Shown here in pieces: positions 1-61,925 of a stretch of 61,925 nt of DNA. Under the pieces are notes generated by a model. The model did not search any database, was not told the origin of the DNA, and saw nothing but the letters and a program-made list of their open reading frames with translations. A program made the position numbers and the translations under genes. The DNA is taken from IMG/VR virus record IMGVR_UViG_3300028553_001902, positions 1 through 61,925 of that record; one strand, given 5' to 3'. How positions within the stretch are numbered: the stretch's first letter is position 1; the number at the start of each line of letters is the position of its first letter. Origin of the DNA: a virus (lineage: Duplodnaviria > Caudoviricetes).

Positions 1-118
1 CACATATATACAATTTAATTTACCCCAAAGTTATTTTTTAAAATCTTCATATCATTTTTCCCCAAATTAAGAGTCCTTATTTTCATTTAGAAAAGAGGAC
101 TTTATATAATGGGGGGTT

Positions 119-514
119 ATGATGAAACAGAATATACTAAACGGAGCTGCAGCCGTAATAGGTGCACTTGTGTCATACTTTTTTGGGGGGTGGACTCCGT
201 TGCTTGGCCTCTTCTTCTTTGTGATTGTGCTCGATTATATGTCGGGGCTGGGTGCGGCTGTCATCAGTGGACAGGGCCTATCTTCTTCAATAGGGTTTAA
301 GGGATTAATTAAAAAATTTGCTATTGTTGCAGTAGTTGCATTGTCACATCAGCTAGACTTAGTGCTTGGAACGAGTGTAATTTTATATGGCTCTATCTAT
401 TTCTTTATATGTAATGAATTAATAAGTATAGTAGAAAATTATGGAAGAATGGGTTTACCACTTCCACCGCAATTAAAAAGAATAATACATGTTTTGAAGC
501 AGAAAGGAGAATAA
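119..514 (+). CDS. Phage holin (toxin secretion/phage lysis holin family)
   Basis: 131 aa with hydrophobic segments and the motifs 'LDYMSG', 'SSSIGFKGLIKK' and 'NELISIVENYGRMGLPLP'; upstream of an endolysin. Confidence 0.9.
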   Translation: MMKQNILNGAAAVIGALVSYFFGGWTPLLGLFFFVIVLDYMSGLGAAVISGQGLSSSIGFKGLIKKFAIVAVVALSHQLDLVLGTSVILYGSIYFFICNELISIVENYGRMGLPLPPQLKRIIHVLKQKGE

Positions 515-515
515 G

Positions 516-851
516 GTGAAGTATAAAATTTGGAATGGAACAGATACTCTAATAACTCCCATTGGTGAAGTTCTTACAGCAGAACAGGTAAAAGCAAAGT
601 ATCCTGCAGCAGCTATGAATAATATGAAATATATCATATGTGACGCCCCAATCTCATTAGGTGTATTTATGGAATTTTATCAGACAAAAGATATGTATAA
701 AAGATTAGGTGCACCAATTACAGATGGTATGACAGATCAAGAAGTACTTGATGCTATTTCTTATTTTGAAGAAAATCCCCCAGCCCCTGAACCAAGTGCT
801 GAAGAAAGAATTGCGGCATCTCTAGAGTTTCAATCTATGATGATGTTATAG
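516..851 (+). CDS. Hypothetical protein (XkdW-like position, precedes XkdX)
   Basis: GTG start after AGGAG; C-terminal 'PEPSAEERIAASLEF' is typical of genes just upstream of XkdX. Confidence 0.6.
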   Translation: MKYKIWNGTDTLITPIGEVLTAEQVKAKYPAAAMNNMKYIICDAPISLGVFMEFYQTKDMYKRLGAPITDGMTDQEVLDAISYFEENPPAPEPSAEERIAASLEFQSMMML

Positions 852-861
852 GAGGATTTAT

Positions 862-996
862 ATGGATTTTGAAATGATTAAAAGAAACTATGATAGAAAA
901 CTATGGAACAAAATAATGGTTGGCAAGGCCGTTGAGAAAGGCGTAATTACTGCGTCCCAGTATCAAGAGATAACAGGCGAAGCTTATGTATCTTAG
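862..996 (+). CDS. XkdX-family small phage protein (not in ORF track)
   Basis: AGGAGG SD then MDFEMIKRNYDRKLWNKIMVGKAVEKGVITASQYQEITGEAYVS*; the 'V.KG.IT..QY.EITGE.Y' signature matches XkdX. Confidence 0.85.
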   Translation: MDFEMIKRNYDRKLWNKIMVGKAVEKGVITASQYQEITGEAYVS

Positions 997-2131
997 ACCA
1001 GAAGATTTAGACCTACTAATCGAGGTAGGTAAAGCACCTTCTCAAATAAAACCAGATGATGCTATATATTATCAGAATTGTCTTTTTGCTGGCTTAGACA
1101 AAGCTAATAAGTATTGGCCTATAGGTCATGTTATAAAGGATGGTAAATATTACCAGAAGTATTATAAAGAACTTCCATGGTCAGCCTTTATCATTCCTTT
1201 TGAAGGTAGACCCTATGTGGGTCAAATTCAGGGGACAGATTATAAGCTAGCATTTCTTTCGACACCTGGGATTAAGAAAGATGGAAAAGTATTTATAAAT
1301 TCAAAGGCAGAAAACACAGCGCCTGATATATTGAGAGCCACAAAACGTTCTGCTATAGGAGTGCTTCCTGATGGAACTATTCGCTTATATACAACACACG
1401 ATAATATAACACTCACAGAGCTAGCTAATAGAATGTCAGATTGTATAGATATTCTGAACCTAGATGGGGGCGGATCTGTCAGCCCAACAAGTGGATGGGA
1501 ACGCCCTACTTCATCAGCACTAATAGTGCGGAAAGGACTACCCATGACAATAAAACATTTTGAAACATATGATAGACTCACATCGCCTTTTGCTGAGCGC
1601 GTTCATCCTATTACAGGGAAAAAGCATTTTCATACAGGAATAGATCTTGTAAAACAACATAAAGGTGAAGTATATGCAACAGCTCCTGGTGACGTGCTTT
1701 TTGCAGCGTTTGCACAAACAGGCACTGGCTTAGGCGGATTTGGCAATACTGTGTGCGTCCTTGACAAGAACAAACATGTTCATATTTATGCTCACTTAGA
1801 TAGTATTGTTGCTCGCCTAGATCAAAAAGTAGATAAGGGTACATTGCTAGGCTATCAGGGCAATACAGGCCAATCTGCTGGGTCCCATCTTCATTATGAA
1901 ATACGGTCGAAGTCAAGTCCTAGTTTTGGCTGGAAATTTCATGTAGACCCTCTTAAATACTTGGACAAATATTGGGCCGAAGTTGAGGCAGAAGAAGCAG
2001 CCAAGAAAAAAGATTGGCGCCAAGATGGGTTAGAATTCTTGCAAAAAAACTACGGTATTTCTGCTGATTGGAAAGCAACAGACCCAGTTGATATGGGAAC
2101 TCTAGGAATCATTTTGAGTAGGAGGAAATAA
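986..2131 (+). CDS. Endolysin: phosphodiester glycosidase (NAGPA-like) domain fused to an M23 peptidase
   Basis: N-half 'RSAIGV...ILNLDGGGS'; C-half 'HTGID', 'YAHL' and 'GNTGQSAGSHLHYEIR' M23 zinc motifs; lies between two holins. Confidence 0.85.
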   Translation: MYLRPEDLDLLIEVGKAPSQIKPDDAIYYQNCLFAGLDKANKYWPIGHVIKDGKYYQKYYKELPWSAFIIPFEGRPYVGQIQGTDYKLAFLSTPGIKKDGKVFINSKAENTAPDILRATKRSAIGVLPDGTIRLYTTHDNITLTELANRMSDCIDILNLDGGGSVSPTSGWERPTSSALIVRKGLPMTIKHFETYDRLTSPFAERVHPITGKKHFHTGIDLVKQHKGEVYATAPGDVLFAAFAQTGTGLGGFGNTVCVLDKNKHVHIYAHLDSIVARLDQKVDKGTLLGYQGNTGQSAGSHLHYEIRSKSSPSFGWKFHVDPLKYLDKYWAEVEAEEAAKKKDWRQDGLEFLQKNYGISADWKATDPVDMGTLGIILSRRK

Positions 2132-2136
2132 TTTAT

Positions 2137-2340
2137 ATGCAAAATCGCCTAAAAAATTATGGCCTTTGGACATCTCTAGCCGCACTCGTATTTATGATTC
2201 TTCAGAATTCTGGTGTAAATATTTTACCAGAAGATTGGAACTCTTATGTAAATTCAATTTTAGGTATTTTAATTTTACTAGGAATTGTTAATAATCCAGA
2301 TACAGAAAACCATGGATTTCAAGACGATAAAGCCCCTTAA
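2137..2340 (+). CDS. Small holin
   Basis: 67 aa with two TM segments; 'NRLKNYGLW' and 'LGIVNNP' motifs. Confidence 0.8.
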   Translation: MQNRLKNYGLWTSLAALVFMILQNSGVNILPEDWNSYVNSILGILILLGIVNNPDTENHGFQDDKAP

Positions 2341-2358
2341 TAGGGGCTTTATTTTTTT
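2327..2358 (+). terminator. Rho-independent terminator of the lysis cassette
   Basis: ATAAAGCCCCT-TAAT-AGGGGCTTTAT followed by a T-run. Confidence 0.85.
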
Positions 2359-2359
2359 C

Positions 2360-2388
2360 TTGACAGATGCCCTAAATTATGGTATAAT
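2360..2388 (+). promoter_or_regulatory. Sigma-70/A promoter
   Basis: TTGACA-N17-TATAAT with extended TG. Confidence 0.9.
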
Positions 2389-2418
2389 TATATTATATAA
2401 AAGAAAAAGGTGATATGT

Positions 2419-2601
2419 ATGAGAAACTTTACCATTTCCAAATTTTTATGCACAGTATGTAGTAATGAAACATTTCTTCCACGTAAAGCTTCTCAGCAAC
2501 GCGAACGAAATCATTTAAAGAAGATTTATTGTATTAAATGTCGAGATGAAATAAATCATATCGAAAAGAGGGAATTTGATTGGGAGGCAAAAAGCGTATG
2601 A
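2419..2601 (+). CDS. Zinc-ribbon protein resembling ribosomal protein bL33
   Basis: CxxC...LKKIYCxxC...H.E spacing as in Zn-binding bL33; AGGTGA SD before ATG 2419. Confidence 0.55.
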   Translation: MRNFTISKFLCTVCSNETFLPRKASQQRERNHLKKIYCIKCRDEINHIEKREFDWEAKSV

Positions 2602-3023
2602 GGCGTAGATTCTATTATGATAAAGATATGGGTGTTGCACGAGTAGTTCTAAATAAAAAAGGCATTACAGCGTGGGGTGTTGCGCGACTACATCCAGATG
2701 ACCAAGATTATGGAAGCGAATACACAGGCTTAGGAATCGCTGAGATGCGTGCACAAAAAGATTTTTTACAAAAGCGTGCAAGGCTTAAGCGAAAAGAATA
2801 TAAGCGATTGCTAGCTAGGGCTGAATATTATAAAAGCCTATATGAATCAGATTTTGAGCGAGCTAAAGAATTAGATGAGGCTATTGGACAATTTATTCAG
2901 GACAAGGCTGATCTACATCAAAAACTTAGAAATCCACAAAAACGCACAGAATGGAAATCATTGCCAGATAATTTTTTTGATGGAGCTGAATTAGATGGAA
3001 ACACTGCTAGAGCGCTGGAGTAA
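2598..3023 (+). CDS. Hypothetical phage protein
   Basis: ORF with GGAGG SD and ATGA overlap; 'GVARLHPDD...G..IAE.RA' motif seen in phage hypotheticals. Confidence 0.7.
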   Translation: MRRRFYYDKDMGVARVVLNKKGITAWGVARLHPDDQDYGSEYTGLGIAEMRAQKDFLQKRARLKRKEYKRLLARAEYYKSLYESDFERAKELDEAIGQFIQDKADLHQKLRNPQKRTEWKSLPDNFFDGAELDGNTARALE

Positions 3024-3204
3024 GGCTGAAGAAGAAATGAAAGTCTACGATACACAACTACAAAGAATTTCACAAACACCCCTATTTCAAGATATGCTAC
3101 TTAATAAAGCCCCAAAAATTTCAGACCCTAAATCACAACTATTCAACAATCTGCCCAAGGTGGTGCGTCGAACTCGTGTTTCAAATAGAAAAACTAAAAA
3201 ATAA
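2995..3204 (+). CDS. Hypothetical protein
   Basis: ORF in a tightly packed operon, GGAG upstream. Confidence 0.55.
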   Translation: METLLERWSKAEEEMKVYDTQLQRISQTPLFQDMLLNKAPKISDPKSQLFNNLPKVVRRTRVSNRKTKK

Positions 3205-3466
3205 AACTTATATTGTCTATAATAAAAATTATAGATTTAAAGAAGATTGGACATTACAAGCCCACTTATTAGGAATTAATAAAGCTCTCGATTGGATTGC
3301 GTTCGTTGATACAGCTTATCCTCAGCAAGTTAAAGTTAATAGAGAAACTTATATATGTGATATTGATAAAGTTTTTCGTGGGCAAGCAGGACTCCGCCTA
3401 GAGTTTTTAAATGAAGAGTCGGCCCAAAACTATTGTAATAAACTGAATGAGGTATACGCAAAATGA
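3176..3466 (+). CDS. Hypothetical protein
   Basis: ORF ending in an ATGA overlap with the next gene. Confidence 0.6.
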   Translation: MFQIEKLKNKTYIVYNKNYRFKEDWTLQAHLLGINKALDWIAFVDTAYPQQVKVNRETYICDIDKVFRGQAGLRLEFLNEESAQNYCNKLNEVYAK

Positions 3467-3894
3467 AAACAATAGTTCTTGTAACAGGTGGTTTTGACCC
3501 TATTCATTCGGGACATATAGCTTATTTCAATGCGGCAAAAGCATTGGGAGACTTTTTAGTAGTTGGAATAAATAGTGATGAATGGCTTACACGAAAAAAG
3601 GGTAAGCCTTTTTTAACTTGGGATGAGCGAGAATCTGTTATTTCTAATTTAAGAATGGTTGATTTGGTTTTACATTTTGACGATACAGATAATTCAGCAA
3701 AAGATGCTATTATAAAGGTAAGAAAACTATTTACAACTAAGCACATTATATTCGCCAATGGTGGCGATCGAACAAAAGATAATATACCAGAAATGTCAAT
3801 AAAAGACGATAATTTAACTTTTAAGTTTGCAGTTGGTGGAGACTACAAGAAGAATAGTTCAAGTTGGATTCTGGAGAAATGGAGTGCTAAATGA
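3463..3894 (+). CDS. Cytidylyltransferase-family nucleotidyltransferase (TagD/RfaE-II like)
   Basis: 'TGGFDPIHSGH' HxGH motif, 'VVGINSD', 'FANGGDR', 'SSS'. Confidence 0.9.
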   Translation: MKTIVLVTGGFDPIHSGHIAYFNAAKALGDFLVVGINSDEWLTRKKGKPFLTWDERESVISNLRMVDLVLHFDDTDNSAKDAIIKVRKLFTTKHIIFANGGDRTKDNIPEMSIKDDNLTFKFAVGGDYKKNSSSWILEKWSAK

Positions 3895-4586
3895 TTAATC
3901 TAGATTGGGTTTATATAATTTGTTCTGAAAAATTTGAAAAAGAACGATACGATAATTGGGCTAATTGGCTATCAACTAATAGTATAAAAGGCAGCATTGA
4001 GTTTTATAAATGGGGCACTGAGCTATCAGAAGATGAAGTAAATCAATACGTAGTAAGAGATGGGACATTAGAATCATTATATCCATGGAGAACTGGCTAC
4101 CCAATTAGAAATTCAGAAGCTTCTATTGCAATAAATTTTTTAAAGGTATTTGAAGATGCATATAATAAGAGCTATGATAAAATTTTAATTTTAGAAAGTG
4201 ATGTAATTCTTCACCCTAATTTTATTTTAATTATGAATGAAATTATGAGGACAGTCCAAGACGTTGACTTTAATTGCATTTCTATTGGTTGTGGTATGGG
4301 GCTTAGATTGCAGTCAGATGGTCAGCAAGTTATATTATCCCCAGTTGATCAATTTAGATGCGCTGATAGTCTAATATTCAATCGAACAGCTATAAAACAT
4401 TTTCATGAGAACTTGAAGCAAATTAAATTACCTATTGATGAAGAATTTACAAATGCAGTAAGAAATAATAAAGTTGCAGTATTTTGGCTTGAGCCCCCAA
4501 TCGCAATTCAAGGCTCGCAAGTTATTGGAAATGAAAGCTCTGTTCAATATGGAAATCCCTATAACTTACAAGTGCCTTGGAGATAA
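3891..4586 (+). CDS. Glycosyltransferase, GT25-like
   Basis: 'ILILESDV' and 'LPIDEEF' motifs of GT25; cluster context. Confidence 0.7.
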   Translation: MINLDWVYIICSEKFEKERYDNWANWLSTNSIKGSIEFYKWGTELSEDEVNQYVVRDGTLESLYPWRTGYPIRNSEASIAINFLKVFEDAYNKSYDKILILESDVILHPNFILIMNEIMRTVQDVDFNCISIGCGMGLRLQSDGQQVILSPVDQFRCADSLIFNRTAIKHFHENLKQIKLPIDEEFTNAVRNNKVAVFWLEPPIAIQGSQVIGNESSVQYGNPYNLQVPWR

Positions 4587-4588
4587 AC

Positions 4589-5299
4589 ATGAACATACAA
4601 CCTTTTATATTTAATTGGCGAGGCCAATATGAAAAAACTTGTAAAATTGAATCTGATTTAAAGAATATTTTTGATAAGGTAACTGTCATAAATAGCGATG
4701 ATAATAATAAAAAAGACGAATGGGTAAATATAGGTGAAGAATCTTACTTTGCTCATCAATTTTTAAAAGCAATTGAATTATTTGATGGAGATATATTTTT
4801 TCATATTCAAGGTGATATTACTTTTGATAAGTGGCAGGATTTAGTAAAAGATGGAATAAAATATTTTGATGAATTTGGATGGGGTATTTATGCGCCCAAC
4901 GTAGACTATACTTGGTACAGCGCAAATAATGCAGATGTAAATACAATACAATTCAAACAATACGAGAATTTAAAAGTTGTATCAAATCCAGACTGTACAG
5001 TATGGATGATACATAAAGATGTATTAAGTATTTTGAAAAATGCTGTGCCACAATTAACTCATTTAAAATATGGTTGGGGCCTCGATCTTTTATTATGTGC
5101 CAATTCTTTTTTACAAAAAAGATTGGTTATAAGAGATTATAATTATACAGTTCAGCACCCCCAAGGCACTGGTTATGCACAAGAAGAAGCATATAAAGAA
5201 ATGCAATATCTTATTGAAAAGTGCGATCAGAACTTACAAACCACTATTCATACTATAAGATTTTATAAAGATGAATTAGTCCATTATTTTGGAGGTTAA
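4589..5299 (+). CDS. Putative GT-A fold glycosyltransferase
   Basis: 'HIQGD', 'GIYAP', 'YGWGLD' motifs; cluster context. Confidence 0.55.
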   Translation: MNIQPFIFNWRGQYEKTCKIESDLKNIFDKVTVINSDDNNKKDEWVNIGEESYFAHQFLKAIELFDGDIFFHIQGDITFDKWQDLVKDGIKYFDEFGWGIYAPNVDYTWYSANNADVNTIQFKQYENLKVVSNPDCTVWMIHKDVLSILKNAVPQLTHLKYGWGLDLLLCANSFLQKRLVIRDYNYTVQHPQGTGYAQEEAYKEMQYLIEKCDQNLQTTIHTIRFYKDELVHYFGG

Positions 5300-5300
5300 A

Positions 5301-6164
5301 ATGAACATCTCTTATATTGATATGTGGCCAGGCTTCGATGTACATTCTAACTGGTTTAATCTAGTTTTTAAAGACTTATTGAATGATAAAGAGATTAACT
5401 TTAATTCCTCTCCAGAAGAAGCAGATTTAATACTTGGTGCTACATTCGGAAAAAGAATTGAATCTGTAAAAAATGACAAGGCAATAAAAATATTTTATAC
5501 AGGTGAAAATAAATCTCCTAATCTAATTAACTATGACTACTCTTTATCTTTTGACTTTGATACACACGATGGAAGAAACTTTAGACTTCCTCATTGGTAT
5601 TTATATATTAATTGGTGGGATGAGCCTAATTTTATTCATGCAGAAATAAAGAAGTCTGACCTATTGTATCAATGGGATGTGGATGAGGTTTGGAATAGAC
5701 CATACTTTTGTAGCATTGTTATTGGTAATCCTGTTCCCAATAGATTAGAAGTTGCAAATAAATTGAATCAGTATAAACCTGTATATGGATTTGGCTCTGT
5801 ATTTAACAATCCATTTGCGGGTTCCAAAATTGAATTGTTGAAAAATTTTAGATTCAATATTTGCTTTGAAAATGCACTTTCAAATGGCTATATAACAGAA
5901 AAGGTTCTTGAGGCTAAAGTTGCTGGTACAGTTCCACTATATTTTGGACACGATTCTGTGAGAAAAGATTTCAATAGTTTGAGCTTTATAAATTATAAAA
6001 ATTTTTTAGATTTAGAAAATTTTTATAAATATATAGACTATCTTGAAAAAAATAAAGATTCATTCGCAAGAATTGTTCGTGAATTTGTATTTGACGATAT
6101 GCCAACACTAGGCCCTCTATATGACTTTTTAAGGAAAATTTTAATCTCAAGAGGTATTATATGA
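5301..6164 (+). CDS. GT10 alpha-1,3/4-fucosyltransferase-like protein
   Basis: 'FYTGEN' and the GT10 signature 'FRFNICFENALSNGYITEK...GTVPLYFG'. Confidence 0.9.
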   Translation: MNISYIDMWPGFDVHSNWFNLVFKDLLNDKEINFNSSPEEADLILGATFGKRIESVKNDKAIKIFYTGENKSPNLINYDYSLSFDFDTHDGRNFRLPHWYLYINWWDEPNFIHAEIKKSDLLYQWDVDEVWNRPYFCSIVIGNPVPNRLEVANKLNQYKPVYGFGSVFNNPFAGSKIELLKNFRFNICFENALSNGYITEKVLEAKVAGTVPLYFGHDSVRKDFNSLSFINYKNFLDLENFYKYIDYLEKNKDSFARIVREFVFDDMPTLGPLYDFLRKILISRGII

Positions 6165-7075
6165 GCAATAATTTTTTTGAAATAAACACACTTATTTCAA
6201 ATTGGATAAAAGAAAATAAATCTTTTTCTATAGTAAGAATTGATAATACGGTAGGCCATGTTTTATCCTTTCAAGATATGGGGGCTAGACCCTTTGAATC
6301 TATTTGGAATACTAGTGTTCTTGTTGAGGCTGGAATATATCCTCCAACAATGGAATATGCTTATCAAAAAGTATTGCCAAAAGTTTTAGATGCTGCATTA
6401 AAATCTGATATTCTAGGTTTTGTTGATGTGGGCGAAGAATTAAGGCACAATCATAGATTCTTAGAAAAATTTAAAGATAAGCCAGTTTTTTTTACTGGCG
6501 ATAGTTATCATGTGTTAGACCCAGGGTGTCTTCTTCTTGGGGCAAAATTTGGCAAACCAGAAGAACCTTGGACAAAAAATTTGAAGGACAAAAAGGTACT
6601 GGTCATAAGTCCACACTACGAAAGCATACTTAGACAATGGGAAAAGATTGATTTAGTATGGGGTGAGAATAAAAATAACATAGTTCCTTTTGAATTGGTG
6701 GATTGTATTAGAGCGCCACTTCATCCCTTATTAGATGATAGACAATATCCTAATTGTAACTCATGGGAAGATACTGTTGAATATATAAAAGCCAAAATTC
6801 AAACGTATGACTACGATATTCTTCTTTCAGCAGTATCTCAACAATCTGCATTATATGCTAATTTTGCAAAAGAAAATGGTAAGGTTGGGATTCAAACAGG
6901 TGGTATATTGCAATTATTTTTTGGTATAAAAGGTAATAGATGGATGAATCATGAAATTTATTTTGGTTGGCACGAAATGATGAACGAACATTGGATATAT
7001 CCTTTGCAAATAGATGAGCCACAAAGAAAAAATCAATATAGTTCTCTGGAGACAAATTATGCATATTGGAGATAG
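6161..7075 (+). CDS. Putative GT-D fold-like glycosyltransferase
   Basis: 'FSIVRID', 'LKDKKVLVISP', 'GIQTGGILQLFFGIKGNRW' pattern seen in glycan-cluster proteins. Confidence 0.55.
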   Translation: MSNNFFEINTLISNWIKENKSFSIVRIDNTVGHVLSFQDMGARPFESIWNTSVLVEAGIYPPTMEYAYQKVLPKVLDAALKSDILGFVDVGEELRHNHRFLEKFKDKPVFFTGDSYHVLDPGCLLLGAKFGKPEEPWTKNLKDKKVLVISPHYESILRQWEKIDLVWGENKNNIVPFELVDCIRAPLHPLLDDRQYPNCNSWEDTVEYIKAKIQTYDYDILLSAVSQQSALYANFAKENGKVGIQTGGILQLFFGIKGNRWMNHEIYFGWHEMMNEHWIYPLQIDEPQRKNQYSSLETNYAYWR

Positions 7076-8384
7076 TAAATTAAATAATATTTTAAATTTA
7101 ATACAAGAGTATATAGAAGAAAAACAAGCTACAAAAACTTGGACTGCTGGAAAAGATTATGTTAACTATGCAGGTTCGTACTTTGACCACTCTGAATATG
7201 TGGCCGCAGTCCAAAGTTTATTAAATGGTTGGCTGGTGATGGGTTCAGATTCTCTAAAATTTGAAAGTAAGTTTCCTAGATTTTTTGATAAGAGCTATGG
7301 AATACTGACAAATAGTGGATCGAGTGCCAATCTACTCATGATGACAAGTCTTACAAGTAAAAATGGACATAATTTTCCCAAAGGAACAAAAGTTCTTGTG
7401 CCTGTTGCTGGATTTCCCACAACATTGAATCCTATTCTACAAGTTGGATTTGAACCTATATTTGTAGATATAGAACTAGAAACTTTAAATATAGATTTAG
7501 ATCAAGCTGAAAAAGCTCTACAAGAAAATGATATTAAAGTAATTACATTTGCTCATGTTTTAGGTAATCCGCCGAATATGAATCGCGTCATGGATCTGGT
7601 AAAAAAATACAACTTAATTTTATTAGAAGATTGCTGTGATGCACTTGGCTCAACATTTCAAGGTAAGCCATTGGGAAGCTTTGGAGAGATGGCCTCCTGT
7701 AGTTTCTATCCCGCACATCATATTACAATGGGCGAAGGTGGCTTTGTTTCGTGTAATACAAAAGAGCAAGAAACCATTCTAAGAAGTTTTAGAGAATGGG
7801 GTCGTGGTTGTTATTGCGTAGGACCAAAAGCAAATACTTTAAAATGTGGAACATGTAATAAGAGATTTAGCAACTGGCTACCATCAATGCCCAATGAAAT
7901 ATTTGACCATAAATATGTATATGAAGAAATTGGATACAATCTAAAGCCAATCGAACTTCAGGCCTCTATGGGATTACAGCAGTTGGAAAAATTAGAAACA
8001 ATAACAAATTTAAGAATTAGAAATTACAACTTACTTTTTGCTATATATGAAAAATATGAGGATTTTTTCTTTCTACCAAAAGCTACAAATGGCAGTGTTC
8101 CCAGCTGGTTTGCTTTTCCACTTACTATAAAAGATGTAGCACCTTTTTCTAGGGCAAAGTATATTGACTTCTTAGAAGATAAAAAAATTCAAACTAGACC
8201 ATATTTTGCAGGTAACATTATGTTGCAACCAGCGTATGCTGATATAGCAAAGGATTTGCACAAGTACCCAAATGCAACAAAAGTTACACTTGATACATTT
8301 TTTCATGGAACTAGTCCCGTTATAACACCTGAACAAATTGATTATATTGGACAATGTGTTGATGAATTTTTTAGGAGTATATAA
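7059..8384 (+). CDS. rfbH: RfbH/DdhC-like NDP-4-keto-6-deoxyhexose 3-dehydrase (DegT/DnrJ family)
   Basis: 'NSGSSANL', 'EDCCDALG', 'SFYPAHHITMGEGG' (His in place of the PLP Lys), 'WGRGCYC', 'DHKYVY..IGYNLK'; start uncertain (7014 or 7059). Confidence 0.88.
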   Translation: MHIGDSKLNNILNLIQEYIEEKQATKTWTAGKDYVNYAGSYFDHSEYVAAVQSLLNGWLVMGSDSLKFESKFPRFFDKSYGILTNSGSSANLLMMTSLTSKNGHNFPKGTKVLVPVAGFPTTLNPILQVGFEPIFVDIELETLNIDLDQAEKALQENDIKVITFAHVLGNPPNMNRVMDLVKKYNLILLEDCCDALGSTFQGKPLGSFGEMASCSFYPAHHITMGEGGFVSCNTKEQETILRSFREWGRGCYCVGPKANTLKCGTCNKRFSNWLPSMPNEIFDHKYVYEEIGYNLKPIELQASMGLQQLEKLETITNLRIRNYNLLFAIYEKYEDFFFLPKATNGSVPSWFAFPLTIKDVAPFSRAKYIDFLEDKKIQTRPYFAGNIMLQPAYADIAKDLHKYPNATKVTLDTFFHGTSPVITPEQIDYIGQCVDEFFRSI

Positions 8385-8385
8385 A

Positions 8386-9006
8386 ATGGATAAAGAAAAT
8401 TTGATACAGTTTGAAAGTTTAGTTGCTGAAAAATTTAATAATGCGGAAATTAAAGCACCCATACATTTATACTATAATAACGAGCAACAAATTCAAAAAG
8501 TCTTTGAAAGAGTAGATGTAAAAAATGATTGGGTTTGTTGCACTTGGAGAAATCATTATCAATGCCTGTTAAAGGGCGTACCCCCAGACGAATTATTATC
8601 AAAAATAGTTGAGGGAAAGAGTATGGTAATGAATTTAAACGAGTACAAAATTGTCTGCTCTTCTATTGTTGGAGGAATTCCATCTATTGCTGTTGGAATA
8701 GCTGAATCTATAAAAAGAAAAGAAGAAGATTCAAAGGTATGGTGTTGGCTGGGTGATATGAGCGCTGAAACAGGTGCCTTCCATGAAGCATATAAATACT
8801 CAGTTAATCATAACCTGCCCATAACATTTGTCGTAGAAGATAACGGCCTATCAGTTACTACTCCAACAGATTTAATTTGGGGCAGAGATAAGCCATGGTA
8901 TATATCGAATGTAGCAAATTGGGTCGAACAGCCTAATTTAATATATTATAAATATACCAATACAAAATATCCTCATGCGGGCGCTGGAAGGAGGATACAG
9001 TTTTGA
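8386..9006 (+). CDS. TPP-dependent enzyme, E1-alpha-like subunit (short)
   Basis: 'WRNHY', 'SSIVGG', TPP motif 'LGDMSAETG...VVEDN'; AGGAG SD. Confidence 0.85.
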   Translation: MDKENLIQFESLVAEKFNNAEIKAPIHLYYNNEQQIQKVFERVDVKNDWVCCTWRNHYQCLLKGVPPDELLSKIVEGKSMVMNLNEYKIVCSSIVGGIPSIAVGIAESIKRKEEDSKVWCWLGDMSAETGAFHEAYKYSVNHNLPITFVVEDNGLSVTTPTDLIWGRDKPWYISNVANWVEQPNLIYYKYTNTKYPHAGAGRRIQF

Positions 9007-9536
9007 CACAACAATATTATAAAGAAAAATTAGAAGAGGCCATGATATGGCTCTCCGAGCAAAGCGATACTTTATTTATTGGTCAATCTGTTTCATGGGG
9101 AGGTACTGGAATGTTTGATACATTGCAAAAAATATCAGATGATAAAAGACTAGAATTTCCTGTGGCTGAGAATTTTCAACTAGGCTTTAGTGTAGGAATG
9201 GCGCTAAATGGATTTGTCCCAATCTCTGTATTTCCAAGATGGAACTTCCTTATCTGTGCAACAGATCAACTTGTAAATCATTTAGATAAACTATATTTCA
9301 TGAGCGACGGAGAATATAATCCAAAGGTTATAGTGCGTGTTGCGGTAGGGTCAGAAATTCCAGTTGACCCACAAGATCAACATAAAGGAAATTTCTCTGA
9401 TGCATTTAGATTGATGTGTAAGAATATAGATATAGTTGAATTGAAAAATCCAGAAAAAATACTAGATGAATATAAAGATGCATACTATAAAAATAAAAGT
9501 ACTATCTTAGTGGAATTTCCAGATTATGGAAAATAA
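9003..9536 (+). CDS. TPP-dependent enzyme, E1-beta/transketolase pyrimidine-binding subunit (short)
   Basis: 'EFPVAEN..LG...GMAL.G', 'DQLVNH', 'QH'. Confidence 0.85.
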   Translation: MTQQYYKEKLEEAMIWLSEQSDTLFIGQSVSWGGTGMFDTLQKISDDKRLEFPVAENFQLGFSVGMALNGFVPISVFPRWNFLICATDQLVNHLDKLYFMSDGEYNPKVIVRVAVGSEIPVDPQDQHKGNFSDAFRLMCKNIDIVELKNPEKILDEYKDAYYKNKSTILVEFPDYGK

Positions 9537-10314
9537 AATTCTACTGCTTGGCTCAAAAGGATTTTTGGGAAGTTTTTTATTAAATAATTTACCATATAAT
9601 ATAGTTCCAATTTCAAGAACAGAGTGTGATTTAACTAATTTTAACTCAGTAACAAATTTATTAAAGACGCATAGCCCAGAAATTATTATAAATTGCGCTG
9701 GAAGTCTTGAAAGAGATTTAAAGGTTTTTAATGTTGAATCTTTTAATCAAAATTTAAATATTTTCTTTAATTTATATTATCAAAGAGATTTATTTGGCAA
9801 ACTTATAAATTTAGGTTCTGGTGCAGAATATGATAGAAGATATTCAATTAATTTAAAAAAAGAAATAGAAATAAAATATATTAGACCAGTAGATCATTAT
9901 GGTCTAAGTAAAAATATTATATCTAATATATCTTTATCAGCTAATAACTTCTATACATTGCGATTATTTGGTTGCTTTTCAAATTCAAAAAATATATTAT
10001 TTGATAAAATTATAAATGATAATCAGATTATAATTAAAAATAGACATTTTGATTTTTTTTATGCCCGCGATTTAATTCCAATCTTTGAATATTTTATCGA
10101 AAACTCCCCTGAAATAAAAGATGTTAATATAGTTTATAAAGAAAAGAAAACCCTCAAAGAAATCGTAACTTTTTTTAAAAATTTCCACAATTTAAAATGT
10201 AAAATTTCATTTGAAGAAGATTATAAAAACTACACAGGTTGCTCTGAAACTCTTAATAATTTTAATTTTAAGTTTCAAGGCTTAGAGGAAGGAATGAAAC
10301 AGTATATAATATGA
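9526..10314 (+). CDS. NAD-dependent sugar epimerase/reductase (extended SDR)
   Basis: 'LGSKGFLG', 'GSGAEY', YxxxK 'YGLSK', 'LRLFG'. Confidence 0.85.
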   Translation: MENKILLLGSKGFLGSFLLNNLPYNIVPISRTECDLTNFNSVTNLLKTHSPEIIINCAGSLERDLKVFNVESFNQNLNIFFNLYYQRDLFGKLINLGSGAEYDRRYSINLKKEIEIKYIRPVDHYGLSKNIISNISLSANNFYTLRLFGCFSNSKNILFDKIINDNQIIIKNRHFDFFYARDLIPIFEYFIENSPEIKDVNIVYKEKKTLKEIVTFFKNFHNLKCKISFEEDYKNYTGCSETLNNFNFKFQGLEEGMKQYII

Positions 10315-11252
10315 AAGTAGTTTATATTACTGGCTGCCTCGGCTTCATTGGCTCTCATATAACAGAAATGTGCTTAGAAAAAGGATGGAAAGTTATAGGT
10401 GTTGATAAAGTAACGTATGCGGCCCATGAAGATTTAATAGAAAAATTTTCACAAAATGATTCATTTAAATTTATAAAATCAGATATAAATGACCTTCAAT
10501 TTTTATATGACTGTGATTATATAATAAATACAGCTGCAGAAACCCATGTTGATAATTCGATCGAAGACTCAGTTGAATTCATAAAAACAAATGTCAATGG
10601 AGTTCATAATTTATTGCAACTTATAAAAAATAAACATAGATATAAGATGCCCACATTGCTACATTTTAGTACAGACGAAGTTTATGGAGACAATATAGGA
10701 AGTGCCCATGTGGAAACTGATTTGTTGAAACCTTCCAACCCATACTCAGCAACAAAGGCATCCGCAGATATGTTAGTACTAGCCTGGGCCAGAACATATA
10801 AAGTTCCTTATGTTATCGTGCGCCCATCAAATAATTATGGCATCCGACAAAATCCAGAGAAATTGATTCCAAAATCTTGCAAATATATTTCATTAGGAAG
10901 AAAAATTCCTGTTCATGAGCAAGGTCAACCAATGCGCACTTGGCTTCATGTTAAAGATACTGCCCAAGCCATTATTCGTATTATTGAATCTGAAGTTGTA
11001 AATGAAATTTTTAATATTGGTGGCAATTATGAAGATAAGAATATAAATGTTTTAGAAAAATTAATATACTTTTATTTAAATGATAATAATTTTGAAAAAT
11101 ATTTAGATTTTAATTATACAAGGCCTGGCCAAGATGTCAGATACTCAATCAATGATGATAAGCTAAGAAATCTGGGGTGGCAGCCCAATGCAAATTTTGA
11201 TGATGAATTAAAAAGAATAGTGGAATTTAATAAAGAAAAATTTATTTGGTAA
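10311..11252 (+). CDS. rmlB: NDP-glucose 4,6-dehydratase (RmlB-like)
   Basis: 'TGCLGFIG', 'AAETHVD', 'STDEVYG', 'PYSATKA', 'NNYG', 'RPGQDVRYS'. Confidence 0.88.
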   Translation: MKVVYITGCLGFIGSHITEMCLEKGWKVIGVDKVTYAAHEDLIEKFSQNDSFKFIKSDINDLQFLYDCDYIINTAAETHVDNSIEDSVEFIKTNVNGVHNLLQLIKNKHRYKMPTLLHFSTDEVYGDNIGSAHVETDLLKPSNPYSATKASADMLVLAWARTYKVPYVIVRPSNNYGIRQNPEKLIPKSCKYISLGRKIPVHEQGQPMRTWLHVKDTAQAIIRIIESEVVNEIFNIGGNYEDKNINVLEKLIYFYLNDNNFEKYLDFNYTRPGQDVRYSINDDKLRNLGWQPNANFDDELKRIVEFNKEKFIW

Positions 11253-11264
11253 AGAAGTGATATT

Positions 11265-11951
11265 ATGAATAAAATTATTTCAATGTCTGCATTTGGAACT
11301 GATATTAAGTATTTTGTAGGGGCACAGAGGCAAGCTGAGTTAGCTCAAAAAAACTATCCAGATTGGCAAATTAGAATTTATACAAATAATTTAAGTTTAT
11401 TAGATAATATAAATGATAATGTAAGAGTAATAGAAGTTAATGAAAGCAGTTGGGGGCCATTTTGGAGGTTTGACCCCCTCTTTGAAGACGATAATAATAT
11501 AACAATAATTAGAGATTCTGATGATAGAATAACTTTAAGAGAGGTAATGGCTGTTGAAGAATGGCTAAATAGTGATGCTCTTTTACACACAATTAAAGAT
11601 CATGAGGCTCATTTTCAATTTCCCATAATGGCTGGACTTTTTGGATTTAAAGGAAGATTGCATGAATCCTTGTATAAAATAATGCAGGACTTTAAATTCA
11701 AACATCAATACTATCTGAGCGATCAAATCTTTCTTAGAGATTATGTATATCCAAGATACAGCTCTAGTTGTTTATCACATACATTTATAAGTGGTTGGTT
11801 CTCACAAAGTAGAAATAATTTAATTAATAAGTATTGTTTCTGTGGAAATGGCTATGATGAAAATGATAATCCAATATACTCAGAATCTTTAAATTCAAAA
11901 ATTGATTATTCTAAAAATATTGTTTTCGATGGGGGTAAGTTGACAGAATGA
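11265..11951 (+). CDS. Putative glycosyltransferase-like protein
   Basis: 'WRF', DxD 'RDSDDR', 'KDHEAH..PIMAGLFG', 'DQIFL' motifs. Confidence 0.55.
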   Translation: MNKIISMSAFGTDIKYFVGAQRQAELAQKNYPDWQIRIYTNNLSLLDNINDNVRVIEVNESSWGPFWRFDPLFEDDNNITIIRDSDDRITLREVMAVEEWLNSDALLHTIKDHEAHFQFPIMAGLFGFKGRLHESLYKIMQDFKFKHQYYLSDQIFLRDYVYPRYSSSCLSHTFISGWFSQSRNNLINKYCFCGNGYDENDNPIYSESLNSKIDYSKNIVFDGGKLTE

Positions 11952-11968
11952 CTTGAATATGATATAAT
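11940..11968 (+). promoter_or_regulatory. Sigma-70/A promoter upstream of gmd-fcl-nrdJ
   Basis: TTGACA-N17-TATAAT with extended TG. Confidence 0.9.
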
Positions 11969-11994
11969 TATATATTATATCTAGGAGGATTTAA

Positions 11995-13008
11995 ATGAAA
12001 AAAGCATTAATAACTGGAATCACAGGGCAGGATGGCTCGTACTTAGCTGAACTATTATTAAGTAAAAACTATGAGGTCCATGGTATCATTAGAAGGTCTT
12101 CTTCTATAAACACAAAAAGAATTGACCATTTATATAATAATCCAAATCTTAAGTTACATTATGGCGACTTAACTGATCAATCAAGTCTTATTAGAGTTAT
12201 ACAGCAAATTCAACCAGATGAGATTTATAATTTGGGCGCCCAAAGCCATGTGAAAGTTTCTTTTGAGATTCCAGAGTATACTGGAGAAGTTGATGCATTG
12301 GGAACCCTAAGAATTTTAGAAGCAGTAAGAATTTTGAATCTTGAAAATAAAACTAAAATATATCAAGCTTCAACATCTGAACTCTTTGGACTTGTGCAAG
12401 AAACACCACAGCGTGAAACTACTCCTTTTTATCCACGCTCTCCCTATGGAGTTGCTAAAATGTATGCATATTGGATAACAAAAAATTATAGAGAGTCATA
12501 TGGTCTATATGCTTGCACAGGAATTCTTTTTAATCATGAATCTCCACGTAGAGGGGAAACATTTGTTACTCGTAAAATTACTATGGGATTGAAGGCAATT
12601 TCAGAAGGCACTCAAAAAGAATTGCAACTGGGTAATTTAAATGCACTCAGGGATTGGGGGCATGCACAAGATTTTGTAGAAGCGATGTGGCTTATGTTAC
12701 AACAAAAGCACCCTCAAGATTTTGTAATTGCTACAGGAAAACAATATTCAGTTCGTGATTTTGTAGTTGAAGCAGCGCCCTACTTTGGCATAAATATTGA
12801 ATGGCAAGGTCAAGGCTTAGATGAAGTAGGTATTGATACTAATACTGGAAAAACTATTATACGAGTTAATCCAAAATATTTCAGACCAGCTGAAGTTGAG
12901 ACCCTATTAGGCGATTCAGATAAGGCGCGTAGAATTTTAGGATGGTATCCAAAAACTTCATTTAAGAATTTAGTAAAGGATATGTGTGAAAATGAACAGG
13001 GATTCTAG
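11995..13008 (+). CDS. gmd: GDP-mannose 4,6-dehydratase
   Basis: '[14 protein letters not shown]', 'LGAQSHV', 'QASTSELFG', 'PRSPYGVAK', '[16 protein letters not shown]'. Confidence 0.97.
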
Positions 13009-13921
13009 AATTTTTGTAGCTGGTCACAAAGGACTTGTAGGCTCAGCAATTGTTAGAAAGCTAAAAGAAGAAGGTTATAGAAATTTGGTTCTCAGAACTA
13101 GAGATGAATTGGATTTGAGAAATCAAAAAGATGTTAGAGCCTTTTTTAGAGAAGAACAGCCAGAATATGTATTTTTAAGCGCAGCAAAAGTTGGAGGAAT
13201 ATTGGCAAATAAAAACTATAAGGCTGATTTTATTTTAGATAATTTAAATATTCAAAATAATGTTATTCAAACTTCTCATAAAAGTCAAGTTAAAAAATTA
13301 TTATTTTTAGGTTCTTCTTGTATATATCCAAAATTCGCTCGACAACCAATAAAAGAATCTGAGTTATTAACTGGTTCTCTTGAAGAAACAAATGATTCTT
13401 ATGCTATTGCTAAAATAGCAGGTATAGTTGCGTGTCAATCATTAAAACAGCAATATAATTTTAATGCTATATCATTAATGCCCACAAATCTTTATGGATT
13501 TAATGATAATTTTGACCTAAATAGCTCTCATGTTATACCAGCTTTAATTAAAAAGTTTCATGATGCAAAAAAATCTGGAGCCGCCAGCGTTAATCTTTGG
13601 GGAGATGGATCCCCAATAAGAGAGTTTATGTTTGCTGATGATTTGGCAGATGCCGCTATTTTTTGTATGTTAAATTATAATGATTCAGAAATTATAAATG
13701 TTGGAACTGGAATTGGAATAACAATTAAAAATCTAGCAGATATTATTTCTAAAATTGTTGGGTTTAATGGATTCGCAGTTTGGGACTTAAACCAGCCAAA
13801 TGGAACCCCTAAAAAAGTTTTAAATGTAGAAAAATTGGCGTCATTAGGTTGGACTTCTAAAACCAAACTAGAAGAAGGATTAAAAATAACATATGATTGG
13901 TATCTAAAAAATAAAACATAA
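12992..13921 (+). CDS. fcl: GDP-L-fucose synthase
   Basis: '[10 protein letters not shown]', 'AAKVGGI', 'LGSSCIYP', 'YAIAK', 'MPTNLYG', 'SHVIPA'. Confidence 0.95.
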
Positions 13922-13933
13922 AGGAAGAAAAAA

Positions 13934-16282
13934 ATGATAAATTTATTCTCACAAGATTTCCTTTCTAATTACGCAGATTTTAGTCCCAAAATGAATGATT
14001 TGGGAGCGTTCGTATATCTCCGCACATATTCTAGATATTTACCAGAAAAAAAACGTAGAGAAGTCTGGAAAGAAACTGTAAGGCGCGCTGTTGAGTTTAA
14101 TGTAATGCAAGAATGGGAGCATTGTAATCGAATTGGTATGCCTGTCACAAAACAACGCAGAGAGCGCATGCAAGAAGAGGCAATTGAGTTCTTTGAATCA
14201 ATGTATAATCTGAATCAATTTTTGAGTGGGCGCACAATGTGGGCTGGTGATTACAATAATAAAGGTATTCAAAAATTTGCTATGGCTAATTTTAACTGTG
14301 CCTACACAAAAATTAGTAAGTGGAATGACTTAGGCGATTTATTTTATGCACTTCTCGTTGGAACAGGGGCTGGCTTTGGTTGTCGCTTAGATGATGCAAA
14401 GCTATTGCCATCAATTAGAAATAAAGGCTATCATTTGATTTTTGAACCCTATGAGTATTTGGGGCACCCAGGTCTTAAAAATGAATCATTTATTACTGAA
14501 GCTGAGCGCGCAGTTACAATTATAATTGGAGATAGTAAAGAAGGATGGGTTCAAGCTCTTAATTTATTCTTTGAAGTTCTTACTAATCCTAGATATAGAA
14601 CAAAAGAGTTGATACGTTTAAATTTTAATTATGTAAGGCCTAATGGAACCCCTTTAAAAACTTTTGGTGGTACAGCATCAGGTCCAGAACCACTAAAAGA
14701 AATGTTTGAAGGGATTCACAAGGTAATTACAAATCAATTAGACCCTGAAAATCTGAAACCATTAGAAGTGGATTCAATAAATACACAATATGGATATGTT
14801 CGCCCTATTCATATTATGGATATTGCAAATCTAATTGGCTATAATGTAGTAGTTGGTGGAGTGCGCAGAACAGCAGAAATTTTTTTACTTGACCCTAACG
14901 ACTATGAATCTGTATTTGCAAAATTTGGTTTGAATGGATTGTGGACATCAGAGCATTATGAAAAGTTTTTAGAGATTGAAAAATCTATTCGCACATCTGG
15001 TATTCCTTACCCACGTACTCGCTTTGAAAAAATGAAAATAGATTTTAAAGACAAAGGATTCTATGAGGGCACTGGCCTGCATCATCGTAGAATGTCCAAT
15101 AATTCCGTTGCCTTTATTGATAAGCCTAGTCGTGAATATGTTATGATGCTATGCGATATGATGCAACTTGAGGGCGAGCCAGGCATGATTAATTTATATG
15201 AAGCTGCGCGGAGAATTTTAAAGGCCCAAGGTGTGAAACGCCCAGACCATGAATCCATTGTGACTATTGCTCAAGAAATTGGCGTTAATCCATGTGCTGA
15301 AATTATTCTATTCTCTAAAGGATTGTGCAATCTCACCACAATTAATGTTAAAAACTTTGTTCATGAAGTAAAGAGCTATAAAGGTAGTCGATATGTGCTT
15401 GATAGAGAAGGCTTAATTAAGGCTCAAAGACTTTCTGCACGAGCAGGTCTTAGAATGACCCTAATTCAGCTAGAACTACCAGACTGGCATAAGATACAAT
15501 CTATGGCTAGACTTACAGGTTGTAGCATGACAGGGTATCAAGATGCTATGGAGATGCTGGGGTGGGATCAGGCTCAGCAAGATGAGCTATTGGATGTTCT
15601 TAAAAAAGTATCTCACGATGCTGTGACACAATATGCTGATGAATTGCGCATCCCAATTCCTCTATTTGTGACAACTATCAAGCCAGAAGGAACTCTATCT
15701 CAGGTTGCTGGTGGTGTAAGTCCAGGCCTACACTTCTCACACGCACCATATCATATTAGACGCATTCGCATCAATAGCAAGGACCCTCTTGCACTTGCTG
15801 TTCGCGATTCTGGTTGGACTATTAATCCAGAAGTTGGAACGCTTGGCGCAGACTATTATGAGCAAATGGCAAATGCACGCACTTGGGTAGTTGACTTCCC
15901 TGTTGCAACTGGCTCCAAGCGCACGAAAGAAGATGTAAGTGCACTTGAACAATTTGAAATCTACAGACACTTCCAAAGAAATTACACAGATATGAATACT
16001 TCAAATACAATTACTGTGAAACCAAACGAGTGGCGCGAGTTGTTTGAGAAAATATTCCATAACTGGGATGAATACGTAGGAGTTTCTTTCTTAGCTCTTG
16101 ATGGCGGAACATATCAGTTGGCTCCATATGAAACTATTGATGTAGCAACATTCAATGAAATGTCAAGCATTCACAAACCATTGCGGCTAGATATGTTGGC
16201 GAGGTATGATATTGAATTATATTCTGACCAGCTTGATGAAGTAATGGAAGGATGCGAAAATGGAGTTTGTCCTATTAGGTAA
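13934..16282 (+). CDS. nrdJ: Class II (adenosylcobalamin-dependent, monomeric RTPR-type) ribonucleotide reductase
   Basis: 'RTYSR', 'FNCA', 'FGGTASGP', 'GGVRRTA', 'NPCAEI', 'TIKPEGT', C-terminal 'CENGVCPIR'. Confidence 0.93.
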   Translation: MINLFSQDFLSNYADFSPKMNDLGAFVYLRTYSRYLPEKKRREVWKETVRRAVEFNVMQEWEHCNRIGMPVTKQRRERMQEEAIEFFESMYNLNQFLSGRTMWAGDYNNKGIQKFAMANFNCAYTKISKWNDLGDLFYALLVGTGAGFGCRLDDAKLLPSIRNKGYHLIFEPYEYLGHPGLKNESFITEAERAVTIIIGDSKEGWVQALNLFFEVLTNPRYRTKELIRLNFNYVRPNGTPLKTFGGTASGPEPLKEMFEGIHKVITNQLDPENLKPLEVDSINTQYGYVRPIHIMDIANLIGYNVVVGGVRRTAEIFLLDPNDYESVFAKFGLNGLWTSEHYEKFLEIEKSIRTSGIPYPRTRFEKMKIDFKDKGFYEGTGLHHRRMSNNSVAFIDKPSREYVMMLCDMMQLEGEPGMINLYEAARRILKAQGVKRPDHESIVTIAQEIGVNPCAEIILFSKGLCNLTTINVKNFVHEVKSYKGSRYVLDREGLIKAQRLSARAGLRMTLIQLELPDWHKIQSMARLTGCSMTGYQDAMEMLGWDQAQQDELLDVLKKVSHDAVTQYADELRIPIPLFVTTIKPEGTLSQVAGGVSPGLHFSHAPYHIRRIRINSKDPLALAVRDSGWTINPEVGTLGADYYEQMANARTWVVDFPVATGSKRTKEDVSALEQFEIYRHFQRNYTDMNTSNTITVKPNEWRELFEKIFHNWDEYVGVSFLALDGGTYQLAPYETIDVATFNEMSSIHKPLRLDMLARYDIELYSDQLDEVMEGCENGVCPIR

Positions 16283-16354
16283 TAGGGCAAACTTTATAAA
16301 AAGTAGCTAAGAAAATCCATCTATAATAGGAAAAAATTATAGGAGTGATGTTCA

Positions 16355-17611
16355 GTGCCACTAAAAAAAGGATATTCTGATAAAACTCTACGAAGCAATA
16401 TAGCACAACTTGTGGATGAAGGCTATCCTGATAAACAGGCTGTTGCTATAGCTTTAGAGATACAGAGTAGAGCAAAGAAAGAAAAGCCTAATATGGAATT
16501 GCAATATGCGATTACAGCATTAGACAAGATTAATGAAGTTGATTTTATGGCTATTGAAACTCAGTTACATACAGCCGAGGCTCATCCAGATGAAGATGGA
16601 GTGAAATCAAGATATTTACCTATTGGATCGATAAGTAATTTGGCCCCAAGTGGAAAAAACTTAATTTATTATACACTTGATACAGAAAATCAAGAGTTAA
16701 TTGAGGATGTTAAGTTTTGGACCATGTTCAAAGACAACCTTCAAGATTTTGGATTTCCTGCTTGGATTGAAAATGAAGAAGATCAAATTATTATTGGCGC
16801 TCATATTCCAGAAGATCAAGATTATTATGCGGCTAAAAAAATTGAAATTGATAATTCAGTTGACTCTGCTAGCTTAACAAAATCTTGGGGAGATGTTGAT
16901 AAGACTAAGCTAAGAAATGATATAATGGAAGCTAGTAATTCTGGAGAACTTGTTAAAGAAGCCTATTTAATAGTTGAAGAAAATTGGGAAGATGCTCCTT
17001 CTGAAGCTTTAAAATATCCACATCATGAAATTAAAGATGGAAAATTAGTTGTTTCTAGAGATGGCGTTCAGACAGCACTATCCTTTCTTATGAGAACAGA
17101 TCCAGAAAATACAGAAGCTAAAAACCATTTAAAGAAGCATTATAGAGAGTTAGATTTAGACATGGGGAGTTTTGAATCAGCAGAAAATTTTGGATTAATT
17201 AACGCTCAAAAAAAAACTGGAGCTAGCACTCCAGCACCCAAGAGAGATAGAATAAAAGGTAGCGATGTAAACAAGCCAGATAGTGCTCAGGGACCTGGTG
17301 GAGAGATAAAGATTGATGAAAAGACTGAAACTGCTTTAAGAAATAAAGTTACAGAGCACAATGAAAGCATGAGAAAGCTAGATAAAGAGTCTTGGTCTCG
17401 CACTACAATAGGTCAATTAAGAGCTGTATATCGTAGAGGTGCAGGAGCTTATTCAACTTCACATAGACCTGGTGTATCAAGAGGTGCTTGGGCAATGGCA
17501 AGAGTAAATGCATATTTGTATTTATTAAAAAATGGTAGGCCAAAAGATAGTAAGTATGTAACTGATAATGATTTGTTACCAAAACAACATCCGAAGTCTA
17601 CAAGGTCTTAG
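16355..17611 (+). CDS. Multi-module hypothetical protein with a DUF5824-like C-terminus
   Basis: N-terminal 'MPLKKG...QAVAIAL'; central 'LKYPHH...HLKKHY'; C-terminal 'VYRRGAGAY..SHRPG....WAMARVN'. Confidence 0.6.
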   Translation: MPLKKGYSDKTLRSNIAQLVDEGYPDKQAVAIALEIQSRAKKEKPNMELQYAITALDKINEVDFMAIETQLHTAEAHPDEDGVKSRYLPIGSISNLAPSGKNLIYYTLDTENQELIEDVKFWTMFKDNLQDFGFPAWIENEEDQIIIGAHIPEDQDYYAAKKIEIDNSVDSASLTKSWGDVDKTKLRNDIMEASNSGELVKEAYLIVEENWEDAPSEALKYPHHEIKDGKLVVSRDGVQTALSFLMRTDPENTEAKNHLKKHYRELDLDMGSFESAENFGLINAQKKTGASTPAPKRDRIKGSDVNKPDSAQGPGGEIKIDEKTETALRNKVTEHNESMRKLDKESWSRTTIGQLRAVYRRGAGAYSTSHRPGVSRGAWAMARVNAYLYLLKNGRPKDSKYVTDNDLLPKQHPKSTRS

Positions 17612-17612
17612 T

Positions 17613-17636
17613 AGGGGAGCTTGCTCCCCTTTTTTT
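17613..17636 (+). terminator. Rho-independent terminator
   Basis: AGGGGAG-CTTG-CTCCCCT followed by a T-run. Confidence 0.88.
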
Positions 17637-17663
17637 ATTTATAAGAGTTAAGGAGAATATATA

Positions 17664-18365
17664 ATGATATCATTATTATGTTATGCGGCCAACAAACCAT
17701 ACTTTTATCAAAGGCTAGAAGTGTTAAAAGATATGGCTGTAAATGAAAGATTTGAAGGTTTATTTAGATTAACAGATAAAGAATTAAAACAAACTGTATT
17801 TTATGAAGAAAACAAAATGGTTCTAGACCAACCTCGGGGCGCTGGTTACTGGCTTTGGAAGCCATATATTATTTTAGAAGTTTTAAATTATTTGAACGAG
17901 GATGATATTTTATTTTATTTGGATTCTGGCGATACTTTTTTAACAGGAACTAAAAATAAAATTGAAGAATTGATGAAAGATAAAGATATCGTCGTATCAA
18001 CATCATTTTTTACTCAAAAAGACTATACAAAAAGAGACTGTTTTCACTTTATGGACTGTGATGAAGAAAAGTATTGGAATGCTCATCAAGCAGAAGCTGG
18101 TATTCTAGTTTTAAAAAATAATTCAAATACTAAAAATTTTATCTATGAGTGGCTAAATTATTGCAAAGATCCAAGAATACTAACAGATATGTCTAATACT
18201 TGTGGTAAGCCTAATCTTGAAGGATTTATTGATCATAGGCACGATCAAAGCATCTTAACAAATCTTTGTATAAAGCATAATATAAAATATACAAACTCAA
18301 TTAGAAAATTTGTTGGTGTTAATTTGGATGATATTAAAAATTATCCAGATACAATTGACAGTTGA
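17664..18365 (+). CDS. Putative glycosyltransferase-like protein
   Basis: 'RGAGYWLWKPYII', 'YLDSG', 'DHRHDQSILT' motifs. Confidence 0.65.
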   Translation: MISLLCYAANKPYFYQRLEVLKDMAVNERFEGLFRLTDKELKQTVFYEENKMVLDQPRGAGYWLWKPYIILEVLNYLNEDDILFYLDSGDTFLTGTKNKIEELMKDKDIVVSTSFFTQKDYTKRDCFHFMDCDEEKYWNAHQAEAGILVLKNNSNTKNFIYEWLNYCKDPRILTDMSNTCGKPNLEGFIDHRHDQSILTNLCIKHNIKYTNSIRKFVGVNLDDIKNYPDTIDS

Positions 18366-18390
18366 CAAATACATAAAAATTTGATATAAT
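18362..18390 (+). promoter_or_regulatory. Sigma-70/A promoter of the replication operon
   Basis: TTGACA-N17-TATAAT with extended TG. Confidence 0.9.
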
Positions 18391-18432
18391 ATATATGTAA
18401 GAAATTATAAAAACTAGAGGGGATATACTTCA

Positions 18433-18648
18433 ATGGCAACTAACAAAAAGACTTTCTTTCAATGTTTTTCAATTAACTTTCATCGCTTTTTAAAAGCAAA
18501 TGGATTATATTCTATGAGCAAAGGAACCCATCAAAACGGCAAAACTTTTTGGGTTTATGAGCGTACTGAAACATTTGAAAAACTATTGAAAATTTGGCAT
18601 GATACAAAGCCAGTCACGGTAAATTCTACAAAGGAGAAAGCTGTATGA
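18433..18648 (+). CDS. Small hypothetical protein (DUF5659-like)
   Basis: 71 aa; 'F.C.S...FLK.NG.....KTFWVY' pattern. Confidence 0.55.
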   Translation: MATNKKTFFQCFSINFHRFLKANGLYSMSKGTHQNGKTFWVYERTETFEKLLKIWHDTKPVTVNSTKEKAV

Positions 18649-19499
18649 AAAAAATGATTAATCGAACTCTTATTGAGGGGTTTCTTGTTGAAAAGAATAT
18701 GCGTGGCGGCGTAACAAAAGCTGGTGTGCCTTACATTGGTGGCAAGCTACATATTGATACTGGAAATAATAATGTCATTGTTGTAGATGTTTTTGAGCAA
18801 CAAAAAACATCCAAAGGCTTAGCAAATCAAAAGTACGATGTTCTTTCTGGAATTTTTACGAATGGTAAAACTATCCATGATGGAAGTGAAGATCCAACAG
18901 CATTGCGTGTAAATTCAGCGTTTGAATTAAATGATTGGATGAGTGATGGAGAGCAAAGAACTTCACTTATTAATAGTGGTGGATATATTACTGTTGTTAA
19001 TAATCCAAATAAGCGAGCAGAATTTGAAGTAGATGTTGTAGTAAAATCTGTTCAGCCAGAAATTAGAAATGAGCAAGAAACAGGTCGCGCTATTGTAAAT
19101 GGTTTGATCTTCAATTATAGAAATCATGCGCTACCAATTCGTTTTGTAGTAGAAAATAAACAGGGAATTGAATTCTTTAGCAATATGAATCCCAATACAT
19201 TTACAAAAATTTGGGGAGTTCAAGTTATTAATACAGTGGGTTCTCAGAAAACAGAAGAATCTGCATTTGGCAATGCTAAAGTAGTACAATCTGCCTATAC
19301 AAGAAAAGAAAATGTTATTACTGGGGCTCAAACAATGCCTTATGAAGATGAAGAGTTAACTCCTGAAGAATTAAATGCTGCGGTTCAAGCTCGCAATATT
19401 GCAGTTGCCGAAAGATTTAAAGCTCCAGGCCCTGTTACTGGTGGAATTACTCCTGCACAAACACCTTCGAAGCCCAAGATTGGTGCATTTAATTTCTAA
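18645..19499 (+). CDS. Single-stranded DNA-binding protein (tandem OB-fold, putative)
   Basis: 'N...IEGFLVEK' start, flexible tail ending in aromatic 'FNF'; first large gene of the replication module. Confidence 0.65.
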   Translation: MKKMINRTLIEGFLVEKNMRGGVTKAGVPYIGGKLHIDTGNNNVIVVDVFEQQKTSKGLANQKYDVLSGIFTNGKTIHDGSEDPTALRVNSAFELNDWMSDGEQRTSLINSGGYITVVNNPNKRAEFEVDVVVKSVQPEIRNEQETGRAIVNGLIFNYRNHALPIRFVVENKQGIEFFSNMNPNTFTKIWGVQVINTVGSQKTEESAFGNAKVVQSAYTRKENVITGAQTMPYEDEELTPEELNAAVQARNIAVAERFKAPGPVTGGITPAQTPSKPKIGAFNF

Positions 19500-20077
19500 T
19501 GAGTAGTACAAATAGAAGTGATTCTAGAAATTATCATATTTCCGATTATTATATAACACCAGTTGAGGTTATTAAAGAATTTTTAAATAAATTTATTGAA
19601 TTAGAAGGCAAACATGTTTTTAAGTTAGTTCTTGATCCATGTGCTGGTGGAGATGCTCAACATCCGATGAGCTATCCACAGGCACTAGAGGCTTTTGGAA
19701 TAAAAGGAAATATTATGACAGTTGATATTAGAGAAGATTCGCTTGCTGAATTGAAAAGTGATTATCTTAATTTAGATGTTAAACAACAAAACTTCAATGT
19801 TATAATAACAAATCCACCTTTTAGTCACGCTCTTGAGATAATTGAAAAAGCATTGAGCGATGTTGCCGAGAATGGCTATGTTATAATGCTATTACGTTTA
19901 AATTTCTTAGGCTCTAAGAAAAGAAAGCCATTTTGGGAAAGCAATCCACCCAAGTATATCTTTGTTCATTCAAAGAGAATTTCTTTTTTTGGCAATTCTA
20001 ACACTGACAGCATTGAGTATGCTCACTTTGTTTGGCAAAAAAATAATCAGGATACTACAAAGTTATTTGTAATATAA
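19499..20077 (+). CDS. N6-adenine DNA methyltransferase
   Basis: Motif I 'VLDPCAGG' and motif IV 'ITNPPF'. Confidence 0.88.
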   Translation: MSSTNRSDSRNYHISDYYITPVEVIKEFLNKFIELEGKHVFKLVLDPCAGGDAQHPMSYPQALEAFGIKGNIMTVDIREDSLAELKSDYLNLDVKQQNFNVIITNPPFSHALEIIEKALSDVAENGYVIMLLRLNFLGSKKRKPFWESNPPKYIFVHSKRISFFGNSNTDSIEYAHFVWQKNNQDTTKLFVI

Positions 20078-20096
20078 AATAAAAGGAGATATTAGA

Positions 20097-21361
20097 ATGT
20101 TAGATCTATTAAGCATCAAACCACATCAGGTAAGTGACGACCTTAGAGGTTATTCTGTATTTTTCTATGGAGAGTAAGCCTTCACAATAAGGCTCTCCTA
20201 ACTCAGTGAATCGCTAACTTAGCGAGTGTGTAATTGGCTCTAATATTAGAGTAATAGAAGTATAATATCTATGCACAATTATGCCAACGGGGAATTAGTG
20301 AAGGAGAACCCCGTCCCAAGCTCTTAAAAGAGAAGGGCTAGAGACTATCGAAAACACGACTAAAAGTCGGAAGTGAGTAGAGTAGGATGGAGATAAGTAC
20401 CATTCCAAGCGCTGAGGTCCAATATATCGTATTGGATAAGAGATAGTCCGCGGCTCGCCTGAGCCCGCCCAAATCAGGCAAGACTACAACGGCCTCAAAA
20501 TTCCCCAAGTCACTAATCGTTGCTTTTGAAAAAGGCTATGCGGCTCTACCTGGAGTTATGGCTCTTCCAATTAATAGTTGGATTGACTTCTTAAAAGTTC
20601 TTAGACAGCTTAAAGACCCTGCTGTTAAAGAAAAGTATGAAACTATTGTTATTGATACTGTTGATATTGCGTATGATTATTGCGAACAATATATCTGCGC
20701 CCAGAATAATGTAGATACTATTGGAGATATTCCTTTTGGTGGTGGATACACAAAGGTTGGCAAAGAATTTGATAGCAAATTACGCTCGATTGTTCAGCAA
20801 GATTATGGTTTAGTTCTTATCAGTCACTCAACAGACAAAGTTTTCAAGGATGAAACAGGCGAAGAGTACAATAAAATTGTACCAACTCTACCTGCAAAAC
20901 CTAGATTAATTGCTGGTCGTATGTGCGATATTATTGGTTACAGTCGTTCTGTTAATACTGATGATGGTAGTAAGACTTTGTTATTTATGAGAGGTACTGA
21001 GCGCTTTGAGGCTGGTTCTCGATTTAAATACACACCAGATTATATTGAATTTAATTATAAGAATCTTGTAAAGGCTATTCAAGATGCTGTAATTAAACAA
21101 TCAGAAGAAGATGGCATGGAAACTGCTAGCGGTAAAGACAATATCAATACACAAAATTTATTTGATACAGACTTTGAAGATTTGCTAGATGAATTCAATC
21201 AGATTGCAAATACTCTTGTAACAAAAGATCCAAAGAATGTGACAAAAATCACTGATATTGTTGAGCGCCACATTGGCTACGGTAAGAAAGTAAATGAAAT
21301 GACTAGAAATCAAAAAGATATTTTAGACATTATCGTTTATGACTTAAAGCAATTAAAATAA
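20097..21361 (+). CDS. AAA_24/Sak4-like NTPase split by a group I intron (exon 1 20097-20174, exon 2 20468-21361; about 323 aa)
   Basis: AAGGAG SD; exon 1 MLDLLSIKPHQVSDDLRGYSVFFYGE joins PKSGKTTTASKF to rebuild Walker A; Walker B 'TIVIDTVD'; exon 2 is in frame with ORF 20558. Confidence 0.85.
20175..20467 (+). ncRNA. ORF-less group I intron (about 293 nt)
   Basis: P1 GGAGAG(T)/GCTCTCC; P3 CTCAGTG/CGCTGAG; P7 GAGACTA (20341)/ATAGTCC (20443); P9 GGCTC-GCCT-GAGCC; core elements shared with the dnaE intron. Confidence 0.88.
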
Positions 21362-21366
21362 CTCTG

Positions 21367-21390
21367 AGGGGGCCATCGTGCCCCCTTTAT
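21367..21390 (+). terminator. Putative terminator or hairpin
   Basis: AGGGGGC-CATCGT-GCCCCCT followed by TTATTT. Confidence 0.65.
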
Positions 21391-21407
21391 TTAGATAGGT
21401 GTTGCTT

Positions 21408-21884
21408 ATGAGGCCAGTTAAATGTTTCTTCTGTGGAAAGTCAATAGACAGAAATACAGAGCAATTTACGCAAGTTCAAAAGAGATACGCCCACATACAA
21501 TGCGCTGAGAGTGATGCTCAGGATAAGTTATTAAGAAAAGAACTAAATGCTTATATATTTGAACTCTGGGATGGAGATGTAAACTTTGCCCTTATAGGTA
21601 GACAAATAAATCAGTTCCAGACTGAATATAACTATACTCTGAGCGGCATATTAGGTACTTTAAACTATTGTTATGGGGTAAAAAAGATGCGCCCAGAGAA
21701 GGCTCAGGGCATTGGTATTGTTCCGTATCACTATAAAGAAGCGCGTAACTATTATAGGACTATCCAGCAAGGTAGAGCTAATTCAAGTGAGATTTTAGAT
21801 TTGAAAAAGGTTGTGGTCACTATAGCCCCCCCTCGTTCAGAAATCTTTAAAAAAATATATGAAATTCAATTGGAGGAAGTATGA
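21408..21884 (+). CDS. Hypothetical Zn-finger protein upstream of the helicase (possible loader)
   Basis: 'CFFC...H..C' motif; ATGA overlap with the helicase. Confidence 0.55.
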   Translation: MRPVKCFFCGKSIDRNTEQFTQVQKRYAHIQCAESDAQDKLLRKELNAYIFELWDGDVNFALIGRQINQFQTEYNYTLSGILGTLNYCYGVKKMRPEKAQGIGIVPYHYKEARNYYRTIQQGRANSSEILDLKKVVVTIAPPRSEIFKKIYEIQLEEV

Positions 21885-23356
21885 GTAAATTCTACGATCA
21901 AAAAACAGAAGAAGCGGTGCTGCTCAACCTGTTTAAATTTCCTCTACTATTAGAGCAGGTTGATAAGTATTATTTTAGCACAGGTGATTTTGATAATAAG
22001 TTTCACAAAATGATATTCACTATAATAAACAATTTAGTCGTTCAGGGCTTAGAGCAAATATCTGTTTTTGATATTGATAACTTTTTACATTCGCGACCAG
22101 ATCATAAAGAATTATTTAGCTCTTATAAAGGCAAGGAATTATTGGAATCTGCCGAGCAAAAAGCAGATATAAATTCTTTTGAATATTATTATGGAAAACT
22201 AAAGAAATTAACTTTATTGCGAGCCTATGATTCTAACGGAATTGATGTTAATAAAGAGTTAGAAATACTAGATGAGCATGACATAGAGCAGCTAGCAGAT
22301 AGCATTGATCAAAGAATAGAGAAGATTAAACTAGATTATTTATCTAAAACTTGGTCAATTTCTAAACAGGCTGGTGAAGGCTTAGTAGATTTAATTGAAT
22401 CTTTAAAAGAGCAGCCAGAGTTTGGAATTCCACTATATGGCTCACTTATAAATTCAGTTACACGAGGTGCGCGATTAAGAAAATTTTACTTACGTAGTGC
22501 GCCCACTGGCTTAGGCAAAAGCCGCATGATGATTGCTGATATATGTAATTTTGCATGCGATGAAATATACGACACTAGAAAGCGACAATGGGTTCAGAAC
22601 GGTACCTCAGAACCCTCAGTCTTTATTAGTACAGAGTTGGGCATTGACGAATGTCAGACTATGGCACTAGCTTTTATAAGTGGCGTTAGAGAAGATGCTA
22701 TATTAAATGGCACTTATTACAATGATGAGGAGGATAGGGTTTTGCGGGCAGCGCAAATCCTTGGCCGTTCTCCTATTTGGATTGAGCATTTACCTGATTT
22801 CTCTATAAGAGATATAGAAAATGTAATACGTAGAAATAGAAGAGAAAATGGAGTATTATATTACGGGTTTGATTATATTCATAGTTCTTTAAAAATACTA
22901 GAAGAGATATCACAAAGAACAAAAGGAATGAAATTAAGAGAAGATAATATATTATTTATGTTAGCTATTAGATTAAAAGATTTATGTAATGAACTGGGCG
23001 TATTTATTATGTCATCAACTCAATTAAATGCAGATTGGGAGAGTAGAGATACTTCAAACCAAAACGTATTGAGGGGAGCAAAAGCAATTGGAGATAAGGT
23101 GGATGTTGGATATATTAGCTTACCTGTTACTGAGCAGGATAAAGAGGCTTTAACACCCTTTATTCAGGCATCATGTATTCCAATGCCAAATATAGTGCAT
23201 CACATTTATAAGAATCGTAGAGGAAAGTTTAAATCTGTGAAGCTGTGGTGTTATGGGGATCTTGCTACATGTAGAGTTGAGCCATTATTCTTAACTGATA
23301 ATGACTATACAACAATAAACATGGAGGATTTTGAAATTGTTGTAAAGAAAGAGTAG
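21881..23356 (+). CDS. DnaB-like replicative helicase
   Basis: Walker A 'SAPTGLGKS', 'FISTE', 'FDYIH', 'STQLN', 'KNRRG'. Confidence 0.9.
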   Translation: MSKFYDQKTEEAVLLNLFKFPLLLEQVDKYYFSTGDFDNKFHKMIFTIINNLVVQGLEQISVFDIDNFLHSRPDHKELFSSYKGKELLESAEQKADINSFEYYYGKLKKLTLLRAYDSNGIDVNKELEILDEHDIEQLADSIDQRIEKIKLDYLSKTWSISKQAGEGLVDLIESLKEQPEFGIPLYGSLINSVTRGARLRKFYLRSAPTGLGKSRMMIADICNFACDEIYDTRKRQWVQNGTSEPSVFISTELGIDECQTMALAFISGVREDAILNGTYYNDEEDRVLRAAQILGRSPIWIEHLPDFSIRDIENVIRRNRRENGVLYYGFDYIHSSLKILEEISQRTKGMKLREDNILFMLAIRLKDLCNELGVFIMSSTQLNADWESRDTSNQNVLRGAKAIGDKVDVGYISLPVTEQDKEALTPFIQASCIPMPNIVHHIYKNRRGKFKSVKLWCYGDLATCRVEPLFLTDNDYTTINMEDFEIVVKKE

Positions 23357-23361
23357 ACGCT

Positions 23362-24405
23362 ATGGTAAATCTAAGAGTTATAAAGGATACTCTGAATGAA
23401 TCGCAGATCATAGAAGCGCTAGCTGCTTTAGGTTCTGATTCTCCCATATACGTGCAGGGTGCCTTGATATTTGATACAGTATGTCACAACGAGCCTGGCT
23501 GTGGCAGTAAAAAACTTTACTATTACTTAGATACAAAGATGTTTAAATGCTATACTGGTTGTGGAGATTTTTTTAATATATTTGAATTAATATCTAGAAA
23601 TTCAAAAAATAAAAGAGAAGAATCAACAAGTAGCAATGGTGTATATTGGCTGTATAAACATACTAAAACATTTTTTACAAATGATGCATATACCACAAAT
23701 AAAATAGATAAAGAAGAGATAGAAAAAGAAATCACTTTTTATGATGAGTCAGACTTGAATGTACTGCGCTCATATCTTATTAAGGATTGGATGCAGGAAG
23801 GAATAGAAATGCAGACTATACAAGACTATAAGATTAAATATAATCCAGTTAGTTGTTGTATAATAATACCGCATTTTGATGTAGACAATAGATTAATTGG
23901 CGTTCGACAAAGAACACTTGTTAAAGAAGAAGAAATATATGGTAAGTATAGGGTAGCTTTTATAAATGGTAAAAGCTATCCCCATCCCTTATCTTATAAT
24001 CTTTTCGGCCTCAGTAATAATAAAGAAAATATAAAAAAATATAAGAAGGCAATAGTATTTGAAGGTGAAAAGTCTGTTCTTATTTTAGATAAATATGAAG
24101 ATAGTTGTGCGGTAGCTTGTTGCGGCTCAAGTATATCTGCATATCAAATAAAGTTATTGGTTGACTTAGGTGTAGAAGAAGTCATTGTAGCATTTGATAA
24201 AGAGTTTGGTAGCATAGGTGACGAGCTATATGAGAAACAAGTGAAGAATTTAACTAATATTTTTAAAAGGTTTTCAAATAAAGTACTAATAAGTTTTATG
24301 TTTGACAAGTGGAATCTGCTAGACATAAAAGATTCTCCTATAGACAAGGGAATTGACACTTTTAAATTTTTATTATCAGAACGATTTACATTGCAGGAGG
24401 GCTAA
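23362..24405 (+). CDS. DNA primase
   Basis: Zn-binding 'CHN...KCYTGC'; TOPRIM 'FEGEKS' and 'AFDKE'. Confidence 0.85.
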   Translation: MVNLRVIKDTLNESQIIEALAALGSDSPIYVQGALIFDTVCHNEPGCGSKKLYYYLDTKMFKCYTGCGDFFNIFELISRNSKNKREESTSSNGVYWLYKHTKTFFTNDAYTTNKIDKEEIEKEITFYDESDLNVLRSYLIKDWMQEGIEMQTIQDYKIKYNPVSCCIIIPHFDVDNRLIGVRQRTLVKEEEIYGKYRVAFINGKSYPHPLSYNLFGLSNNKENIKKYKKAIVFEGEKSVLILDKYEDSCAVACCGSSISAYQIKLLVDLGVEEVIVAFDKEFGSIGDELYEKQVKNLTNIFKRFSNKVLISFMFDKWNLLDIKDSPIDKGIDTFKFLLSERFTLQEG

Positions 24406-24406
24406 A

Positions 24407-26155
24407 ATGAAGTATGAATTAATAAAACCAATGAACCCCAATCTAACCTTAGTCGAGCAGATTTTTTATAATAGAAATATAGACATATCAAATATTGAAA
24501 ACTTCATTTTTCCTTCTTCTGCTTGTATTAATGATCCGCAATCTATCAAAAATATAGAAATGGCAGCAATACTATTCCTAATGCACCTACATGAAGGTAG
24601 TAAGATATTTATACAGGTAGACTCTGATTGTGATGGATATACATCAAGTGCTGTGCTATTAAATTGGATTTATCGTTACTATGGAAAAAAAGTAGATAAT
24701 ATTGATTATAGAATTCACACAGGCAAGCAACATGGCTTACTAGAAGAAACTGTTCAATATTTAAAAGATAATGAATATAAACTAGTAATCATACCAGATG
24801 CTGGCTCAAATCAGGCAGAAATTCATGAGCTATTAAATAATCTTGATATTGATTGTATAATTCTAGACCATCATGAATCTGATATACAAGATGAAACAAC
24901 AGCGATAGTTGTAAATCCTACAATTGACGGAGTTTATCCGAATAAAAACTTGAGCGGTGCGGCCGTAGTATATAAATTTTGTAAAGTATTAGATGAAAAA
25001 TGTCAGACGGACATTGCAGATGGTCTCCTAGATTTAGTTGCACTAGGTTTAATTGCAGATATGATGGATACCACTGAGCTTGAAAATAGACGTTTAATTT
25101 TACAAGGGTTAAATAATATAAAGAATATATTTTTAAAAGCTCTGATCGAAAAACAATCATACTCAATGCGAAATGAAATCAGTATAACAACCATAGGATT
25201 TTATATTTCTCCTCTTATAAACGCTGTTGTTAGAGCTGGGTCAGCAGAAGAAAAGATGATTATATTTAAAGCGTTTCTAGATAGCGATGCTCATGAAAGA
25301 ATTCAGTCAACTAAGCGTGGCTCAAAAGAAGGCGATACAGAAAGTATGTTTGAGGCAGCTTGTAGGATGGTAAGTAATATAAAAAGTCGTCAAAATAGAA
25401 TGCGTGACGATTCTATAAAGAGTATAGAAGAAATTATACAGGAGAGTAACTTGGTACAAAATAAAATTATTGCAATTGTTGATAATGGGAATATTGATAA
25501 AAACTTATCAGGACTAATTGCAAATAAAATAATGGCAAAGTATAAGCGCCCAGTTATGATCTTAAAAGAAACAGAGAATGAGTTGCTGCAAGGTTCTGCT
25601 AGGGGTTATGAAAAATCTGAGTTGAAAGATTTTAAAAATTTTATTATAGAAAGTTCCATAGCAGAGTATGCAGAAGGCCATGCTAATGCTTTTGGTGTTG
25701 GATTCAAAAAAGAAAAACTGGAAGATTTTATTCAATATGCAAATACTAAACTTCTAAATATAAATTTTGATAATCAATATTTAGTAGATGGTATTCTAGA
25801 TGTCTCACAATTGAACTTCTCATTCTTTCAAGAGATACATTCTTTAAAGAGTTTGTGGGGAAAGGGGTTTGAAGAGCCACTCTTTTGCGTAAAAAACATA
25901 AAGATAAAGATTGATGATATTGTCTTACTTTCTGCGGATAAAAATCCAACGTTAAAAATAACATCAAACGATATTTCTTTTATGAAATTTAATATGTCAT
26001 TAGAAGAATACGCTACACTAAAGCCACCACAGCATGGATTTATCACATTAGATGTAGTTGGTAGATTTCAGATGAATGAGTGGAGTGGGGGCCTGTATCC
26101 ACAAGTCCTTATTGAAGATTATGCAAAAGCAAAAGAAATTCAACATTATTTTTAG
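24407..26155 (+). CDS. recJ: RecJ-like ssDNA exonuclease (DHH family)
   Basis: 'DSDCDG', 'ILDHH', 'LSGAAV', 'GSARG', 'GHANAFG'; AGGAGG SD before ATG 24407. Confidence 0.9.
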   Translation: MKYELIKPMNPNLTLVEQIFYNRNIDISNIENFIFPSSACINDPQSIKNIEMAAILFLMHLHEGSKIFIQVDSDCDGYTSSAVLLNWIYRYYGKKVDNIDYRIHTGKQHGLLEETVQYLKDNEYKLVIIPDAGSNQAEIHELLNNLDIDCIILDHHESDIQDETTAIVVNPTIDGVYPNKNLSGAAVVYKFCKVLDEKCQTDIADGLLDLVALGLIADMMDTTELENRRLILQGLNNIKNIFLKALIEKQSYSMRNEISITTIGFYISPLINAVVRAGSAEEKMIIFKAFLDSDAHERIQSTKRGSKEGDTESMFEAACRMVSNIKSRQNRMRDDSIKSIEEIIQESNLVQNKIIAIVDNGNIDKNLSGLIANKIMAKYKRPVMILKETENELLQGSARGYEKSELKDFKNFIIESSIAEYAEGHANAFGVGFKKEKLEDFIQYANTKLLNINFDNQYLVDGILDVSQLNFSFFQEIHSLKSLWGKGFEEPLFCVKNIKIKIDDIVLLSADKNPTLKITSNDISFMKFNMSLEEYATLKPPQHGFITLDVVGRFQMNEWSGGLYPQVLIEDYAKAKEIQHYF

Positions 26156-26166
26156 GGGGAGAAAAG

Positions 26167-27588
26167 ATGGTAGAGATTTCAGGACCTGAGCTGGCGATAA
26201 GTTATCCACCACAGAGCGCCTACTTTATTGGCGAAGAAAACGAACGTTCGGATGTTCTTGAACTTTCTCAAGATGCTATTAGAGTTGTTAGTGTTGGTAG
26301 TACAGGAGATAATGGAAGTGTAGATGCATTTGGTAGAGCGAGAGTGAGCGAACCACTTACTCTTGGAGACTATAAGCATTTATATGCAATTGACCCAAAC
26401 TTTTTAGATTCTGTAAGTGCTAGTGGCACAGTCTCTTTTGCCTTAAATCAAGCAGCTGCAACATTGGCAACGGGCACTAGTAGTGGTTCATATGTAATAC
26501 ATCAAACAAAATTATACCATCACTATCAACCTGGCAAGTCACAATTAATTTTAAGTTCATTTAATTTTGGATATGCAGAAGCGAATGTTACAAAAAGAAC
26601 TGGATACTTTGATGATAGAGATGGAATCTATTTTGAACAGGTAGGACTTCCAACATCAAACGGTACAGATGCTGGTACATTAAATTGGGTTATACGATCG
26701 TATGTTACTGGAACAGCATCAGAGGTTGGTACGCGAATACCACAAAGTCAATGGAATATTGATCGTTGCGATGGGACTGGCAAGAGTGAATTTAATCTCA
26801 ATATATCTAAAGCGCAGCTAATATTTATAGATTTTCAATGGCTCGGAGTTGGTAGAGTTAGATGTGGATTCGTGCATAATGGTGAATATATAGTTGCGCA
26901 TGAATACTATCACTCAAACTTCGATAATACTGTGTATATCGCTAATCCAAACCTGCCAGTTCGATGCGAAATTGTAAATACTGCAGCTATATCAGCAAGT
27001 GCAAGCTTCTCTCAAATATGTTCTTCTGTTATGGCAGAAGGTGGATATATACAAAGCGGAATTGATTGGTCTATTGATAGTGGGTCACTAAGACAAACAT
27101 CGACAACTGGTGCCTCTAGATTTCCAGTGCTTGCATTTAGACTAAAAGATACCTATCAAGGCTATCCAAATAGAGCAACTGTAAAATTAAATAATATTAC
27201 TGCACACATACAAGACAATTCAAGTTATGTTGAAATTATAAAAATTCCAGATGCAAGTTATTTAGTCAATGCTGGCGGAACTTCCTCATTAACTTGGGTT
27301 TCAGTAAATACAAATAGTGTTGTTGAATATTCCATTGATGCTGCTGCGTTTACTGGCTCTACTACTGTAATAAATGTATTATCTTCTGTAGTCATTCCAG
27401 CTGGTGGTTCTGCAAATAGTCAAGGAGTTGCTGGAATACCCTCTGCAACTGATTCAAAAAAGAACTTTATTGTTCAAAATTATGACTCTACAAATTCTGA
27501 AGTATATATTATATCTGTAAAAACAACAGAAACAGGAAACGTGCGCGCAAAAGCTGCGGTTACAGCTCAGTGGAGGGAAATATATTAA
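26167..27588 (+). CDS. Beta-rich hypothetical protein, possibly virion-associated
   Basis: 'DAFGRARVSEP', 'YQPGKS', 'DFQWLGVGRVR', 'PNLPVR' motifs seen in phage and large-virus proteins. Confidence 0.55.
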   Translation: MVEISGPELAISYPPQSAYFIGEENERSDVLELSQDAIRVVSVGSTGDNGSVDAFGRARVSEPLTLGDYKHLYAIDPNFLDSVSASGTVSFALNQAAATLATGTSSGSYVIHQTKLYHHYQPGKSQLILSSFNFGYAEANVTKRTGYFDDRDGIYFEQVGLPTSNGTDAGTLNWVIRSYVTGTASEVGTRIPQSQWNIDRCDGTGKSEFNLNISKAQLIFIDFQWLGVGRVRCGFVHNGEYIVAHEYYHSNFDNTVYIANPNLPVRCEIVNTAAISASASFSQICSSVMAEGGYIQSGIDWSIDSGSLRQTSTTGASRFPVLAFRLKDTYQGYPNRATVKLNNITAHIQDNSSYVEIIKIPDASYLVNAGGTSSLTWVSVNTNSVVEYSIDAAAFTGSTTVINVLSSVVIPAGGSANSQGVAGIPSATDSKKNFIVQNYDSTNSEVYIISVKTTETGNVRAKAAVTAQWREIY

Positions 27589-27953
27589 TGCAACAAAATT
27601 CATTTGGCACTTATGGCAAGCATTGCGTAGTTGATTTCTGGGGTTGCGACTCTGATCGCATAGATAATCTACCTTTCATGAAATCACTATGCTTGCTTGC
27701 CGCAAATGCAACTGGGGCCACAGTTGTTGACGTAATACATAAAGATTTTGAGCCTCAGGGGCTAACTGTACTAGTGCTACTTGAAGAATCTCATCTTTCT
27801 ATACACACTTATCCAGAATTTGGGTTTGTTGCATTTGATTGCTATACATGCTCTAATCTATGCTTTCCTGAAGAAGCTGTAGAAATATTCAAAAATATTT
27901 TAAAGCCTACTAAATCAGTAGAGAAGTTTATAGAGCGGGGCCTCTTACAGTAG
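27588..27953 (+). CDS. speD: S-adenosylmethionine decarboxylase proenzyme (pyruvoyl)
   Basis: 'GKH', 'FEPQGLT', autocleavage 'LEE/SHLSIHTYPE', 'DCYTC'. Confidence 0.92.
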   Translation: MQQNSFGTYGKHCVVDFWGCDSDRIDNLPFMKSLCLLAANATGATVVDVIHKDFEPQGLTVLVLLEESHLSIHTYPEFGFVAFDCYTCSNLCFPEEAVEIFKNILKPTKSVEKFIERGLLQ

Positions 27954-27958
27954 TTATA

Positions 27959-27987
27959 TTGACAGAACTACTATTATATAGTATAAT
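27959..27987 (+). promoter_or_regulatory. Sigma-70/A promoter for the DNA polymerase
   Basis: TTGACA-N17-TATAAT. Confidence 0.88.
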
Positions 27988-28021
27988 TATTATATATAAT
28001 AAACTAGGAGGATATGAGTGA

Positions 28022-31000
28022 ATGTCTTACGTCTCTGTGCATAATCATACCCACTTCTCAAATCTTCGCTTACTAGATTGCATCATAAAGCCGAGCGATT
28101 TAATAGATAGAGCACATGAATTGGGACTTTCTGGTCTAGCAATAACAGACCATGAGTCCCTAAGCGCTCATGTAGAAGCTATTCAATACTATAAAAAGAA
28201 ATATAAAGATTCTGAAATGAAACTAATACTTGGAAATGAGATCTATCTTACTGATGATAGAAGTATGGGTGGAAAATATCCTCACTTTCTACTCATGGCT
28301 AAAAATGCTGAGGGCCATCGCGCACTGAGGGAGTTTAGTAGCATAGCTTGGTCTCATTCTTATTATGATAGAGGGCTTGAGCGCGTCCCTGTAACAAAGC
28401 AAGAGTTGTTAGATATAACAAATAAGTACAAAGGAACACTGATTGCCACAACTGCTTGTATTGGTGGCGAACTCTCACAGTATATCTTAAAATTACATGC
28501 AGCAGAAGGAGCGGGAGATGAGCAGCAAACCACTTTCTATAAGCAGCAGATATATTTATTTATTGATTTTTTACAGCAGTGTTTTGGGCAAGACTTATTA
28601 TTAGAAATAGCCCCAAATGATTCGGAAGAACAGAGAATAGTTAATTGTAGAATGAAATCTATTGCCAGTTTTTTCCAAATTCCTCTAATTTTTGCAACGG
28701 ATTCACACTACCTCAATAAAGAAGATAGATACATCCATAAGGCTTTCTTAAATTCGAAGCACGGTGAGCGAGAAGTTGATGACTTTTATTCTACAGCGTA
28801 CATGATGTCAGAAGAAGAAGTGTGGGAATATTTAAAACATGACTTTTCTAAAGAAGAATTTAATGCCATGATTGAAAATTCTAAAACTATATTGCACAAA
28901 GTCGAATTTTACGACTTATTCAATCCTCAAATTATTCCAACGATCAAATTACCACAAATAAACTTAGATATTACATTCCAAAAAGATAAATATATATATC
29001 TAGATAAGATGCTAGATGATGATAATATACAAAATAATGTATGGATTAAAACTTGTTTAAATAAATTAGCAGAAAAACAACTATTTAACGATACTTATTT
29101 AAATAGATTGAATGATGAAGCTAGAGAGTTGTATGAAATATCTGAGAACCTTAGCATCACAATGACTTCATATTACAATACGATGGCCAAAATTATTGAT
29201 ATCGTATGGAACGAAGGCGACAGTCTAGTAGGTGTTGCGCGAGGAAGTGCCACTGGCTTCTTAAGTTGCTATCTGCTAGGCATCACTCAGCTTGATCCTA
29301 TTAAATGGAACTTGCCGCACTGGCGCCATCTCACAAGTACGCGCCCAGAATTCCCAGATATTGACTTTGATACTCAGGCGCTACGTCGAGATAGAATATT
29401 ACAAGCTATCAAGGCTTATTTTGGCGATAAGAACGTGCTAAATATCTGTACATTTGGTACAGAAGGCCCCAAATCAGCCATCCTAACTGCGTGTAGAGGG
29501 CTAGGCATAGACAACGATATTGGTTTATATCTAACAGGCATGATACCTCAAGAGCGTGGCTTTACATGGCCACTGAGCGATTGTTTATATGGTAATGCTG
29601 AAAAGGATAGACGCCCAATAGAACCGCTTAAAATTGAAATTGCGAAGCATGAAGGCCTAGAAGAAATGATATTGAAGATCGAGGGACTTGTGAATAAGCG
29701 TTCTATTCATGCGGCTGGTGTGTATATCTTTAATAATGGTTTTGTAGAGCGTAATGCTCTAATGAAGGCACCCAATGGACAACCTACTACTCAATGGGAT
29801 ATGGATGATAGCGATTACATGGGCTGTTTAAAGTATGATTTGCTTACTATAGAAGCCTTGGATAAACTGAGGGTTGCATTAGACTTGCTAATAGATGACG
29901 GCTTAATCGAGGCTCAGAGCTCTCTAAAAGAGACATACGATAAGTATCTGCACCCAGATGTTTTAGACTATTCGAATCAGATGTGGCAGGCTGCCTCAGA
30001 TGGAGAAGTCATAAGTCTATTTCAGTTTGATACTTTAGTGGGCGGCCAAGCGATCAAAAAAGTTCAGCCACAATCACTTGAGGACGCAGCATCAGCAAAT
30101 AGCTTAATGAGATTGATGCCACTCGAAGATGGCACAGTATTGGTTGATAAATATGTGCAGTTTAAAAATAATATTGAACTTTGGTATCGAGAATTAGATA
30201 GAAATAATATTCGCCCAGACGAAGTTAAACTGCTTGAACCTCACTATCTACCTGTATATGGTGTGCCCAATACTCAAGAAGATATGATGGAATTACTCAT
30301 GAATCCAGAGCTAATTGGATTCTCACTTGAAGAAGCGAACTATGCAAGAAAAATTGTTGGCAAGAAGAAGATGGAAGAAATTCCTAAGTTAAAGAAAATG
30401 ATTTTTGACAAAAGCCCTGTATCACATAGTCTAATAAACTATATTTATATAACTGCAATTCAACCTCAACTTGGGTAGAATGATGCTCAAGTAAAATTTG
30501 TTGAACCTTATCCAAGGGTGTATGAGAAATCATGCTAACGGTGAAACCTAAGTGTGTGAACATATGGCAATACCGTGCCAAGCTCATTTTGAGAAGGTGT
30601 AGAGACTAAACTGGAGAAATCCTAAGAGAAATAGAGATGGATACTATTTCGTAGCGGCAAATATGAATACCTGTGGTCTAAATTTAACCTTTCATATAGT
30701 CCACTTTTTATTAAAAATAAGGAGGAGTTTATATGATTTGGAGAAAATTTAGAAACACAAGATATGAAATTAGTGAGTACGGGGATGTAAAAAATATTCT
30801 TACAGGAAGAATCTTAAAATCTTCTTTTGTACCAAAGGGCTATTTACATATAAGCCTTAGAATTGATTCTAGTAGAAAAACTTTTTTAATACATAGACTT
30901 GTTGCAGAAGTTTTTTTATCAGAATTTTCCGATCAGTATACAGTGGATCATATTGATGAGAATAAAATTAATAATCATTTTTCAAATTTAAGAATGATGA

Positions 31001-32596
31001 AAAATGAAGAAAATATTTCTATTTCTTGGAGAAGTGGTTCTAGGATTGGAACGTGTACAAAAAAAGTTTTAATGATTAATAAAGCCACTGGATTAGTAGA
31101 AAAAGAATTTGATTCTATTTCCGAGGCTAGTAGACAACTTTCTGTAGATAGAAAAGGCTTAATAAAAAAATTAAATAATAAAACATTAAATAGCAAGAAC
31201 CCTGTATACAAATTTTATATTTTCAAACATTCATAAAGATATAGTCCGATCCTTATAGAAATATAAGATAATTGATTCATTCTCAAGAAATCATACCACT
31301 CCATATACAGCTATCGCTCTTCAAGAGCTTAATATATATAATAAATATCCAACATTATATTGGAATACAGCATGTTTGTATGTTGATGCTGGCGCAGGCG
31401 AGGATAAAACAACAGATTATGCTAAAATTGCAACTGCAATAGGTCAGATAAAGTCAAGTGGAATTAATGTGGCTCTACCTGATATCAATCGCTCAAGATT
31501 TAACTTTAGTCCTGATGTTGAAAACGATAGAATATTGTGCGGCCTGAAGGGTTTAGTTAATGTCGGAGATGATATTGTACATGAAATTATTAAGAATAGA
31601 CCCTATACTTCTTTATATGATTTTATGGAGAGAACTTCTGCATCAAAGTCTGTAATGATATCGCTAATAAAATCTGGGGCTTTTGACTTCGTAGAAAAAA
31701 TTCCAAGAGAAAAGATAATGGAAAATTATATATACTCTACTTTACCGCAAAGAAGTCGTATATCTCTGCAAATAATACCTGCAATTATAAATTCAGATAT
31801 TGATAAGACCGAAATAAATGACCTCCTAGCCTTGTTTGAGTTTAATAGATATATGAGAACTCTAAGGAAAAATAATCATTATATACTAGATCAGAGGGCC
31901 TTAGAATACTATTTAGATAGGTTTGATCCTAAATTAATTGAAGATAATGAAGGAATCAAGTGTGCGGTGTGGGATAGAGTGTACGATAAACATATAGAAC
32001 CCCTACGTAAATGGACCTCTGAAAATCAGGAAGAGATTAAAAAAGCTTTGAGTAAAGAAGCATTTGAAGAAGAATGGGCTAAATACGCGTCTGGCACTAT
32101 AGCATCATGGGAAATGGACTCTGTGAGCTTTTACCATTCGTACCATGAGCTTGAAAAAGTTAATACTTCTGAATATGGAATAGTCGATTTTTATAATCTT
32201 CCTGAATATCCAAAAGTAGAAAAGTTTATAGAATTTGGACCTAAGAAAAAAGTCCCCATATTTCAAACTTCAATAATTGCAGGAACTATCTTAGGAAAAG
32301 ATAAGATAAAATCTACAATTTCTATACAAACGATTGATGGGGTTGTGTATGTTAAGTTTAGACCAGAGCAGTTTGCAGAGTATGATAGGCAAATATCCGA
32401 GCGTCAAGAGGATGGAAGCAAGCGAGTTCTCGATCGCTCGTGGTTTAATCGAGGTAAAAAGATATTACTTACTGGATTTCGTCGCGGCTCCGAATTTGTT
32501 CCTAAAAAATACTCGCATACTTCAACTGAGATGTTATATTTAATTGATGAAATTGACACTCAAGGAAACTTAGTTTTAAAGAGGGATAGACTATGA
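28022..32596 (+). CDS. dnaE: DNA polymerase III alpha (DnaE-type), exon 1 28022-30476 and exon 2 31275-32596 (about 1258 aa)
   Basis: PHP 'HNHTHFS' and 'ITDH', 'RGSA', catalytic 'PDIDFD', 'HAAG', 'KYDLL'; the splice restores LG-Y-SFSRNH. Confidence 0.93.
30477..31274 (+). mobile_element. Group I intron (798 nt) carrying a homing endonuclease
   Basis: Exon ends in U paired in P1 (CTTGGGT/GCTCAAG); P3 ATTTGTTG/CGGCAAAT; P7 GAGACTA/ATAGTCC; terminal G31274; the join is in frame. Confidence 0.93.
30733..31236 (+). CDS. Intron-encoded NUMOD4-HNH-NUMOD1 homing endonuclease
   Basis: 'YEISEYGDVKN', 'IHRLVA..F', 'VDHIDENKINNHFSNL', 'FDSISEASR'. Confidence 0.92.
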   Translation: MIWRKFRNTRYEISEYGDVKNILTGRILKSSFVPKGYLHISLRIDSSRKTFLIHRLVAEVFLSEFSDQYTVDHIDENKINNHFSNLRMMKNEENISISWRSGSRIGTCTKKVLMINKATGLVEKEFDSISEASRQLSVDRKGLIKKLNNKTLNSKNPVYKFYIFKHS

Positions 32597-33147
32597 AAAC
32601 ATTAATTGCACTTTTTGGAAAATCTGGCAGTGGGAAAGACTCCATTGCCAGAAAATTATGTGAAAAATATGACTATCATAAAGTAAAGAGAATCACAACT
32701 CGCCCCATGCGCGAAGGTGAGGCCCAAGGTGAGCCATACTATTTTGTAGATGAATTAGAATTACATTATGATTTAACTGAAAATCTTGAAAAATATCTAG
32801 AAGTTGGATATTTTAATAATTGGGTGTATGCAACACATGCAGATGCTTTAGAAAAAGAAATAAATATAGGTACATATGATGTGGATGCTGTAGACATTCT
32901 GCTACAAGAAAAGCAAATAAATGTTATTCCTTTTTTTATATATGTAGATGATAAAGAAAGAATGATAAGGTTATTAAATAGACAAGAAAATCCAGATATA
33001 GATGAGATTTGTAGAAGACATGTAGCAGATAAAGAGGCGTATTCTAAAATAGACTTTTCTTTTTACCTCATTCAAAACAAAGATTTAGAGGTAGCAGTAG
33101 AAGGAATTAAGAATATTGTAAATTATGAACTTGACAGCATTATTTAA
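32593..33147 (+). CDS. gmk: Guanylate kinase-like nucleotide kinase
   Basis: 'GKSGSGKDS' and 'TTRPMREGE..G..YYFV'. Confidence 0.88.
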   Translation: MKTLIALFGKSGSGKDSIARKLCEKYDYHKVKRITTRPMREGEAQGEPYYFVDELELHYDLTENLEKYLEVGYFNNWVYATHADALEKEINIGTYDVDAVDILLQEKQINVIPFFIYVDDKERMIRLLNRQENPDIDEICRRHVADKEAYSKIDFSFYLIQNKDLEVAVEGIKNIVNYELDSII

Positions 33148-33159
33148 ACATGATATAAT
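33131..33159 (+). promoter_or_regulatory. Sigma-70/A promoter
   Basis: TTGACA-N17-TATAAT with extended TG. Confidence 0.9.
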
Positions 33160-33186
33160 ATAAATATAAATTAAGGGAGAGAAAAA

Positions 33187-33537
33187 ATGAGATTAGAAGA
33201 TCTAGGAAAAAAATTGCTTACAAATATTCCACCATTATCAGAAGATATAATTAAAGAAAATCTAGAAGAATACTTTAAACGTAATTTAAACACGAAATAT
33301 CATCTTCTCCTTGGGAAAGAAATTTCATATTACACAGTTTTTAATACTCAAACTATTAACTTTGCTGATAATGTATATGATTATCTAAATTCAAGTTTCT
33401 ACGAGGTTGACGGCACTATAGTTCCAATGAGTCAAATTAATTATATGGAACAAAGAGATGATGGATGTATGGAAATTTTTATAAATAAAATCTATTTTCA
33501 TTTGGCCCCCTTCGACTGGGGAGTTGAAATTGTATGA
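33187..33537 (+). CDS. Hypothetical protein
   Basis: ORF after a promoter and GGGAG SD. Confidence 0.7.
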   Translation: MRLEDLGKKLLTNIPPLSEDIIKENLEEYFKRNLNTKYHLLLGKEISYYTVFNTQTINFADNVYDYLNSSFYEVDGTIVPMSQINYMEQRDDGCMEIFINKIYFHLAPFDWGVEIV

Positions 33538-33770
33538 ATTTTGTGCTTAATTGCTTTAATTTTACTCTAAAAGGAACTTGTTATTTTAGTGATGGTAAAA
33601 AAATTGAGATTCAACCAATAAATGCAGAGGAAGTTATAAAAGTAATACGAGCAACTGAGGTAGATTCTATTACATTGATGGGCCCACGTGCTTTTACAGA
33701 AAGAATTGCAAAAGAAATAAAAGAAGAAATAGATATTGATATATATATCATGGGGGCGACTTATGAGTAA
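33534..33770 (+). CDS. Hypothetical protein
   Basis: ATGA overlap, GGGAG SD. Confidence 0.65.
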   Translation: MNFVLNCFNFTLKGTCYFSDGKKIEIQPINAEEVIKVIRATEVDSITLMGPRAFTERIAKEIKEEIDIDIYIMGATYE

Positions 33771-33984
33771 TTGTTTAAAGATTACAGAGGAATATTTAAC
33801 ATTTGATGAGGCTGAAGCTGAGGATTTAATTGAGCAAGCTAAGTCTCAAGCGGGCGTAGCTTATGAGCTGGTTGGGCATTCCACAAGTAAGAAAAGCAAA
33901 AAAAATGTAGAGTATTTTCTAGTTAGAATTATTAAAGAATATGCCAAAGAGAAGGACTTGATTCTTAATAATGAGGGAGTTTAA
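33763..33984 (+). CDS. Hypothetical protein
   Basis: Overlapping ORF in the operon. Confidence 0.6.
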   Translation: MSNCLKITEEYLTFDEAEAEDLIEQAKSQAGVAYELVGHSTSKKSKKNVEYFLVRIIKEYAKEKDLILNNEGV

Positions 33985-34429
33985 TTATGTTGACGACATT
34001 TTTGCTAAAAGTGGCAGTAAAGAGCAGCGAATACCTTTGCCTTATCGAGGAACCTCTCAAGCAGCTGGCTACGATTTCTTTAGTCCTATTAATGCAACTA
34101 TCTTCCCAGGCCATACGCTTTTAGTTTGGACTGATGTAAAAGTTTCAATGTCGTCTGATGAGTGTTTAAAAATATATCCAAGATCAAGTATGGCTATAAA
34201 AAGAAATTTAATACTAAAGAATTCTGTTGGTATTATAGATGCTGATTATTTTGAAAATCCAGATAATGACGGAAATATTGGTATTCCATTATGGAATGTT
34301 GGCGATGAGCCACAAAATATTAAAAAAGGTGAAAAGATAGCTCAGGGTATTTTTGAGAAGTATTATAGAATTAACGAGGCGAATGAAACAGCGCTAAGAC
34401 AAAGTGGATTTGGAAGTACAGGACTGTGA
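33971..34429 (+). CDS. dut: Trimeric dUTPase
   Basis: 'AAGYDF', 'PRSS', 'GIIDADY', 'IAQGIF', 'RQSGFGSTG'. Confidence 0.95.
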   Translation: MREFNYVDDIFAKSGSKEQRIPLPYRGTSQAAGYDFFSPINATIFPGHTLLVWTDVKVSMSSDECLKIYPRSSMAIKRNLILKNSVGIIDADYFENPDNDGNIGIPLWNVGDEPQNIKKGEKIAQGIFEKYYRINEANETALRQSGFGSTGL

Positions 34430-34896
34430 TCTACTTTGCGATTGACCAATCTTCAAATGTGTCTGGATATTCTGTATGGAAAGATAAAGAGTTGATAGAA
34501 TGGGGAAAGGTTCAATTTGAAGGCGAATTTATATTTAGAGTTATAGAACTTAAAAAATGGATTCTAAATAAAATAGAGGAATACGAAGAAGAAGAAGTAG
34601 AAGTTATAATAGAGGAAATTCAAGAACAAGCTAATGCGCAAACGTTTAAAAAACTAGCGATGTTACAAGGTGCAATATTAGTTACATTGACAGAGGTAGA
34701 AATAAAATATCATTTAGTATATGCTTCTCAATGGAAATCTTTTGCAAATATAAAAAGTCAAAATAGAGCTGAGCAAAAAAGGGATGCGCAAAAATATGTA
34801 CTAGAAAAATATGGAAAAAAAGTAACACAAGATGAAGCTGACGCCATTTGTATGGGTGAGTACATAGTTTTTGGTATAAAAAATTGGGGGCGATGA
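34426..34896 (+). CDS. RuvC-like Holliday junction resolvase
   Basis: 'AIDQSS..SGY', 'IIEE', 'SQWK', 'DEADAI'. Confidence 0.8.
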   Translation: MIYFAIDQSSNVSGYSVWKDKELIEWGKVQFEGEFIFRVIELKKWILNKIEEYEEEEVEVIIEEIQEQANAQTFKKLAMLQGAILVTLTEVEIKYHLVYASQWKSFANIKSQNRAEQKRDAQKYVLEKYGKKVTQDEADAICMGEYIVFGIKNWGR

Positions 34897-34902
34897 GCCC
34901 CC
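34886..34902. terminator. Probable bidirectional terminator between convergent transcription units
   Basis: GGGGGC-GATGA-GCCCCC at the junction of the + and - gene blocks. Confidence 0.65.
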
Positions 34903-34903
34903 T

Positions 34904-37900
34904 TTAATCATGTGCGTATATTTTTACTGCACTCATCTCCATAGTGCCCTCGTGGCTCAATGGAACAGTGAATGATTGTAAATAATGATTTCCAGATATG
35001 CCTGTATTTAAATCTGTTATGTGTATTTTTTTATTAGGTTCTAATGAATATATAGGAATAGAGCTTACAGATATACTTTCATTAAAGTTGGTGTGAATAT
35101 AGAGTAAATTTTTCATTGTAGAGAATGCATCACTCTTATACTGAAACTCTTCATTGTCTAAATAATTCTCAATTTGAGATTTTAAAATACTAACATATGG
35201 AACTTCAAGAGATTCAAATTCAGATTCAATTCTTAAAGCATCTGCATTGGTCTCAATATAAGCTGTGTATTCAGCAATACTAGTATCCCCTACGCTAAAA
35301 AATAATGTAGTATTATTTGGTATACTAGTTAAAGTTGCTTTAGATATTGTCACACTTAAGGCTTGAGTTCCTCCATAATATCTATCAACAACTGCACTTG
35401 GTCCAGTACCTCCTCCAAATAAGACACTATCAGCAACAACAGCTGTAGCAAGAAGTTGTCTAGCTGCTGAGAGAGCAGTTGCTACAGTTCTTGATAAACT
35501 TGTATCATAATAATCAACGACTGAAGAATCTGCGGCTCCAGTATATCCACCACCAAATAATGCTATTGATGAGATTTGTGAGGCAGCTAAATTATAGCGA
35601 GCAGTAGATAATGTTGTTGGAGTTGTTCTAGTAAGAGAAGAATCATAGGCATCAACTGTTGCTCTTGCGGTTCCATCAGTTCCCCCACCAAATAGTACAT
35701 AATTATTAACTGAGGCTGCGGCTAATTGCTGTCTAGCTAAAGAAAGTGCAGTTGGTGTTGACCTAGTTAAAGAAGTATTGTATGCATCAACTGTGCTTAA
35801 TGCTGAGCCTCCTCCAAATAATGCGTAATTAGCATTACTCGAAGCAGCAAGATAGAGTCTAGCTGCCGAAAGAACTGTTGGTGTTGATTGTGTTAAGCTA
35901 GTATTATAAGCATAAACATAATCACGAGCAACTGCTACTGCACCAGGTGGATATCCTCGACCACCACCAAACAATGCATAACTTCCAACTGAAGTTGCAG
36001 CTAAATCCCAAACTCCATTTGCAAATTGAGTTGGAGAGGTTCTTGTTAGCGATGTATCATATGCATCAACAGCTGTGCCAAGTGAGCTCCCAAATCCACC
36101 TCCAAATAAACCATAATTACCAACTGATGCACCAGCTAATAAATGTCTAGCAGAAGATAAGGCTGTTGGAGTTGTTCTTGTAAATGAAGTATCATAAGCG
36201 TTAACAGTGGAAACAAATGTGGTCGTAAATCCACCACCAAATAATGCATAATTTCCAACAGAAGTTCCAGCAAGTTCATATCTGACGGTACTTAATGAAG
36301 TTAAAGTTGCAGCATTAACATCCGCAGAGGTTTCTACAACATTTGTAACAGTAGTACTGGCTTGTATACCAGTTCCTGTTACAGCCATACCCTTTCTAAT
36401 ATCAATACTAGAGGTTAACATTGTTAATGTTGTGACACCATTGGCAATTAATTTTGAAGTTGCTCTATCTAAATTTACATAATAAGTGCTTGCTGTTACT
36501 ATATCACTAGTAGTAAATCCAATTGTTGTAGAACTTGCTGTATAAATTGACCAAGAACCATTAAGCTTGGTATTAAAAAATGGTGGAATTCCTGATATAG
36601 TTAAAACATCTCCAACATTTACTGTAGTTGGCGAAGTAAAAGTTGCACTAACAGTTCTTCCATTTGTTGGAACTGTAAAGCTACTAAAACTTACTGGCAC
36701 ACTTTCTAAATCTTCATACAAAATAACCTTTACACTTCTACCAGCTGAATCTGTATAAGTTGGTTCCAATGTTCTTGGATATATAATGGTTATATTATCA
36801 TCTCGTATTGATTTAATCCTTCTACCAATTGCATTCACAGAAAATTGAGAAACACTACTATTAGAATCACTAATTATATCAAAGAAATAATTCCAAGTAA
36901 ATGCATCTCCGAGAGGTTTATTAGTATTAAAATCAGTATCTTCTTCTCCTGTATTTTGAGACCGCCAAACTCCAGCAGTTGCACTTGTTTTTTTATAAAT
37001 TCCTGTATTATCTTCTGAATTATACTCGAAATATTTCTTAAGTTCAGCATAATATCTATTTTCTTCAATAGAAGGGTCTGTTTGAGCATTATATTCAGTT
37101 AAATCAATTATATACTGCTGCCAAGGTTGATTATAATCACCCAAGATTGATGTCCATGTACCTCCACTATCTTGTATATAAAATTGACTAGGTACTTCTG
37201 GTATTGTATCTATTACAAGATGATATAAAAGATTGTTTGCACCATAAACATAGAAATCATTTTTTACACCCTTCCAATTTGGTGCGTTGCTATAAGAAGA
37301 AACAATTTCTTTATCAGAAAAATTATAAATATATGGAATAAAATCAAAGTTGGCTAAATACTTATTGCCTCCATCATTCTGAAATAAAGAAATATTACTA
37401 AGATTACTTTCAAGATTTTTTTTAAATTGAAATATAAAGTTACCATCTATGTCAAAAAAATACTCATACTCACCCAATAAATCAGATTTTACTCGTTCAA
37501 GTATAGTATTTACTGTATCAGTACTAGATACTTCAATTTTTGTGTCTTTATTTTTTGGACTCAATACAACTTGTAGTGGTAAGATTGTCCCAGGATCTAT
37601 TGGTGGAGAAAGTGCTGTTCCACTAGTTATTGGCGCAGCTGTACTAATATTAAAGGTTCTTTGTCCATAACTATTAATAGGTGTTGAATATAATGTAACT
37701 GCTGGAGAAATATAAAAAGTAAAATTACCACTACCTAAAATTGGTTTGCTTAATTGAATTCCGTTATCAAGAACTACTGAAACAGTTGAATCTGCAGATA
37801 ACAAACCCTCTCCAAATTGATTTGTAAAAATCTGTACAACTGTCTTACCTATTTCAATACTAGCTGAAGATGCTGCTTGAGTTCCCACATAATAAATCCC

Positions 37901-38575
37901 ATTTTGAGGGTCTGAAGATTGACCATCTCCATAAAAAGTAAAATCTTCTAATGGAACCCTCGTTAGAGATTCTGCATAATAAGGTACATCTAATACTACA
38001 ACTTTCGATTCATCAATTCCCCCAAAATAAGAAACTGAGTCTTTGATAATAGTTTGATATGGTAAATTTTCATTTGTTATTGTATTAACAAAGTCAATAT
38101 CATATCCAAGCTCCCCAGCTATGTCCCCATTCAATAACACCATTTTATCCTGAGCAGAAACTGATACTGAACTATCTTCAATTGAGTGGCTTAATGAAAC
38201 ATCAGTTGGTACAAAAACACCCAAATTAAACCAAATAATTGGCTCAGATAAAATTCGAGTCTCTTCAGTAGTAAGATCTGGAAACATTCCATAATAAGTG
38301 TTATTTTTCAAGCCAATTAAAATTGATATTTTTTTACTAATGGTTATTTCATTTGCTACTTCTGGTAAAAGATAAGTATCTGGATCTAGTACCAGAGTAA
38401 CATTTATAGTTCTACGTATTGGACTATTACCATCAACACTCAAACTCCCAGTACTGACTAATCCCTGAATTTCTTTTATCTTTAATTCATTCCAAGTGAG
38501 TAAATTAATTTTTACATAAAGCTCTCTATCTCTATTTAAAAATAATTCATCTAAGAACTCCCTATTATAAAACAT
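34904..38575 (-). CDS. Baseplate hub/tail protein with an inserted Kelch-like propeller
   Basis: N-terminal 'IQG.V..GSLSVDG.S.IRRT', 'YEYFFDIDGNFIFQ', C-terminal 'SIPIYSLEPN..I' typical of tail hub proteins; internal repeats. Confidence 0.7.
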   Translation of the reverse strand: MFYNREFLDELFLNRDRELYVKINLLTWNELKIKEIQGLVSTGSLSVDGNSPIRRTINVTLVLDPDTYLLPEVANEITISKKISILIGLKNNTYYGMFPDLTTEETRILSEPIIWFNLGVFVPTDVSLSHSIEDSSVSVSAQDKMVLLNGDIAGELGYDIDFVNTITNENLPYQTIIKDSVSYFGGIDESKVVVLDVPYYAESLTRVPLEDFTFYGDGQSSDPQNGIYYVGTQAASSASIEIGKTVVQIFTNQFGEGLLSADSTVSVVLDNGIQLSKPILGSGNFTFYISPAVTLYSTPINSYGQRTFNISTAAPITSGTALSPPIDPGTILPLQVVLSPKNKDTKIEVSSTDTVNTILERVKSDLLGEYEYFFDIDGNFIFQFKKNLESNLSNISLFQNDGGNKYLANFDFIPYIYNFSDKEIVSSYSNAPNWKGVKNDFYVYGANNLLYHLVIDTIPEVPSQFYIQDSGGTWTSILGDYNQPWQQYIIDLTEYNAQTDPSIEENRYYAELKKYFEYNSEDNTGIYKKTSATAGVWRSQNTGEEDTDFNTNKPLGDAFTWNYFFDIISDSNSSVSQFSVNAIGRRIKSIRDDNITIIYPRTLEPTYTDSAGRSVKVILYEDLESVPVSFSSFTVPTNGRTVSATFTSPTTVNVGDVLTISGIPPFFNTKLNGSWSIYTASSTTIGFTTSDIVTASTYYVNLDRATSKLIANGVTTLTMLTSSIDIRKGMAVTGTGIQASTTVTNVVETSADVNAATLTSLSTVRYELAGTSVGNYALFGGGFTTTFVSTVNAYDTSFTRTTPTALSSARHLLAGASVGNYGLFGGGFGSSLGTAVDAYDTSLTRTSPTQFANGVWDLAATSVGSYALFGGGRGYPPGAVAVARDYVYAYNTSLTQSTPTVLSAARLYLAASSNANYALFGGGSALSTVDAYNTSLTRSTPTALSLARQQLAAASVNNYVLFGGGTDGTARATVDAYDSSLTRTTPTTLSTARYNLAASQISSIALFGGGYTGAADSSVVDYYDTSLSRTVATALSAARQLLATAVVADSVLFGGGTGPSAVVDRYYGGTQALSVTISKATLTSIPNNTTLFFSVGDTSIAEYTAYIETNADALRIESEFESLEVPYVSILKSQIENYLDNEEFQYKSDAFSTMKNLLYIHTNFNESISVSSIPIYSLEPNKKIHITDLNTGISGNHYLQSFTVPLSHEGTMEMSAVKIYAHD
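35375..36310 (-). repeat. Seven Kelch-like repeats (about 42-50 aa each)
   Basis: Consensus TPTALSxARxxLAAASVGNYALFGGG...VDAYDTSLTR repeated 7 times. Confidence 0.85.
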
Positions 38576-38592
38576 CTCCTTTTCCCCCTGTA

Positions 38593-41052
38593 CTAGAATT
38601 TGCCTGGTATTTTATAACCAATAAAATTGTATTCATAAGTTGCTCCCGAAGATGTATATGTTGTAGATACGCTAACTTGAGCAGCAGAAGGTGTAATTGT
38701 TCCAGAAGTTCCAGTTTTTTGCACAATATAGTGTCTAGTTGTCCCCGAATCAGAAACATAAAAATATTGACTTTCAGGTAGATATGTATCAGCAGACCAT
38801 GGAATAGAAAATCCATCAATATTGCTTAATACATATAAATCAGTAGAATCATATTTCTTTTTTCGCAGCCCATATTTAACTAAACTTTCATACGTCATCT
38901 CACCTATTTCAGTTACAGTGCAAGAGAAATTATAAATTAATCTGCCTAATTCTGCAATAGGCTCAAAAGAAACATCTGTAAGCCTCACCAACATTAATCC
39001 TTCAGGCTCAGACTTAAAGACTTTAGGATTTCCATCAGTCAGCCAATCAATTAACTTCTTTCTAAACTGTCTCTCAACAATATAATTATCTCCACGACTA
39101 ATATATGATTGTTGATTTATATTATTTTGTCCAAAATTTGAAAGTGTCGCATACGATGATGTGCTACCTGTAAAAATAGTAGGTCCATTTAAAAGAAAAT
39201 CTTCGTATCGCTCATTAACGATTCTATTTTTAGCGTCTGATGATATTATATAGTTATCGTTGGAATCTCTAGTTAAATTACTAATCAACTCAGCGTACGT
39301 CAATCCTCTAAAAACTCTAGTAGGGTCTGAAACATGAGTAATAAGAGCAGAAAATTGAAATTGTTTATATCCAATATTAGAATTTCTTATAATAAATGGA
39401 AACTTGCCCCCAATGGTTTCAATAAAAGCATCTTTTCTAACTTTTGAAAGACCAGTCACTTGGCCATTATAGATAAAATTAATTTGAATATCATCTTTTC
39501 CGTAAAAGAAAGAACCAGTAAAATCAGGAATTATTTGAGGTTGTATGCTGGTAGTTGTTGATGCACCCCTAGAAATAATCTCTCCTGAGTTATTTATTGT
39601 AGCACTTTGAAATTTATATTTATATAACATACCAGGCTCAATTAAATAATCATAAAAATATTTTTTTGCAGAAGTTGTTGTGCTCATATTGGCAGTTTCA
39701 AATACAGCAATAGTTTTAAAATTATCGTAGCCTTCATCAAAAGAAGAGCGAAGTAAAACTAAAGCGTTGCTAGTAGTGCCAACATTGCTAAGCTCAAATT
39801 CCATGCGGCCATTCTCTCTGTCATTTGTTGCGATAAAATCAACTGTTAATGTAGCTAGAGTATAGTCAGCAGTTAATTCATATCTTTTTGTATATTCAAA
39901 ACCACTTTCAGTCTTAAAATAAATAGATAGATAATATGTTGTATCATCAGCAAGCGAAATGTTATTAGTCCAAGTTACTGATGTTTGATGCAAATATCTT
40001 TGATACTCAATTAAACCACTACCATCAATCTTAGTTTTAGAATTATCATATAGTATAAATTCATATTGTAGCACAGTCTCTTCTTCGTCAAAAGGATATT
40101 TAAATTCAAATGTAAAAAATTCTGCACTTGCTGTATTTGAGGCAGTATATAAAGCATAGCTATTTGTTGTTCTAGATTGAAAACCAACTATACCTAAGTG
40201 CTCTTCATTTGCTGAATTAAATCCTATTAAATTAGAAATAAATACAGGCTTCATAATTGTTTGGTAGGACCAATCTGATACATATTCTCTAGAAGTTTCA
40301 TTTAAAAAAGTTTGCCCTATATAGAAAGAGACAGTTGAAGTTGTTGTTTGTGTGCTTGCTGCACTTAGAGTTATTGACGTACCACTTATAGAAGCAACAG
40401 TAACACCAGGCAAGATTCCAGGACCTGATACATTGAGACCAGGCAATACACCATTAGCACTAGAAACTGTGATAACAGCACTTCCAGTAGTAACACTTGT
40501 AGCCCCTCTTATTACAACTTGCCACGTGCTAGATGTATATGAGAAACTATTATTAGCAGTTAGATTTATTAGTTTAATCTGTGAGCGATAATATTTATTA
40601 ATTCCAGAATCTTCTACTAAACTAAAATCATTATAAGTTATATTTCTGTATGTTGTTGGACCAGTTCCTGTTACAATTTTAGGAAGATTATCAGAGGGAT
40701 CTATTCTAATATTATTTACAGCTACTGTATTTGCTTGCTGAATAAATAAATGAGCAGGGACTTCGATATAATTTCCCAAGCTGTTACTTTGTTTTGCTGC
40801 AATGAATGTTCCTGTTGAATATTTGCCAACGATAGGGTTCGTTTCAGAATCTAAACTTAAAAATCTAATTCCAATATGGCTATACTCATTTTCTTGATTT
40901 AATAGAGATATATCATAGTAAAATTTAAATTTATTCTCACTTGCAGTCTGATCTGCAAAGGGATCATTGGTATCATCATATAATTTAATTGGTATACATT
41001 CAAATCCATCTATTTTTGATGGAACTGTAGGCAAATAGAGAGTCATTTGCAA
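38593..41052 (-). CDS. Baseplate/distal tail protein
   Basis: C-terminal 'ETIGGKFPF', 'ERQFR...WLTDGNPKVFKS..EG.MLVRL' and 'Y.FSC...EIGE'; position in the tail module. Confidence 0.6.
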   Translation of the reverse strand: MQMTLYLPTVPSKIDGFECIPIKLYDDTNDPFADQTASENKFKFYYDISLLNQENEYSHIGIRFLSLDSETNPIVGKYSTGTFIAAKQSNSLGNYIEVPAHLFIQQANTVAVNNIRIDPSDNLPKIVTGTGPTTYRNITYNDFSLVEDSGINKYYRSQIKLINLTANNSFSYTSSTWQVVIRGATSVTTGSAVITVSSANGVLPGLNVSGPGILPGVTVASISGTSITLSAASTQTTTSTVSFYIGQTFLNETSREYVSDWSYQTIMKPVFISNLIGFNSANEEHLGIVGFQSRTTNSYALYTASNTASAEFFTFEFKYPFDEEETVLQYEFILYDNSKTKIDGSGLIEYQRYLHQTSVTWTNNISLADDTTYYLSIYFKTESGFEYTKRYELTADYTLATLTVDFIATNDRENGRMEFELSNVGTTSNALVLLRSSFDEGYDNFKTIAVFETANMSTTTSAKKYFYDYLIEPGMLYKYKFQSATINNSGEIISRGASTTTSIQPQIIPDFTGSFFYGKDDIQINFIYNGQVTGLSKVRKDAFIETIGGKFPFIIRNSNIGYKQFQFSALITHVSDPTRVFRGLTYAELISNLTRDSNDNYIISSDAKNRIVNERYEDFLLNGPTIFTGSTSSYATLSNFGQNNINQQSYISRGDNYIVERQFRKKLIDWLTDGNPKVFKSEPEGLMLVRLTDVSFEPIAELGRLIYNFSCTVTEIGEMTYESLVKYGLRKKKYDSTDLYVLSNIDGFSIPWSADTYLPESQYFYVSDSGTTRHYIVQKTGTSGTITPSAAQVSVSTTYTSSGATYEYNFIGYKIPGKF

Positions 41053-41075
41053 CCTCCTTGTTCATCTTATTAAAT

Positions 41076-41106
41076 AAAAAAAGGTAGAGCATTATCGCCC
41101 TACCTT
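41076..41106 (-). terminator. Rho-independent terminator
   Basis: Minus strand AGGTAGGGC-GATAAT-GCTCTACCT followed by a T-run. Confidence 0.8.
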
Positions 41107-41138
41107 AAATAAAATATGCCTCAATAGATTTGTATCAT

Positions 41139-41450
41139 TCAACCCACTAAATTTGGCGGCTCCCATATACACGTATCTTCATTTAAGATCCAATCTGGTT
41201 CAGGGCAGGGTGGAATAAAAGCATCTCTAATTTCATCATAAGTATAACCTACTCCAGCATAATTTTTTCTAAATGGAACTCCACCTAAAGAATGGGCACC
41301 AGCAATAGTATTATAACTAGTGCGCTTACAAGTTTTACGTCTAAGGTTGCCATAATATTGCTCCCAGTCAACGCCACCTTCATTCTCATCTCTTCCAGTT
41401 ATAACTTCTACGACAATATTATTTTGATCTAAAAAAGCATAGTGACCCAT
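41139..41450 (-). CDS. Small tail-fibre-associated protein
   Basis: 'MGHYAFLD.NN.V..VI', 'RTSYN', 'FRKNYAG.GYTYD...DAFIPP.P...W.L' motifs, commonly next to Gly-rich fibre genes. Confidence 0.7.
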   Translation of the reverse strand: MGHYAFLDQNNIVVEVITGRDENEGGVDWEQYYGNLRRKTCKRTSYNTIAGAHSLGGVPFRKNYAGVGYTYDEIRDAFIPPCPEPDWILNEDTCIWEPPNLVG

Positions 41451-41460
41451 CCTTTACCTC

Positions 41461-42309
41461 CTAAAAAGATATATTACCACTTCCACCAGTGAAAGTGTAT
41501 ATTTTAAATTGATTTACAACTAATTTATTGTAAGTAAGCCCTGGATCAATTTCTTTAATGTCGCTTCTGTTAGCTGGATATCTTATAATAACTACACCAC
41601 TTCCACCATTTCCACCAGCAGTATTATATCCGCCTGCACCGCCACCCCCAGTATTAGCTGTAGCATTTCCTCCGCGAGCATTGCCCCCTCCACCTTGGCC
41701 ACCATTGCCATTTGTGATATTACCCCCAGCTCCACCACCACCTGCATAAAATACTGGAAAACCAGTTATATAAGATAGAGCGCCTATCCCACCATTGCCT
41801 CCAGTATTAGTAGAGCCAGTAACTCCTGCAGCTTCTGCACCACCGCCACCACCAAATCCACTACCTCCAGTAGCAACAGCAGAGCCTCCATTATTTCCTA
41901 GACCAGCAACTCCAGAGCCAGGTGTTCCTGTCGTAAATGGGCTTGTAGTTGCAGAGCCTGCTCCACCACCAGATCCACCATTTCTACCACCCTGCGTAGT
42001 ATTACTAAATCCACCTCCACCTCCGCCTTTACCACCAATACCAAAGCTACCAAAATTTGAATCACCACCATCATTTCCTCGGCTATTGCCTAATGCGCCC
42101 CCCGAACCACCAGCTCCAATTGTAATATTATAAGCAGCACCAAGAACTATTGAAGTAGAGCCAACGGAATATCCGCCAGCACCTCCTCCTCCAGCACCTC
42201 CACCACCACCGCCGCCAGAAACTACTAAATATTCAACTTCAGTAACGTTAGTTTCCCTTAGTAAATTTTGAACGCGAGGTCTAAAGAAACTATCAAAACT
42301 ATAAGACAT
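41461..42309 (-). CDS. Glycine-rich domain protein
   Basis: 'VEYLVVSGGGGGG', 'ANTGGGG', 'GGSGVVIIRYP'. Confidence 0.8.
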   Translation of the reverse strand: MSYSFDSFFRPRVQNLLRETNVTEVEYLVVSGGGGGGGAGGGGAGGYSVGSTSIVLGAAYNITIGAGGSGGALGNSRGNDGGDSNFGSFGIGGKGGGGGGFSNTTQGGRNGGSGGGAGSATTSPFTTGTPGSGVAGLGNNGGSAVATGGSGFGGGGGAEAAGVTGSTNTGGNGGIGALSYITGFPVFYAGGGGAGGNITNGNGGQGGGGNARGGNATANTGGGGAGGYNTAGGNGGSGVVIIRYPANRSDIKEIDPGLTYNKLVVNQFKIYTFTGGSGNISF

Positions 42310-42749
42310 CAATAGTCTCCTCCATGAATAGTAATCTGTAGCCCTGCGGAAGCAGTTGTTCCTATTGTTGCATTTATTTTATAATTTGCTGGTAAATATG
42401 GTATAGGTGGTATTGTTTCTGATGTATTGACCGTTATTGTTACATTATAGTCTGTTAAAGCTGCTATTTCAGAAACCGTACTCGCAGCAACTGTAACTTC
42501 ATGTATTAGAGAATTATTTGTTGCAGTTGCATTTGTACTTCCATTATTTATAAAAAAGCGCACAACAGTAGCTGAATTTGTTCCAAGTGGTCTAATCTTT
42601 ATTTGATCAATCCTAGATCCATCAACTCCAGCAGTAAATATTGTACTAACTGTTGTTCCCGTTCCATCTTTCAATATATTAGAATTTGTTAAAGTCCCCC
42701 AACTCACTTTAGGAGTTAGGGGGAAGATTGGTTGTGTATTTGCTGCCAT
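42309..42749 (-). CDS. Hypothetical tail-fibre-associated protein
   Basis: 'MAANTQPIF', 'TAG..GSRID', terminal 'GGDY'; TAATG coupling to the fibre gene. Confidence 0.65.
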   Translation of the reverse strand: MAANTQPIFPLTPKVSWGTLTNSNILKDGTGTTVSTIFTAGVDGSRIDQIKIRPLGTNSATVVRFFINNGSTNATATNNSLIHEVTVAASTVSEIAALTDYNVTITVNTSETIPPIPYLPANYKINATIGTTASAGLQITIHGGDY

Positions 42750-45700
42750 TATAAAGCCCCTCCAAAATTTTTATATGAATATACTATCGAACCAACGTCA
42801 CGATTTGTATAATAACTTCCATGTTGCCCATCTAATAAATCTGCATTTAGATTGATAACACTAGTTGTAGAAGATACTGTAAACGGCGCTATTCCTGACG
42901 CAACTGTTGAAATAAAAGCTGTGGCGCTAACCTGTCCTAAAACTTCTAGTTTTGTACTTGGATTGGTAATGCCACCTATACCAATATTTCCACTAGTAGC
43001 TTTTATAACCATATTCACAGGACTTGCATACATTCCAGTAAAATATAAATCTGCTGTTGAGCCCCCAGAAAAAGCAGCAGCACTTTGAAAATAATTTATA
43101 CCTCCAGCAGTAACAAGTCGTATTATTGAGTTTGCATCTTCTGCTACAATTCCTGCATTTGCAGGAACATAAAGATGTAAAAGTTCAAATGGCGCTTGGG
43201 TTCCAATACCAACATAACCACTAGAATTTATGCGCATGGCCTCAACGCCACCCTCAACAAATCCTATTGTATCAGCTGTTGGAAAATATATTCCAGTATT
43301 AGTATCATTTATTGCAGCGAGAGCAGGAATTGTTGTAGAGCCAGTTCCTACATAAATATTAGCAGAAGCTGTTAAATTATTGACAAAAATATTACTAGAT
43401 GTAATATTTATTGTATTCACAAAACTTGATGTTAAAGAACTTGCACTTATATTTCCAGTTACATTAATTGAAGAAGCTGTAATTCTTGTAGTATTTATTG
43501 AAGTTAAATTAGCTATAGAAGAAGTTAATAAATTTGTACTTATGTTTGAAGCAGTTAAGATTGTAGCATTTATTGTAGAAGAAGTTAAAATATTACTACT
43601 AATATTTGAACTTGTTAAAGTAGTAACTTCAATATTACTTGTTGAAAATCCACCATTTAAATCTCTGGATACTAAGGCGCTATTAACATTGCTACTTGTT
43701 GCATTTGTTCCTATTGTAATAAAATCAATTGTAGCACTACTTGTTAATATTATACCATATCCTGCGTTCAATGTCAAGGTGTCACCAGGGTCATCAGCAA
43801 TTACAGCACTTTGCCCTGAAATAGAAATAATCCCAAAGGCACTGGCGGCCGAACCTCCAGCAGATGCATTAATTGTTAGAGTGTTAGTTGCATTATCAGT
43901 ACTTAATGTTATATTAGTCCCACCTGCAACAGTTAATATAGAATTAGGAGATGCAGCTACAAGATTATTTTGTCCTGATACTGATATAGTGCCAAATGCG
44001 CTTCCGCCTCCACTGCCAGTATTTACACCAATAACGTGACCATAAGTATCAAAAGTAAGTCCATTAACAAATACTCCGCTAGTTGTTGTTACATCTGCAA
44101 CTGTTGAAGTGTCAGCATGTGAAATGGTTATTGAGGCTGTAGCAGTTTGATTCAATGTAAATGAACCTGTACCAGTAAGGCCGCCACCTGAATTTATGTT
44201 AATTGTTACATCTGAAATTGTTGGTTTGTTTGTGATATTAGTATAATCAAGGTAATATGAGCCATGCTGCCCATCAAGTAGGTCTGTATTTAAGTTCGTT
44301 ACTAGAGTTGTTGAAGATACTGTTAATGGTGGTGTGCCAGTTGCAACAGTTGATATAAGTGAAGTTGCACTTATTATTCCAGCAACTTCTAGTGTTGTGC
44401 TAGGTGTTCTAGTGCCAATACCCACTCTATATCCTTCAGGAAAAATTGTATTGCTAAATATACTTACAGTACCTAATGAACCAGCAGTTGTACTACCCAT
44501 TACTATATTTGTTATTGAGCCACTTAGACCCCTAGTACCAATCTGAATAGTCTGCCTCAAACCACTACTGACAGTACCCACTGCTATGCTAACCGTATAT
44601 GAGGCTGTTGAGCGACCTATAACAATTTCTGATGATTGTGTAGGCCCACCAATTAGAATTGAGCCAGTTTCTATACCTGTTCCAATATTTATATTAGAAG
44701 TCTTTACAGCAGTTCCTATATTTGCAGTACTACCAGCTGCCCCATTTAATGATAAGGCCGCATTTGCAGTTAGTGTACTATTAAATGTTGAGGCTCCTTC
44801 AGTAGTTATTCCATTGTAAACAGAAAGCGTAGAATTCATTCTTACAGCATCATAAGCAAAAAAGTTTCCTCGAACATTTAAATTTCCGTCTACTGCAAAA
44901 TTACCTACATTAATTATAGAGCGAGCATTATTGGCATATTGATAAACTCTGGTATTACCAGTACCAACTACATATGTATAACTAGCTGTTGAATTTAAAT
45001 TTGTATACATGCCAAGAGGATTACTTTCTTCAAAAAGTACTGGAAAAGCACTTTTAACAACAGAGCTAGTTATTGTAAAGGGAACAGAAAGTTCAAATTG
45101 AAATATAGAATCAAGACTATTATCTAAAATAAACATTCTAGTTCCATCAGAATTAAAATTTATTGCCTGTGGATTATTAGAAGGAGATAGTGATCTTGAG
45201 ACTGAAGCATAAACAGCTGTTGAAGAGCTCCATGCAGTTCCTAGTGAATACTCATGAACCCTATCATTTGTTGTTCCAACCATAAACATTTTAGTTCCAT
45301 CATTATTAAACGCCAAGCCAGCTGCTCCTGTATCTTGACTGACAACTGAAAATGAAGTAGAAAAAGTCATGCTGCCAGGTGACACATTCCAAGGTGTCGT
45401 CAATCTAAATTCTCTAACAACATCTGAAGTTCCACCTAATACATAAACTCTTGTTCCATCATCTTTGAAAAATAAATCATTTGGACTACTATCGCCAATA
45501 TTAAATGAGGTTGTATAGAGAGCAGCAGTACTAACTATCCAGGGTGTAGATAAACTATATTGAGCTATACCATCTCCAGAACTTCTTCCAGTTATAAACA
45601 TATATTGACCTTCAGGACTAAAAAAGACTCCTTGTGGACTAGGCTCTTGACCTGATACTGAAAAAGATATTCCAGAATAAGAAAGTCCTGTAACGGATAC

Positions 45701-48307
45701 ATTTTTAGTTATTATATCATTTGCATTTTGAGTCCTTATAATTATAGAATCAAAGCTTGCAGTACTACTTGTTAATGTTATAATACTTGCACTACTTGCT
45801 GTCAATGTATTTACACTTATATTTGTTGCAGTTAAGGTTGTTATATTTAGTTGACTTGCTGTTAGAATATCTACACTAATATTACTAGATGTTAAATTTA
45901 TTGTATTAATAATACTAGCTGTTAAAATATTTGTACTAATATTGGAACTAGTTAAAGTCGTTATATTAGCAAAGCTAGCAGTTAAAGTATCTGTACTTAT
46001 ATTTGATGCTGAAAGAGTTGGAATATTTAATTGACTCGCAGTTAATATATTAACACTTATATTTGAAGCTGTTAAAGTATCAACATTAATAAAACTAGAT
46101 GTAATTGAACTAGCACTAATATTTCCAGTTACATTTAAAGAAGAAGCAGTAATTCTAGTTGTATTAATTGAAGTTAAATTTGCCACACTCGAAGTTAAAA
46201 CGTTTGTGCTAATATTTGAAGCTGTTAAATTAGCAATATTTGCAAAACTAGCAGTCAATATATTAGTACTTATATTAGAAGAAGTTAAAGTCGTAATATT
46301 TCCAAAACTAGCTGTTAAAATGTTTGTACTAAAATTAGAAGTTGAGAAATTAGATACATTTAAATTTGTTGCAGTTAAATTTGAAACAGTTATATTTGTT
46401 GCATTTATAAAACTAGCAGTTAAAATATTTGAGCTTACATTTGAAGCTGTTATAATTGAACTATTTATAAAACTGGATGTTATGGAACTTACACTAATAT
46501 TTCCTGTAATATTCATCGAAGAAGCAGTAATTCTAGTTGTATTAATTGAAGTTAAATTTGCAACGCTTGCCGTTAGAATATTTCCACTAATATTTGAAGC
46601 AGTCAAAGTGGTCAGATTTAATGAGCTTGCAGTTAATACATTTGTACTAATATTTGAAGCAGTTAAATTAGTAATATTTGCAGAGCTAGCTGTTAAAATA
46701 TTCCCACTTATATTTGATGCAGTTAAAGTAGTTAAATTTAAAGAACTAGCAGTTAATACATTTGTACTAATATTTGTTGAAGTTAAATTACTTGTAAAAA
46801 TTGAGCTTGCACTTATATTTCCAGTTACAGTAAGATTTGAGCTAAATGTAACATTACCTATCGCAGTCAGATTTCTTGCACTGATAAGTGTTGTAGATTG
46901 TAATTGAGAAGTAGTTATACTTGTTGCATTTATTACAGTTGATGTTAAGCTTGCGGCTGAAACATTATTAAAATTAGATAAACTAGCTGTCAAAACATTT
47001 GCACTAATATTAGTAGCTGTCAAATTTGCTATACTAAAAGAACTAGCTGTTAAAACATTTGCACTTATATTTGAGGCAGTTATTATTGAACTATTTATAA
47101 AGCTAGATGTAATAGAACTTGCACTAATATTTCCAGTTACGTTCAAAGATGATGCTGTTATTCTTGTAGTATTTATTGAAGTTAAATTAGCTACACTAGC
47201 TGTTAATGAATCCACACTTATATTAGAACTTGTTATTAAACTAGCACTTAAAGAGCTGACACTTATGTTTCCTGTAACATTTATAGAAGATGCCGTAATT
47301 CTAGTAGTATTAATGTTTGTTAAATTAGCTATAGAAGAAGTTAAAATATTTGAACTTATATTAGAACTAGTTAAAGTTGTAGCATTTATAAAACTAGATG
47401 TAATAGAGCTAGCACTTATGTTTCCTGTCACATTTAGAGAAGAAGCAGTAATACGAGTAGTATTTATTGAAGTTATATTTGCCACACTTGAAGTTAAAAT
47501 ATTTGCACTTATATTTGAAGCTGTTAAATTGGTAACATTTGCTGTACTAGCTGTTAAAATATTTCCACTTATATTGCTTGCTGTAAAAGTTGTTACATTT
47601 AATGAGGCAGCTGTAAAAGAATTGGCGCTAATATTAGTGGCTGTAATTGTGCTTGCCGTCACGTGACTTACAGAAAATCCACCACTTGCATCGCGCGATA
47701 CAATAGTATTGGCAACATTAGAGCTTGTTGCATTACTAGTTACAGTAAAACTGGAGTTTCCACTTTGATTAGCAGTAAATGTGGCCGAACCCCCAAGCCC
47801 CACTCCAGATGTAGCTAAAGTTAATGTGCCATCGCCAGGTGTTGCACCAGAAGCTGCAATTGTAAGAGTATCTGTAGTTGCATTTGTCGTAAGTGTGATT
47901 CCGCTACCTGCAGTAATAGTCAGTATATCAGAAGCTACTTCAGCAACAATTGCGCTTTGTCCTGAGACAGAAATTGTACCAAAAGCAAAAGAACCTCCGC
48001 CGCTCCCAGTGTTTATAGCCTCTGCTATTTTTGCAGAGCGCGATATTAAAATCTTTTTATTAGAAAAATTATTGTCAGGTACAAGCATATAAACTTCTTC
48101 GCCCACATTAAAAGAATCATTTTTTAATGAATAGGCATCATATTCCACACCTTGATAAGATACTCTATATAAATTTTTAGTCTCATCATCGCGCGAAACA
48201 ATTTGTACAATTACAGATCTATCCAACATTAGTTGAGCTATTTTTCTATCTGTAATTAAATGTATAGAAGTAAAAATCTCTTCTAATATTGCATCATAAC
48301 TGTTCAT
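42749..48307 (-). CDS. Long tail fibre/adhesin with S/T/N-rich repeats and a beta-propeller
   Basis: About 1850 aa; N-terminal OB-like segment; pentad S/T/N repeats; 'F..DGT.....G....V..Y.L.T.W' propeller repeats; two 'NLNxDLLDGQHGSYY' motifs. Confidence 0.8.
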   Translation of the reverse strand: MNSYDAILEEIFTSIHLITDRKIAQLMLDRSVIVQIVSRDDETKNLYRVSYQGVEYDAYSLKNDSFNVGEEVYMLVPDNNFSNKKILISRSAKIAEAINTGSGGGSFAFGTISVSGQSAIVAEVASDILTITAGSGITLTTNATTDTLTIAASGATPGDGTLTLATSGVGLGGSATFTANQSGNSSFTVTSNATSSNVANTIVSRDASGGFSVSHVTASTITATNISANSFTAASLNVTTFTASNISGNILTASTANVTNLTASNISANILTSSVANITSINTTRITASSLNVTGNISASSITSSFINATTLTSSNISSNILTSSIANLTNINTTRITASSINVTGNISVSSLSASLITSSNISVDSLTASVANLTSINTTRITASSLNVTGNISASSITSSFINSSIITASNISANVLTASSFSIANLTATNISANVLTASLSNFNNVSAASLTSTVINATSITTSQLQSTTLISARNLTAIGNVTFSSNLTVTGNISASSIFTSNLTSTNISTNVLTASSLNLTTLTASNISGNILTASSANITNLTASNISTNVLTASSLNLTTLTASNISGNILTASVANLTSINTTRITASSMNITGNISVSSITSSFINSSIITASNVSSNILTASFINATNITVSNLTATNLNVSNFSTSNFSTNILTASFGNITTLTSSNISTNILTASFANIANLTASNISTNVLTSSVANLTSINTTRITASSLNVTGNISASSITSSFINVDTLTASNISVNILTASQLNIPTLSASNISTDTLTASFANITTLTSSNISTNILTASIINTINLTSSNISVDILTASQLNITTLTATNISVNTLTASSASIITLTSSTASFDSIIIRTQNANDIITKNVSVTGLSYSGISFSVSGQEPSPQGVFFSPEGQYMFITGRSSGDGIAQYSLSTPWIVSTAALYTTSFNIGDSSPNDLFFKDDGTRVYVLGGTSDVVREFRLTTPWNVSPGSMTFSTSFSVVSQDTGAAGLAFNNDGTKMFMVGTTNDRVHEYSLGTAWSSSTAVYASVSRSLSPSNNPQAINFNSDGTRMFILDNSLDSIFQFELSVPFTITSSVVKSAFPVLFEESNPLGMYTNLNSTASYTYVVGTGNTRVYQYANNARSIINVGNFAVDGNLNVRGNFFAYDAVRMNSTLSVYNGITTEGASTFNSTLTANAALSLNGAAGSTANIGTAVKTSNINIGTGIETGSILIGGPTQSSEIVIGRSTASYTVSIAVGTVSSGLRQTIQIGTRGLSGSITNIVMGSTTAGSLGTVSIFSNTIFPEGYRVGIGTRTPSTTLEVAGIISATSLISTVATGTPPLTVSSTTLVTNLNTDLLDGQHGSYYLDYTNITNKPTISDVTININSGGGLTGTGSFTLNQTATASITISHADTSTVADVTTTSGVFVNGLTFDTYGHVIGVNTGSGGGSAFGTISVSGQNNLVAASPNSILTVAGGTNITLSTDNATNTLTINASAGGSAASAFGIISISGQSAVIADDPGDTLTLNAGYGIILTSSATIDFITIGTNATSSNVNSALVSRDLNGGFSTSNIEVTTLTSSNISSNILTSSTINATILTASNISTNLLTSSIANLTSINTTRITASSINVTGNISASSLTSSFVNTINITSSNIFVNNLTASANIYVGTGSTTIPALAAINDTNTGIYFPTADTIGFVEGGVEAMRINSSGYVGIGTQAPFELLHLYVPANAGIVAEDANSIIRLVTAGGINYFQSAAAFSGGSTADLYFTGMYASPVNMVIKATSGNIGIGGITNPSTKLEVLGQVSATAFISTVASGIAPFTVSSTTSVINLNADLLDGQHGSYYTNRDVGSIVYSYKNFGGAL
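45760..47660 (-). repeat. Degenerate tandem coding repeats (LTASNISxNI, INTTRITASSLNVTGNIS)
   Basis: 5/10-residue periodicity; the INTTRITASS block appears 5 times here and once near 43480, also recognisable at DNA level. Confidence 0.9.
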
Positions 48308-48343
48308 AATCGACCTCACTTCCTTATTATCCCTATTTATTAT

Positions 48344-48379
48344 AAAAAAGATAGGGGATAGATTTAAAACCTATCCCCA
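48344..48379 (-). terminator. Rho-independent terminator after the tape measure gene
   Basis: Minus strand GGGGATAG-N10-CTATCCCC followed by TATCTTTTTT. Confidence 0.7.
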
Positions 48380-48384
48380 CAATA

Positions 48385-51300
48385 TTAATATGATTTTGTT
48401 CGATACGCGTATTGAAGTGCCTTTGTAGACATAGAAGAAAATGCTTTCTTAATTTCATCTGCAGAACTAACATTTGGAAACTCAGCATTAATAGTAATAT
48501 TTTGACCTGTATTAGAAGACGCATTTGTAATATTAGGAACAAATCCTCCAATAATTCTGGGCATAGAGCGAGCTATGGAAACAGCATCAAGTATATTGCG
48601 TGTATCCATTTTATTTAACACAAGCTCTTTTTCATGCAAGACGCCAAGTTTTCCACCATCAAAACTACCTGTATATCCACCTGTCTCCATCTTAACAATG
48701 CGATCTCTATATGCCTTTGCATCAGAAAGTATTTTCTTTTCTGCAGCAGTCAGTTTATCTCCCTTAGCCTCATAATCTGCAATTATAGTGTTTGCACGAG
48801 CTATTTCTGTAGCTTTAAATGCTGGATCAGAAGCAATCCTAGCAAATAAGTCTGCACCATGCGGAGATTTTCCACCTGTCCCATAGACTTTTGCAGTTGT
48901 TACTGTTTGTTGTATAGCTTTAATGCCACGTTCTTCATAAAAATCTGGAATTGCAGCAGCTATTGCCTTCATCTCTGGAGTTTGGTATCCACTTGCTATT
49001 TTTGCTCCAAATGCTTTTAGAGCATCAATTAATCTATCATTAGACTTTACTATGCTAAAATTAGATTGAATTAATAGCTGTTCAGAAGAAATAACAGCAT
49101 CGAACTCACCTTGAGCTGATGCACCTATAGCCTCTCTCTGTCTCGCAGTTAATACTTGCGCTGCTTGAGCAGTTGTCATTCTACCTGCTATAAGCCTGCT
49201 TGCGATATTACTCTTACCCTCAGCAACAAGAGCACTGATTGTTTTAGCCTTGACAACATCTTCACCTTGAGCAGTTCTCTGAGTTCTTAATTCACCCAAC
49301 AACGCCTGAGCTCTACTTACATCCTCTCCACGCAAAAGCATTTGTGGAATTTGCTGCTCTAAATTAAAGATATTATCAGAAATTTCTCTATAGCGAGAAA
49401 TGGATTCTTTCTCAAATTCAGCTGCGGCTTGCATAGAGGCCTGTCTGCCATCTTCGCCACCTGCAGTGGGTGCAAATCTATATTGACCCGAAGGCGCACG
49501 CGTCAATCTTAGTGGGCCACTTGTTTGCTCGCCACTTAAAACTTTTAATAGATTTATTTGAGCGCGTGTAGAATCAATTACTTGTTTTGTAAGTTTTACA
49601 TCTTTTATTTTACCTTGAAGATATTTAAGATTTGTTTTATATGTTTGGTCAGTAGATTCTTCAATTTCTTTTTGAATTTCAAGTTCTAGTTGAGTACGTT
49701 CTATTAACTGCTCATGAGTATCAATAAGCTCATCAATTAAGCGCTGACGCATTTCATATTGACTTTGTAGAACTTCCATATTTGCAGTTCCATAGAGAGC
49801 AATATTGTATTCATCTACGGCACGTTTTTTAATAGATTCATTGACTTGATCCATTAAGTTGCGCTGCTCGATATAAAGTTGATTCTGTTCTTTTATAAGC
49901 AAACTTTTTTCAAACTCACTTAATTTTTGAGTTTTTAAAATAGTGTCAATTTCAATTAATCTTTTTTGATTTCTATCATACAATTGTTTTTGTTGTGCAA
50001 TAATCATGTCTTGAACTTTTAAATATTCAGCACTTTGTTCAAGTCTATTTCCTAATTGAGATTCTAATTTTGCTATATTTGTTTCAATATTTTCTTTATC
50101 AGTATCATAGCTTAATTTTTTTAAATTATATATAGCTTCTTCGTCAGCTAAAATATTATTAGTATATTGAGCATCTAGAGCAAGAGCTTTATTCAATTCA
50201 TCCTGTAAGGATTTGCGTTTTTCAGCAGTCATCTTACCTTTTAACTGTTCTCGCAAACCTTTTATGATTTCAATATTACTACGTTTTAATTCTTTAGTTG
50301 TATTAATTTGTTCTCTTAAATTTGCAGCAGTTGCATGAACAACCTGCCGCTGTTCTTTACTTCCATCTTTAAATAGTTTTAATCGTGACTCTAAACTCGC
50401 TTGCTCAGCTTCTAAATTTTGTAATTTTTCTGTTAAATCAATAAGCTTAGTAATTTCATCATTAAGTTTTTTCTGAGCACCTAATATTTTTTCATATGTT
50501 ATTAATTGCTCTTTCATTGCCTCAGTAAAGATGCCTTCTTTTCCATATGGATCTTTTTTCTGCGCAGCCTGAAGCTCATCAATTTTTTTCTGTGTTAATT
50601 CTATACTACCCTGATATTTTGTTAATTCACTCTGCATACGTCGATTTTCATCAACAAATATATCTGCATCTTGAGCACGAAGCTGAATTAAGCGTTCCAT
50701 TTGCTCTGTATATGCTTTTGTTCCACTTGTTAAACCAGCCAAAGTTTCTTCGGCTTCTGAGATTGCTCTTTGACGCTCAGCACGCTCAGTATCATACATA
50801 CCAAGAATCTCAGCAATAGGATCTCTAGGTTTGCCACCTTCAGTAATTGCTGTAGCATCTATACCTTCTTTTTTACCTATATTTAAAGCGCCCCAAAATT
50901 CTTCATAAACACTAGAACCTTGGCGAATCTTTACACTTGAAGTTTTGCCAAAACCAACTGTTAAAGCTTTTAAGTTTAGATCTTCTAATGCACGCATCTC
51001 AGCATCATCTAGTCTAACTCCAAAAACACCAACATCAGAAGGATCTAATTTACTTAAAAACCCTTGAATTTTATAATAGTCCATCTGTATATCTAATAGT
51101 TCTTGAAATTGCTGCTCCAAAGGTTTTTTAGAATTCCTAACTGCGTCAACAATGGAGCCCATCTGTGTTCTAACTTGATTACCAGCCTCACCAAAATTAG
51201 CTGATATTAATGCATCATTTAAATCTTGCAAAGGATTTCTAACCCCATCAGCAAGGTCTTTTCCACTAATAACTAATTTTCGCTGCTCTTCGTTCAAAGC

Positions 51301-54300
51301 TTCATAAGCTTTTCTAAAACCTTCTGTACTTTCTAGAGCAGCATCGAGAACTCTTTGATAGTCTTCTTCAAAATCAAAACCATGCTTTTCTAAAAGATCT
51401 CTTCTATCTTCTTCAGTTGCCCCCATAAATTGTTTAAAAATTGAAGAGTATCCACTTGTTAAATCTCTAATAAATTGTTCTTGGGTAGAAAGCTTTTCTC
51501 CAGTGCTCGCTAAGCCCTCACCAAAATCTTTGTAAAATTGTAAATATGCCTCATCCTGCTCACCTATGTCTAATTCTAAAATTGAGGCAAGTCTTTCTTT
51601 AGCACTTTCACCAGTATCTAAAATTATATCTTCATTTCCAGAGATTATTGCCTGAAGACCACGCTGTGTATCAGCTAATTTATCTGGATCTAAAGCTCTA
51701 TCTGCATCAATATAAAAATTTAAAAGTCTTTCTCCATATTTCTGAATTTGTAAACCATGCATCTCAGCCTTTAAAGCATTATCTTTCATGCTATTGGCCT
51801 GCTCATCCAAAGATGCTCTAGCTGCTTCAGACATGAGTGCATAAGCTTGAGAAGTTCTATATATGCCAGAAAGTAGCTCTTCATTATTGAAGGTTACCTC
51901 AGTGCCACCACCGCGCCCTGTAATACGATTCACTGTACCAATATTATCAGTTAATTGTGAAGGAGATACACCAGTACCAAGGTTTATTTTATACTCTCCC
52001 TCAGCCTCTTTTGCTGCTTTTGCTTGTAACTGTTGAGCTGTTTCAATCAACTCAGGAAGCTTCAGTGCCTCTCGCTCTTTTTCTATTTCTAATTCCTTAT
52101 TCTTTAATTCAACTAATTTTGTTATATATTCAGTATCCCTTATTATTGCATTACCATAAGCATCTTGACCTATTGCAATTTCGGGTAATATTTCAGCTAA
52201 TTTATTTGATGCCTCTACATAAGCATAACTATCTTTTTCAATACCTGGTCTAGTTATTATATTTACAAGCTCTTCAATTTGACTTCCGCTAGTTTCAAAA
52301 GCTTCATTGATTGAAGTTCTCATTTTATCCATATCAGATCTAACTTGAGCAGCTTCTTTATTTACACTAAAAAAAGATAAGGTCAAGGAACCTAAAAGAC
52401 CAACCAACATTCCTATAGGACCAAATAATGCGCCAATAGCTGGCAATAATGAACCAATGATACTGACTGTTTTTTCACCTGTTGTTAAATTTTCATTTGT
52501 AACAGCAGCTGCAATATTAGGTACTGCTAATGCAGTACCTAAAATACCTCCTCCTGCACCTCGTGCAAGTTGGCGACCTCTAATGGCCTTTTTTTCTTCA
52601 TCAGTGAGTTTATCATACCCACCAGCTCTTTCCATTGCTTCTCTTTGTCCTGCAGTTGCGCTGGCATAAACTCCGCCACCCAAAATTCCATATCCTTCTT
52701 TAAAACTGCTTGAAAGTCCAGCAGTTTTTAAAGAACTTTTCAATGCCCCTGTAATTCCTCCAGTTGCAGCTGTTGATGCAAGAATTGCAGCACCAACGCC
52801 ACCTAATCCACCTAATATTTTCATAGAGGCTAGGGGAACAAGAATTGCAGCGATTTGTCCCAAAATATTAGAAAAAGCATTACCTTTTTCAATTAAAGTT
52901 GTAAAATTTCTAATCAATGCAGAAGTTCCATCAATTAGATCTTTAAATAAATCAGAACTTATTAATTCATTTACAAGACCTTCAAAATCAGCCTTTAATT
53001 GCTCTAATTTTGCTCCAATAGAGTCTAAATATCTTTCATTAGCACGCTGAGCTGCACCTGTTGAATTTGTTGCTATATCTGTTACCTCTGCAACTCTATC
53101 CCAATTCTCCACTAAAGCAATAAATCTGTCTCGCTGCTCTTTTCCAGCTATAGCCTCAATTAAAGCATTTTTTGCTGCATTACTATTTACAGTATTATAT
53201 ATTTCAGCAACTTCACCAAGGAGTGTTTGAACATCTTTAACGTCCCCAGTATATTCATCAATCAAACTAAAAGAAATGCCAAATTGCTTTGTTAAATCTT
53301 GGAGTTTATTAGTTATACCTTCAAATTCTTTACTACCAACTCGAACTTCTGCTAGATTACCAATAAGCGTTTTCATACCTGTACCAATAAGCTCTGGTGC
53401 TTGTCGAGTTGTTTCAGATATTACAGCAAGCATTGCGGCTGATTGTTCAGGGCTAAATCCAGAAACCGCAAAAGATGAAGCGGACTTTTTAAAAGCATTC
53501 GCAATTTCATCAGCGCTTGTACCAGTTGCTGCATCTAACTCAGCAAGCATATCTACAATTCGCTCACCAGCACGAGCACCATCAGTTTCTAGCATATTAA
53601 ACGAATTCGCAATAGCTGTAATATAGTCAGATGTATCTTCTGCGCGAGCACCAGTAATATTGGCCAATTTAATTGATGCCTCAGCAAGTGCAGCAGCATT
53701 ATCAGCAGCCAATCCACCTTGTTGAATAAAGATCAAAGAAGCTTCTGCGAAAGCCTTCCCAGTTGTTCCAAGCGATCTACCTGTCTCTATAGCCATTTCT
53801 TTAAAAATTTTCATGCTCTCAGCGCTTCGCTCAGATACAATTCCAATACGAGTCAATACTTTATCAAATTCAATGAATTGTTGAATGGCTGCCCCAATAC
53901 CAGCCATTAAAGCAAAGGATGCACTATAAAGCGGAGCCTCTAAAAATGACTGCCCTAATGCCCTACGAGTTCTACTTATAAGAGTATAGCGCTGATCTTC
54001 TTTTTTATTTAAAACATCTTGGGCGCGAGCTTGCGCCTTCAATTCTTCTGTTAGCTTTCTGTGTTCGGCAGTAAGCTTTTTCATTTGCCTATTTGCTACG
54101 TCAGTATCAGCATTATAATCGCGAAAGGCTTCTTGTGCTCCATTCTTAAATCTACCCATTGCAACTCGCAAATCCATAAGCTGCTTTTTCAAAAGATTTA
54201 ATTGTTCTGGAGTATTGCCCGCAAGATTTATAGGATCTGCCTCAATCTGATCAATCATTTTTTCTAAGCGCTTTAATTCTGTCTCAGCTGATTGTAAACC

Positions 54301-54345
54301 ACGAATATCAGAATTATATGTAATTGTAACATTATGTCTAGCCAT
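48385..54345 (-). CDS. Tail tape measure protein
   Basis: 1986 aa; TP901-like core ('FDKVLTRIGIVS', 'SETTRQAPE.IGTGMKT'), coiled coils, C-terminal 'TGGYTG...LHEKELVLN'. Confidence 0.92.
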   Translation of the reverse strand: MARHNVTITYNSDIRGLQSAETELKRLEKMIDQIEADPINLAGNTPEQLNLLKKQLMDLRVAMGRFKNGAQEAFRDYNADTDVANRQMKKLTAEHRKLTEELKAQARAQDVLNKKEDQRYTLISRTRRALGQSFLEAPLYSASFALMAGIGAAIQQFIEFDKVLTRIGIVSERSAESMKIFKEMAIETGRSLGTTGKAFAEASLIFIQQGGLAADNAAALAEASIKLANITGARAEDTSDYITAIANSFNMLETDGARAGERIVDMLAELDAATGTSADEIANAFKKSASSFAVSGFSPEQSAAMLAVISETTRQAPELIGTGMKTLIGNLAEVRVGSKEFEGITNKLQDLTKQFGISFSLIDEYTGDVKDVQTLLGEVAEIYNTVNSNAAKNALIEAIAGKEQRDRFIALVENWDRVAEVTDIATNSTGAAQRANERYLDSIGAKLEQLKADFEGLVNELISSDLFKDLIDGTSALIRNFTTLIEKGNAFSNILGQIAAILVPLASMKILGGLGGVGAAILASTAATGGITGALKSSLKTAGLSSSFKEGYGILGGGVYASATAGQREAMERAGGYDKLTDEEKKAIRGRQLARGAGGGILGTALAVPNIAAAVTNENLTTGEKTVSIIGSLLPAIGALFGPIGMLVGLLGSLTLSFFSVNKEAAQVRSDMDKMRTSINEAFETSGSQIEELVNIITRPGIEKDSYAYVEASNKLAEILPEIAIGQDAYGNAIIRDTEYITKLVELKNKELEIEKEREALKLPELIETAQQLQAKAAKEAEGEYKINLGTGVSPSQLTDNIGTVNRITGRGGGTEVTFNNEELLSGIYRTSQAYALMSEAARASLDEQANSMKDNALKAEMHGLQIQKYGERLLNFYIDADRALDPDKLADTQRGLQAIISGNEDIILDTGESAKERLASILELDIGEQDEAYLQFYKDFGEGLASTGEKLSTQEQFIRDLTSGYSSIFKQFMGATEEDRRDLLEKHGFDFEEDYQRVLDAALESTEGFRKAYEALNEEQRKLVISGKDLADGVRNPLQDLNDALISANFGEAGNQVRTQMGSIVDAVRNSKKPLEQQFQELLDIQMDYYKIQGFLSKLDPSDVGVFGVRLDDAEMRALEDLNLKALTVGFGKTSSVKIRQGSSVYEEFWGALNIGKKEGIDATAITEGGKPRDPIAEILGMYDTERAERQRAISEAEETLAGLTSGTKAYTEQMERLIQLRAQDADIFVDENRRMQSELTKYQGSIELTQKKIDELQAAQKKDPYGKEGIFTEAMKEQLITYEKILGAQKKLNDEITKLIDLTEKLQNLEAEQASLESRLKLFKDGSKEQRQVVHATAANLREQINTTKELKRSNIEIIKGLREQLKGKMTAEKRKSLQDELNKALALDAQYTNNILADEEAIYNLKKLSYDTDKENIETNIAKLESQLGNRLEQSAEYLKVQDMIIAQQKQLYDRNQKRLIEIDTILKTQKLSEFEKSLLIKEQNQLYIEQRNLMDQVNESIKKRAVDEYNIALYGTANMEVLQSQYEMRQRLIDELIDTHEQLIERTQLELEIQKEIEESTDQTYKTNLKYLQGKIKDVKLTKQVIDSTRAQINLLKVLSGEQTSGPLRLTRAPSGQYRFAPTAGGEDGRQASMQAAAEFEKESISRYREISDNIFNLEQQIPQMLLRGEDVSRAQALLGELRTQRTAQGEDVVKAKTISALVAEGKSNIASRLIAGRMTTAQAAQVLTARQREAIGASAQGEFDAVISSEQLLIQSNFSIVKSNDRLIDALKAFGAKIASGYQTPEMKAIAAAIPDFYEERGIKAIQQTVTTAKVYGTGGKSPHGADLFARIASDPAFKATEIARANTIIADYEAKGDKLTAAEKKILSDAKAYRDRIVKMETGGYTGSFDGGKLGVLHEKELVLNKMDTRNILDAVSIARSMPRIIGGFVPNITNASSNTGQNITINAEFPNVSSADEIKKAFSSMSTKALQYAYRTKSY

Positions 54346-54362
54346 CTATATCCCCCTTTTAT

Positions 54363-55601
54363 CTATAAGAATTTTCCTGTAATATTTATACTAATGGTAT
54401 TTAATTTTTTTGCCTCAACAATAAGATTGGTTAAGCTATTAGATTTTTGCAAAAATTTATTAAAACTTAAATTTGGATAAGAACCCTTACCTTGCGCAAC
54501 AATTTCTTCAAAATATTGAAAAAAGAATCTAAAAACAACTTTTCCAGTAGGTGGTCCTGTGCCACCTCCCCCAGTTTTCATAAAATAAATTATGTTTAAA
54601 GCTCTATTAAAATATCCACCAAAAGCATAACTTGCTAATAAGGATGCAATAAATTTTCTAAATAATAATCCATCAGAGCCTTTTCCTGTATATAAACTTG
54701 CCGCGGCCAATTGTTTTATATCGACTTTAAAATCATCTCCAACTTGTATTTGCTGCAGAGATAGTTCTTTTGCAGCTTTAAATGTACTGGGTTTATCTTG
54801 CATTGTTGTTTTCATAGAGAAATCTAATAAAACATCACTACCTTTAACTTTTATTAATAATCTTACGTCGCCCTTACCCTGCTTTGTCCATTTTCCACTA
54901 TAACTATCATAAATAGTATCTAATCCAAGCGCCCGTTGTCCTTTATATTCTCTAGTCTTTCCTTGTATTATATCCTCAGTTTGTTTATCAATATCTGAAA
55001 TAATCGAAAAAACTAAGCCTTCACCAATTGCTCCTGAAAGGTTTCCAACTTCTTTTTCCCATTTTAAATTCCCTTCCTTACTAATAACCCTATATGTTGA
55101 ATCAATTAAAGTTTTCATATCTTCAAACTTTCCTTTTGACATTGCTTCATTAATACTCGTTATAAAGGAATCATAACCTCCTATTAAACTTGAAATATTG
55201 GGATCATTAGTAATACTATCTTTCAATTTTCCTGTTAGGCCCTTTTTCATCTCACCTTGGGCTTGCTCAAAATTTTTAACACTTTTAGCTATATCAATTA
55301 ATTCTGGTAATCGTTGTATTTGTGGAATTTTATTTACCATATCTGCATAAGTTTCGTTTATGTCTTTAGCTATATTATTTATATCATCACCTTCTGTTAG
55401 TCCTAATTTTTCAAAGGTTTCTTTCTTTAAATCTTCTGCAACTGCCTTATATATTTTTTCTATTTCTTCATAGCTTACTGTATAATTTTTATTACTTACA
55501 CTAAAAGATGTAATTTTATTTTCATCTGTATTACCAGCTTTTAAATAGCCATACTTATTATTTTTAAATTTATCAATTATAATAGTATTTTCCTCTGCCA
55601 T
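54363..55601 (-). CDS. Hypothetical protein with a possible PD-(D/E)XK-like motif
   Basis: GGAGTG SD before MAEENT; 'GAIGE...KGDV...DFSMK'. Confidence 0.6.
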   Translation of the reverse strand: MAEENTIIIDKFKNNKYGYLKAGNTDENKITSFSVSNKNYTVSYEEIEKIYKAVAEDLKKETFEKLGLTEGDDINNIAKDINETYADMVNKIPQIQRLPELIDIAKSVKNFEQAQGEMKKGLTGKLKDSITNDPNISSLIGGYDSFITSINEAMSKGKFEDMKTLIDSTYRVISKEGNLKWEKEVGNLSGAIGEGLVFSIISDIDKQTEDIIQGKTREYKGQRALGLDTIYDSYSGKWTKQGKGDVRLLIKVKGSDVLLDFSMKTTMQDKPSTFKAAKELSLQQIQVGDDFKVDIKQLAAASLYTGKGSDGLLFRKFIASLLASYAFGGYFNRALNIIYFMKTGGGGTGPPTGKVVFRFFFQYFEEIVAQGKGSYPNLSFNKFLQKSNSLTNLIVEAKKLNTISINITGKFL

Positions 55602-55619
55602 ATAAATCACTCCCCTAAT

Positions 55620-55653
55620 AAAAAAAGCCCTCTTGTTATTTAAACAAGAGGGC
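55620..55653 (-). terminator. Rho-independent terminator
   Basis: Minus strand GCCCTCTTGTT-TAAAT-AACAAGAGGGC followed by a T-run. Confidence 0.85.
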
Positions 55654-55669
55654 AAGAATATTATTATAT

Positions 55670-56152
55670 TTAGTTAGTCTTTTTTCTACTGCGAGTACTA
55701 GGCTTAGGGGCAGAAGTTGTGGCCATTAATTGTGCAATTTCAGAAGTATTGCTCATTGCTGAGGCAAAAGATGCTGAGTATGCAATAACTTGATCTTTGA
55801 ACACATTTACAGTATCTAAAAGATAGTTATATTCTTCTCTAGGAATTGCATCAATGATAGCATCAAGTAATCCACTAGTAAATATCTTATCAAAATTTTC
55901 TAAAATATCAGAAACTTCACCTTCGTCAAAGCTAATATTCGTATAATTTTCAATTAAAAACATATGAAAATATGCACTACTTAAAACCTCATCAATAGTC
56001 CCATTTACTAGGGCGCCACGCACAGACAAATTAACGACTCCAGCTTTTGTCTCAACTGGCAAATATTGCTTTACTTCAATTTTAATACCATTAAATTCAA
56101 TTTCTTTAACTTCAGAGCTAGGACTTAAATTAAACTCTTCAAATTTTGGCAT
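55670..56152 (-). CDS. Putative tail assembly chaperone
   Basis: Lies between the tail tube and tape measure genes; 'IEVKQYLP', 'YTNISF'. Confidence 0.55.
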   Translation of the reverse strand: MPKFEEFNLSPSSEVKEIEFNGIKIEVKQYLPVETKAGVVNLSVRGALVNGTIDEVLSSAYFHMFLIENYTNISFDEGEVSDILENFDKIFTSGLLDAIIDAIPREEYNYLLDTVNVFKDQVIAYSASFASAMSNTSEIAQLMATTSAPKPSTRSRKKTN

Positions 56153-56172
56153 AGTATCTCTCCTTTTTCTCT

Positions 56173-56201
56173 ATTATATCATATATAATTAAATTTGTCA
56201 A
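56173..56201 (-). promoter_or_regulatory. Sigma-70/A promoter (minus strand)
   Basis: Reverse complement TTGACA-N17-TATAAT with extended TG. Confidence 0.88.
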
Positions 56202-56202
56202 T

Positions 56203-56226
56203 AAAAAAAGGAGCCCGTAGGCTCCT
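56203..56226 (-). terminator. Terminator after the major tail gene
   Basis: Minus strand AGGAGCC-TACG-GGCTCCT followed by a T-run. Confidence 0.9.
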
Positions 56227-56232
56227 AATTTA

Positions 56233-57081
56233 TTAAATAATATCTGAACTTGAATCAGAAATTTCAAGTGTAAATAATACATCTTTAGTAGAATCAAATC
56301 TAGTTGGTGCTGGAAGAGCATCAATATTAAATGTAAATGTCGATGGGTCTCCAGTAGGCGCCATAGTAAATGTAAAGTTAGATTGAACTTTACCTTTTGG
56401 AATTGTGAATTGAGCAGGATAATCTTTACCATCAGTACCGCGGAAAAGAGTATTTGCTTCAATGTAATAATATCCAGCAAAACTACCAGCCTCGATAGTG
56501 TTACGAGTACCTGTTTGACCCACATAAAAGTCAACAATTACAGAAGAAGAAATTGAATTAGTTGATGCTGTAATTAAAACAGTAGAAACAGTGCTATTAG
56601 CTTTTGAAACAGCTAATGGTACACTTGTAGGAACAATACTTGAAATATCGCCTTGAGAGTCAAGGTTTAAAATTTTAATAAATGCTGAAGTTGTATTTGT
56701 CAATGAGCCATTGATACTAGGAATTGTAATAATAGAAAGTGTACCACTTACTGAGTTAACAGCCTTTTCACTTAAATGAATTTGAATAGTTTGATTAGTT
56801 ACTAATCCAGAACCAGCCAAACCTGCAAAGCTTGCACGTGACATAAGCGCATCTTCAAACATAAAAGTTACAGTTTTATCGCCATCCCAAGCAAGTAGAC
56901 GAGGATTACCGCGACCACCTTGTGCATATACAGTAGCTACTGTTTGTTCCATTGTAGCTGTCTTAGCTGAATCAAAGAAAAGAATTGGGTCATATTGACC
57001 ATAAGTTACAGAACCTAATTTTTGGTCTGCTTGAGTTGCTTTAAAAGTAACATCAGTAATTTCGCGAACACCAAACTTCAT
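56233..57081 (-). CDS. Major tail (tube) protein
   Basis: 'MKFGVREI.DV.FK', 'YAQGGRGNPRL.AW', 'NFTFTMAPTGDPSTFTF'; strong SD and its own terminator. Confidence 0.75.
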   Translation of the reverse strand: MKFGVREITDVTFKATQADQKLGSVTYGQYDPILFFDSAKTATMEQTVATVYAQGGRGNPRLLAWDGDKTVTFMFEDALMSRASFAGLAGSGLVTNQTIQIHLSEKAVNSVSGTLSIITIPSINGSLTNTTSAFIKILNLDSQGDISSIVPTSVPLAVSKANSTVSTVLITASTNSISSSVIVDFYVGQTGTRNTIEAGSFAGYYYIEANTLFRGTDGKDYPAQFTIPKGKVQSNFTFTMAPTGDPSTFTFNIDALPAPTRFDSTKDVLFTLEISDSSSDII

Positions 57082-57097
57082 TTGTTATTCCTCCTAA

Positions 57098-57799
57098 TTA
57101 AAATTGTTTTGTCCACTCAACTAGCTCTATATCCTTTGCCCCTTGTAATAGGGCCTGTATTTGCATATTATATTGCTCATATAGAGTATATCTTTTTATC
57201 AAATTATGTATTTGATAAATAGTTAACCCAAGACAATCTTCAATACTTAAATTATTAGTACCTATTGTAAGTGTTGAGATAAGGTGAGAAAAAATATCCG
57301 AATTTTTTTGTGACTCTGCGCCCGCGAGACGCTCTTTTCTTTTTCTTAATTTTTCGGCAATTTCTCTTGCTTTTTTATTTGCAGGATTTAAATCTCCAGT
57401 AACTTGAGATTGTAGACAGAATATCTGTATTAAGCTCTCTTTTATAATCAAAAATTTTGGTTCGTCAATTATACATTCATGACCGAATGCATTGACAATA
57501 ATAAATGTATCATAAAATTTTATTGAGTCTATTCCATCAATAATTAGAGTAAAAATATCAGCTATTGATTTTTGAATTGATTGTTCTTGATTAATAAAAT
57601 ACATAAATAAATCAAAATCGCTAATTTCAACATCAATATTTAATTTATCTTTTGAAATTAAAAAATAAGATAAAGATTGATAAAATTGTGTTTCTCCAAG
57701 TAGTGCAATATCTTTTATTTTTGGTTGATTTATACTAAAGCCTAATTCTTCAATATATATTGGAACCCCAGACATCAATTTTAAATTATCAATTTTCAT
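57098..57799 (-). CDS. Hypothetical morphogenesis protein
   Basis: ORF in the neck/tail operon; 'QPKIKDI', 'LTIYQ', 'GAK'. Confidence 0.65.
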   Translation of the reverse strand: MKIDNLKLMSGVPIYIEELGFSINQPKIKDIALLGETQFYQSLSYFLISKDKLNIDVEISDFDLFMYFINQEQSIQKSIADIFTLIIDGIDSIKFYDTFIIVNAFGHECIIDEPKFLIIKESLIQIFCLQSQVTGDLNPANKKAREIAEKLRKRKERLAGAESQKNSDIFSHLISTLTIGTNNLSIEDCLGLTIYQIHNLIKRYTLYEQYNMQIQALLQGAKDIELVEWTKQF

Positions 57800-57802
57800 A
57801 AA

Positions 57803-58330
57803 TTATTGAAAATTAACTACTCTAAAAAACATACTGTAGCCCATCAAGTCTTCATTTATTATAAGCTGTGAAGAACTTAAAAATGTTATTGGCCCCAATG
57901 AGTCTAGTTTTGAATTATTAAAAATAGAATCTAGTTCGTGCATTATTTTAAATGGTCTTAGCATATAATCATCCATAATCCATACATCTGGTGAACAAAT
58001 AATATCAAAACTTAATATAAAACTTTTAAAATTATAATCATCATTTATTGGAGTAAATTGATCCATATTAATTACTAAATAACTTTTAAGTAAATCATCT
58101 TTAGTTATTTTAGGCACCAATTTTATGTAATCATTTATCATTGCAACTTTCTGTTGATTTGTTAAATTAGATTCAGTATCAACATTAGAACTATTATAAT
58201 ATAATAATTTCACTAAAGTATCATTTTTTAAAATTCTATTAACAACCCTCTTTAAGTCTACACCAATATCTAGAAAACTATTTCTAGTTACAGTACTTTG
58301 TCTTGTTCCATCTGCATTATAAATACCCAT
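57803..58330 (-). CDS. Putative tail terminator/completion protein
   Basis: 'LVKLLYY', 'SFDIIC...W', 'LRPFKI..ELD'; position in the operon. Confidence 0.55.
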   Translation of the reverse strand: MGIYNADGTRQSTVTRNSFLDIGVDLKRVVNRILKNDTLVKLLYYNSSNVDTESNLTNQQKVAMINDYIKLVPKITKDDLLKSYLVINMDQFTPINDDYNFKSFILSFDIICSPDVWIMDDYMLRPFKIMHELDSIFNNSKLDSLGPITFLSSSQLIINEDLMGYSMFFRVVNFQ

Positions 58331-58342
58331 AGGAACTCTCCT

Positions 58343-59623
58343 TTAGCTCAAGTCATTCAAAATTAAAGATTGTAATTCTGCAACGTTTTCATTAGAATTA
58401 TCTGCTAGGCTCTCAGAAACATTGTCGACATTATTATTTATATAATTTTCCACTAGAGCAATTCTTAATATGCTTTCATTTTCCATATTATTTATAACAA
58501 CGATCTCCCAAGATACACCATTTAAGATAACCCTATTATATCTTAGAAGATGTTGGGTTGCTGATGTTTTGCCAATAAATATCTCTATACTCCAACTTGG
58601 TCTATCTATCATAATGCTATCTCGTCTAAAATAATCGCTATCTTTTTCACCTGGTCCATTAACAACCACATACTGAGAATAGACAACATTATTACTATCT
58701 TTCCATTTTAGAAGAAAATTACATTGATGTATAGTTCCGCTAAAGTAAGCCTTCTGGGTTAAATTTTGGGTCATAACTAAATATTTATATCCAGTCCGTA
58801 TCCAATCTACTGTCTTTCCAACATCCATTTGATTAGAAAAAGGTATTGATATATTTTTTATATCTTCGTTCCACTTTGGATTTGTATTTTCAGTAATTAA
58901 TGCTAGTCTACGTTGTTTTGTCGGATCCTCAATAATTTCAACTTCTTCAGAACTCGGCGATTGCGCCAAAGCTTCCTCAAAAGATTTTTGAATTTGGACT
59001 ATCGTATCAGTTGTTGGGTCACCTGTTAGACCTGAAGAAACTACTTTCCTTTTATATACATTTAAACAGTCCAATGGTGTATTCGTATTTATTAAAGTAT
59101 TTCTACCAAAATATAAATATTGACCCGCAATTATTCCTTCTAAATTATTTTGAGATAAAGTTATCATATTTATAGAAGAAGAAATGCTAGAAATAGTTAC
59201 AGAAGCTGTTAAACCCGAGGCAACAACAGACATACCAGCAGTTAATGTGGCAACAGAAGATAAAATAATTTTATTTTCAGGTTGAAATTTAATTAATGTA
59301 GAAGTTGTTATCGAAGCAGCTCCTGTAATACTAGAACTCCAACCAATTGTTGCAACTCCACCAGTTATTGATGCGGTTGTTACACTATAAGTTCCACTAT
59401 AGCTAGTTAGACCAGATAAAGAAACAGTGGTTCCAGCTGGAAATGGAATTACATTTTGCCCATTAAATGTAGCAAAAACAGAATGACCATTTCCACTCAA
59501 AGAAGCTGGAACTAATTGTGTAGAAGCAGAGGCTGTTAATTCAATTCCTGATGGAGAGTTTTGACGATATAACCTGCCTTGAATAGTATCAAAGCAATTA
59601 TAAAAATTATATATTTTTTGCAT
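58343..59623 (-). CDS. Putative head-closure protein with N-terminal beta modules
   Basis: C-terminal 'G.TVDW....YLV', 'CNFLLKW'; S/T-rich N-terminal insert; GGAGTG SD. Confidence 0.55.
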   Translation of the reverse strand: MQKIYNFYNCFDTIQGRLYRQNSPSGIELTASASTQLVPASLSGNGHSVFATFNGQNVIPFPAGTTVSLSGLTSYSGTYSVTTASITGGVATIGWSSSITGAASITTSTLIKFQPENKIILSSVATLTAGMSVVASGLTASVTISSISSSINMITLSQNNLEGIIAGQYLYFGRNTLINTNTPLDCLNVYKRKVVSSGLTGDPTTDTIVQIQKSFEEALAQSPSSEEVEIIEDPTKQRRLALITENTNPKWNEDIKNISIPFSNQMDVGKTVDWIRTGYKYLVMTQNLTQKAYFSGTIHQCNFLLKWKDSNNVVYSQYVVVNGPGEKDSDYFRRDSIMIDRPSWSIEIFIGKTSATQHLLRYNRVILNGVSWEIVVINNMENESILRIALVENYINNNVDNVSESLADNSNENVAELQSLILNDLS

Positions 59624-59627
59624 AAAA

Positions 59628-59918
59628 TCACTCCAATCCATCGAGCGCAGATAGTACTTCAAAAATAGTTTTCCTATATAAATAAAACTCCTCTAATTGA
59701 TAGAGGGCTTCTAATTTAGAAATAATTCCTATAAGTTTATATTCATTTATCAATGAGTTTAAGCCATTTAATTCAATTAAAATAGTGTGAAGATGCTTCT
59801 TCCAATCTAAATTTTCTTCTCTTAAAGGTAATAATTTAAAAACATCATTTTTTATTTTTTTTAGATACAAGGCCCAATCTTGTGGTGAAAATTCTTTTCC
59901 ATATTTTGTAGTTATCAT
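59628..59918 (-). CDS. Hypothetical protein
   Basis: 'FKLLPLREE..DW.KHL' ORF with ATGA overlap. Confidence 0.65.
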   Translation of the reverse strand: MITTKYGKEFSPQDWALYLKKIKNDVFKLLPLREENLDWKKHLHTILIELNGLNSLINEYKLIGIISKLEALYQLEEFYLYRKTIFEVLSALDGLE

Positions 59919-60934
59919 ACAATTACATCCCTAGGATTAATAAGTGGGCTTGAGCCTCCAAGTGCTGATAAGTAGGCTTCGGTGTACGGATCTCCAATAG
60001 AGTAACCACCATATATAGAACTAATATCCTCAGTCCACCATGCCCCACCAATTACTGCAGAACCATAAATATATCCAGTACCAGAATATGCAAGACGCCA
60101 TCTTTCTGTTATCGCTGAAGCTGCCAAGCCTGCATAATTTGTTTGAACTTTTCCAGTATTGGCGTTTATAGTTCTACGCTGATACATTCTTTGCATTTTT
60201 TTATTATCTTGTTCAAAATATTTTTTAACAGCAATAAGCTTATCAATGTGATTTGCTTGAGAAGTAAACTGAAAATCTTTCGACGAATACTTCATTCTTG
60301 TTAAATTAACAGTTAAAATTTGTCTGCTTAGCCATTCAGTTGCCATAAGACCAGCAAAAATATCTAATTCTTCTAAAGTTAAATCTATTAAATATTTTCC
60401 ATACGAAACAACAGAGCCATCTGCCGCAACCATTCCAATCGCTTGAGTAGAATAGTTATATAAAGCAAATTTAGGCCATTCAAACCGAGGAAGAATATCT
60501 AAAAAAATAGACTCTAGATTTTTAAAAGTGTCTTCTAGAGTCCATTCAAGATATAAATCATCTGTAATTTTGGATAAAAATCTACAATATATTGCGTAAA
60601 ATGGAGTACCTGATTGTCTCGTATAGGTGTCTTGTGCTATAACTAATGTCCCAGTATCGCTTGCTGTAACCTTAAATGTTGTGCCATTTGGGGAATAAAA
60701 CCACAGTGGCACATATTCAGGGCTTACAATAAACTCTTTATCAACAAGTTCAACATTTCCAGTATCTGTTAATCTCAAAGTATATTTTTCGCTCAGAGCA
60801 ATACACATAACTCCAATAGCATTTGGATCTATATTTTGAGCAATAACCATGGTTCCAGAATTGTTTACTGATATGTTATATACTGTATTGTTGATATCTG
60901 GGGCGATAAGATTCAAGCTCCTAACGATCATCAT
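59915..60934 (-). CDS. Putative head-tail adaptor (neck) protein
   Basis: 'TPF..IY.RFLSKITDD', 'LTLEE..I', 'DFQFTSQANH..KL'. Confidence 0.6.
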   Translation of the reverse strand: MMIVRSLNLIAPDINNTVYNISVNNSGTMVIAQNIDPNAIGVMCIALSEKYTLRLTDTGNVELVDKEFIVSPEYVPLWFYSPNGTTFKVTASDTGTLVIAQDTYTRQSGTPFYAIYCRFLSKITDDLYLEWTLEDTFKNLESIFLDILPRFEWPKFALYNYSTQAIGMVAADGSVVSYGKYLIDLTLEELDIFAGLMATEWLSRQILTVNLTRMKYSSKDFQFTSQANHIDKLIAVKKYFEQDNKKMQRMYQRRTINANTGKVQTNYAGLAASAITERWRLAYSGTGYIYGSAVIGGAWWTEDISSIYGGYSIGDPYTEAYLSALGGSSPLINPRDVIV

Positions 60935-60941
60935 AATCCCC

Positions 60942-61550
60942 CTATTCTGATGGTACTTGTACTAGTGGTTCCGAAGGTTGTAAAGGCTTGCTTTTTCTTG
61001 TTGATTTAGGAGCAGAAACTTTAGCTTCGGTTCGTCTACGCGAAACCTCTGGCTTTTCTTCAGTAGTTTCTTCTATTGAATTCTTTAACTCCTGTATATT
61101 CATTGAAAATAAAGTATTGAAAAAATTTACTCTATCTAAAGAATTGGTGTGCAATATAGCATGGTGTTTAATCATACTAGCCAATCCTAATGGTCCAAAT
61201 TCAAGGGCATCTAAAATTTCTTCCTGAGTCCCATTTAGTACTAAATTTTTTGCATCTTCTTCCGTATATAAATATTCTGGGTCTAATGGAAGTTGCAAAG
61301 CTTCTCGAACTTTATTATCCCTAATCTGCAGCCTTTCTTTTAAAAGAACAGCGCCGCCTGGATGATTTGATAATTGATAAAGCTCATGAAATGTTAATAT
61401 TTTTAATTCATTGGGTCTCCATGTTCTATTGACTTGAGGGTCTGTTAAGCTATATGCAACAATTCCAGAACCAACAGCCCACACTTTGACCTCCATAGTG
61501 CCTGTAATGCCGTCGCCTAAAAAATCATATGGATCTTTTCTAATACTCAT
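60942..61550 (-). CDS. Hypothetical protein downstream of the major capsid gene
   Basis: 202-aa ORF with AAGGAGG SD and its own promoter. Confidence 0.7.
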   Translation of the reverse strand: MSIRKDPYDFLGDGITGTMEVKVWAVGSGIVAYSLTDPQVNRTWRPNELKILTFHELYQLSNHPGGAVLLKERLQIRDNKVREALQLPLDPEYLYTEEDAKNLVLNGTQEEILDALEFGPLGLASMIKHHAILHTNSLDRVNFFNTLFSMNIQELKNSIEETTEEKPEVSRRRTEAKVSAPKSTRKSKPLQPSEPLVQVPSE

Positions 61551-61570
61551 ATAATGCCTCCTTTTATTCT

Positions 61571-61599
61571 ATTATATCATATTTTTTGTTTTTTGTCAA
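61571..61599 (-). promoter_or_regulatory. Sigma-70/A promoter (minus strand)
   Basis: Reverse complement TTGACA-N17-TATAAT with extended TG. Confidence 0.88.
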
Positions 61600-61637
61600 T
61601 AAAAAAATGGGAGGGGAGCGAAAGCTCCTCACTCCCA
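61600..61637 (-). terminator. Terminator after the major capsid gene
   Basis: Minus strand TGGGAGTGAGGAGC-TTTC-GCTCCCCTCCCA followed by a T-run. Confidence 0.85.
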
Positions 61638-61649
61638 GAATTAAAATTA

Positions 61650-61925
61650 TTAAGTAATCATTCTTGTAAATGTAGGTGTTTGTGAACCTGTGCCATATAC
61701 AAAGATAGGACCAGTATTTGTAGGGTAAGTACCCAATGCAGTATCATTATATACAGCGATACCAGGTTGTGCAATCATAGTTACGCCGAACTTTTTGAAT
61801 ACTTGAATTTCTTTTGACCAGTCACGATTTGCAAACTCTTCAACAACAGTGTCGCCTTCAAAAGCAACTTTAACAGGCTTGTCGTCGCCAGCTGGAATAA
61901 TCCATGCATAGCCCGCAGGTACAAC
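61650..61925 (-). CDS. Major capsid protein, C-terminal part (truncated by the window edge)
   Basis: Open frame VVPAGYAWIIPAGDDKPVKVAFEGDT...NRDWSKEIQVFKKFGV...TAA TAA, followed by a strong terminator and the neck genes. Confidence 0.7.
   Translation of the reverse strand, partial: VVPAGYAWIIPAGDDKPVKVAFEGDTVVEEFANRDWSKEIQVFKKFGVTMIAQPGIAVYNDTALGTYPTNTGPIFVYGTGSQTPTFTRMIT

Follow-up and report, generated by a model that had tools for sequence, protein, structure and literature searches.

A five-gene phage unit with a minimal two-subunit thiamine enzyme and its proposed role in making a C4-branched, yersiniose-type sugar

The window analyzed here is a 61,925-nucleotide (61.9-kb) viral record, taken over its full length, that encodes a tape measure protein, a DNA polymerase, an RNR and a holin, identifying it as a phage, with a completeness of about 35% (CheckV). 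A glycan operon spans positions 3463-13921 and contains, at 7059-11252, five co-directional and overlapping plus-strand genes in the order RfbH, E1-alpha-like, E1-beta-like, SDR and RmlB-like (Table 1). The original prediction had described this segment as a four-step gene run; its coordinates and gene identities hold, and the genes number five rather than four. The hairpin and promoter preceding the operon likely mark the start of a transcription unit that reaches it, but because site totals across the region show no excess over shuffled controls, we treat this assignment as a lead only. For comparison, two sets of viral loci were used, 80 found with the E1-alpha-like protein as seed and 80 found with RfbH as seed.

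Table 1. Features of the glycan operon and its upstream region (L numbers denote related phage loci).
Feature	Position	Strand	Evidence
Terminator-like hairpin (2326-2353), then sigma-70 promoter (2360-2388)	2326..2388	+	12/12 consensus
Small cytidylyltransferase-like nucleotidyltransferase, 143 aa	3463..3894	+	GGFDPIHSGH motif; Pfam CTP_transf_like 1.5e-12
Putative glycosyltransferase, weak GT25-like	3891..4586	+	Pfam PF01755 9.8e-5, 22.7 bits (cut-off 24)
Conserved cluster protein, 240 aa	4577..5299	+	Homologues 41-47% identity, same position in L021-L027, L116
GT10 alpha-1,3-fucosyltransferase-like glycosyltransferase	5289..6164	+	Pfam Glyco_transf_10 2.8e-16, FucT_N 2.6e-14
Putative glycosyltransferase, weak GT-D-fold	6161..7075	+	Pfam PF22882 6.6e-4, sub-cut-off; kept in L022-L027, L116
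RfbH/E1-type PMP- and [2Fe-2S]-dependent NDP-4-keto-6-deoxyhexose 3-dehydrase	7059..8384 (ORF opens 7014)	+	NF011936
Minimal E1-alpha-like subunit, 206 aa, diphosphate-binding (PP) domain	8386..9006	+	Pfam E1_dh 1.8e-14
Minimal E1-beta-like subunit, 177 aa, pyrimidine-binding (Pyr) domain	9003..9536	+	NF006667
Short extended SDR, 262 aa	9526..10314	+	Gly-rich motif, S98, Y125, K129; Pfam Epimerase 2.1e-11
RmlB-like NDP-glucose 4,6-dehydratase	10311..11252	+	TIGR01181 303.6 bits (cut-off 365.1)
Conserved cluster protein, 228 aa	11265..11951	+	Homologues 47-52% identity in L022, L024, L116
GDP-mannose 4,6-dehydratase (Gmd)	11995..13008	+	TIGR01472 557.2 bits (cut-off 415)
GDP-L-fucose synthase-like (Fcl)	12986..13921	+	NF047922 462.4 bits, slightly under cut-off 500

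Among the flanking genes, the small nucleotidyltransferase is nearest to RfaE domain II (heptose-1-P adenylyltransferase) and matches phrog_7878 (2.1e-32), with a TIGR02199 score of 78.7 bits that lies under the cut-off of 181.5; its homologue cluster occurs in 11 of the 80 alpha-seeded loci. Pfam and NCBIfam profile searches gave no match for the 240-aa cluster protein, and profile searches likewise matched no family to the 228-aa one. Gmd belongs to a separate GDP-L-fucose branch within the same operon.

RfbH scores 452.7 bits on NCBIfam NF011936, above the equivalog cut-off of 423, and matches the solved E1 dehydrase 3bcx (E 4.8e-105) with His-His at the catalytic Lys site. It retains the cysteines EDCC / CYC...C, its motif YPAHHITMGEGG is the unchanged wild-type sequence, and C208, C266, C268, C281, H235 and H236 show no variation in 29 phage homologues, bearing out the earlier description of a Cys-rich RfbH with His in place of Lys. 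The 4,6-dehydratase matches dTDP-glucose 4,6-dehydratases in the PDB down to 1.2e-63 and scores only 79.6 bits against TIGR02622, the model for CDP-glucose dehydratases, which identifies it by homology as dTDP/UDP-type, not CDP-type.

Partner enzymes were sought by profile search. E2 (PF00198), a 2Fe-2S ferredoxin domain and NTP_transferase are all missing from the entire 61.9-kb record. As predicted, an E3/AscD (RfbI) reductase and an RmlA/RfbF-type nucleotidyltransferase are absent from the window, and the same is true of four relatives with a completeness of 91% or more. Neither an E3-type reductase (NAD_binding_1) nor a 2Fe-2S ferredoxin domain turned up in five large records of related phages, of which four reach at least 91% completeness.

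The E1-alpha-like ORF spans 8338-9006, and the ATG at 8386 is likely the start of the gene, since relatives measure 204-225 aa and this start gives a 206-aa product. The match to E1_dh is limited to profile positions 15-170 of 300, and the TIGR03182 score is 71.6 bits against a cut-off of 393.85. The ThDP-Mg motif G123-D124...N153 shows conservation of 95% or more across 84 unique relatives. The beta-like subunit comprises the pyrimidine-binding domain alone, without the C-terminal E2-binding domain, and it covers positions 1-136 of 327 in NF006667 with 47.6 bits (cut-off 321) and matches the PDH E1-beta structure 1ik6 at 1.5e-9. Across 82 unique relatives, its cofactor-activating Glu56 (PVAEN) and H127 show conservation of 95% or more. 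Source records name the relatives "pyruvate dehydrogenase E1 component alpha subunit" or "TPP-dependent pyruvate/acetoin dehydrogenase alpha subunit".

The pair belongs to the same superfamily as the alpha2beta2 E1 of pyruvate and branched-chain 2-oxoacid dehydrogenases. As there, alpha carries the PP domain and beta the Pyr domain, and the ThDP-Mg motif, the Glu that activates the cofactor and the His of beta are retained. Compared with those enzymes, however, alpha is short by about 130 C-terminal residues, beta lacks the entire C-terminal domain, both score far under the family cut-offs, and E2/E3 partners are missing, in agreement with the original prediction of truncated subunits. A fused phage family, phrog_34187 (405 positions), matches alpha with its first half and beta with its second. 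The "transketolase central region-containing protein" of cyanophages S-SM2 (SSM2_198) and P-TIM68 (gp190) is the same mini enzyme in a single chain: it is 35-38% identical to alpha, and the phrog_34187 profile covers alpha then beta. In these cyanophages, unlike in the window, the fused protein sits among heptose-type genes (phosphoheptose isomerase, heptose kinase/adenylyltransferase, Zn-ADH), and the cluster lacks RfbH. The truncated subunits, the absence of E2 and the fused family together indicate that the alpha/beta pair is not a dehydrogenase complex.

The SDR keeps an invariant Y125, with S98 and K129 at least 90% conserved (36 sequences). Its structure model (pLDDT 96.5) finds as nearest solved folds only ring C4 ketoreductases, namely MlghC, GDP-fucose synthase and RmlD, so that plain C4 reduction may also be compatible with the fold. 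Among the 80 RfbH-seeded loci, the SDR orthologue is present in 39 of 64 with a thiamine enzyme and in 1 of the 16 that lack one (Fisher p 1.2e-4), and hence SDR presence is tied to the thiamine enzyme. It lies directly behind that enzyme in 14/16 E1-class, 14/33 ALS-class and 2/15 transketolase-class loci; loci of the last class have the SDR orthologue in only 3 of 15 cases.

A gene-neighborhood search, which the original prediction had called for, found the complete five-gene unit in 46 of the 80 alpha-seeded loci; when the loci are grouped at 95% alpha identity, these account for 37 of 60 clusters. Individually, alpha was found in 78 of these loci, beta in 77, the RmlB-like enzyme in 73, the SDR in 69 and E1-type RfbH in 60. 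At 10 loci a ColD-like, Cys-less enzyme stands in for RfbH, such that a 3-dehydratase of some kind accompanies alpha/beta in 70 of 80, and DegT-family ORFs near the pair have His at the catalytic Lys position in 80 of 81 cases. The 3-dehydratase step is thus retained through non-orthologous enzymes. A phage record of 166 kb with 100% completeness (G009, locus L074) encodes alpha/beta, SDR, RmlB and the Cys-less ColD-like dehydratase, with Fe-S RfbH nowhere in the record. E1-type RfbH was found in none of 20 genome loci, 19 of which have the alpha/beta pair.

In the RfbH-seeded set, the thiamine enzyme beside RfbH is YerE/ALS-type at 33 loci, an E1-like pair at 16, a transketolase-like mini pair at 15 and lacking at 16; for the 42 loci whose flanking sequence extends 4 kb or more on each side the counts are 22, 6, 8 and 6, respectively. 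The window's closest relative, L116 (RfbH 75%, RmlB 74%, Gmd 71%; identical gene order), carries a transketolase-like pair in the slot of alpha/beta. By homology, then, this slot is swapped among E1-like, ALS/YerE-type and transketolase-like enzymes in related phages, which supports the earlier suggestion that a two-subunit TPP enzyme may take the place of YerE. Two loci (L045, L046) hold E1-like and transketolase-like pairs in tandem ahead of one SDR, an arrangement that simple equivalence of the pairs leaves unexplained.

YerE and YerF are reported to convert a 3,6-dideoxy-4-keto sugar and pyruvate to yersiniose (PMC9306805). Compared with the yersiniose A pathway of Yersinia pseudotuberculosis (DdhA-D, YerE, YerF), the phage RfbH passes the RfbH equivalog model, but the DdhA-type nucleotidyltransferase and DdhD/E3 are missing, the dehydratase is RmlB-like rather than CDP-glucose-type, the ~580-residue ALS-like flavoprotein YerE is replaced by an E1-like PP + Pyr pair of 383 residues, and the carrier is a phage. 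Erwiniose-type clusters (ErwE ThDP enzyme, ErwF reductase, ErwI aldolase) resemble sister phage loci that have another enzyme in place of the E1-like pair: in L108, RfbH and an ALS-type enzyme are accompanied by an HpcH/HpaI aldolase and the SDR orthologue, and L148 and L178 have a comparable arrangement. At some ALS/YerE-type loci the thiamine enzyme is adjoined by an HpcH/HpaI aldolase or a class I/II aminotransferase, matching the ErwE/ErwI logic published in PMC9306805. The window itself has neither aldolase nor ALS-type enzyme, and the likeness thus concerns the slot, not the window protein.

A two-subunit E1-like branching enzyme has precedent in actinomycete antibiotic clusters, where the full-length E1 alpha/beta homologues AviB1/AviB2, Pau11/Pau12 (=Plm8/Plm9) and EvdU5/EvdS3 have been proposed to add an acetyl branch at sugar C4, with support described as gene knock-outs, including loss of paulomycin production on pau11 knock-out, and proposed pathways (PMC4425429, PMC4753412, PMC4802897, PMC10338323). 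Like the phage pair, these are two-subunit PDH E1 homologues in deoxysugar clusters, a comparison made by description. Pau11 and Pau12, however, are full-length proteins of 325 and 345 aa (PMC4425429), whereas the phage subunits lack the C-terminal parts; the paulomycin follow-up reductase is given as the aldo-keto reductase Pau7 (PMC4753412) rather than an SDR; and the actinomycete branching is proposed to follow glycosyl transfer, whereas we place the phage reaction on the NDP-sugar.

Given the gene identities, catalytic motifs, truncations, module conservation and slot swapping observed above, the chemical steps are our proposal. Comparative genomics supports a yersiniose-like C4-branched sugar as the putative product, and we think it probable that the five genes form a phage pathway to an NDP-activated 3,6-dideoxyhexose with a two-carbon C4 branch. 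First, the RmlB-like enzyme would convert host NDP-glucose, presumably dTDP- or UDP-glucose, to NDP-4-keto-6-deoxyglucose. Second, the RfbH-type PMP/[2Fe-2S] dehydrase would strip the C3 hydroxyl with two electrons, likely drawn from host ferredoxin/flavodoxin systems because no E3 reductase is phage-encoded. With no E3, ferredoxin or classical sugar-1-P nucleotidyltransferase in the record, both steps rely on putative host supply. Third, alpha/beta, acting as one minimal thiamine-diphosphate enzyme, would decarboxylate a 2-keto acid, of which pyruvate is the simplest candidate since no aldolase or aminotransferase adjoins the pair, and add the acyl anion to the C4 ketone to yield a C4-acetyl tertiary alcohol. 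Finally, the SDR, as the proposed YerF equivalent, would reduce the ketone of the new side chain, leaving a 1-hydroxyethyl branch.

The same logic could serve other thiamine chemistry, giving a branched product that is not yersiniose-like, from a different donor (hydroxypyruvate, 2-oxobutyrate or a longer hydroxy-keto acid) or acceptor (a 4-keto sugar that retains its 3-hydroxyl, a heptose, or a sugar that has been transferred to the glycan, as proposed for avilamycin and paulomycin). The fused S-SM2 and P-TIM68 relatives lie in heptose-type clusters, so the family does not in every case use a 3,6-dideoxyhexose as its acceptor, and the two distinct mini pairs in L045/L046 hint at differing specificities. 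An aldolase or aminotransferase that would make longer donors often accompanies the ALS-type counterparts, ErwE is reported to refuse pyruvate (PMC9306805), and for paulomycin branching is proposed to follow glycosyl transfer (PMC4425429). In the window, however, no aldolase, aminotransferase or heptose gene adjoins the pair, whose translation is coupled to that of RfbH and the SDR, and a 3-dehydratase recurs beside alpha/beta in 70 of 80 viral loci; we regard this alternative as unlikely.

Considerably less probable is a role as E3 substitute, in which oxidative pyruvate decarboxylation would pass two electrons to the RfbH [2Fe-2S] cluster and the SDR would reduce C4, leaving an unbranched 3,6-dideoxyhexose. 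Such a role would fit the missing reductase and ferredoxin in related phages, the thiamine enzyme beside RfbH in 64 of 80 loci, the C4 reductases nearest the SDR, and the four invariant cluster cysteines, by which RfbH still needs electrons. Yet the complete G009 phage pairs alpha/beta with a ColD-like dehydratase that needs no electrons, 10 of the 80 alpha-seeded loci are of that type, and the genome loci hold the pair without E1-type RfbH. Moreover, the aldolases and aminotransferases by ALS-type counterparts suggest specific carbon donors rather than a reductant, and RfbH loci without a thiamine enzyme keep the SDR in only 1 of 16 cases, though a C4 reductase would be needed there too. We know of no precedent for a thiamine enzyme in this role. 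That the pair is an auxiliary metabolic gene, a small pyruvate/acetoin dehydrogenase E1 raising host acetyl-CoA or acetoin turnover, is highly improbable: public pipelines name its relatives accordingly and PDH E1 models are its top family matches, but equivalog scores are far too low, the alpha C-terminal half, the beta E2-binding domain and any E2 in the record are absent, and the pair sits inside a sugar operon and co-varies with sugar enzymes across the 80 viral loci.

Several observations run against the yersiniose-type reading as well: the folds nearest the SDR, the 16 of 80 RfbH loci without a thiamine enzyme (six with at least 4 kb on both sides), the tandem pairs of L045/L046, the scarcity of the SDR at transketolase-like-pair loci, the heptose-type setting of the fused relative, and the lack of an encoded E3 or nucleotidyltransferase. 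In the five-gene pathway that we favor, the product need not be CDP-yersiniose, as the dehydratase is dTDP/UDP-type, and the operon's glycosyltransferases would use the branched sugar alongside GDP-fucose.

The five genes of the unit (RfbH, alpha, beta, SDR and an RmlB-like 4,6-dehydratase) belong to a glycan operon in which neighboring genes overlap or lie no more than 2 bases apart, with the exception of two gaps of 12 and 43 bases. The operon begins with a small cytidylyltransferase-like gene and continues with four putative glycosyltransferases or unknowns, one of which is a clear GT10 fucosyltransferase, followed by the five-gene unit, an unknown protein, Gmd, and an Fcl-like GDP-fucose synthase. 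The consensus promoters and the hairpin listed in the table lie in a region where the totals of promoter and terminator-like sites show no excess over shuffled controls. The window, which CheckV rates as about 35% complete, also carries phage hallmarks, namely a holin, an M23 endolysin, a tape measure protein, a DNA polymerase, a primase/helicase, and a ribonucleotide reductase. Searched at the nucleotide level against GenBank phages, the five-gene region gave one short irrelevant match only. Elsewhere in the window, the endolysin (986-2131) combines a NAGPA phosphodiester-glycosidase domain with the M23 peptidase, and an S-adenosylmethionine decarboxylase gene occupies 27570-27953. The DNA polymerase is apparently split into two ORFs (28022-30478, matching phrog_405 positions 42-763, and 31376-32596, matching 827-1089), with an HNH/NUMOD4 homing-endonuclease gene (30733-31236) between them.

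Features of the glycan operon and its upstream region (window coordinates)
Feature	Position	Strand	Observation
Terminator-like strong hairpin	2326-2353		ahead of operon
Sigma-70 promoter	2360-2388		12/12 consensus, extended TG; directly after hairpin, ahead of operon
Glycan operon	3463-13921	+	thirteen genes
Small cytidylyltransferase-like gene	3463-3894		RfaE-II-like nucleotidyltransferase
RfbH	7059-8384 (ORF opens 7014)	+	NF011936, 452.7 bits against a cut-off of 423
Alpha	likely start 8386		206 aa; E1_dh profile positions 15-170 of 300 only
Beta	9003-9536		177 aa; pyrimidine-binding domain only, positions 1-136 of 327-position E1-beta model
SDR	9526-10314		glycine-rich motif, Ser98, Y125-x3-K129
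RmlB-like 4,6-dehydratase	10311-11252		dTDP-glucose model 303.6 bits, CDP-glucose model 79.6; these scores do not by themselves fix nucleotide specificity
Second sigma-70 promoter	11940-11968		12/12 consensus; just upstream of gmd

We propose that the five genes encode the synthesis of a branched sugar. The RmlB-like enzyme would 4,6-dehydrate host NDP-glucose, RfbH would remove the C3 oxygen from the resulting product, the alpha/beta thiamine diphosphate (ThDP) enzyme would acylate C4, with pyruvate as the simplest donor, and the SDR would reduce the new side-chain ketone, after which the operon glycosyltransferases may use the branched sugar alongside GDP-fucose. We consider this pathway as a whole moderately probable, and we infer its chemistry, nucleotide, donor, stereochemistry, and glycan target from the gene identities, motifs, truncations, and genomic association observed here.

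A scan of viral contigs with alpha identified 118 encoding stretches. Among the best 80 of these, alpha was recovered in 78 loci, beta in 77, the RmlB-like protein (at least 45% identity) in 73, SDR in 69, and an E1-type RfbH (at least 50% identity) in 60. The complete unit, in the order RfbH-alpha-beta-SDR-RmlB or a variant of it, was present in 46 of the 80 loci, or 37 of 60 clusters at 95% alpha identity, and alpha, beta, and SDR remain together though gene order varies. This neighborhood search had been proposed beforehand, and its outcome shows the gene run to be real and conserved; the genes named in the original "four-step gene run" are all present, but they number five. A corresponding scan of prokaryotic genomes returned 20 loci at 27-50% identity, from candidate-phyla bacteria, DPANN archaea, Verrucomicrobiota, and others. 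In these cellular loci (L001-L020), the alpha/beta pair is not accompanied by the SDR of the viral loci; 10 of the 20 have a B12-binding radical SAM protein close by, and 6 have a GHMP kinase.

Seeding with an alignment of phage RfbH homologues retrieved at least 591 viral stretches (a single-protein RfbH seed gave only 14 loci), of which the best 80 loci were analyzed. The thiamine enzyme near RfbH was of the ALS/YerE type, as a single chain or split in two, in 33 of these loci (22 of the 42 with at least 4 kb on both sides), the E1-like alpha/beta pair in 16 (6 of 42), and a transketolase/DXS-like mini pair of 202 + 159 aa in 15 (8 of 42), while none was found in the remaining 16 (6 of 42). 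The closest relative of the window among the loci collected, L116, has the same gene order, with identities of 75% for RfbH, 74% for RmlB, 71% for Gmd, 57% for Fcl, 51% each for GT10 and a GT-D-like protein, 46% for SDR, and 41% and 48% for the conserved unknown proteins u4577 and u11265; in this locus a transketolase-like pair occupies the exact position of alpha/beta. Such swapping of enzymes in one slot among RfbH loci supports, to the limit of sequence comparison, the earlier proposal that a two-subunit ThDP enzyme takes the role of the ALS-type YerE.

The transketolase-like mini pair (L116:8340-9424) consists of Transketolase_N/DXP_synthase_N and Transket_pyr domains and lies directly behind RfbH in 15 of the 80 loci, the others being L127, L130, L131, L133, L149, L157, L158, L165, L166, L169, L170, L173, L176, and L185; neither a PHROG match nor significant BLAST similarity to the window alpha/beta was obtained for this pair. 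In L045 and L046 (approximately 8001-11075), the E1-like and transketolase-like pairs stand in tandem, flanked by RmlB on one side and by one SDR on the other, an arrangement that counts against the branching pathway. ALS-type enzymes with the TPP_enzyme_N / M / C architecture occur in the sister loci L108 and L114, and some ALS-type enzymes are adjoined by an aldolase (HpcH/HpaI) or a class I/II aminotransferase, which lies upstream of the sometimes two-gene ALS/YerE-type enzyme in L108 (5892-8840), L114 (283-3211), L134, L139, L148, L178, and L186. By analogy, these neighbors suggest longer or functionalized branch donors, as in erwiniose or caryophyllose; for erwiniose, the published scheme has an aldolase supplying the keto acid that a YerE-like enzyme takes as donor, with a reductase acting next (PMC9306805). 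L114 also contains a 664-aa Fcl-like epimerase/reductase ORF (8796-10790) with Hint/intein-splicing matches, by which it is predicted to be a phage GDP-fucose synthase gene with an intein inside.

The SDR distribution follows that of the thiamine enzyme. Within the best 80 of at least 591 RfbH stretches, 39 of the 64 thiamine-enzyme loci had an SDR orthologue, against 1 of the 16 lacking such an enzyme (Fisher p = 1.2e-4). This pattern is expected if the SDR acts on the product of the thiamine enzyme, as YerF does, but not if it completes an ordinary 3,6-dideoxyhexose. In the same 80 loci, the SDR starts no more than 150 bases from the thiamine gene in 14 of 16 E1-class, 14 of 33 ALS-class, and 2 of 15 transketolase-class loci; the presence of a different SDR in most transketolase-pair loci counts against the branching pathway. 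A Pfam scan covering five of the six long-flank RfbH loci without a thiamine enzyme found no E3 (AscD/DdhD/RfbI-type reductase) in any of the five, and other Epimerase-family SDRs were present in three of them (L125, L172, and L183). The predicted SDR structure (pLDDT 96.5) resembles the NDP-sugar C4 reductases MlghC, GDP-fucose synthase, and RmlD, and we likewise count it against branching that these nearest folds of the model are ring C4 reductases. The SDR might simply reduce C4 in the synthesis of an unbranched 3,6-dideoxyhexose, and L108 and L114 at first looked like RfbH, SDR, and RmlB without alpha/beta. Both loci hold ALS-type enzymes directly upstream of the SDR, however, and the apparent counter-examples thereby turned into support for SDR-thiamine coupling, which makes side-chain reduction the more probable role.

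By homology, the alpha/beta family belongs to the E1/transketolase superfamily. Relatives of alpha number 4419 at E <= 0.001 in the length class 122-389 aa; the best 120 are 204-225 aa long, and their source names are mostly pyruvate or acetoin dehydrogenase E1 alpha. Residues G123-D124...N153 of alpha (84 unique relatives) and E56, H93, D95, K96, and H127 of beta (82 unique relatives) are at least 95% conserved, and alignments to BCKDH E1-alpha and PDH E1-beta revealed the equivalent ThDP-Mg motif and activating Glu. Judged by these residues, the cofactor machinery is retained despite truncation. In the 405-position profile phrog_34187, the first half corresponds to alpha and the second to beta, and annotated fused alpha-beta versions exist in cyanophages S-SM2 and P-TIM68, which argues that alpha and beta are halves of one small ThDP enzyme. 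These fused relatives are located in heptose clusters, a context that counts against the branching pathway.

The ThDP-Mg motif and activating Glu are common to the phage pair and the E1 components of 2-oxoacid dehydrogenases (PDH, BCKDH, and acetoin DH), whereas the C-terminal half of alpha, the C-terminal (E2-binding) domain of beta, and E2 itself are missing from the phage system. No E2 (2-oxoacid_dh) domain occurs anywhere in the window record or among the Pfam results of recurrent neighbor clusters of alpha loci (ranks 6-33, 35, and 40-42), and both subunits score far under curated E1 thresholds (alpha, 71.6 bits against a cut-off of 393.85; beta, 47.6 against 321). A dehydrogenase E1 identity is therefore rejected for want of full-length subunits, an E2 partner, and sufficient scores, and the truncated E1-alpha/E1-beta-like subunits without E2 foreseen for this locus are confirmed by partial profile coverage. 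The profiles matched by the window pair are E1_dh and Transket_pyr alone, and the pair does not display the YerE-type TPP_enzyme_N / M / C three-domain architecture.

RfbH aligns over its full length with the solved E1 dehydrase 3bcx (E = 4.8e-105, residues 25-453). His replaces the Schiff-base Lys of DegT aminotransferases within the segment YPAHHITMGEGG, which is the same as in wild-type 3bcx; in the sequence deposited as 3bb8, K replaces the first His of this segment. H235, H236, C208, C266, C268, and C281 are invariant among 29 phage RfbH homologues, and the four Cys align to Cys of the solved enzyme, which we take to be the [2Fe-2S] cluster ligands. These invariant residues are compatible with a retained cluster and, with the NF011936 cut-off passed, agree with the original prediction of a Cys-rich RfbH bearing His for Lys, which had also held that its partner reductase and RfbF/RmlA were absent. 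Indeed, domain searches found no Fer2 (2Fe-2S ferredoxin) and no NTP_transferase (RmlA/RfbF type) domain in the window. Because the window is incomplete, five large module-bearing related records, of which four reach at least 91% completeness, were searched as well, and none had a match to Fer2, NTP_transferase, or NAD_binding_1, the last of which was sought in these five records. A dedicated E3 partner for RfbH was thus found neither by the Fer2 search of the window nor in the related records, all five of which carry cytidylyltransferase-like genes. The Pfam-scanned neighbor clusters (the same ranks) comprised glycosyltransferases, methyltransferases, a phosphoribosyltransferase, unrelated phage genes, or proteins without a match, with no reductase among them.

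As neither reductase nor ferredoxin was found in these searches, the Fe-S dehydrase must take its electrons from host carriers. SpnQ offers a precedent, being an E1-type dehydrase served by general ferredoxin or flavodoxin reductases. The absence of an NTP_transferase similarly implies that the pathway must start from host NDP-glucose or somehow use the RfaE-II-like nucleotidyltransferase at the head of the operon.

Ten alpha-seeded viral loci that lack an E1-type RfbH encode a DegT-family protein instead, which is 30-35% identical, has no cysteine motif, and, like ColD, carries His at the catalytic position. Across viral and cellular loci, this position is His in 80 of 81 DegT-family ORFs near alpha/beta and Lys in one, and in the 166-kb phage record G009, rated 100% complete, the sole DegT-family gene is the ColD-like one. 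By these comparisons, two unrelated C3-deoxygenation solutions accompany the thiamine pair, pointing to a 3-deoxy-4-keto sugar as the substrate of the pair. The notion that the pair exists to supply electrons to the Fe-S enzyme is argued against by its presence in loci with the ColD-type 3-dehydratase.

Judged by genomic association, the phage unit would resemble the yersiniose pathway in function. Unlike that pathway, it has a thiamine enzyme unrelated to the YerE family and a dehydratase of a type other than CDP, and it lacks both DdhA and DdhD. The closest functional precedent for alpha/beta is the AviB1/AviB2, Pau11/Pau12, and EvdU5/EvdS3 group, with which the phage pair shares the placement of E1 alpha/beta homologues within a deoxysugar cluster beside 4-keto-sugar enzymes. 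Compared by size, full-length Pau11 and Pau12 have 325 and 345 aa versus 206 and 177 aa for the phage subunits (PMC4425429). The Avi, Pau, and Evd pairs are full length and belong to antibiotic pathways, in which the reductase that comes next is of another kind than the phage SDR. Support for the full-length actinomycete pairs is reported from knock-outs and proposed pathways, a genetic rather than enzymatic basis in the passages cited, which we count against the branching pathway (PMC4425429, PMC4802897, PMC10338323). Full-text literature searches found no publication on phage-borne branched-sugar pathways or the short alpha/beta family. What appears to be novel is a minimal split E1-like carboligase in phage, seemingly interchangeable with two other ThDP enzyme architectures. 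We give roughly even chances to a broader proposal, in which alpha/beta (206 + 177 residues) would represent a very large family of minimal ThDP carboligases (4419 sequence clusters of the length class) that branch 3-deoxy-4-keto sugar nucleotides, the branching step being a swappable phage cassette (E1-like mini pair, transketolase-like mini pair, or YerE-like) joined to an Fe-S 3-dehydrase that lost its own reductase.

C-branched deoxysugars, among them yersiniose, erwiniose, and caryophyllose, count as rarities of a few bacterial surfaces and antibiotics. Here, candidate genes for such a sugar appear in a phage, and a thiamine enzyme adjoins RfbH in 64 of the best 80 loci drawn from at least 591 RfbH-like viral stretches. 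These findings raise the testable question of how an Fe-S 3-dehydrase works in a phage without a reductase for RfbH. If the proposal is true, thousands of genes in viruses and candidate phyla would be misannotated as "pyruvate dehydrogenase E1 alpha/beta", and no ThDP carboligase known to use sugar nucleotides would be smaller than the mini E1-like pair with its 383 residues, a point of interest for biocatalysis. Carbon-branched deoxysugars would then be a common product of aquatic phages, displayed on virions or on the infected cell, and phages would constitute a large unrecognized source of branched-sugar chemistry.

What the first reader, a model, noticed from the sequence alone, without database searches (positions are those of the whole stretch)
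20160..20480. Group I intron in a Walker A motif that cannot follow both canonical splice rules
Seen: P1 puts U20175 in the usual U.G wobble and the last G after P9 is G20467. Joining these gives GAG T CCC AAA, a +1 frameshift that stops about 20 codons later. An intact GxxxxGKT needs either cleavage after G20174 (GEPKSGKT) or a 3' end at C20468 (GESKSGKT). The guide GGCTCTCC pairs with both in-frame products, perfectly with GGAGAG|CC. An alternative hairpin AGCCTT/AAGGCT competes with P1. Inference: non-canonical splice-site choice, coupled recoding, a regulatory switch, or a one-base mutation or assembly error.
Basis: partly seen in the sequence, partly recalled or inferred. Interest (0 to 1): 0.72.

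Follow-up and report, generated by a model that had tools for sequence, protein, structure and literature searches.

The report
Phage intron spliced after a G
A self-splicing intron sits inside the ATP-binding motif of a phage recombination gene, and the gene stays readable only if the intron is cut one base earlier than the textbook rule, a rare exception so far shown by experiment only in some bacterial mobile elements.

Summary
A 293-nt ORF-less group I intron (20175-20467) interrupts the Walker A motif of a Sak4-like/AAA_24 ATPase. It is not an assembly error. Contigs from other lake samples reproduce both junctions without indels, and one run also holds the intron-less allele GAG|CCT.

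Among 68 homologues with a readable motif, 67 have a Pro codon at this position and none has Ser. The gene therefore needs GAG|CCC, meaning cleavage after G20174 and after omega-G20467.

A homologous intron at the same site in other phages reads GAU|UAA...G|CCA, which is fully canonical. The window's guide differs from that sibling's at two positions, and both changes compensate exon changes, including U.G to G-C at the cleavage position.

This arrangement has an experimental precedent. In group B IStrons (BcISt1), the exon ends in G, U is the first intron base, and the U-G pair is shifted by one and followed by a loop (Tourasse et al. 2014).

Verdict: a real new member of a rare known kind. 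No RNA evidence is available, so actual splicing remains inferred. Recoding and a regulatory switch are unsupported. Interest is moderate.

The parts
20097..20174 (+). Exon 1 of the Sak4-like (AAA_24) ATPase gene: MLDLLSIKPHQVSDDLRGYSVFFYGE, ending in GGA GAG
   Evidence: Collinear with intron-less homologues ...RGYSVxFYGE|PKSGKT.
20175..20467 (+). Group I intron, 293 nt, no ORF. Starts with UAA (an in-frame stop) and ends with omega-G20467
   Evidence: Precise 293-nt insertion relative to the intron-less allele in run X17 (joint 20174->20477 with CCTAAAAGT between). Core homology to annotated phage introns. Covariation. z = -3.53.
20169..20174 (+). P1 5' strand (GGAGAG); proposed 5' splice site lies after G20174
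   Evidence: Pairs with C20193-C20198. Same register as GGUGAU|U in L088-type and 0305phi8-36 and GGAGAU|U in L087.
20175..20175 (+). U(+1), the first intron base. It can wobble with G20192; it is the base a canonical reading would place in the exon
   Evidence: The intron's first base is U in all four sibling types as well.
20191..20198 (+). Internal guide GGCUCUCC: 20193-20198 pair with exon 1 (P1), and G20191-G20192 pair with C20469-C20468 of exon 2 (P10)
   Evidence: Read directly from the sequence. Siblings carry GGGUCACC. The two differences compensate GGA/GGU and GAG/GAU in the exon.
20177..20194 (+). Its 4-bp form CCUU/AAGG coexists with a 6-bp P1
   Evidence: L088 (UCGU/AUGG) and L087 (CUU/AAG) fold into a counterpart after a bulged UAA.
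20202..20208 (+). 5' strand of the long-range helix that is P3 by topology (CUCAGUG); pairs with 20410-20416
   Evidence: MFE. Compensatory variants, read by eye from the printed sequences: L087 CUCCGUG/CGCGGAG and 0305phi8-36 CCUUGUG/CGCAAGG.
20211..20281 (+). Two peripheral hairpins: UCGCUA/UAGCGA at 20211-20225, and the long stem UAAUUG/CAAUUA at 20231-20281
   Evidence: L088 has hairpins of different sequence at the same places, and its endonuclease ORF sits in the loop of the second.
20288..20332 (+). P4/P5 (CGGGG 20288-20292 / CCCCG 20309-20313) and P6 (CUCU 20321-20324 / AGAG 20329-20332)
   Evidence: (P6 pairs covary).
20343..20348 (+). P7 5' strand GACUAU, within the R-like element CUAGAGACUAUCG
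   Evidence: Pairs with AUAGUC at 20443-20448. All 6 pairs are invariant in 26 of 26 aligned family members.
20357..20406 (+). Two hairpins between P7 5' and P3 3' (P7.1 at 20357-20369; P7.2 at 20385-20406)
   Evidence: This is the IA-type arrangement.
20410..20416 (+). P3 3' strand CGCUGAG
   Evidence: plus the comparisons listed for 20202-20208.
20418..20436 (+). P8 hairpin UCCAAUA/UAUUGGA
   Evidence: all six pairs covary. The two changes in the X17 variant at 20428-20429 fall in its loop.
20443..20448 (+). P7 3' strand AUAGUC, within the S-like element AAGAGAUAGUCC
20452..20467 (+). P9 hairpin GGCUC-GCCU-GAGCC (20452-20465), then C20466 and omega-G20467
   Evidence: Siblings end ...ACCCG|CCA and ...GUAAG|CCA.
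20468..21361 (+). Exon 2: PKSGKTTTASKFPKS... to the stop
   Evidence: Pfam AAA_24, E = 3e-36, profile positions 11-195 of 195. 53% identical to Enterococcus phage proteins annotated as Sak4-like.

Best explanation
A functional group I intron of the phage IA type, with no ORF of its own, lies exactly between the Glu codon GAG and the Pro codon CCC of the Walker A motif (GEPKSGKT) of a Sak4-like recombination ATPase. I propose it is excised by cleavage after G20174, which pairs with C20193 as the sixth and last pair of P1, and after omega-G20467. The U that looks like the canonical splice-site U (U20175) is then the first base of the intron. It is either bulged with the next two A's or wobble-paired with G20192, one position past the cut. 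After the first step, G20191-G20192 pair with the CC of the Pro codon (P10) and the exons ligate to GGAGAG|CCCAAA. A Glu codon cannot end in U, so an intron at this site in a Glu-encoding gene cannot have U at -1; the guide has adapted (G to C) to keep the pair. Shown here: the anatomy, the insertion point, the sequence accuracy, homology to canonical siblings, and the compensatory guide changes. Inferred: that splicing happens, and that it happens at exactly these two bonds.
For: (1) Protein constraint. 38 of 38 loci L003-L040 read YG[E/D]|PKSGKT without interruption. Across all 80 loci, 68 had a readable motif; 67 of those have CCN (Pro), 1 has GCA (Ala), and none has Ser. The closest named homologue reads FYGEPKSGKTTTA. 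(2) Insertion point. Run X17 holds an intron-less allele that joins 20174 to 20477 through CCTAAAAGT, i.e. GAG|CCT AAA AGT. (3) Not an error. X11 contig 20123-20473 and X13 contig 20404-20605 show 0 differences and 0 gaps. X17 contigs of a diverged intron-bearing variant lie on 20081-20239 and 20275-20553 with 0 gaps. (4) Sibling intron at the same site (L088, L090, L091/L052, L095): UAUGGUGAU|UAAUCG...GGGUCACC-UAACUCAGUGAA...CACCCG|CCAAAG. It is canonical and in frame as GD|PKSGKT. The related recA intron of phage 0305phi8-36 reads GGUGAU|UGG...GGGUCACC...GUAAG|CCAAAC. It is collinear with RecA only when Pro follows directly: there are 9 residues between INQ[LI]R and P in both proteins. This fixes the 3' site right after omega-G in the family and excludes the Ser reading there. 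(5) The window's guide GGCUCUCC differs from GGGUCACC at two positions. Both changes restore pairing with the exon (GGA vs GGU; GAG vs GAU), while the GG that pairs with the Pro codon is kept. L087 has GGAGAU|UAA with guide GGUCUCC, which is one exon change and one guide change away from the window. (6) Common architecture in the window, L088 and L087: a 6-bp P1, then a bulge beginning UAA, then a stacked distal helix. (7) Precedent, read as passages of PMC4227781. In group B IStrons the last 5' exon base is G and the U is the first element base. The U-G pair is shifted one bp from the splice site and followed by an internal loop. RT-PCR sequencing of BcISt1 confirmed splicing after G. Those ribozymes show IA2 features, including P7.1/P7.2. 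(8) The ribozyme is intact. Of the 4 listed intron changes in the X17 variant, 3 fall in loops. All 12 listed exon-2 changes are synonymous third positions in the PKSGKT frame (codons read).
Against: No RNA data exist. No listed run is RNA, so neither splicing nor the junction has been observed. U at -1 is near-universal: 'virtually always a U (or exceptionally a C)' (PMC4227781 passage). In the Anabaena intron, swapping T-G to G-T at that position abolished circular RNA formation (PMC12355055 passage), although that is G.U and not G-C. The local MFE (-11.6) leaves G20174 unpaired, whereas the 6-bp P1 form scores -10.8. The covariation at -1 rests on a single evolutionary event between two or three intron lineages. 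P10 is only 2 bp. The exon divergence seen in X17 may predate the intron's arrival: the intron differs by about 6 of 193 positions and the exon by 12 of 86, so it does not prove selection after insertion. One listed X17 change (20366) breaks a P7.1 pair unless it is compensated by a change the tool did not list (21 changes were not shown). Rfam gives no hit, though it also misses annotated members of the family.
Confidence: 0.68

Rival explanations
1. The ribozyme obeys the textbook rules: it cuts after U20175 (U.G wobble) and after G20467. The mRNA then carries one extra U and the ATPase is truncated 20 codons later. Either the gene is inactivated by a selfish intron, or only a minority of transcripts are cut at the in-frame bond (mixed site use).
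For: U20175.G20192 extends P1 to 7 bp, at -9.6 versus -7.5 kcal/mol for 6 bp. The canonical rule holds for nearly all group I introns (passage). The join gives a stop at codon 47. BcISt1 also gave circles lacking the first base (passage), so some heterogeneity is conceivable.
Against: The canonical siblings L088, L087 and 0305phi8-36 also have a U at +1 that can wobble with the next G, yet they must be cut before it to stay in frame. The family therefore does not use that position. Exon 2 is an intact 297-codon ORF with a full AAA_24 match. The guide has a C opposite G20174. The intron-bearing phage is about as abundant as its intron-less relative in X17, with depths of 12-13 versus 10.8.
Confidence: 0.15
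2. The intron no longer splices. It is a dead intron and the gene is a recent pseudogene.
For: A non-canonical -1 base, no RNA evidence, no homing endonuclease gene, and no Rfam hit.
Against: All core helices are intact, with compensatory differences from siblings. The guide is perfectly matched to the exons. Exon 2 has no stop or frameshift. The sequence is held by 13 runs with at least half of the sampled words, from many studies dated 2019-2025. A diverged variant keeps the intron without indels.
Confidence: 0.07
3. Both sites are shifted by one: cleavage after U20175 and after C20468, giving GESKSGKT.
For: It is in frame and keeps U.G at the 5' site.
Against: It needs C instead of omega-G. 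None of 68 homologues has Ser at this position. In 0305phi8-36 the equivalent shift would replace the Pro that aligns with RecA's Pro. P10 would drop to 1 bp.
Confidence: 0.03
4. Canonical splicing followed by a +1 ribosomal frameshift or other recoding restores the frame.
For: Only that the canonical product is one base too long.
Against: No recognisable shift-prone site at GAG UCC CAA (my own knowledge of +1 frameshift sites, not tested here). The intron-less allele and the siblings need no such device.
Confidence: 0.02
5. Assembly or sequencing indel error. The true sequence allows a canonical in-frame splice.
For: The window is a metagenome-assembled viral contig.
Against: Contigs of separate runs reproduce both junctions with 0 gaps, including a diverged variant. 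X1 may be the source sample and is not counted.
Confidence: 0.01
6. The hairpin 20177-20194 is a regulatory switch that sequesters the guide and gates splicing. This is an add-on and is not exclusive of the best explanation.
For: In its 6-bp form it takes C20193 and G20191-G20192, and the bulged form is the local MFE.
Against: Siblings have a shorter distal helix of different sequence that stacks on a complete P1, which fits a structural P1 extension. No ligand-binding or protein-binding element is evident. Nothing was tested.
Confidence: 0.04

Closest known systems
Group B IStrons, e.g. BcISt1 of Bacillus cereus ATCC 10987 (Tourasse, Stabell, Kolsto 2014, NAR 42:12333, PMC4227781; passages read)
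   Same: The last base of the 5' exon is G. A U follows and is the first base of the element. The U-G pair lies one bp beyond the splice site and is followed by a loop. The ribozyme has IA2 features with P7.1 and P7.2. The boundary was first inferred from element-less homologous sequences, as here, and then confirmed by RT-PCR.
   Different: IStrons carry IS200/IS605 or IS607 ORFs downstream of P9.2 and have an extended P9, whereas this intron is 293 nt with no ORF and one short P9 hairpin. This one sits in phase inside a phage protein-coding motif, where one base decides the frame. Sequence relatedness to IStron ribozymes was not tested because no IStron sequence was on hand. The paper's supplements could not be seen.
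Sibling intron at the same Walker A site in other uncultured phages (L088, L090, L091/L052, L095), and the annotated mobile intron in recA of Bacillus phage 0305phi8-36 (EF583821, L083)
   Same: The core is shared: 80% identity over 102 nt to 0305phi8-36, and a shared 20-mer. The guide design is the same (GG + N + UC + N + CC), exon 2 starts CC(A/C)AAA in each, and each intron starts with U. L088 also shares the J1/3-P3 motif UAACUCAGUGAA.
   Different: The siblings have U at -1 (GAU, Asp) paired with G and obey both canonical rules. They also carry endonuclease ORFs. L088's ORF gives a weak HNH hit of 19.1 bits, below the cut-off. The 0305phi8-36 ORF029 has HTH domains plus DUF559 at 29.7 bits. 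The window's intron has G at -1 paired with C and carries no ORF.
Two fungal mitochondrial group I introns with C.G instead of U.G at the 5' splice site (Hur and Waring 1995, NAR 23:4466; only the title was seen, in a reference list; the paper is not held)
   Same: A natural departure from U.G at the cleavage site. The title raises selection at the protein level, which is the logic proposed here: a Glu codon cannot end in U.
   Different: Those introns keep a pyrimidine at -1, whereas here it is a purine. I did not read the paper.
Classical phage IA2 introns (T4 td, nrdB, nrdD; Twort orf142; SPO1 DNA polymerase); from my own knowledge, not from a call
   Same: Small self-splicing introns in conserved catalytic motifs of phage DNA-metabolism genes, with an in-frame stop soon after the 5' splice site.
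   Different: As far as I recall, all of them have U.G at the 5' splice site.

Membership tests
Group I intron | P7 helix forming a pseudoknot with P3, with conserved R/S-like elements | tested here: met
   GACUAU 20343-20348 pairs with AUAGUC 20443-20448, invariant in 26 of 26 aligned members. CUCAGUG 20202-20208 pairs with CGCUGAG 20410-20416 and encloses the P7 5' strand. Compensatory variants occur in L087 and 0305phi8-36, read by eye.
Group I intron | P4-P6 and P8/P9 helices supported by covariation | tested here: met
   fold_alignment of 26 sequences, chosen by me from 84 distinct family segments plus the window: 24 of 30 predicted pairs have compensatory changes.
Group I intron | Internal guide pairing with the end of the 5' exon (P1) and the start of the 3' exon (P10) | tested here: met
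   GGAGAG/CUCUCC gives 6 bp and CC/GG gives 2 bp. The guide covaries with the exon between siblings.
Group I intron | The last base of the 5' exon is U, in a U.G wobble with the guide | tested here: not met
   The in-frame product, the intron-less allele and 67 of 68 homologues require the exon to end in G20174, which pairs with C20193.
Group I intron | The last intron base is G (omega-G) | tested here: met
   G20467 directly precedes the Pro codon, as in L088 and 0305phi8-36.
Group I intron | Match to the Rfam group I model | tested here: not met
   0 matches at gathering score in the whole window, and 0 at E <= 10 in 20050-20600. The test is uninformative, because 8 loci with related or annotated introns also gave 0 matches.
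Group I intron | Guanosine-initiated self-splicing | not testable with these tools
   No RNA run was listed. In vitro transcription and splicing are needed.
Subgroup IA2 | P7.1 and P7.2 between P7 and P3; extended P9 (P9.0-P9.2) | tested here: inconclusive
   Two hairpins lie at 20357-20369 and 20385-20406, but there is only one short P9 hairpin, and two hairpins sit between the P3 5' strand and P4. The feature list comes from the PMC4227781 passage.
Group B IStron-type 5' splice site | The exon ends in G; U is the first element base and can pair with G one bp past the cut; a loop follows | tested here: met
   The order is G20174|U20175, then U20175.G20192, then the A.G and A.A mismatches. The cut itself is inferred, not observed.
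IStron (element) | An IS200/IS605 or IS607 ORF region inserted near the 3' end of the ribozyme | tested here: not met
   The intron is 293 nt. No + strand ORF of 30 aa or more lies within it; only two minus-strand ORFs of 37 and 56 aa overlap it.
Sak4-like / AAA_24 ATPase (host gene) | AAA_24 domain with Walker A GxxxxGK[ST] | tested here: met
   Pfam PF13479, E = 3e-36, for exon 2. GEPKSGKT is restored only by the G20174/G20467 join or its 1-nt-shifted equivalent.

The most novel reading that the evidence does not exclude
In this whole sub-family of phage introns (the window, L088-type, L087, and 0305phi8-36 recA), the 5' splice site may not be set by a U.G wobble at -1 at all. It may instead be set by P1 geometry: a six-base-pair P1 that ends where the first intron bases (U-A-A) bulge out and a distal helix stacks on. 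The conserved U would then be the first intron base. On this view the U.G at -1 in the canonical siblings is incidental, and the -1 pair is free to vary. That would let these introns colonise sites after codons that can never end in U, such as Glu. The window and its siblings would then be a natural matched pair for dissecting splice-site choice by a group I ribozyme, and the one-base shift seen in group B IStrons would be one instance of a wider rule.
Probability: 0.3. Interest if true: 0.7.

Novelty: new member of a known kind. Interest (0 to 1): 0.5.

Why it matters
The rule that a group I intron's 5' exon ends in U opposite G is treated as nearly absolute and is built into annotation practice. 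Applied here, it yields a frameshifted 'pseudogene' in a conserved phage recombination ATPase. Splicing after G has been shown by experiment in the group B IStron BcISt1, and its authors asked for functional work on how the site is chosen (PMC4227781 passages). This phage intron offers a cleaner system. It is 293 nt with no ORF, a single base decides the reading frame, and a canonical sibling sits at exactly the same site with matching guide changes. It also shows plausibly why the rule is broken: the protein wants Glu, and no Glu codon ends in U. In practical terms, Rfam 15 detects neither this intron, nor the second intron in the window, nor annotated relatives. The core pattern of this family occurs in more than 108 viral contigs, so such genes will routinely be mis-annotated as split or broken.

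Tried and rejected
Rfam at gathering score and at E <= 10 gave nothing. I treat this as uninformative.

Megablast of the gene region against phage genomes found no match.

An exact 19-mer from the 3' end of the intron had 0 hits in viral contigs.

The metagenome-contig scan with a degenerate P1/J1-3 pattern gave 6 stretches. By my reading of the printed sequence, only L095 (L088-type) is a Sak4 intron and the other 5 are chance matches.

An automated attempt to call guides and -1 bases across the roughly 110 family members failed. The J1/3 motif is confined to a few members and the candidate pairings were ambiguous, so I make no family-wide statement on -1 bases.

The genome-contig scan found 37 stretches with the core pattern, mostly in Bacillota, with some cyanobacteria and Bacteroidota. 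I did not analyse them further, and none was examined for IStron structure.

RNA evidence: no RNA holder was listed. All four runs laid were DNA contigs, so expression and the junction could not be seen.

Literature. Searches were used. One paper holds both 'group I intron' and 'Sak4' (the SPP1 genome paper; listing only, not read). I therefore cannot say more than that these searches found no description of an intron in a Sak4 Walker A motif. PMC7595605 (passages) was not relevant. Hur and Waring 1995 is not held. Classical work on the U.G pair (Doudna, Barfod, Strobel, Pyle, Knitt with Cech, Szostak or Herschlag) is recalled only and was not seen.

Rejected readings: assembly error, the Ser reading, and frameshift recoding (see rivals). 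The A20173/C20466 cut pair gives the same mRNA as the best reading but loses omega-G, so I did not prefer it.
Full report
What is there. The window is a 61,925-base viral contig fragment, with a CheckV completeness estimate of 35. Its sequence is held by many lake and freshwater metagenome runs. At 20097 an ORF starts (MLDLLSIKPHQVSDDLRGYSVFFYGE) and stops at TAA 20175-20177. From 20468 a 297-codon frame reads PKSGKTTTASKFPKS.... That frame matches Pfam AAA_24 positions 11-195 of 195 with E = 3e-36. It is 53% identical to Enterococcus phage proteins annotated as Sak4-like ssDNA annealing protein. The neighbouring genes form a replication module, including a DnaB-like helicase downstream. The 293 bases in between split the Walker A motif.

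It is a group I intron even though Rfam is blind to it. Rfam 15 gives no match in the window at gathering score, and none at E <= 10 in 20050-20600. It also gives none for eight loci with related introns, including the annotated recA intron of Bacillus phage 0305phi8-36 and a Felixounavirus DNA polymerase intron. Blastn links 20311-20412 to these introns, at 80.4% identity over 102 nt to 0305phi8-36. From 84 distinct family segments I chose 25 that had no ORF inserted in the P4-P6 region, judging by eye, and aligned them with the window. Of 30 predicted pairs, 24 show compensatory change, and the six P7 pairs are invariant in 26 of 26 sequences. The window's intron folds with z = -3.53, and 0 of 100 shuffles fold as well. 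Its parts are as follows:
- P1: 20169-20174/20193-20198.
- A long-range helix that is P3 by topology: 20202-20208/20410-20416, with compensatory variants in L087 and 0305phi8-36.
- Two peripheral hairpins.
- P4/P5 and P6.
- P7: 20343-20348/20443-20448.
- Two hairpins between P7 and P3, which is the IA-type arrangement.
- P8 and P9, followed by C20466 and G20467.

Cutting after U20175 and after G20467 gives GAG U CCC AAA and a stop at codon 47. Cutting after G20174 and G20467 gives GEPKSGKT. Cutting after U20175 and C20468 gives GESKSGKT.

It is not an error. Logan contigs from run X11 (20123-20473 and 20445-20638) and run X13 (20404-20605) match with 0 differences and 0 gaps. X1 also matches but may be the source sample. 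Run X17, from a different study dated 2024, holds two informative alleles:
- A diverged intron-bearing relative. Contigs lie on 20081-20239 (3 differences, 0 gaps) and on 20275-20553 (18 differences, 0 gaps).
- An intron-less allele that joins 20174 to 20477 through CCTAAAAGT, i.e. GAG|CCT AAA AGT.
All 12 listed exon-2 differences of the intron-bearing variant are synonymous third positions in the PKSGKT frame. Three of its four listed intron differences fall in loops, and one turns the P6 loop UAAA into GAAA. The tool left 21 differences unlisted, so I claim no indels at the junctions, not base-for-base identity.

Which bonds are cut. Intron-less homologues settle the product. Loci L003-L040 all read YG[E/D]|PKSGKT: 38 of 38, with 36 Glu and 2 Asp. 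Of all 80 loci, 68 had a readable motif. Of those, 67 have a Pro codon, 1 has Ala, and none has Ser. The codons preceding it are 28 GAA, 17 GAG, 7 GAY, 12 ACT, 1 GCA, 2 TAG, and one locus (L052) with an intron. The other 12 loci either have a different motif (7) or carry introns elsewhere in Walker A (5). The exons must therefore be joined as GAG|CCC.

The sibling intron. L088, L090, L091 (the same contig as L052) and L095 carry a homologous intron at exactly this site. It reads UAUGGUGAU|UAAUCG...AUGGGUCACC-UAACUCAGUGAA...[161-aa ORF]...CACCCG|CCAAAGAGUGGUAAA. It obeys both rules and reads GD|PKSGKT. The 0305phi8-36 recA intron has the same guide (GGGUCACC) and the same exon context, GGUGAU|...G|CCAAAC. 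Alignment to RecA structures shows 9 residues between INQ[LI]R and the conserved Pro in both proteins, so its 3' site is directly after omega-G and Pro follows. L087, which sits in a DNA polymerase III alpha gene, has GGAGAU|UAA with guide GGUCUCC.

Lined up from the base of P1, the window's guide GGCUCUCC differs from GGGUCACC at two positions. Each change matches an exon change: GGA for GGU, and GAG for GAU. At the cleavage position the pair is U.G in the siblings and G-C in the window. The two G's 5' of that position are kept in all of them, and they pair with the CC of the Pro codon (P10). All four intron types begin with U.

Folded alone, the P1 regions of L088 and L087 give a 6-bp P1, a bulged UAA and a short distal helix. 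The window gives the same form at -10.8 kcal/mol, against an MFE of -11.6 in which the distal helix takes one more pair and G20174 is unpaired. The short sibling helices are not individually significant, with z = -1.2 and -1.1.

Precedent. Tourasse et al. 2014 (PMC4227781; passages read) report the following for group B IStrons:
- The last base of the 5' exon is G, whereas it is 'virtually always a U (or exceptionally a C)' in known group I introns.
- The U at the junction is the first base of the element, as judged from element-less homologous sequences.
- The U-G pair is shifted by one bp from the splice site and is followed by an internal loop.
- RT-PCR sequencing of BcISt1 confirmed splicing after G.
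- Those ribozymes have IA2 features, including P7.1/P7.2.
The window shows the same arrangement: G20174|U20175, with U20175 able to wobble with G20192, followed by the A.G and A.A mismatches. The only other natural exception I could trace is a title seen in a reference list, Hur and Waring 1995, on C.G pairs. In the Anabaena intron a T-G to G-T swap at this position abolished activity (PMC12355055 passage). A purine at -1 is therefore not generally tolerated.

Mechanism proposed. The steps are:
1. P1 (GGAGAG/CUCUCC) docks.
2. Guanosine attacks the bond between G20174 and U20175.
3. G20191-G20192 leave the distal helix (or U20175) and pair with C20469-C20468.
4. Omega-G20467 enters the G site.
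5. The exons ligate to GAG|CCC.
The likely reason for the departure from the rule is at the protein level: Glu is the commonest residue here (45 of the 67 uninterrupted motifs) and no Glu codon ends in U. Everything after 'P1 docks' is inference. I put 0.68 on this. I put 0.15 on canonical or mixed cutting that yields a frameshifted product, and 0.07 on a dead intron. The Ser reading, recoding, assembly error and a hairpin switch each get small values.

Against my reading. There is no RNA evidence. The covariation at -1 is a single event. P10 is 2 bp. The MFE leaves G20174 unpaired. One X17 change (20366) breaks a P7.1 pair unless it is compensated by an unlisted change. The intron is less diverged than the flanking exon between the window and the X17 variant: about 6 of 193 positions against 12 of 86. 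This fits recent spread of the intron as well as it fits selection, so the synonymous pattern in exon 2 may predate the insertion.

Novelty and score. The phenomenon, cutting one base 5' of the U-G pair after a G, is in print for IStrons. This is a new instance in a different setting: a small ORF-less phage intron, in phase in a catalytic motif, with a canonical sibling at the same site. I rate it a new member of a known kind, with interest 0.5. The boldest reading not excluded is that this intron sub-family sets its 5' site by P1 geometry rather than by the -1 wobble (probability 0.3).

Noticed in passing
window 30477-31274 (+): A second group I intron, 798 nt, splits the DNA polymerase III alpha gene (exon 1 at 28022-30476, exon 2 at 31275-32596). 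It carries a 167-aa endonuclease ORF (30733-31236; Pfam HNH_3 and NUMOD4). By my reading it follows both canonical rules: CUUGGGU|AGAAUG with guide GCUCAAG, and AAUUG|AUUCAUUC, giving QLG-Y-SFSRNH. It serves as an internal contrast to the Sak4 intron. The junction was judged from reading frames and a recalled polymerase motif, not from an aligned homologue. Rfam misses this intron too.
   Followed up: partly
L041, L043, L056 and L054; L042 (only): The Walker A motif of this Sak4 family is an intron hotspot with three insertion points within 12 nt. These are after the Glu/Asp codon (window, L088-type), after the Ser codon (AGU|AAAUAA...AUUG|GGUAAA in L041, L043, L056), and after the Gly codon (GGU|GAAUAG...AUAUG|AAAACG in L054). 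The latter two are long (about 1.0-1.15 kb), have U at -1, and appear to belong to other intron families.
   Followed up: partly
L060:2498-2500 and L063:1817-1819: Two homologous genes have TAG where the others have the Glu codon (YG*PKSGKT) in an otherwise open frame. This suggests phages that read TAG as an amino acid.
   Followed up: no
L088:9909-10668 and L083:380-1676: Related introns sit in two different RecA-superfamily genes, Sak4 Walker A and recA, at sites that share the same 11 bases (GGTGAT|CCAAA) and the same guide (GGGTCACC). Their endonuclease ORFs are unrelated: a weak HNH hit in L088 versus HTH plus DUF559 in 0305phi8-36. The ORFs also lie in different loops, the second peripheral stem in L088 versus the P1 loop in 0305phi8-36. 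This fits guide-directed spread (reverse splicing) better than endonuclease specificity, but that is inference only.
   Followed up: partly
window 20239-20250, run X17 contigs: The diverged intron-bearing variant in run X17 leaves the window's sequence at 20239 (a loose end of 255 letters) and rejoins at 20246-20250. This is in the loop of the long peripheral stem, the same place where L088 carries its endonuclease ORF. A version of the G(-1) intron with an insert, possibly a homing endonuclease gene, may therefore exist.
   Followed up: no
window (whole), L083, L085, L088, L106, L136, L104, L041, L054: Rfam 15 at gathering score detects none of these phage group I introns, including ones annotated in GenBank. 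The family's core pattern occurs in more than 108 viral contigs and 37 genome contigs.
   Followed up: partly
window 19499-20077 (+): The ORF directly upstream of the Sak4 gene has a weak Dam (N6-adenine methyltransferase) match below Pfam's cut-off: 21.3 bits against a cut-off of 28.1. It contains an NPPF motif.
   Followed up: no
L087:6040-8600: A DNA polymerase III alpha gene on this contig carries a family member with GGAGAU|UAA at its 5' end. Further downstream there appear to be additional ORF-bearing insertions and another group I-like core, so it is a multi-intron locus.
   Followed up: no
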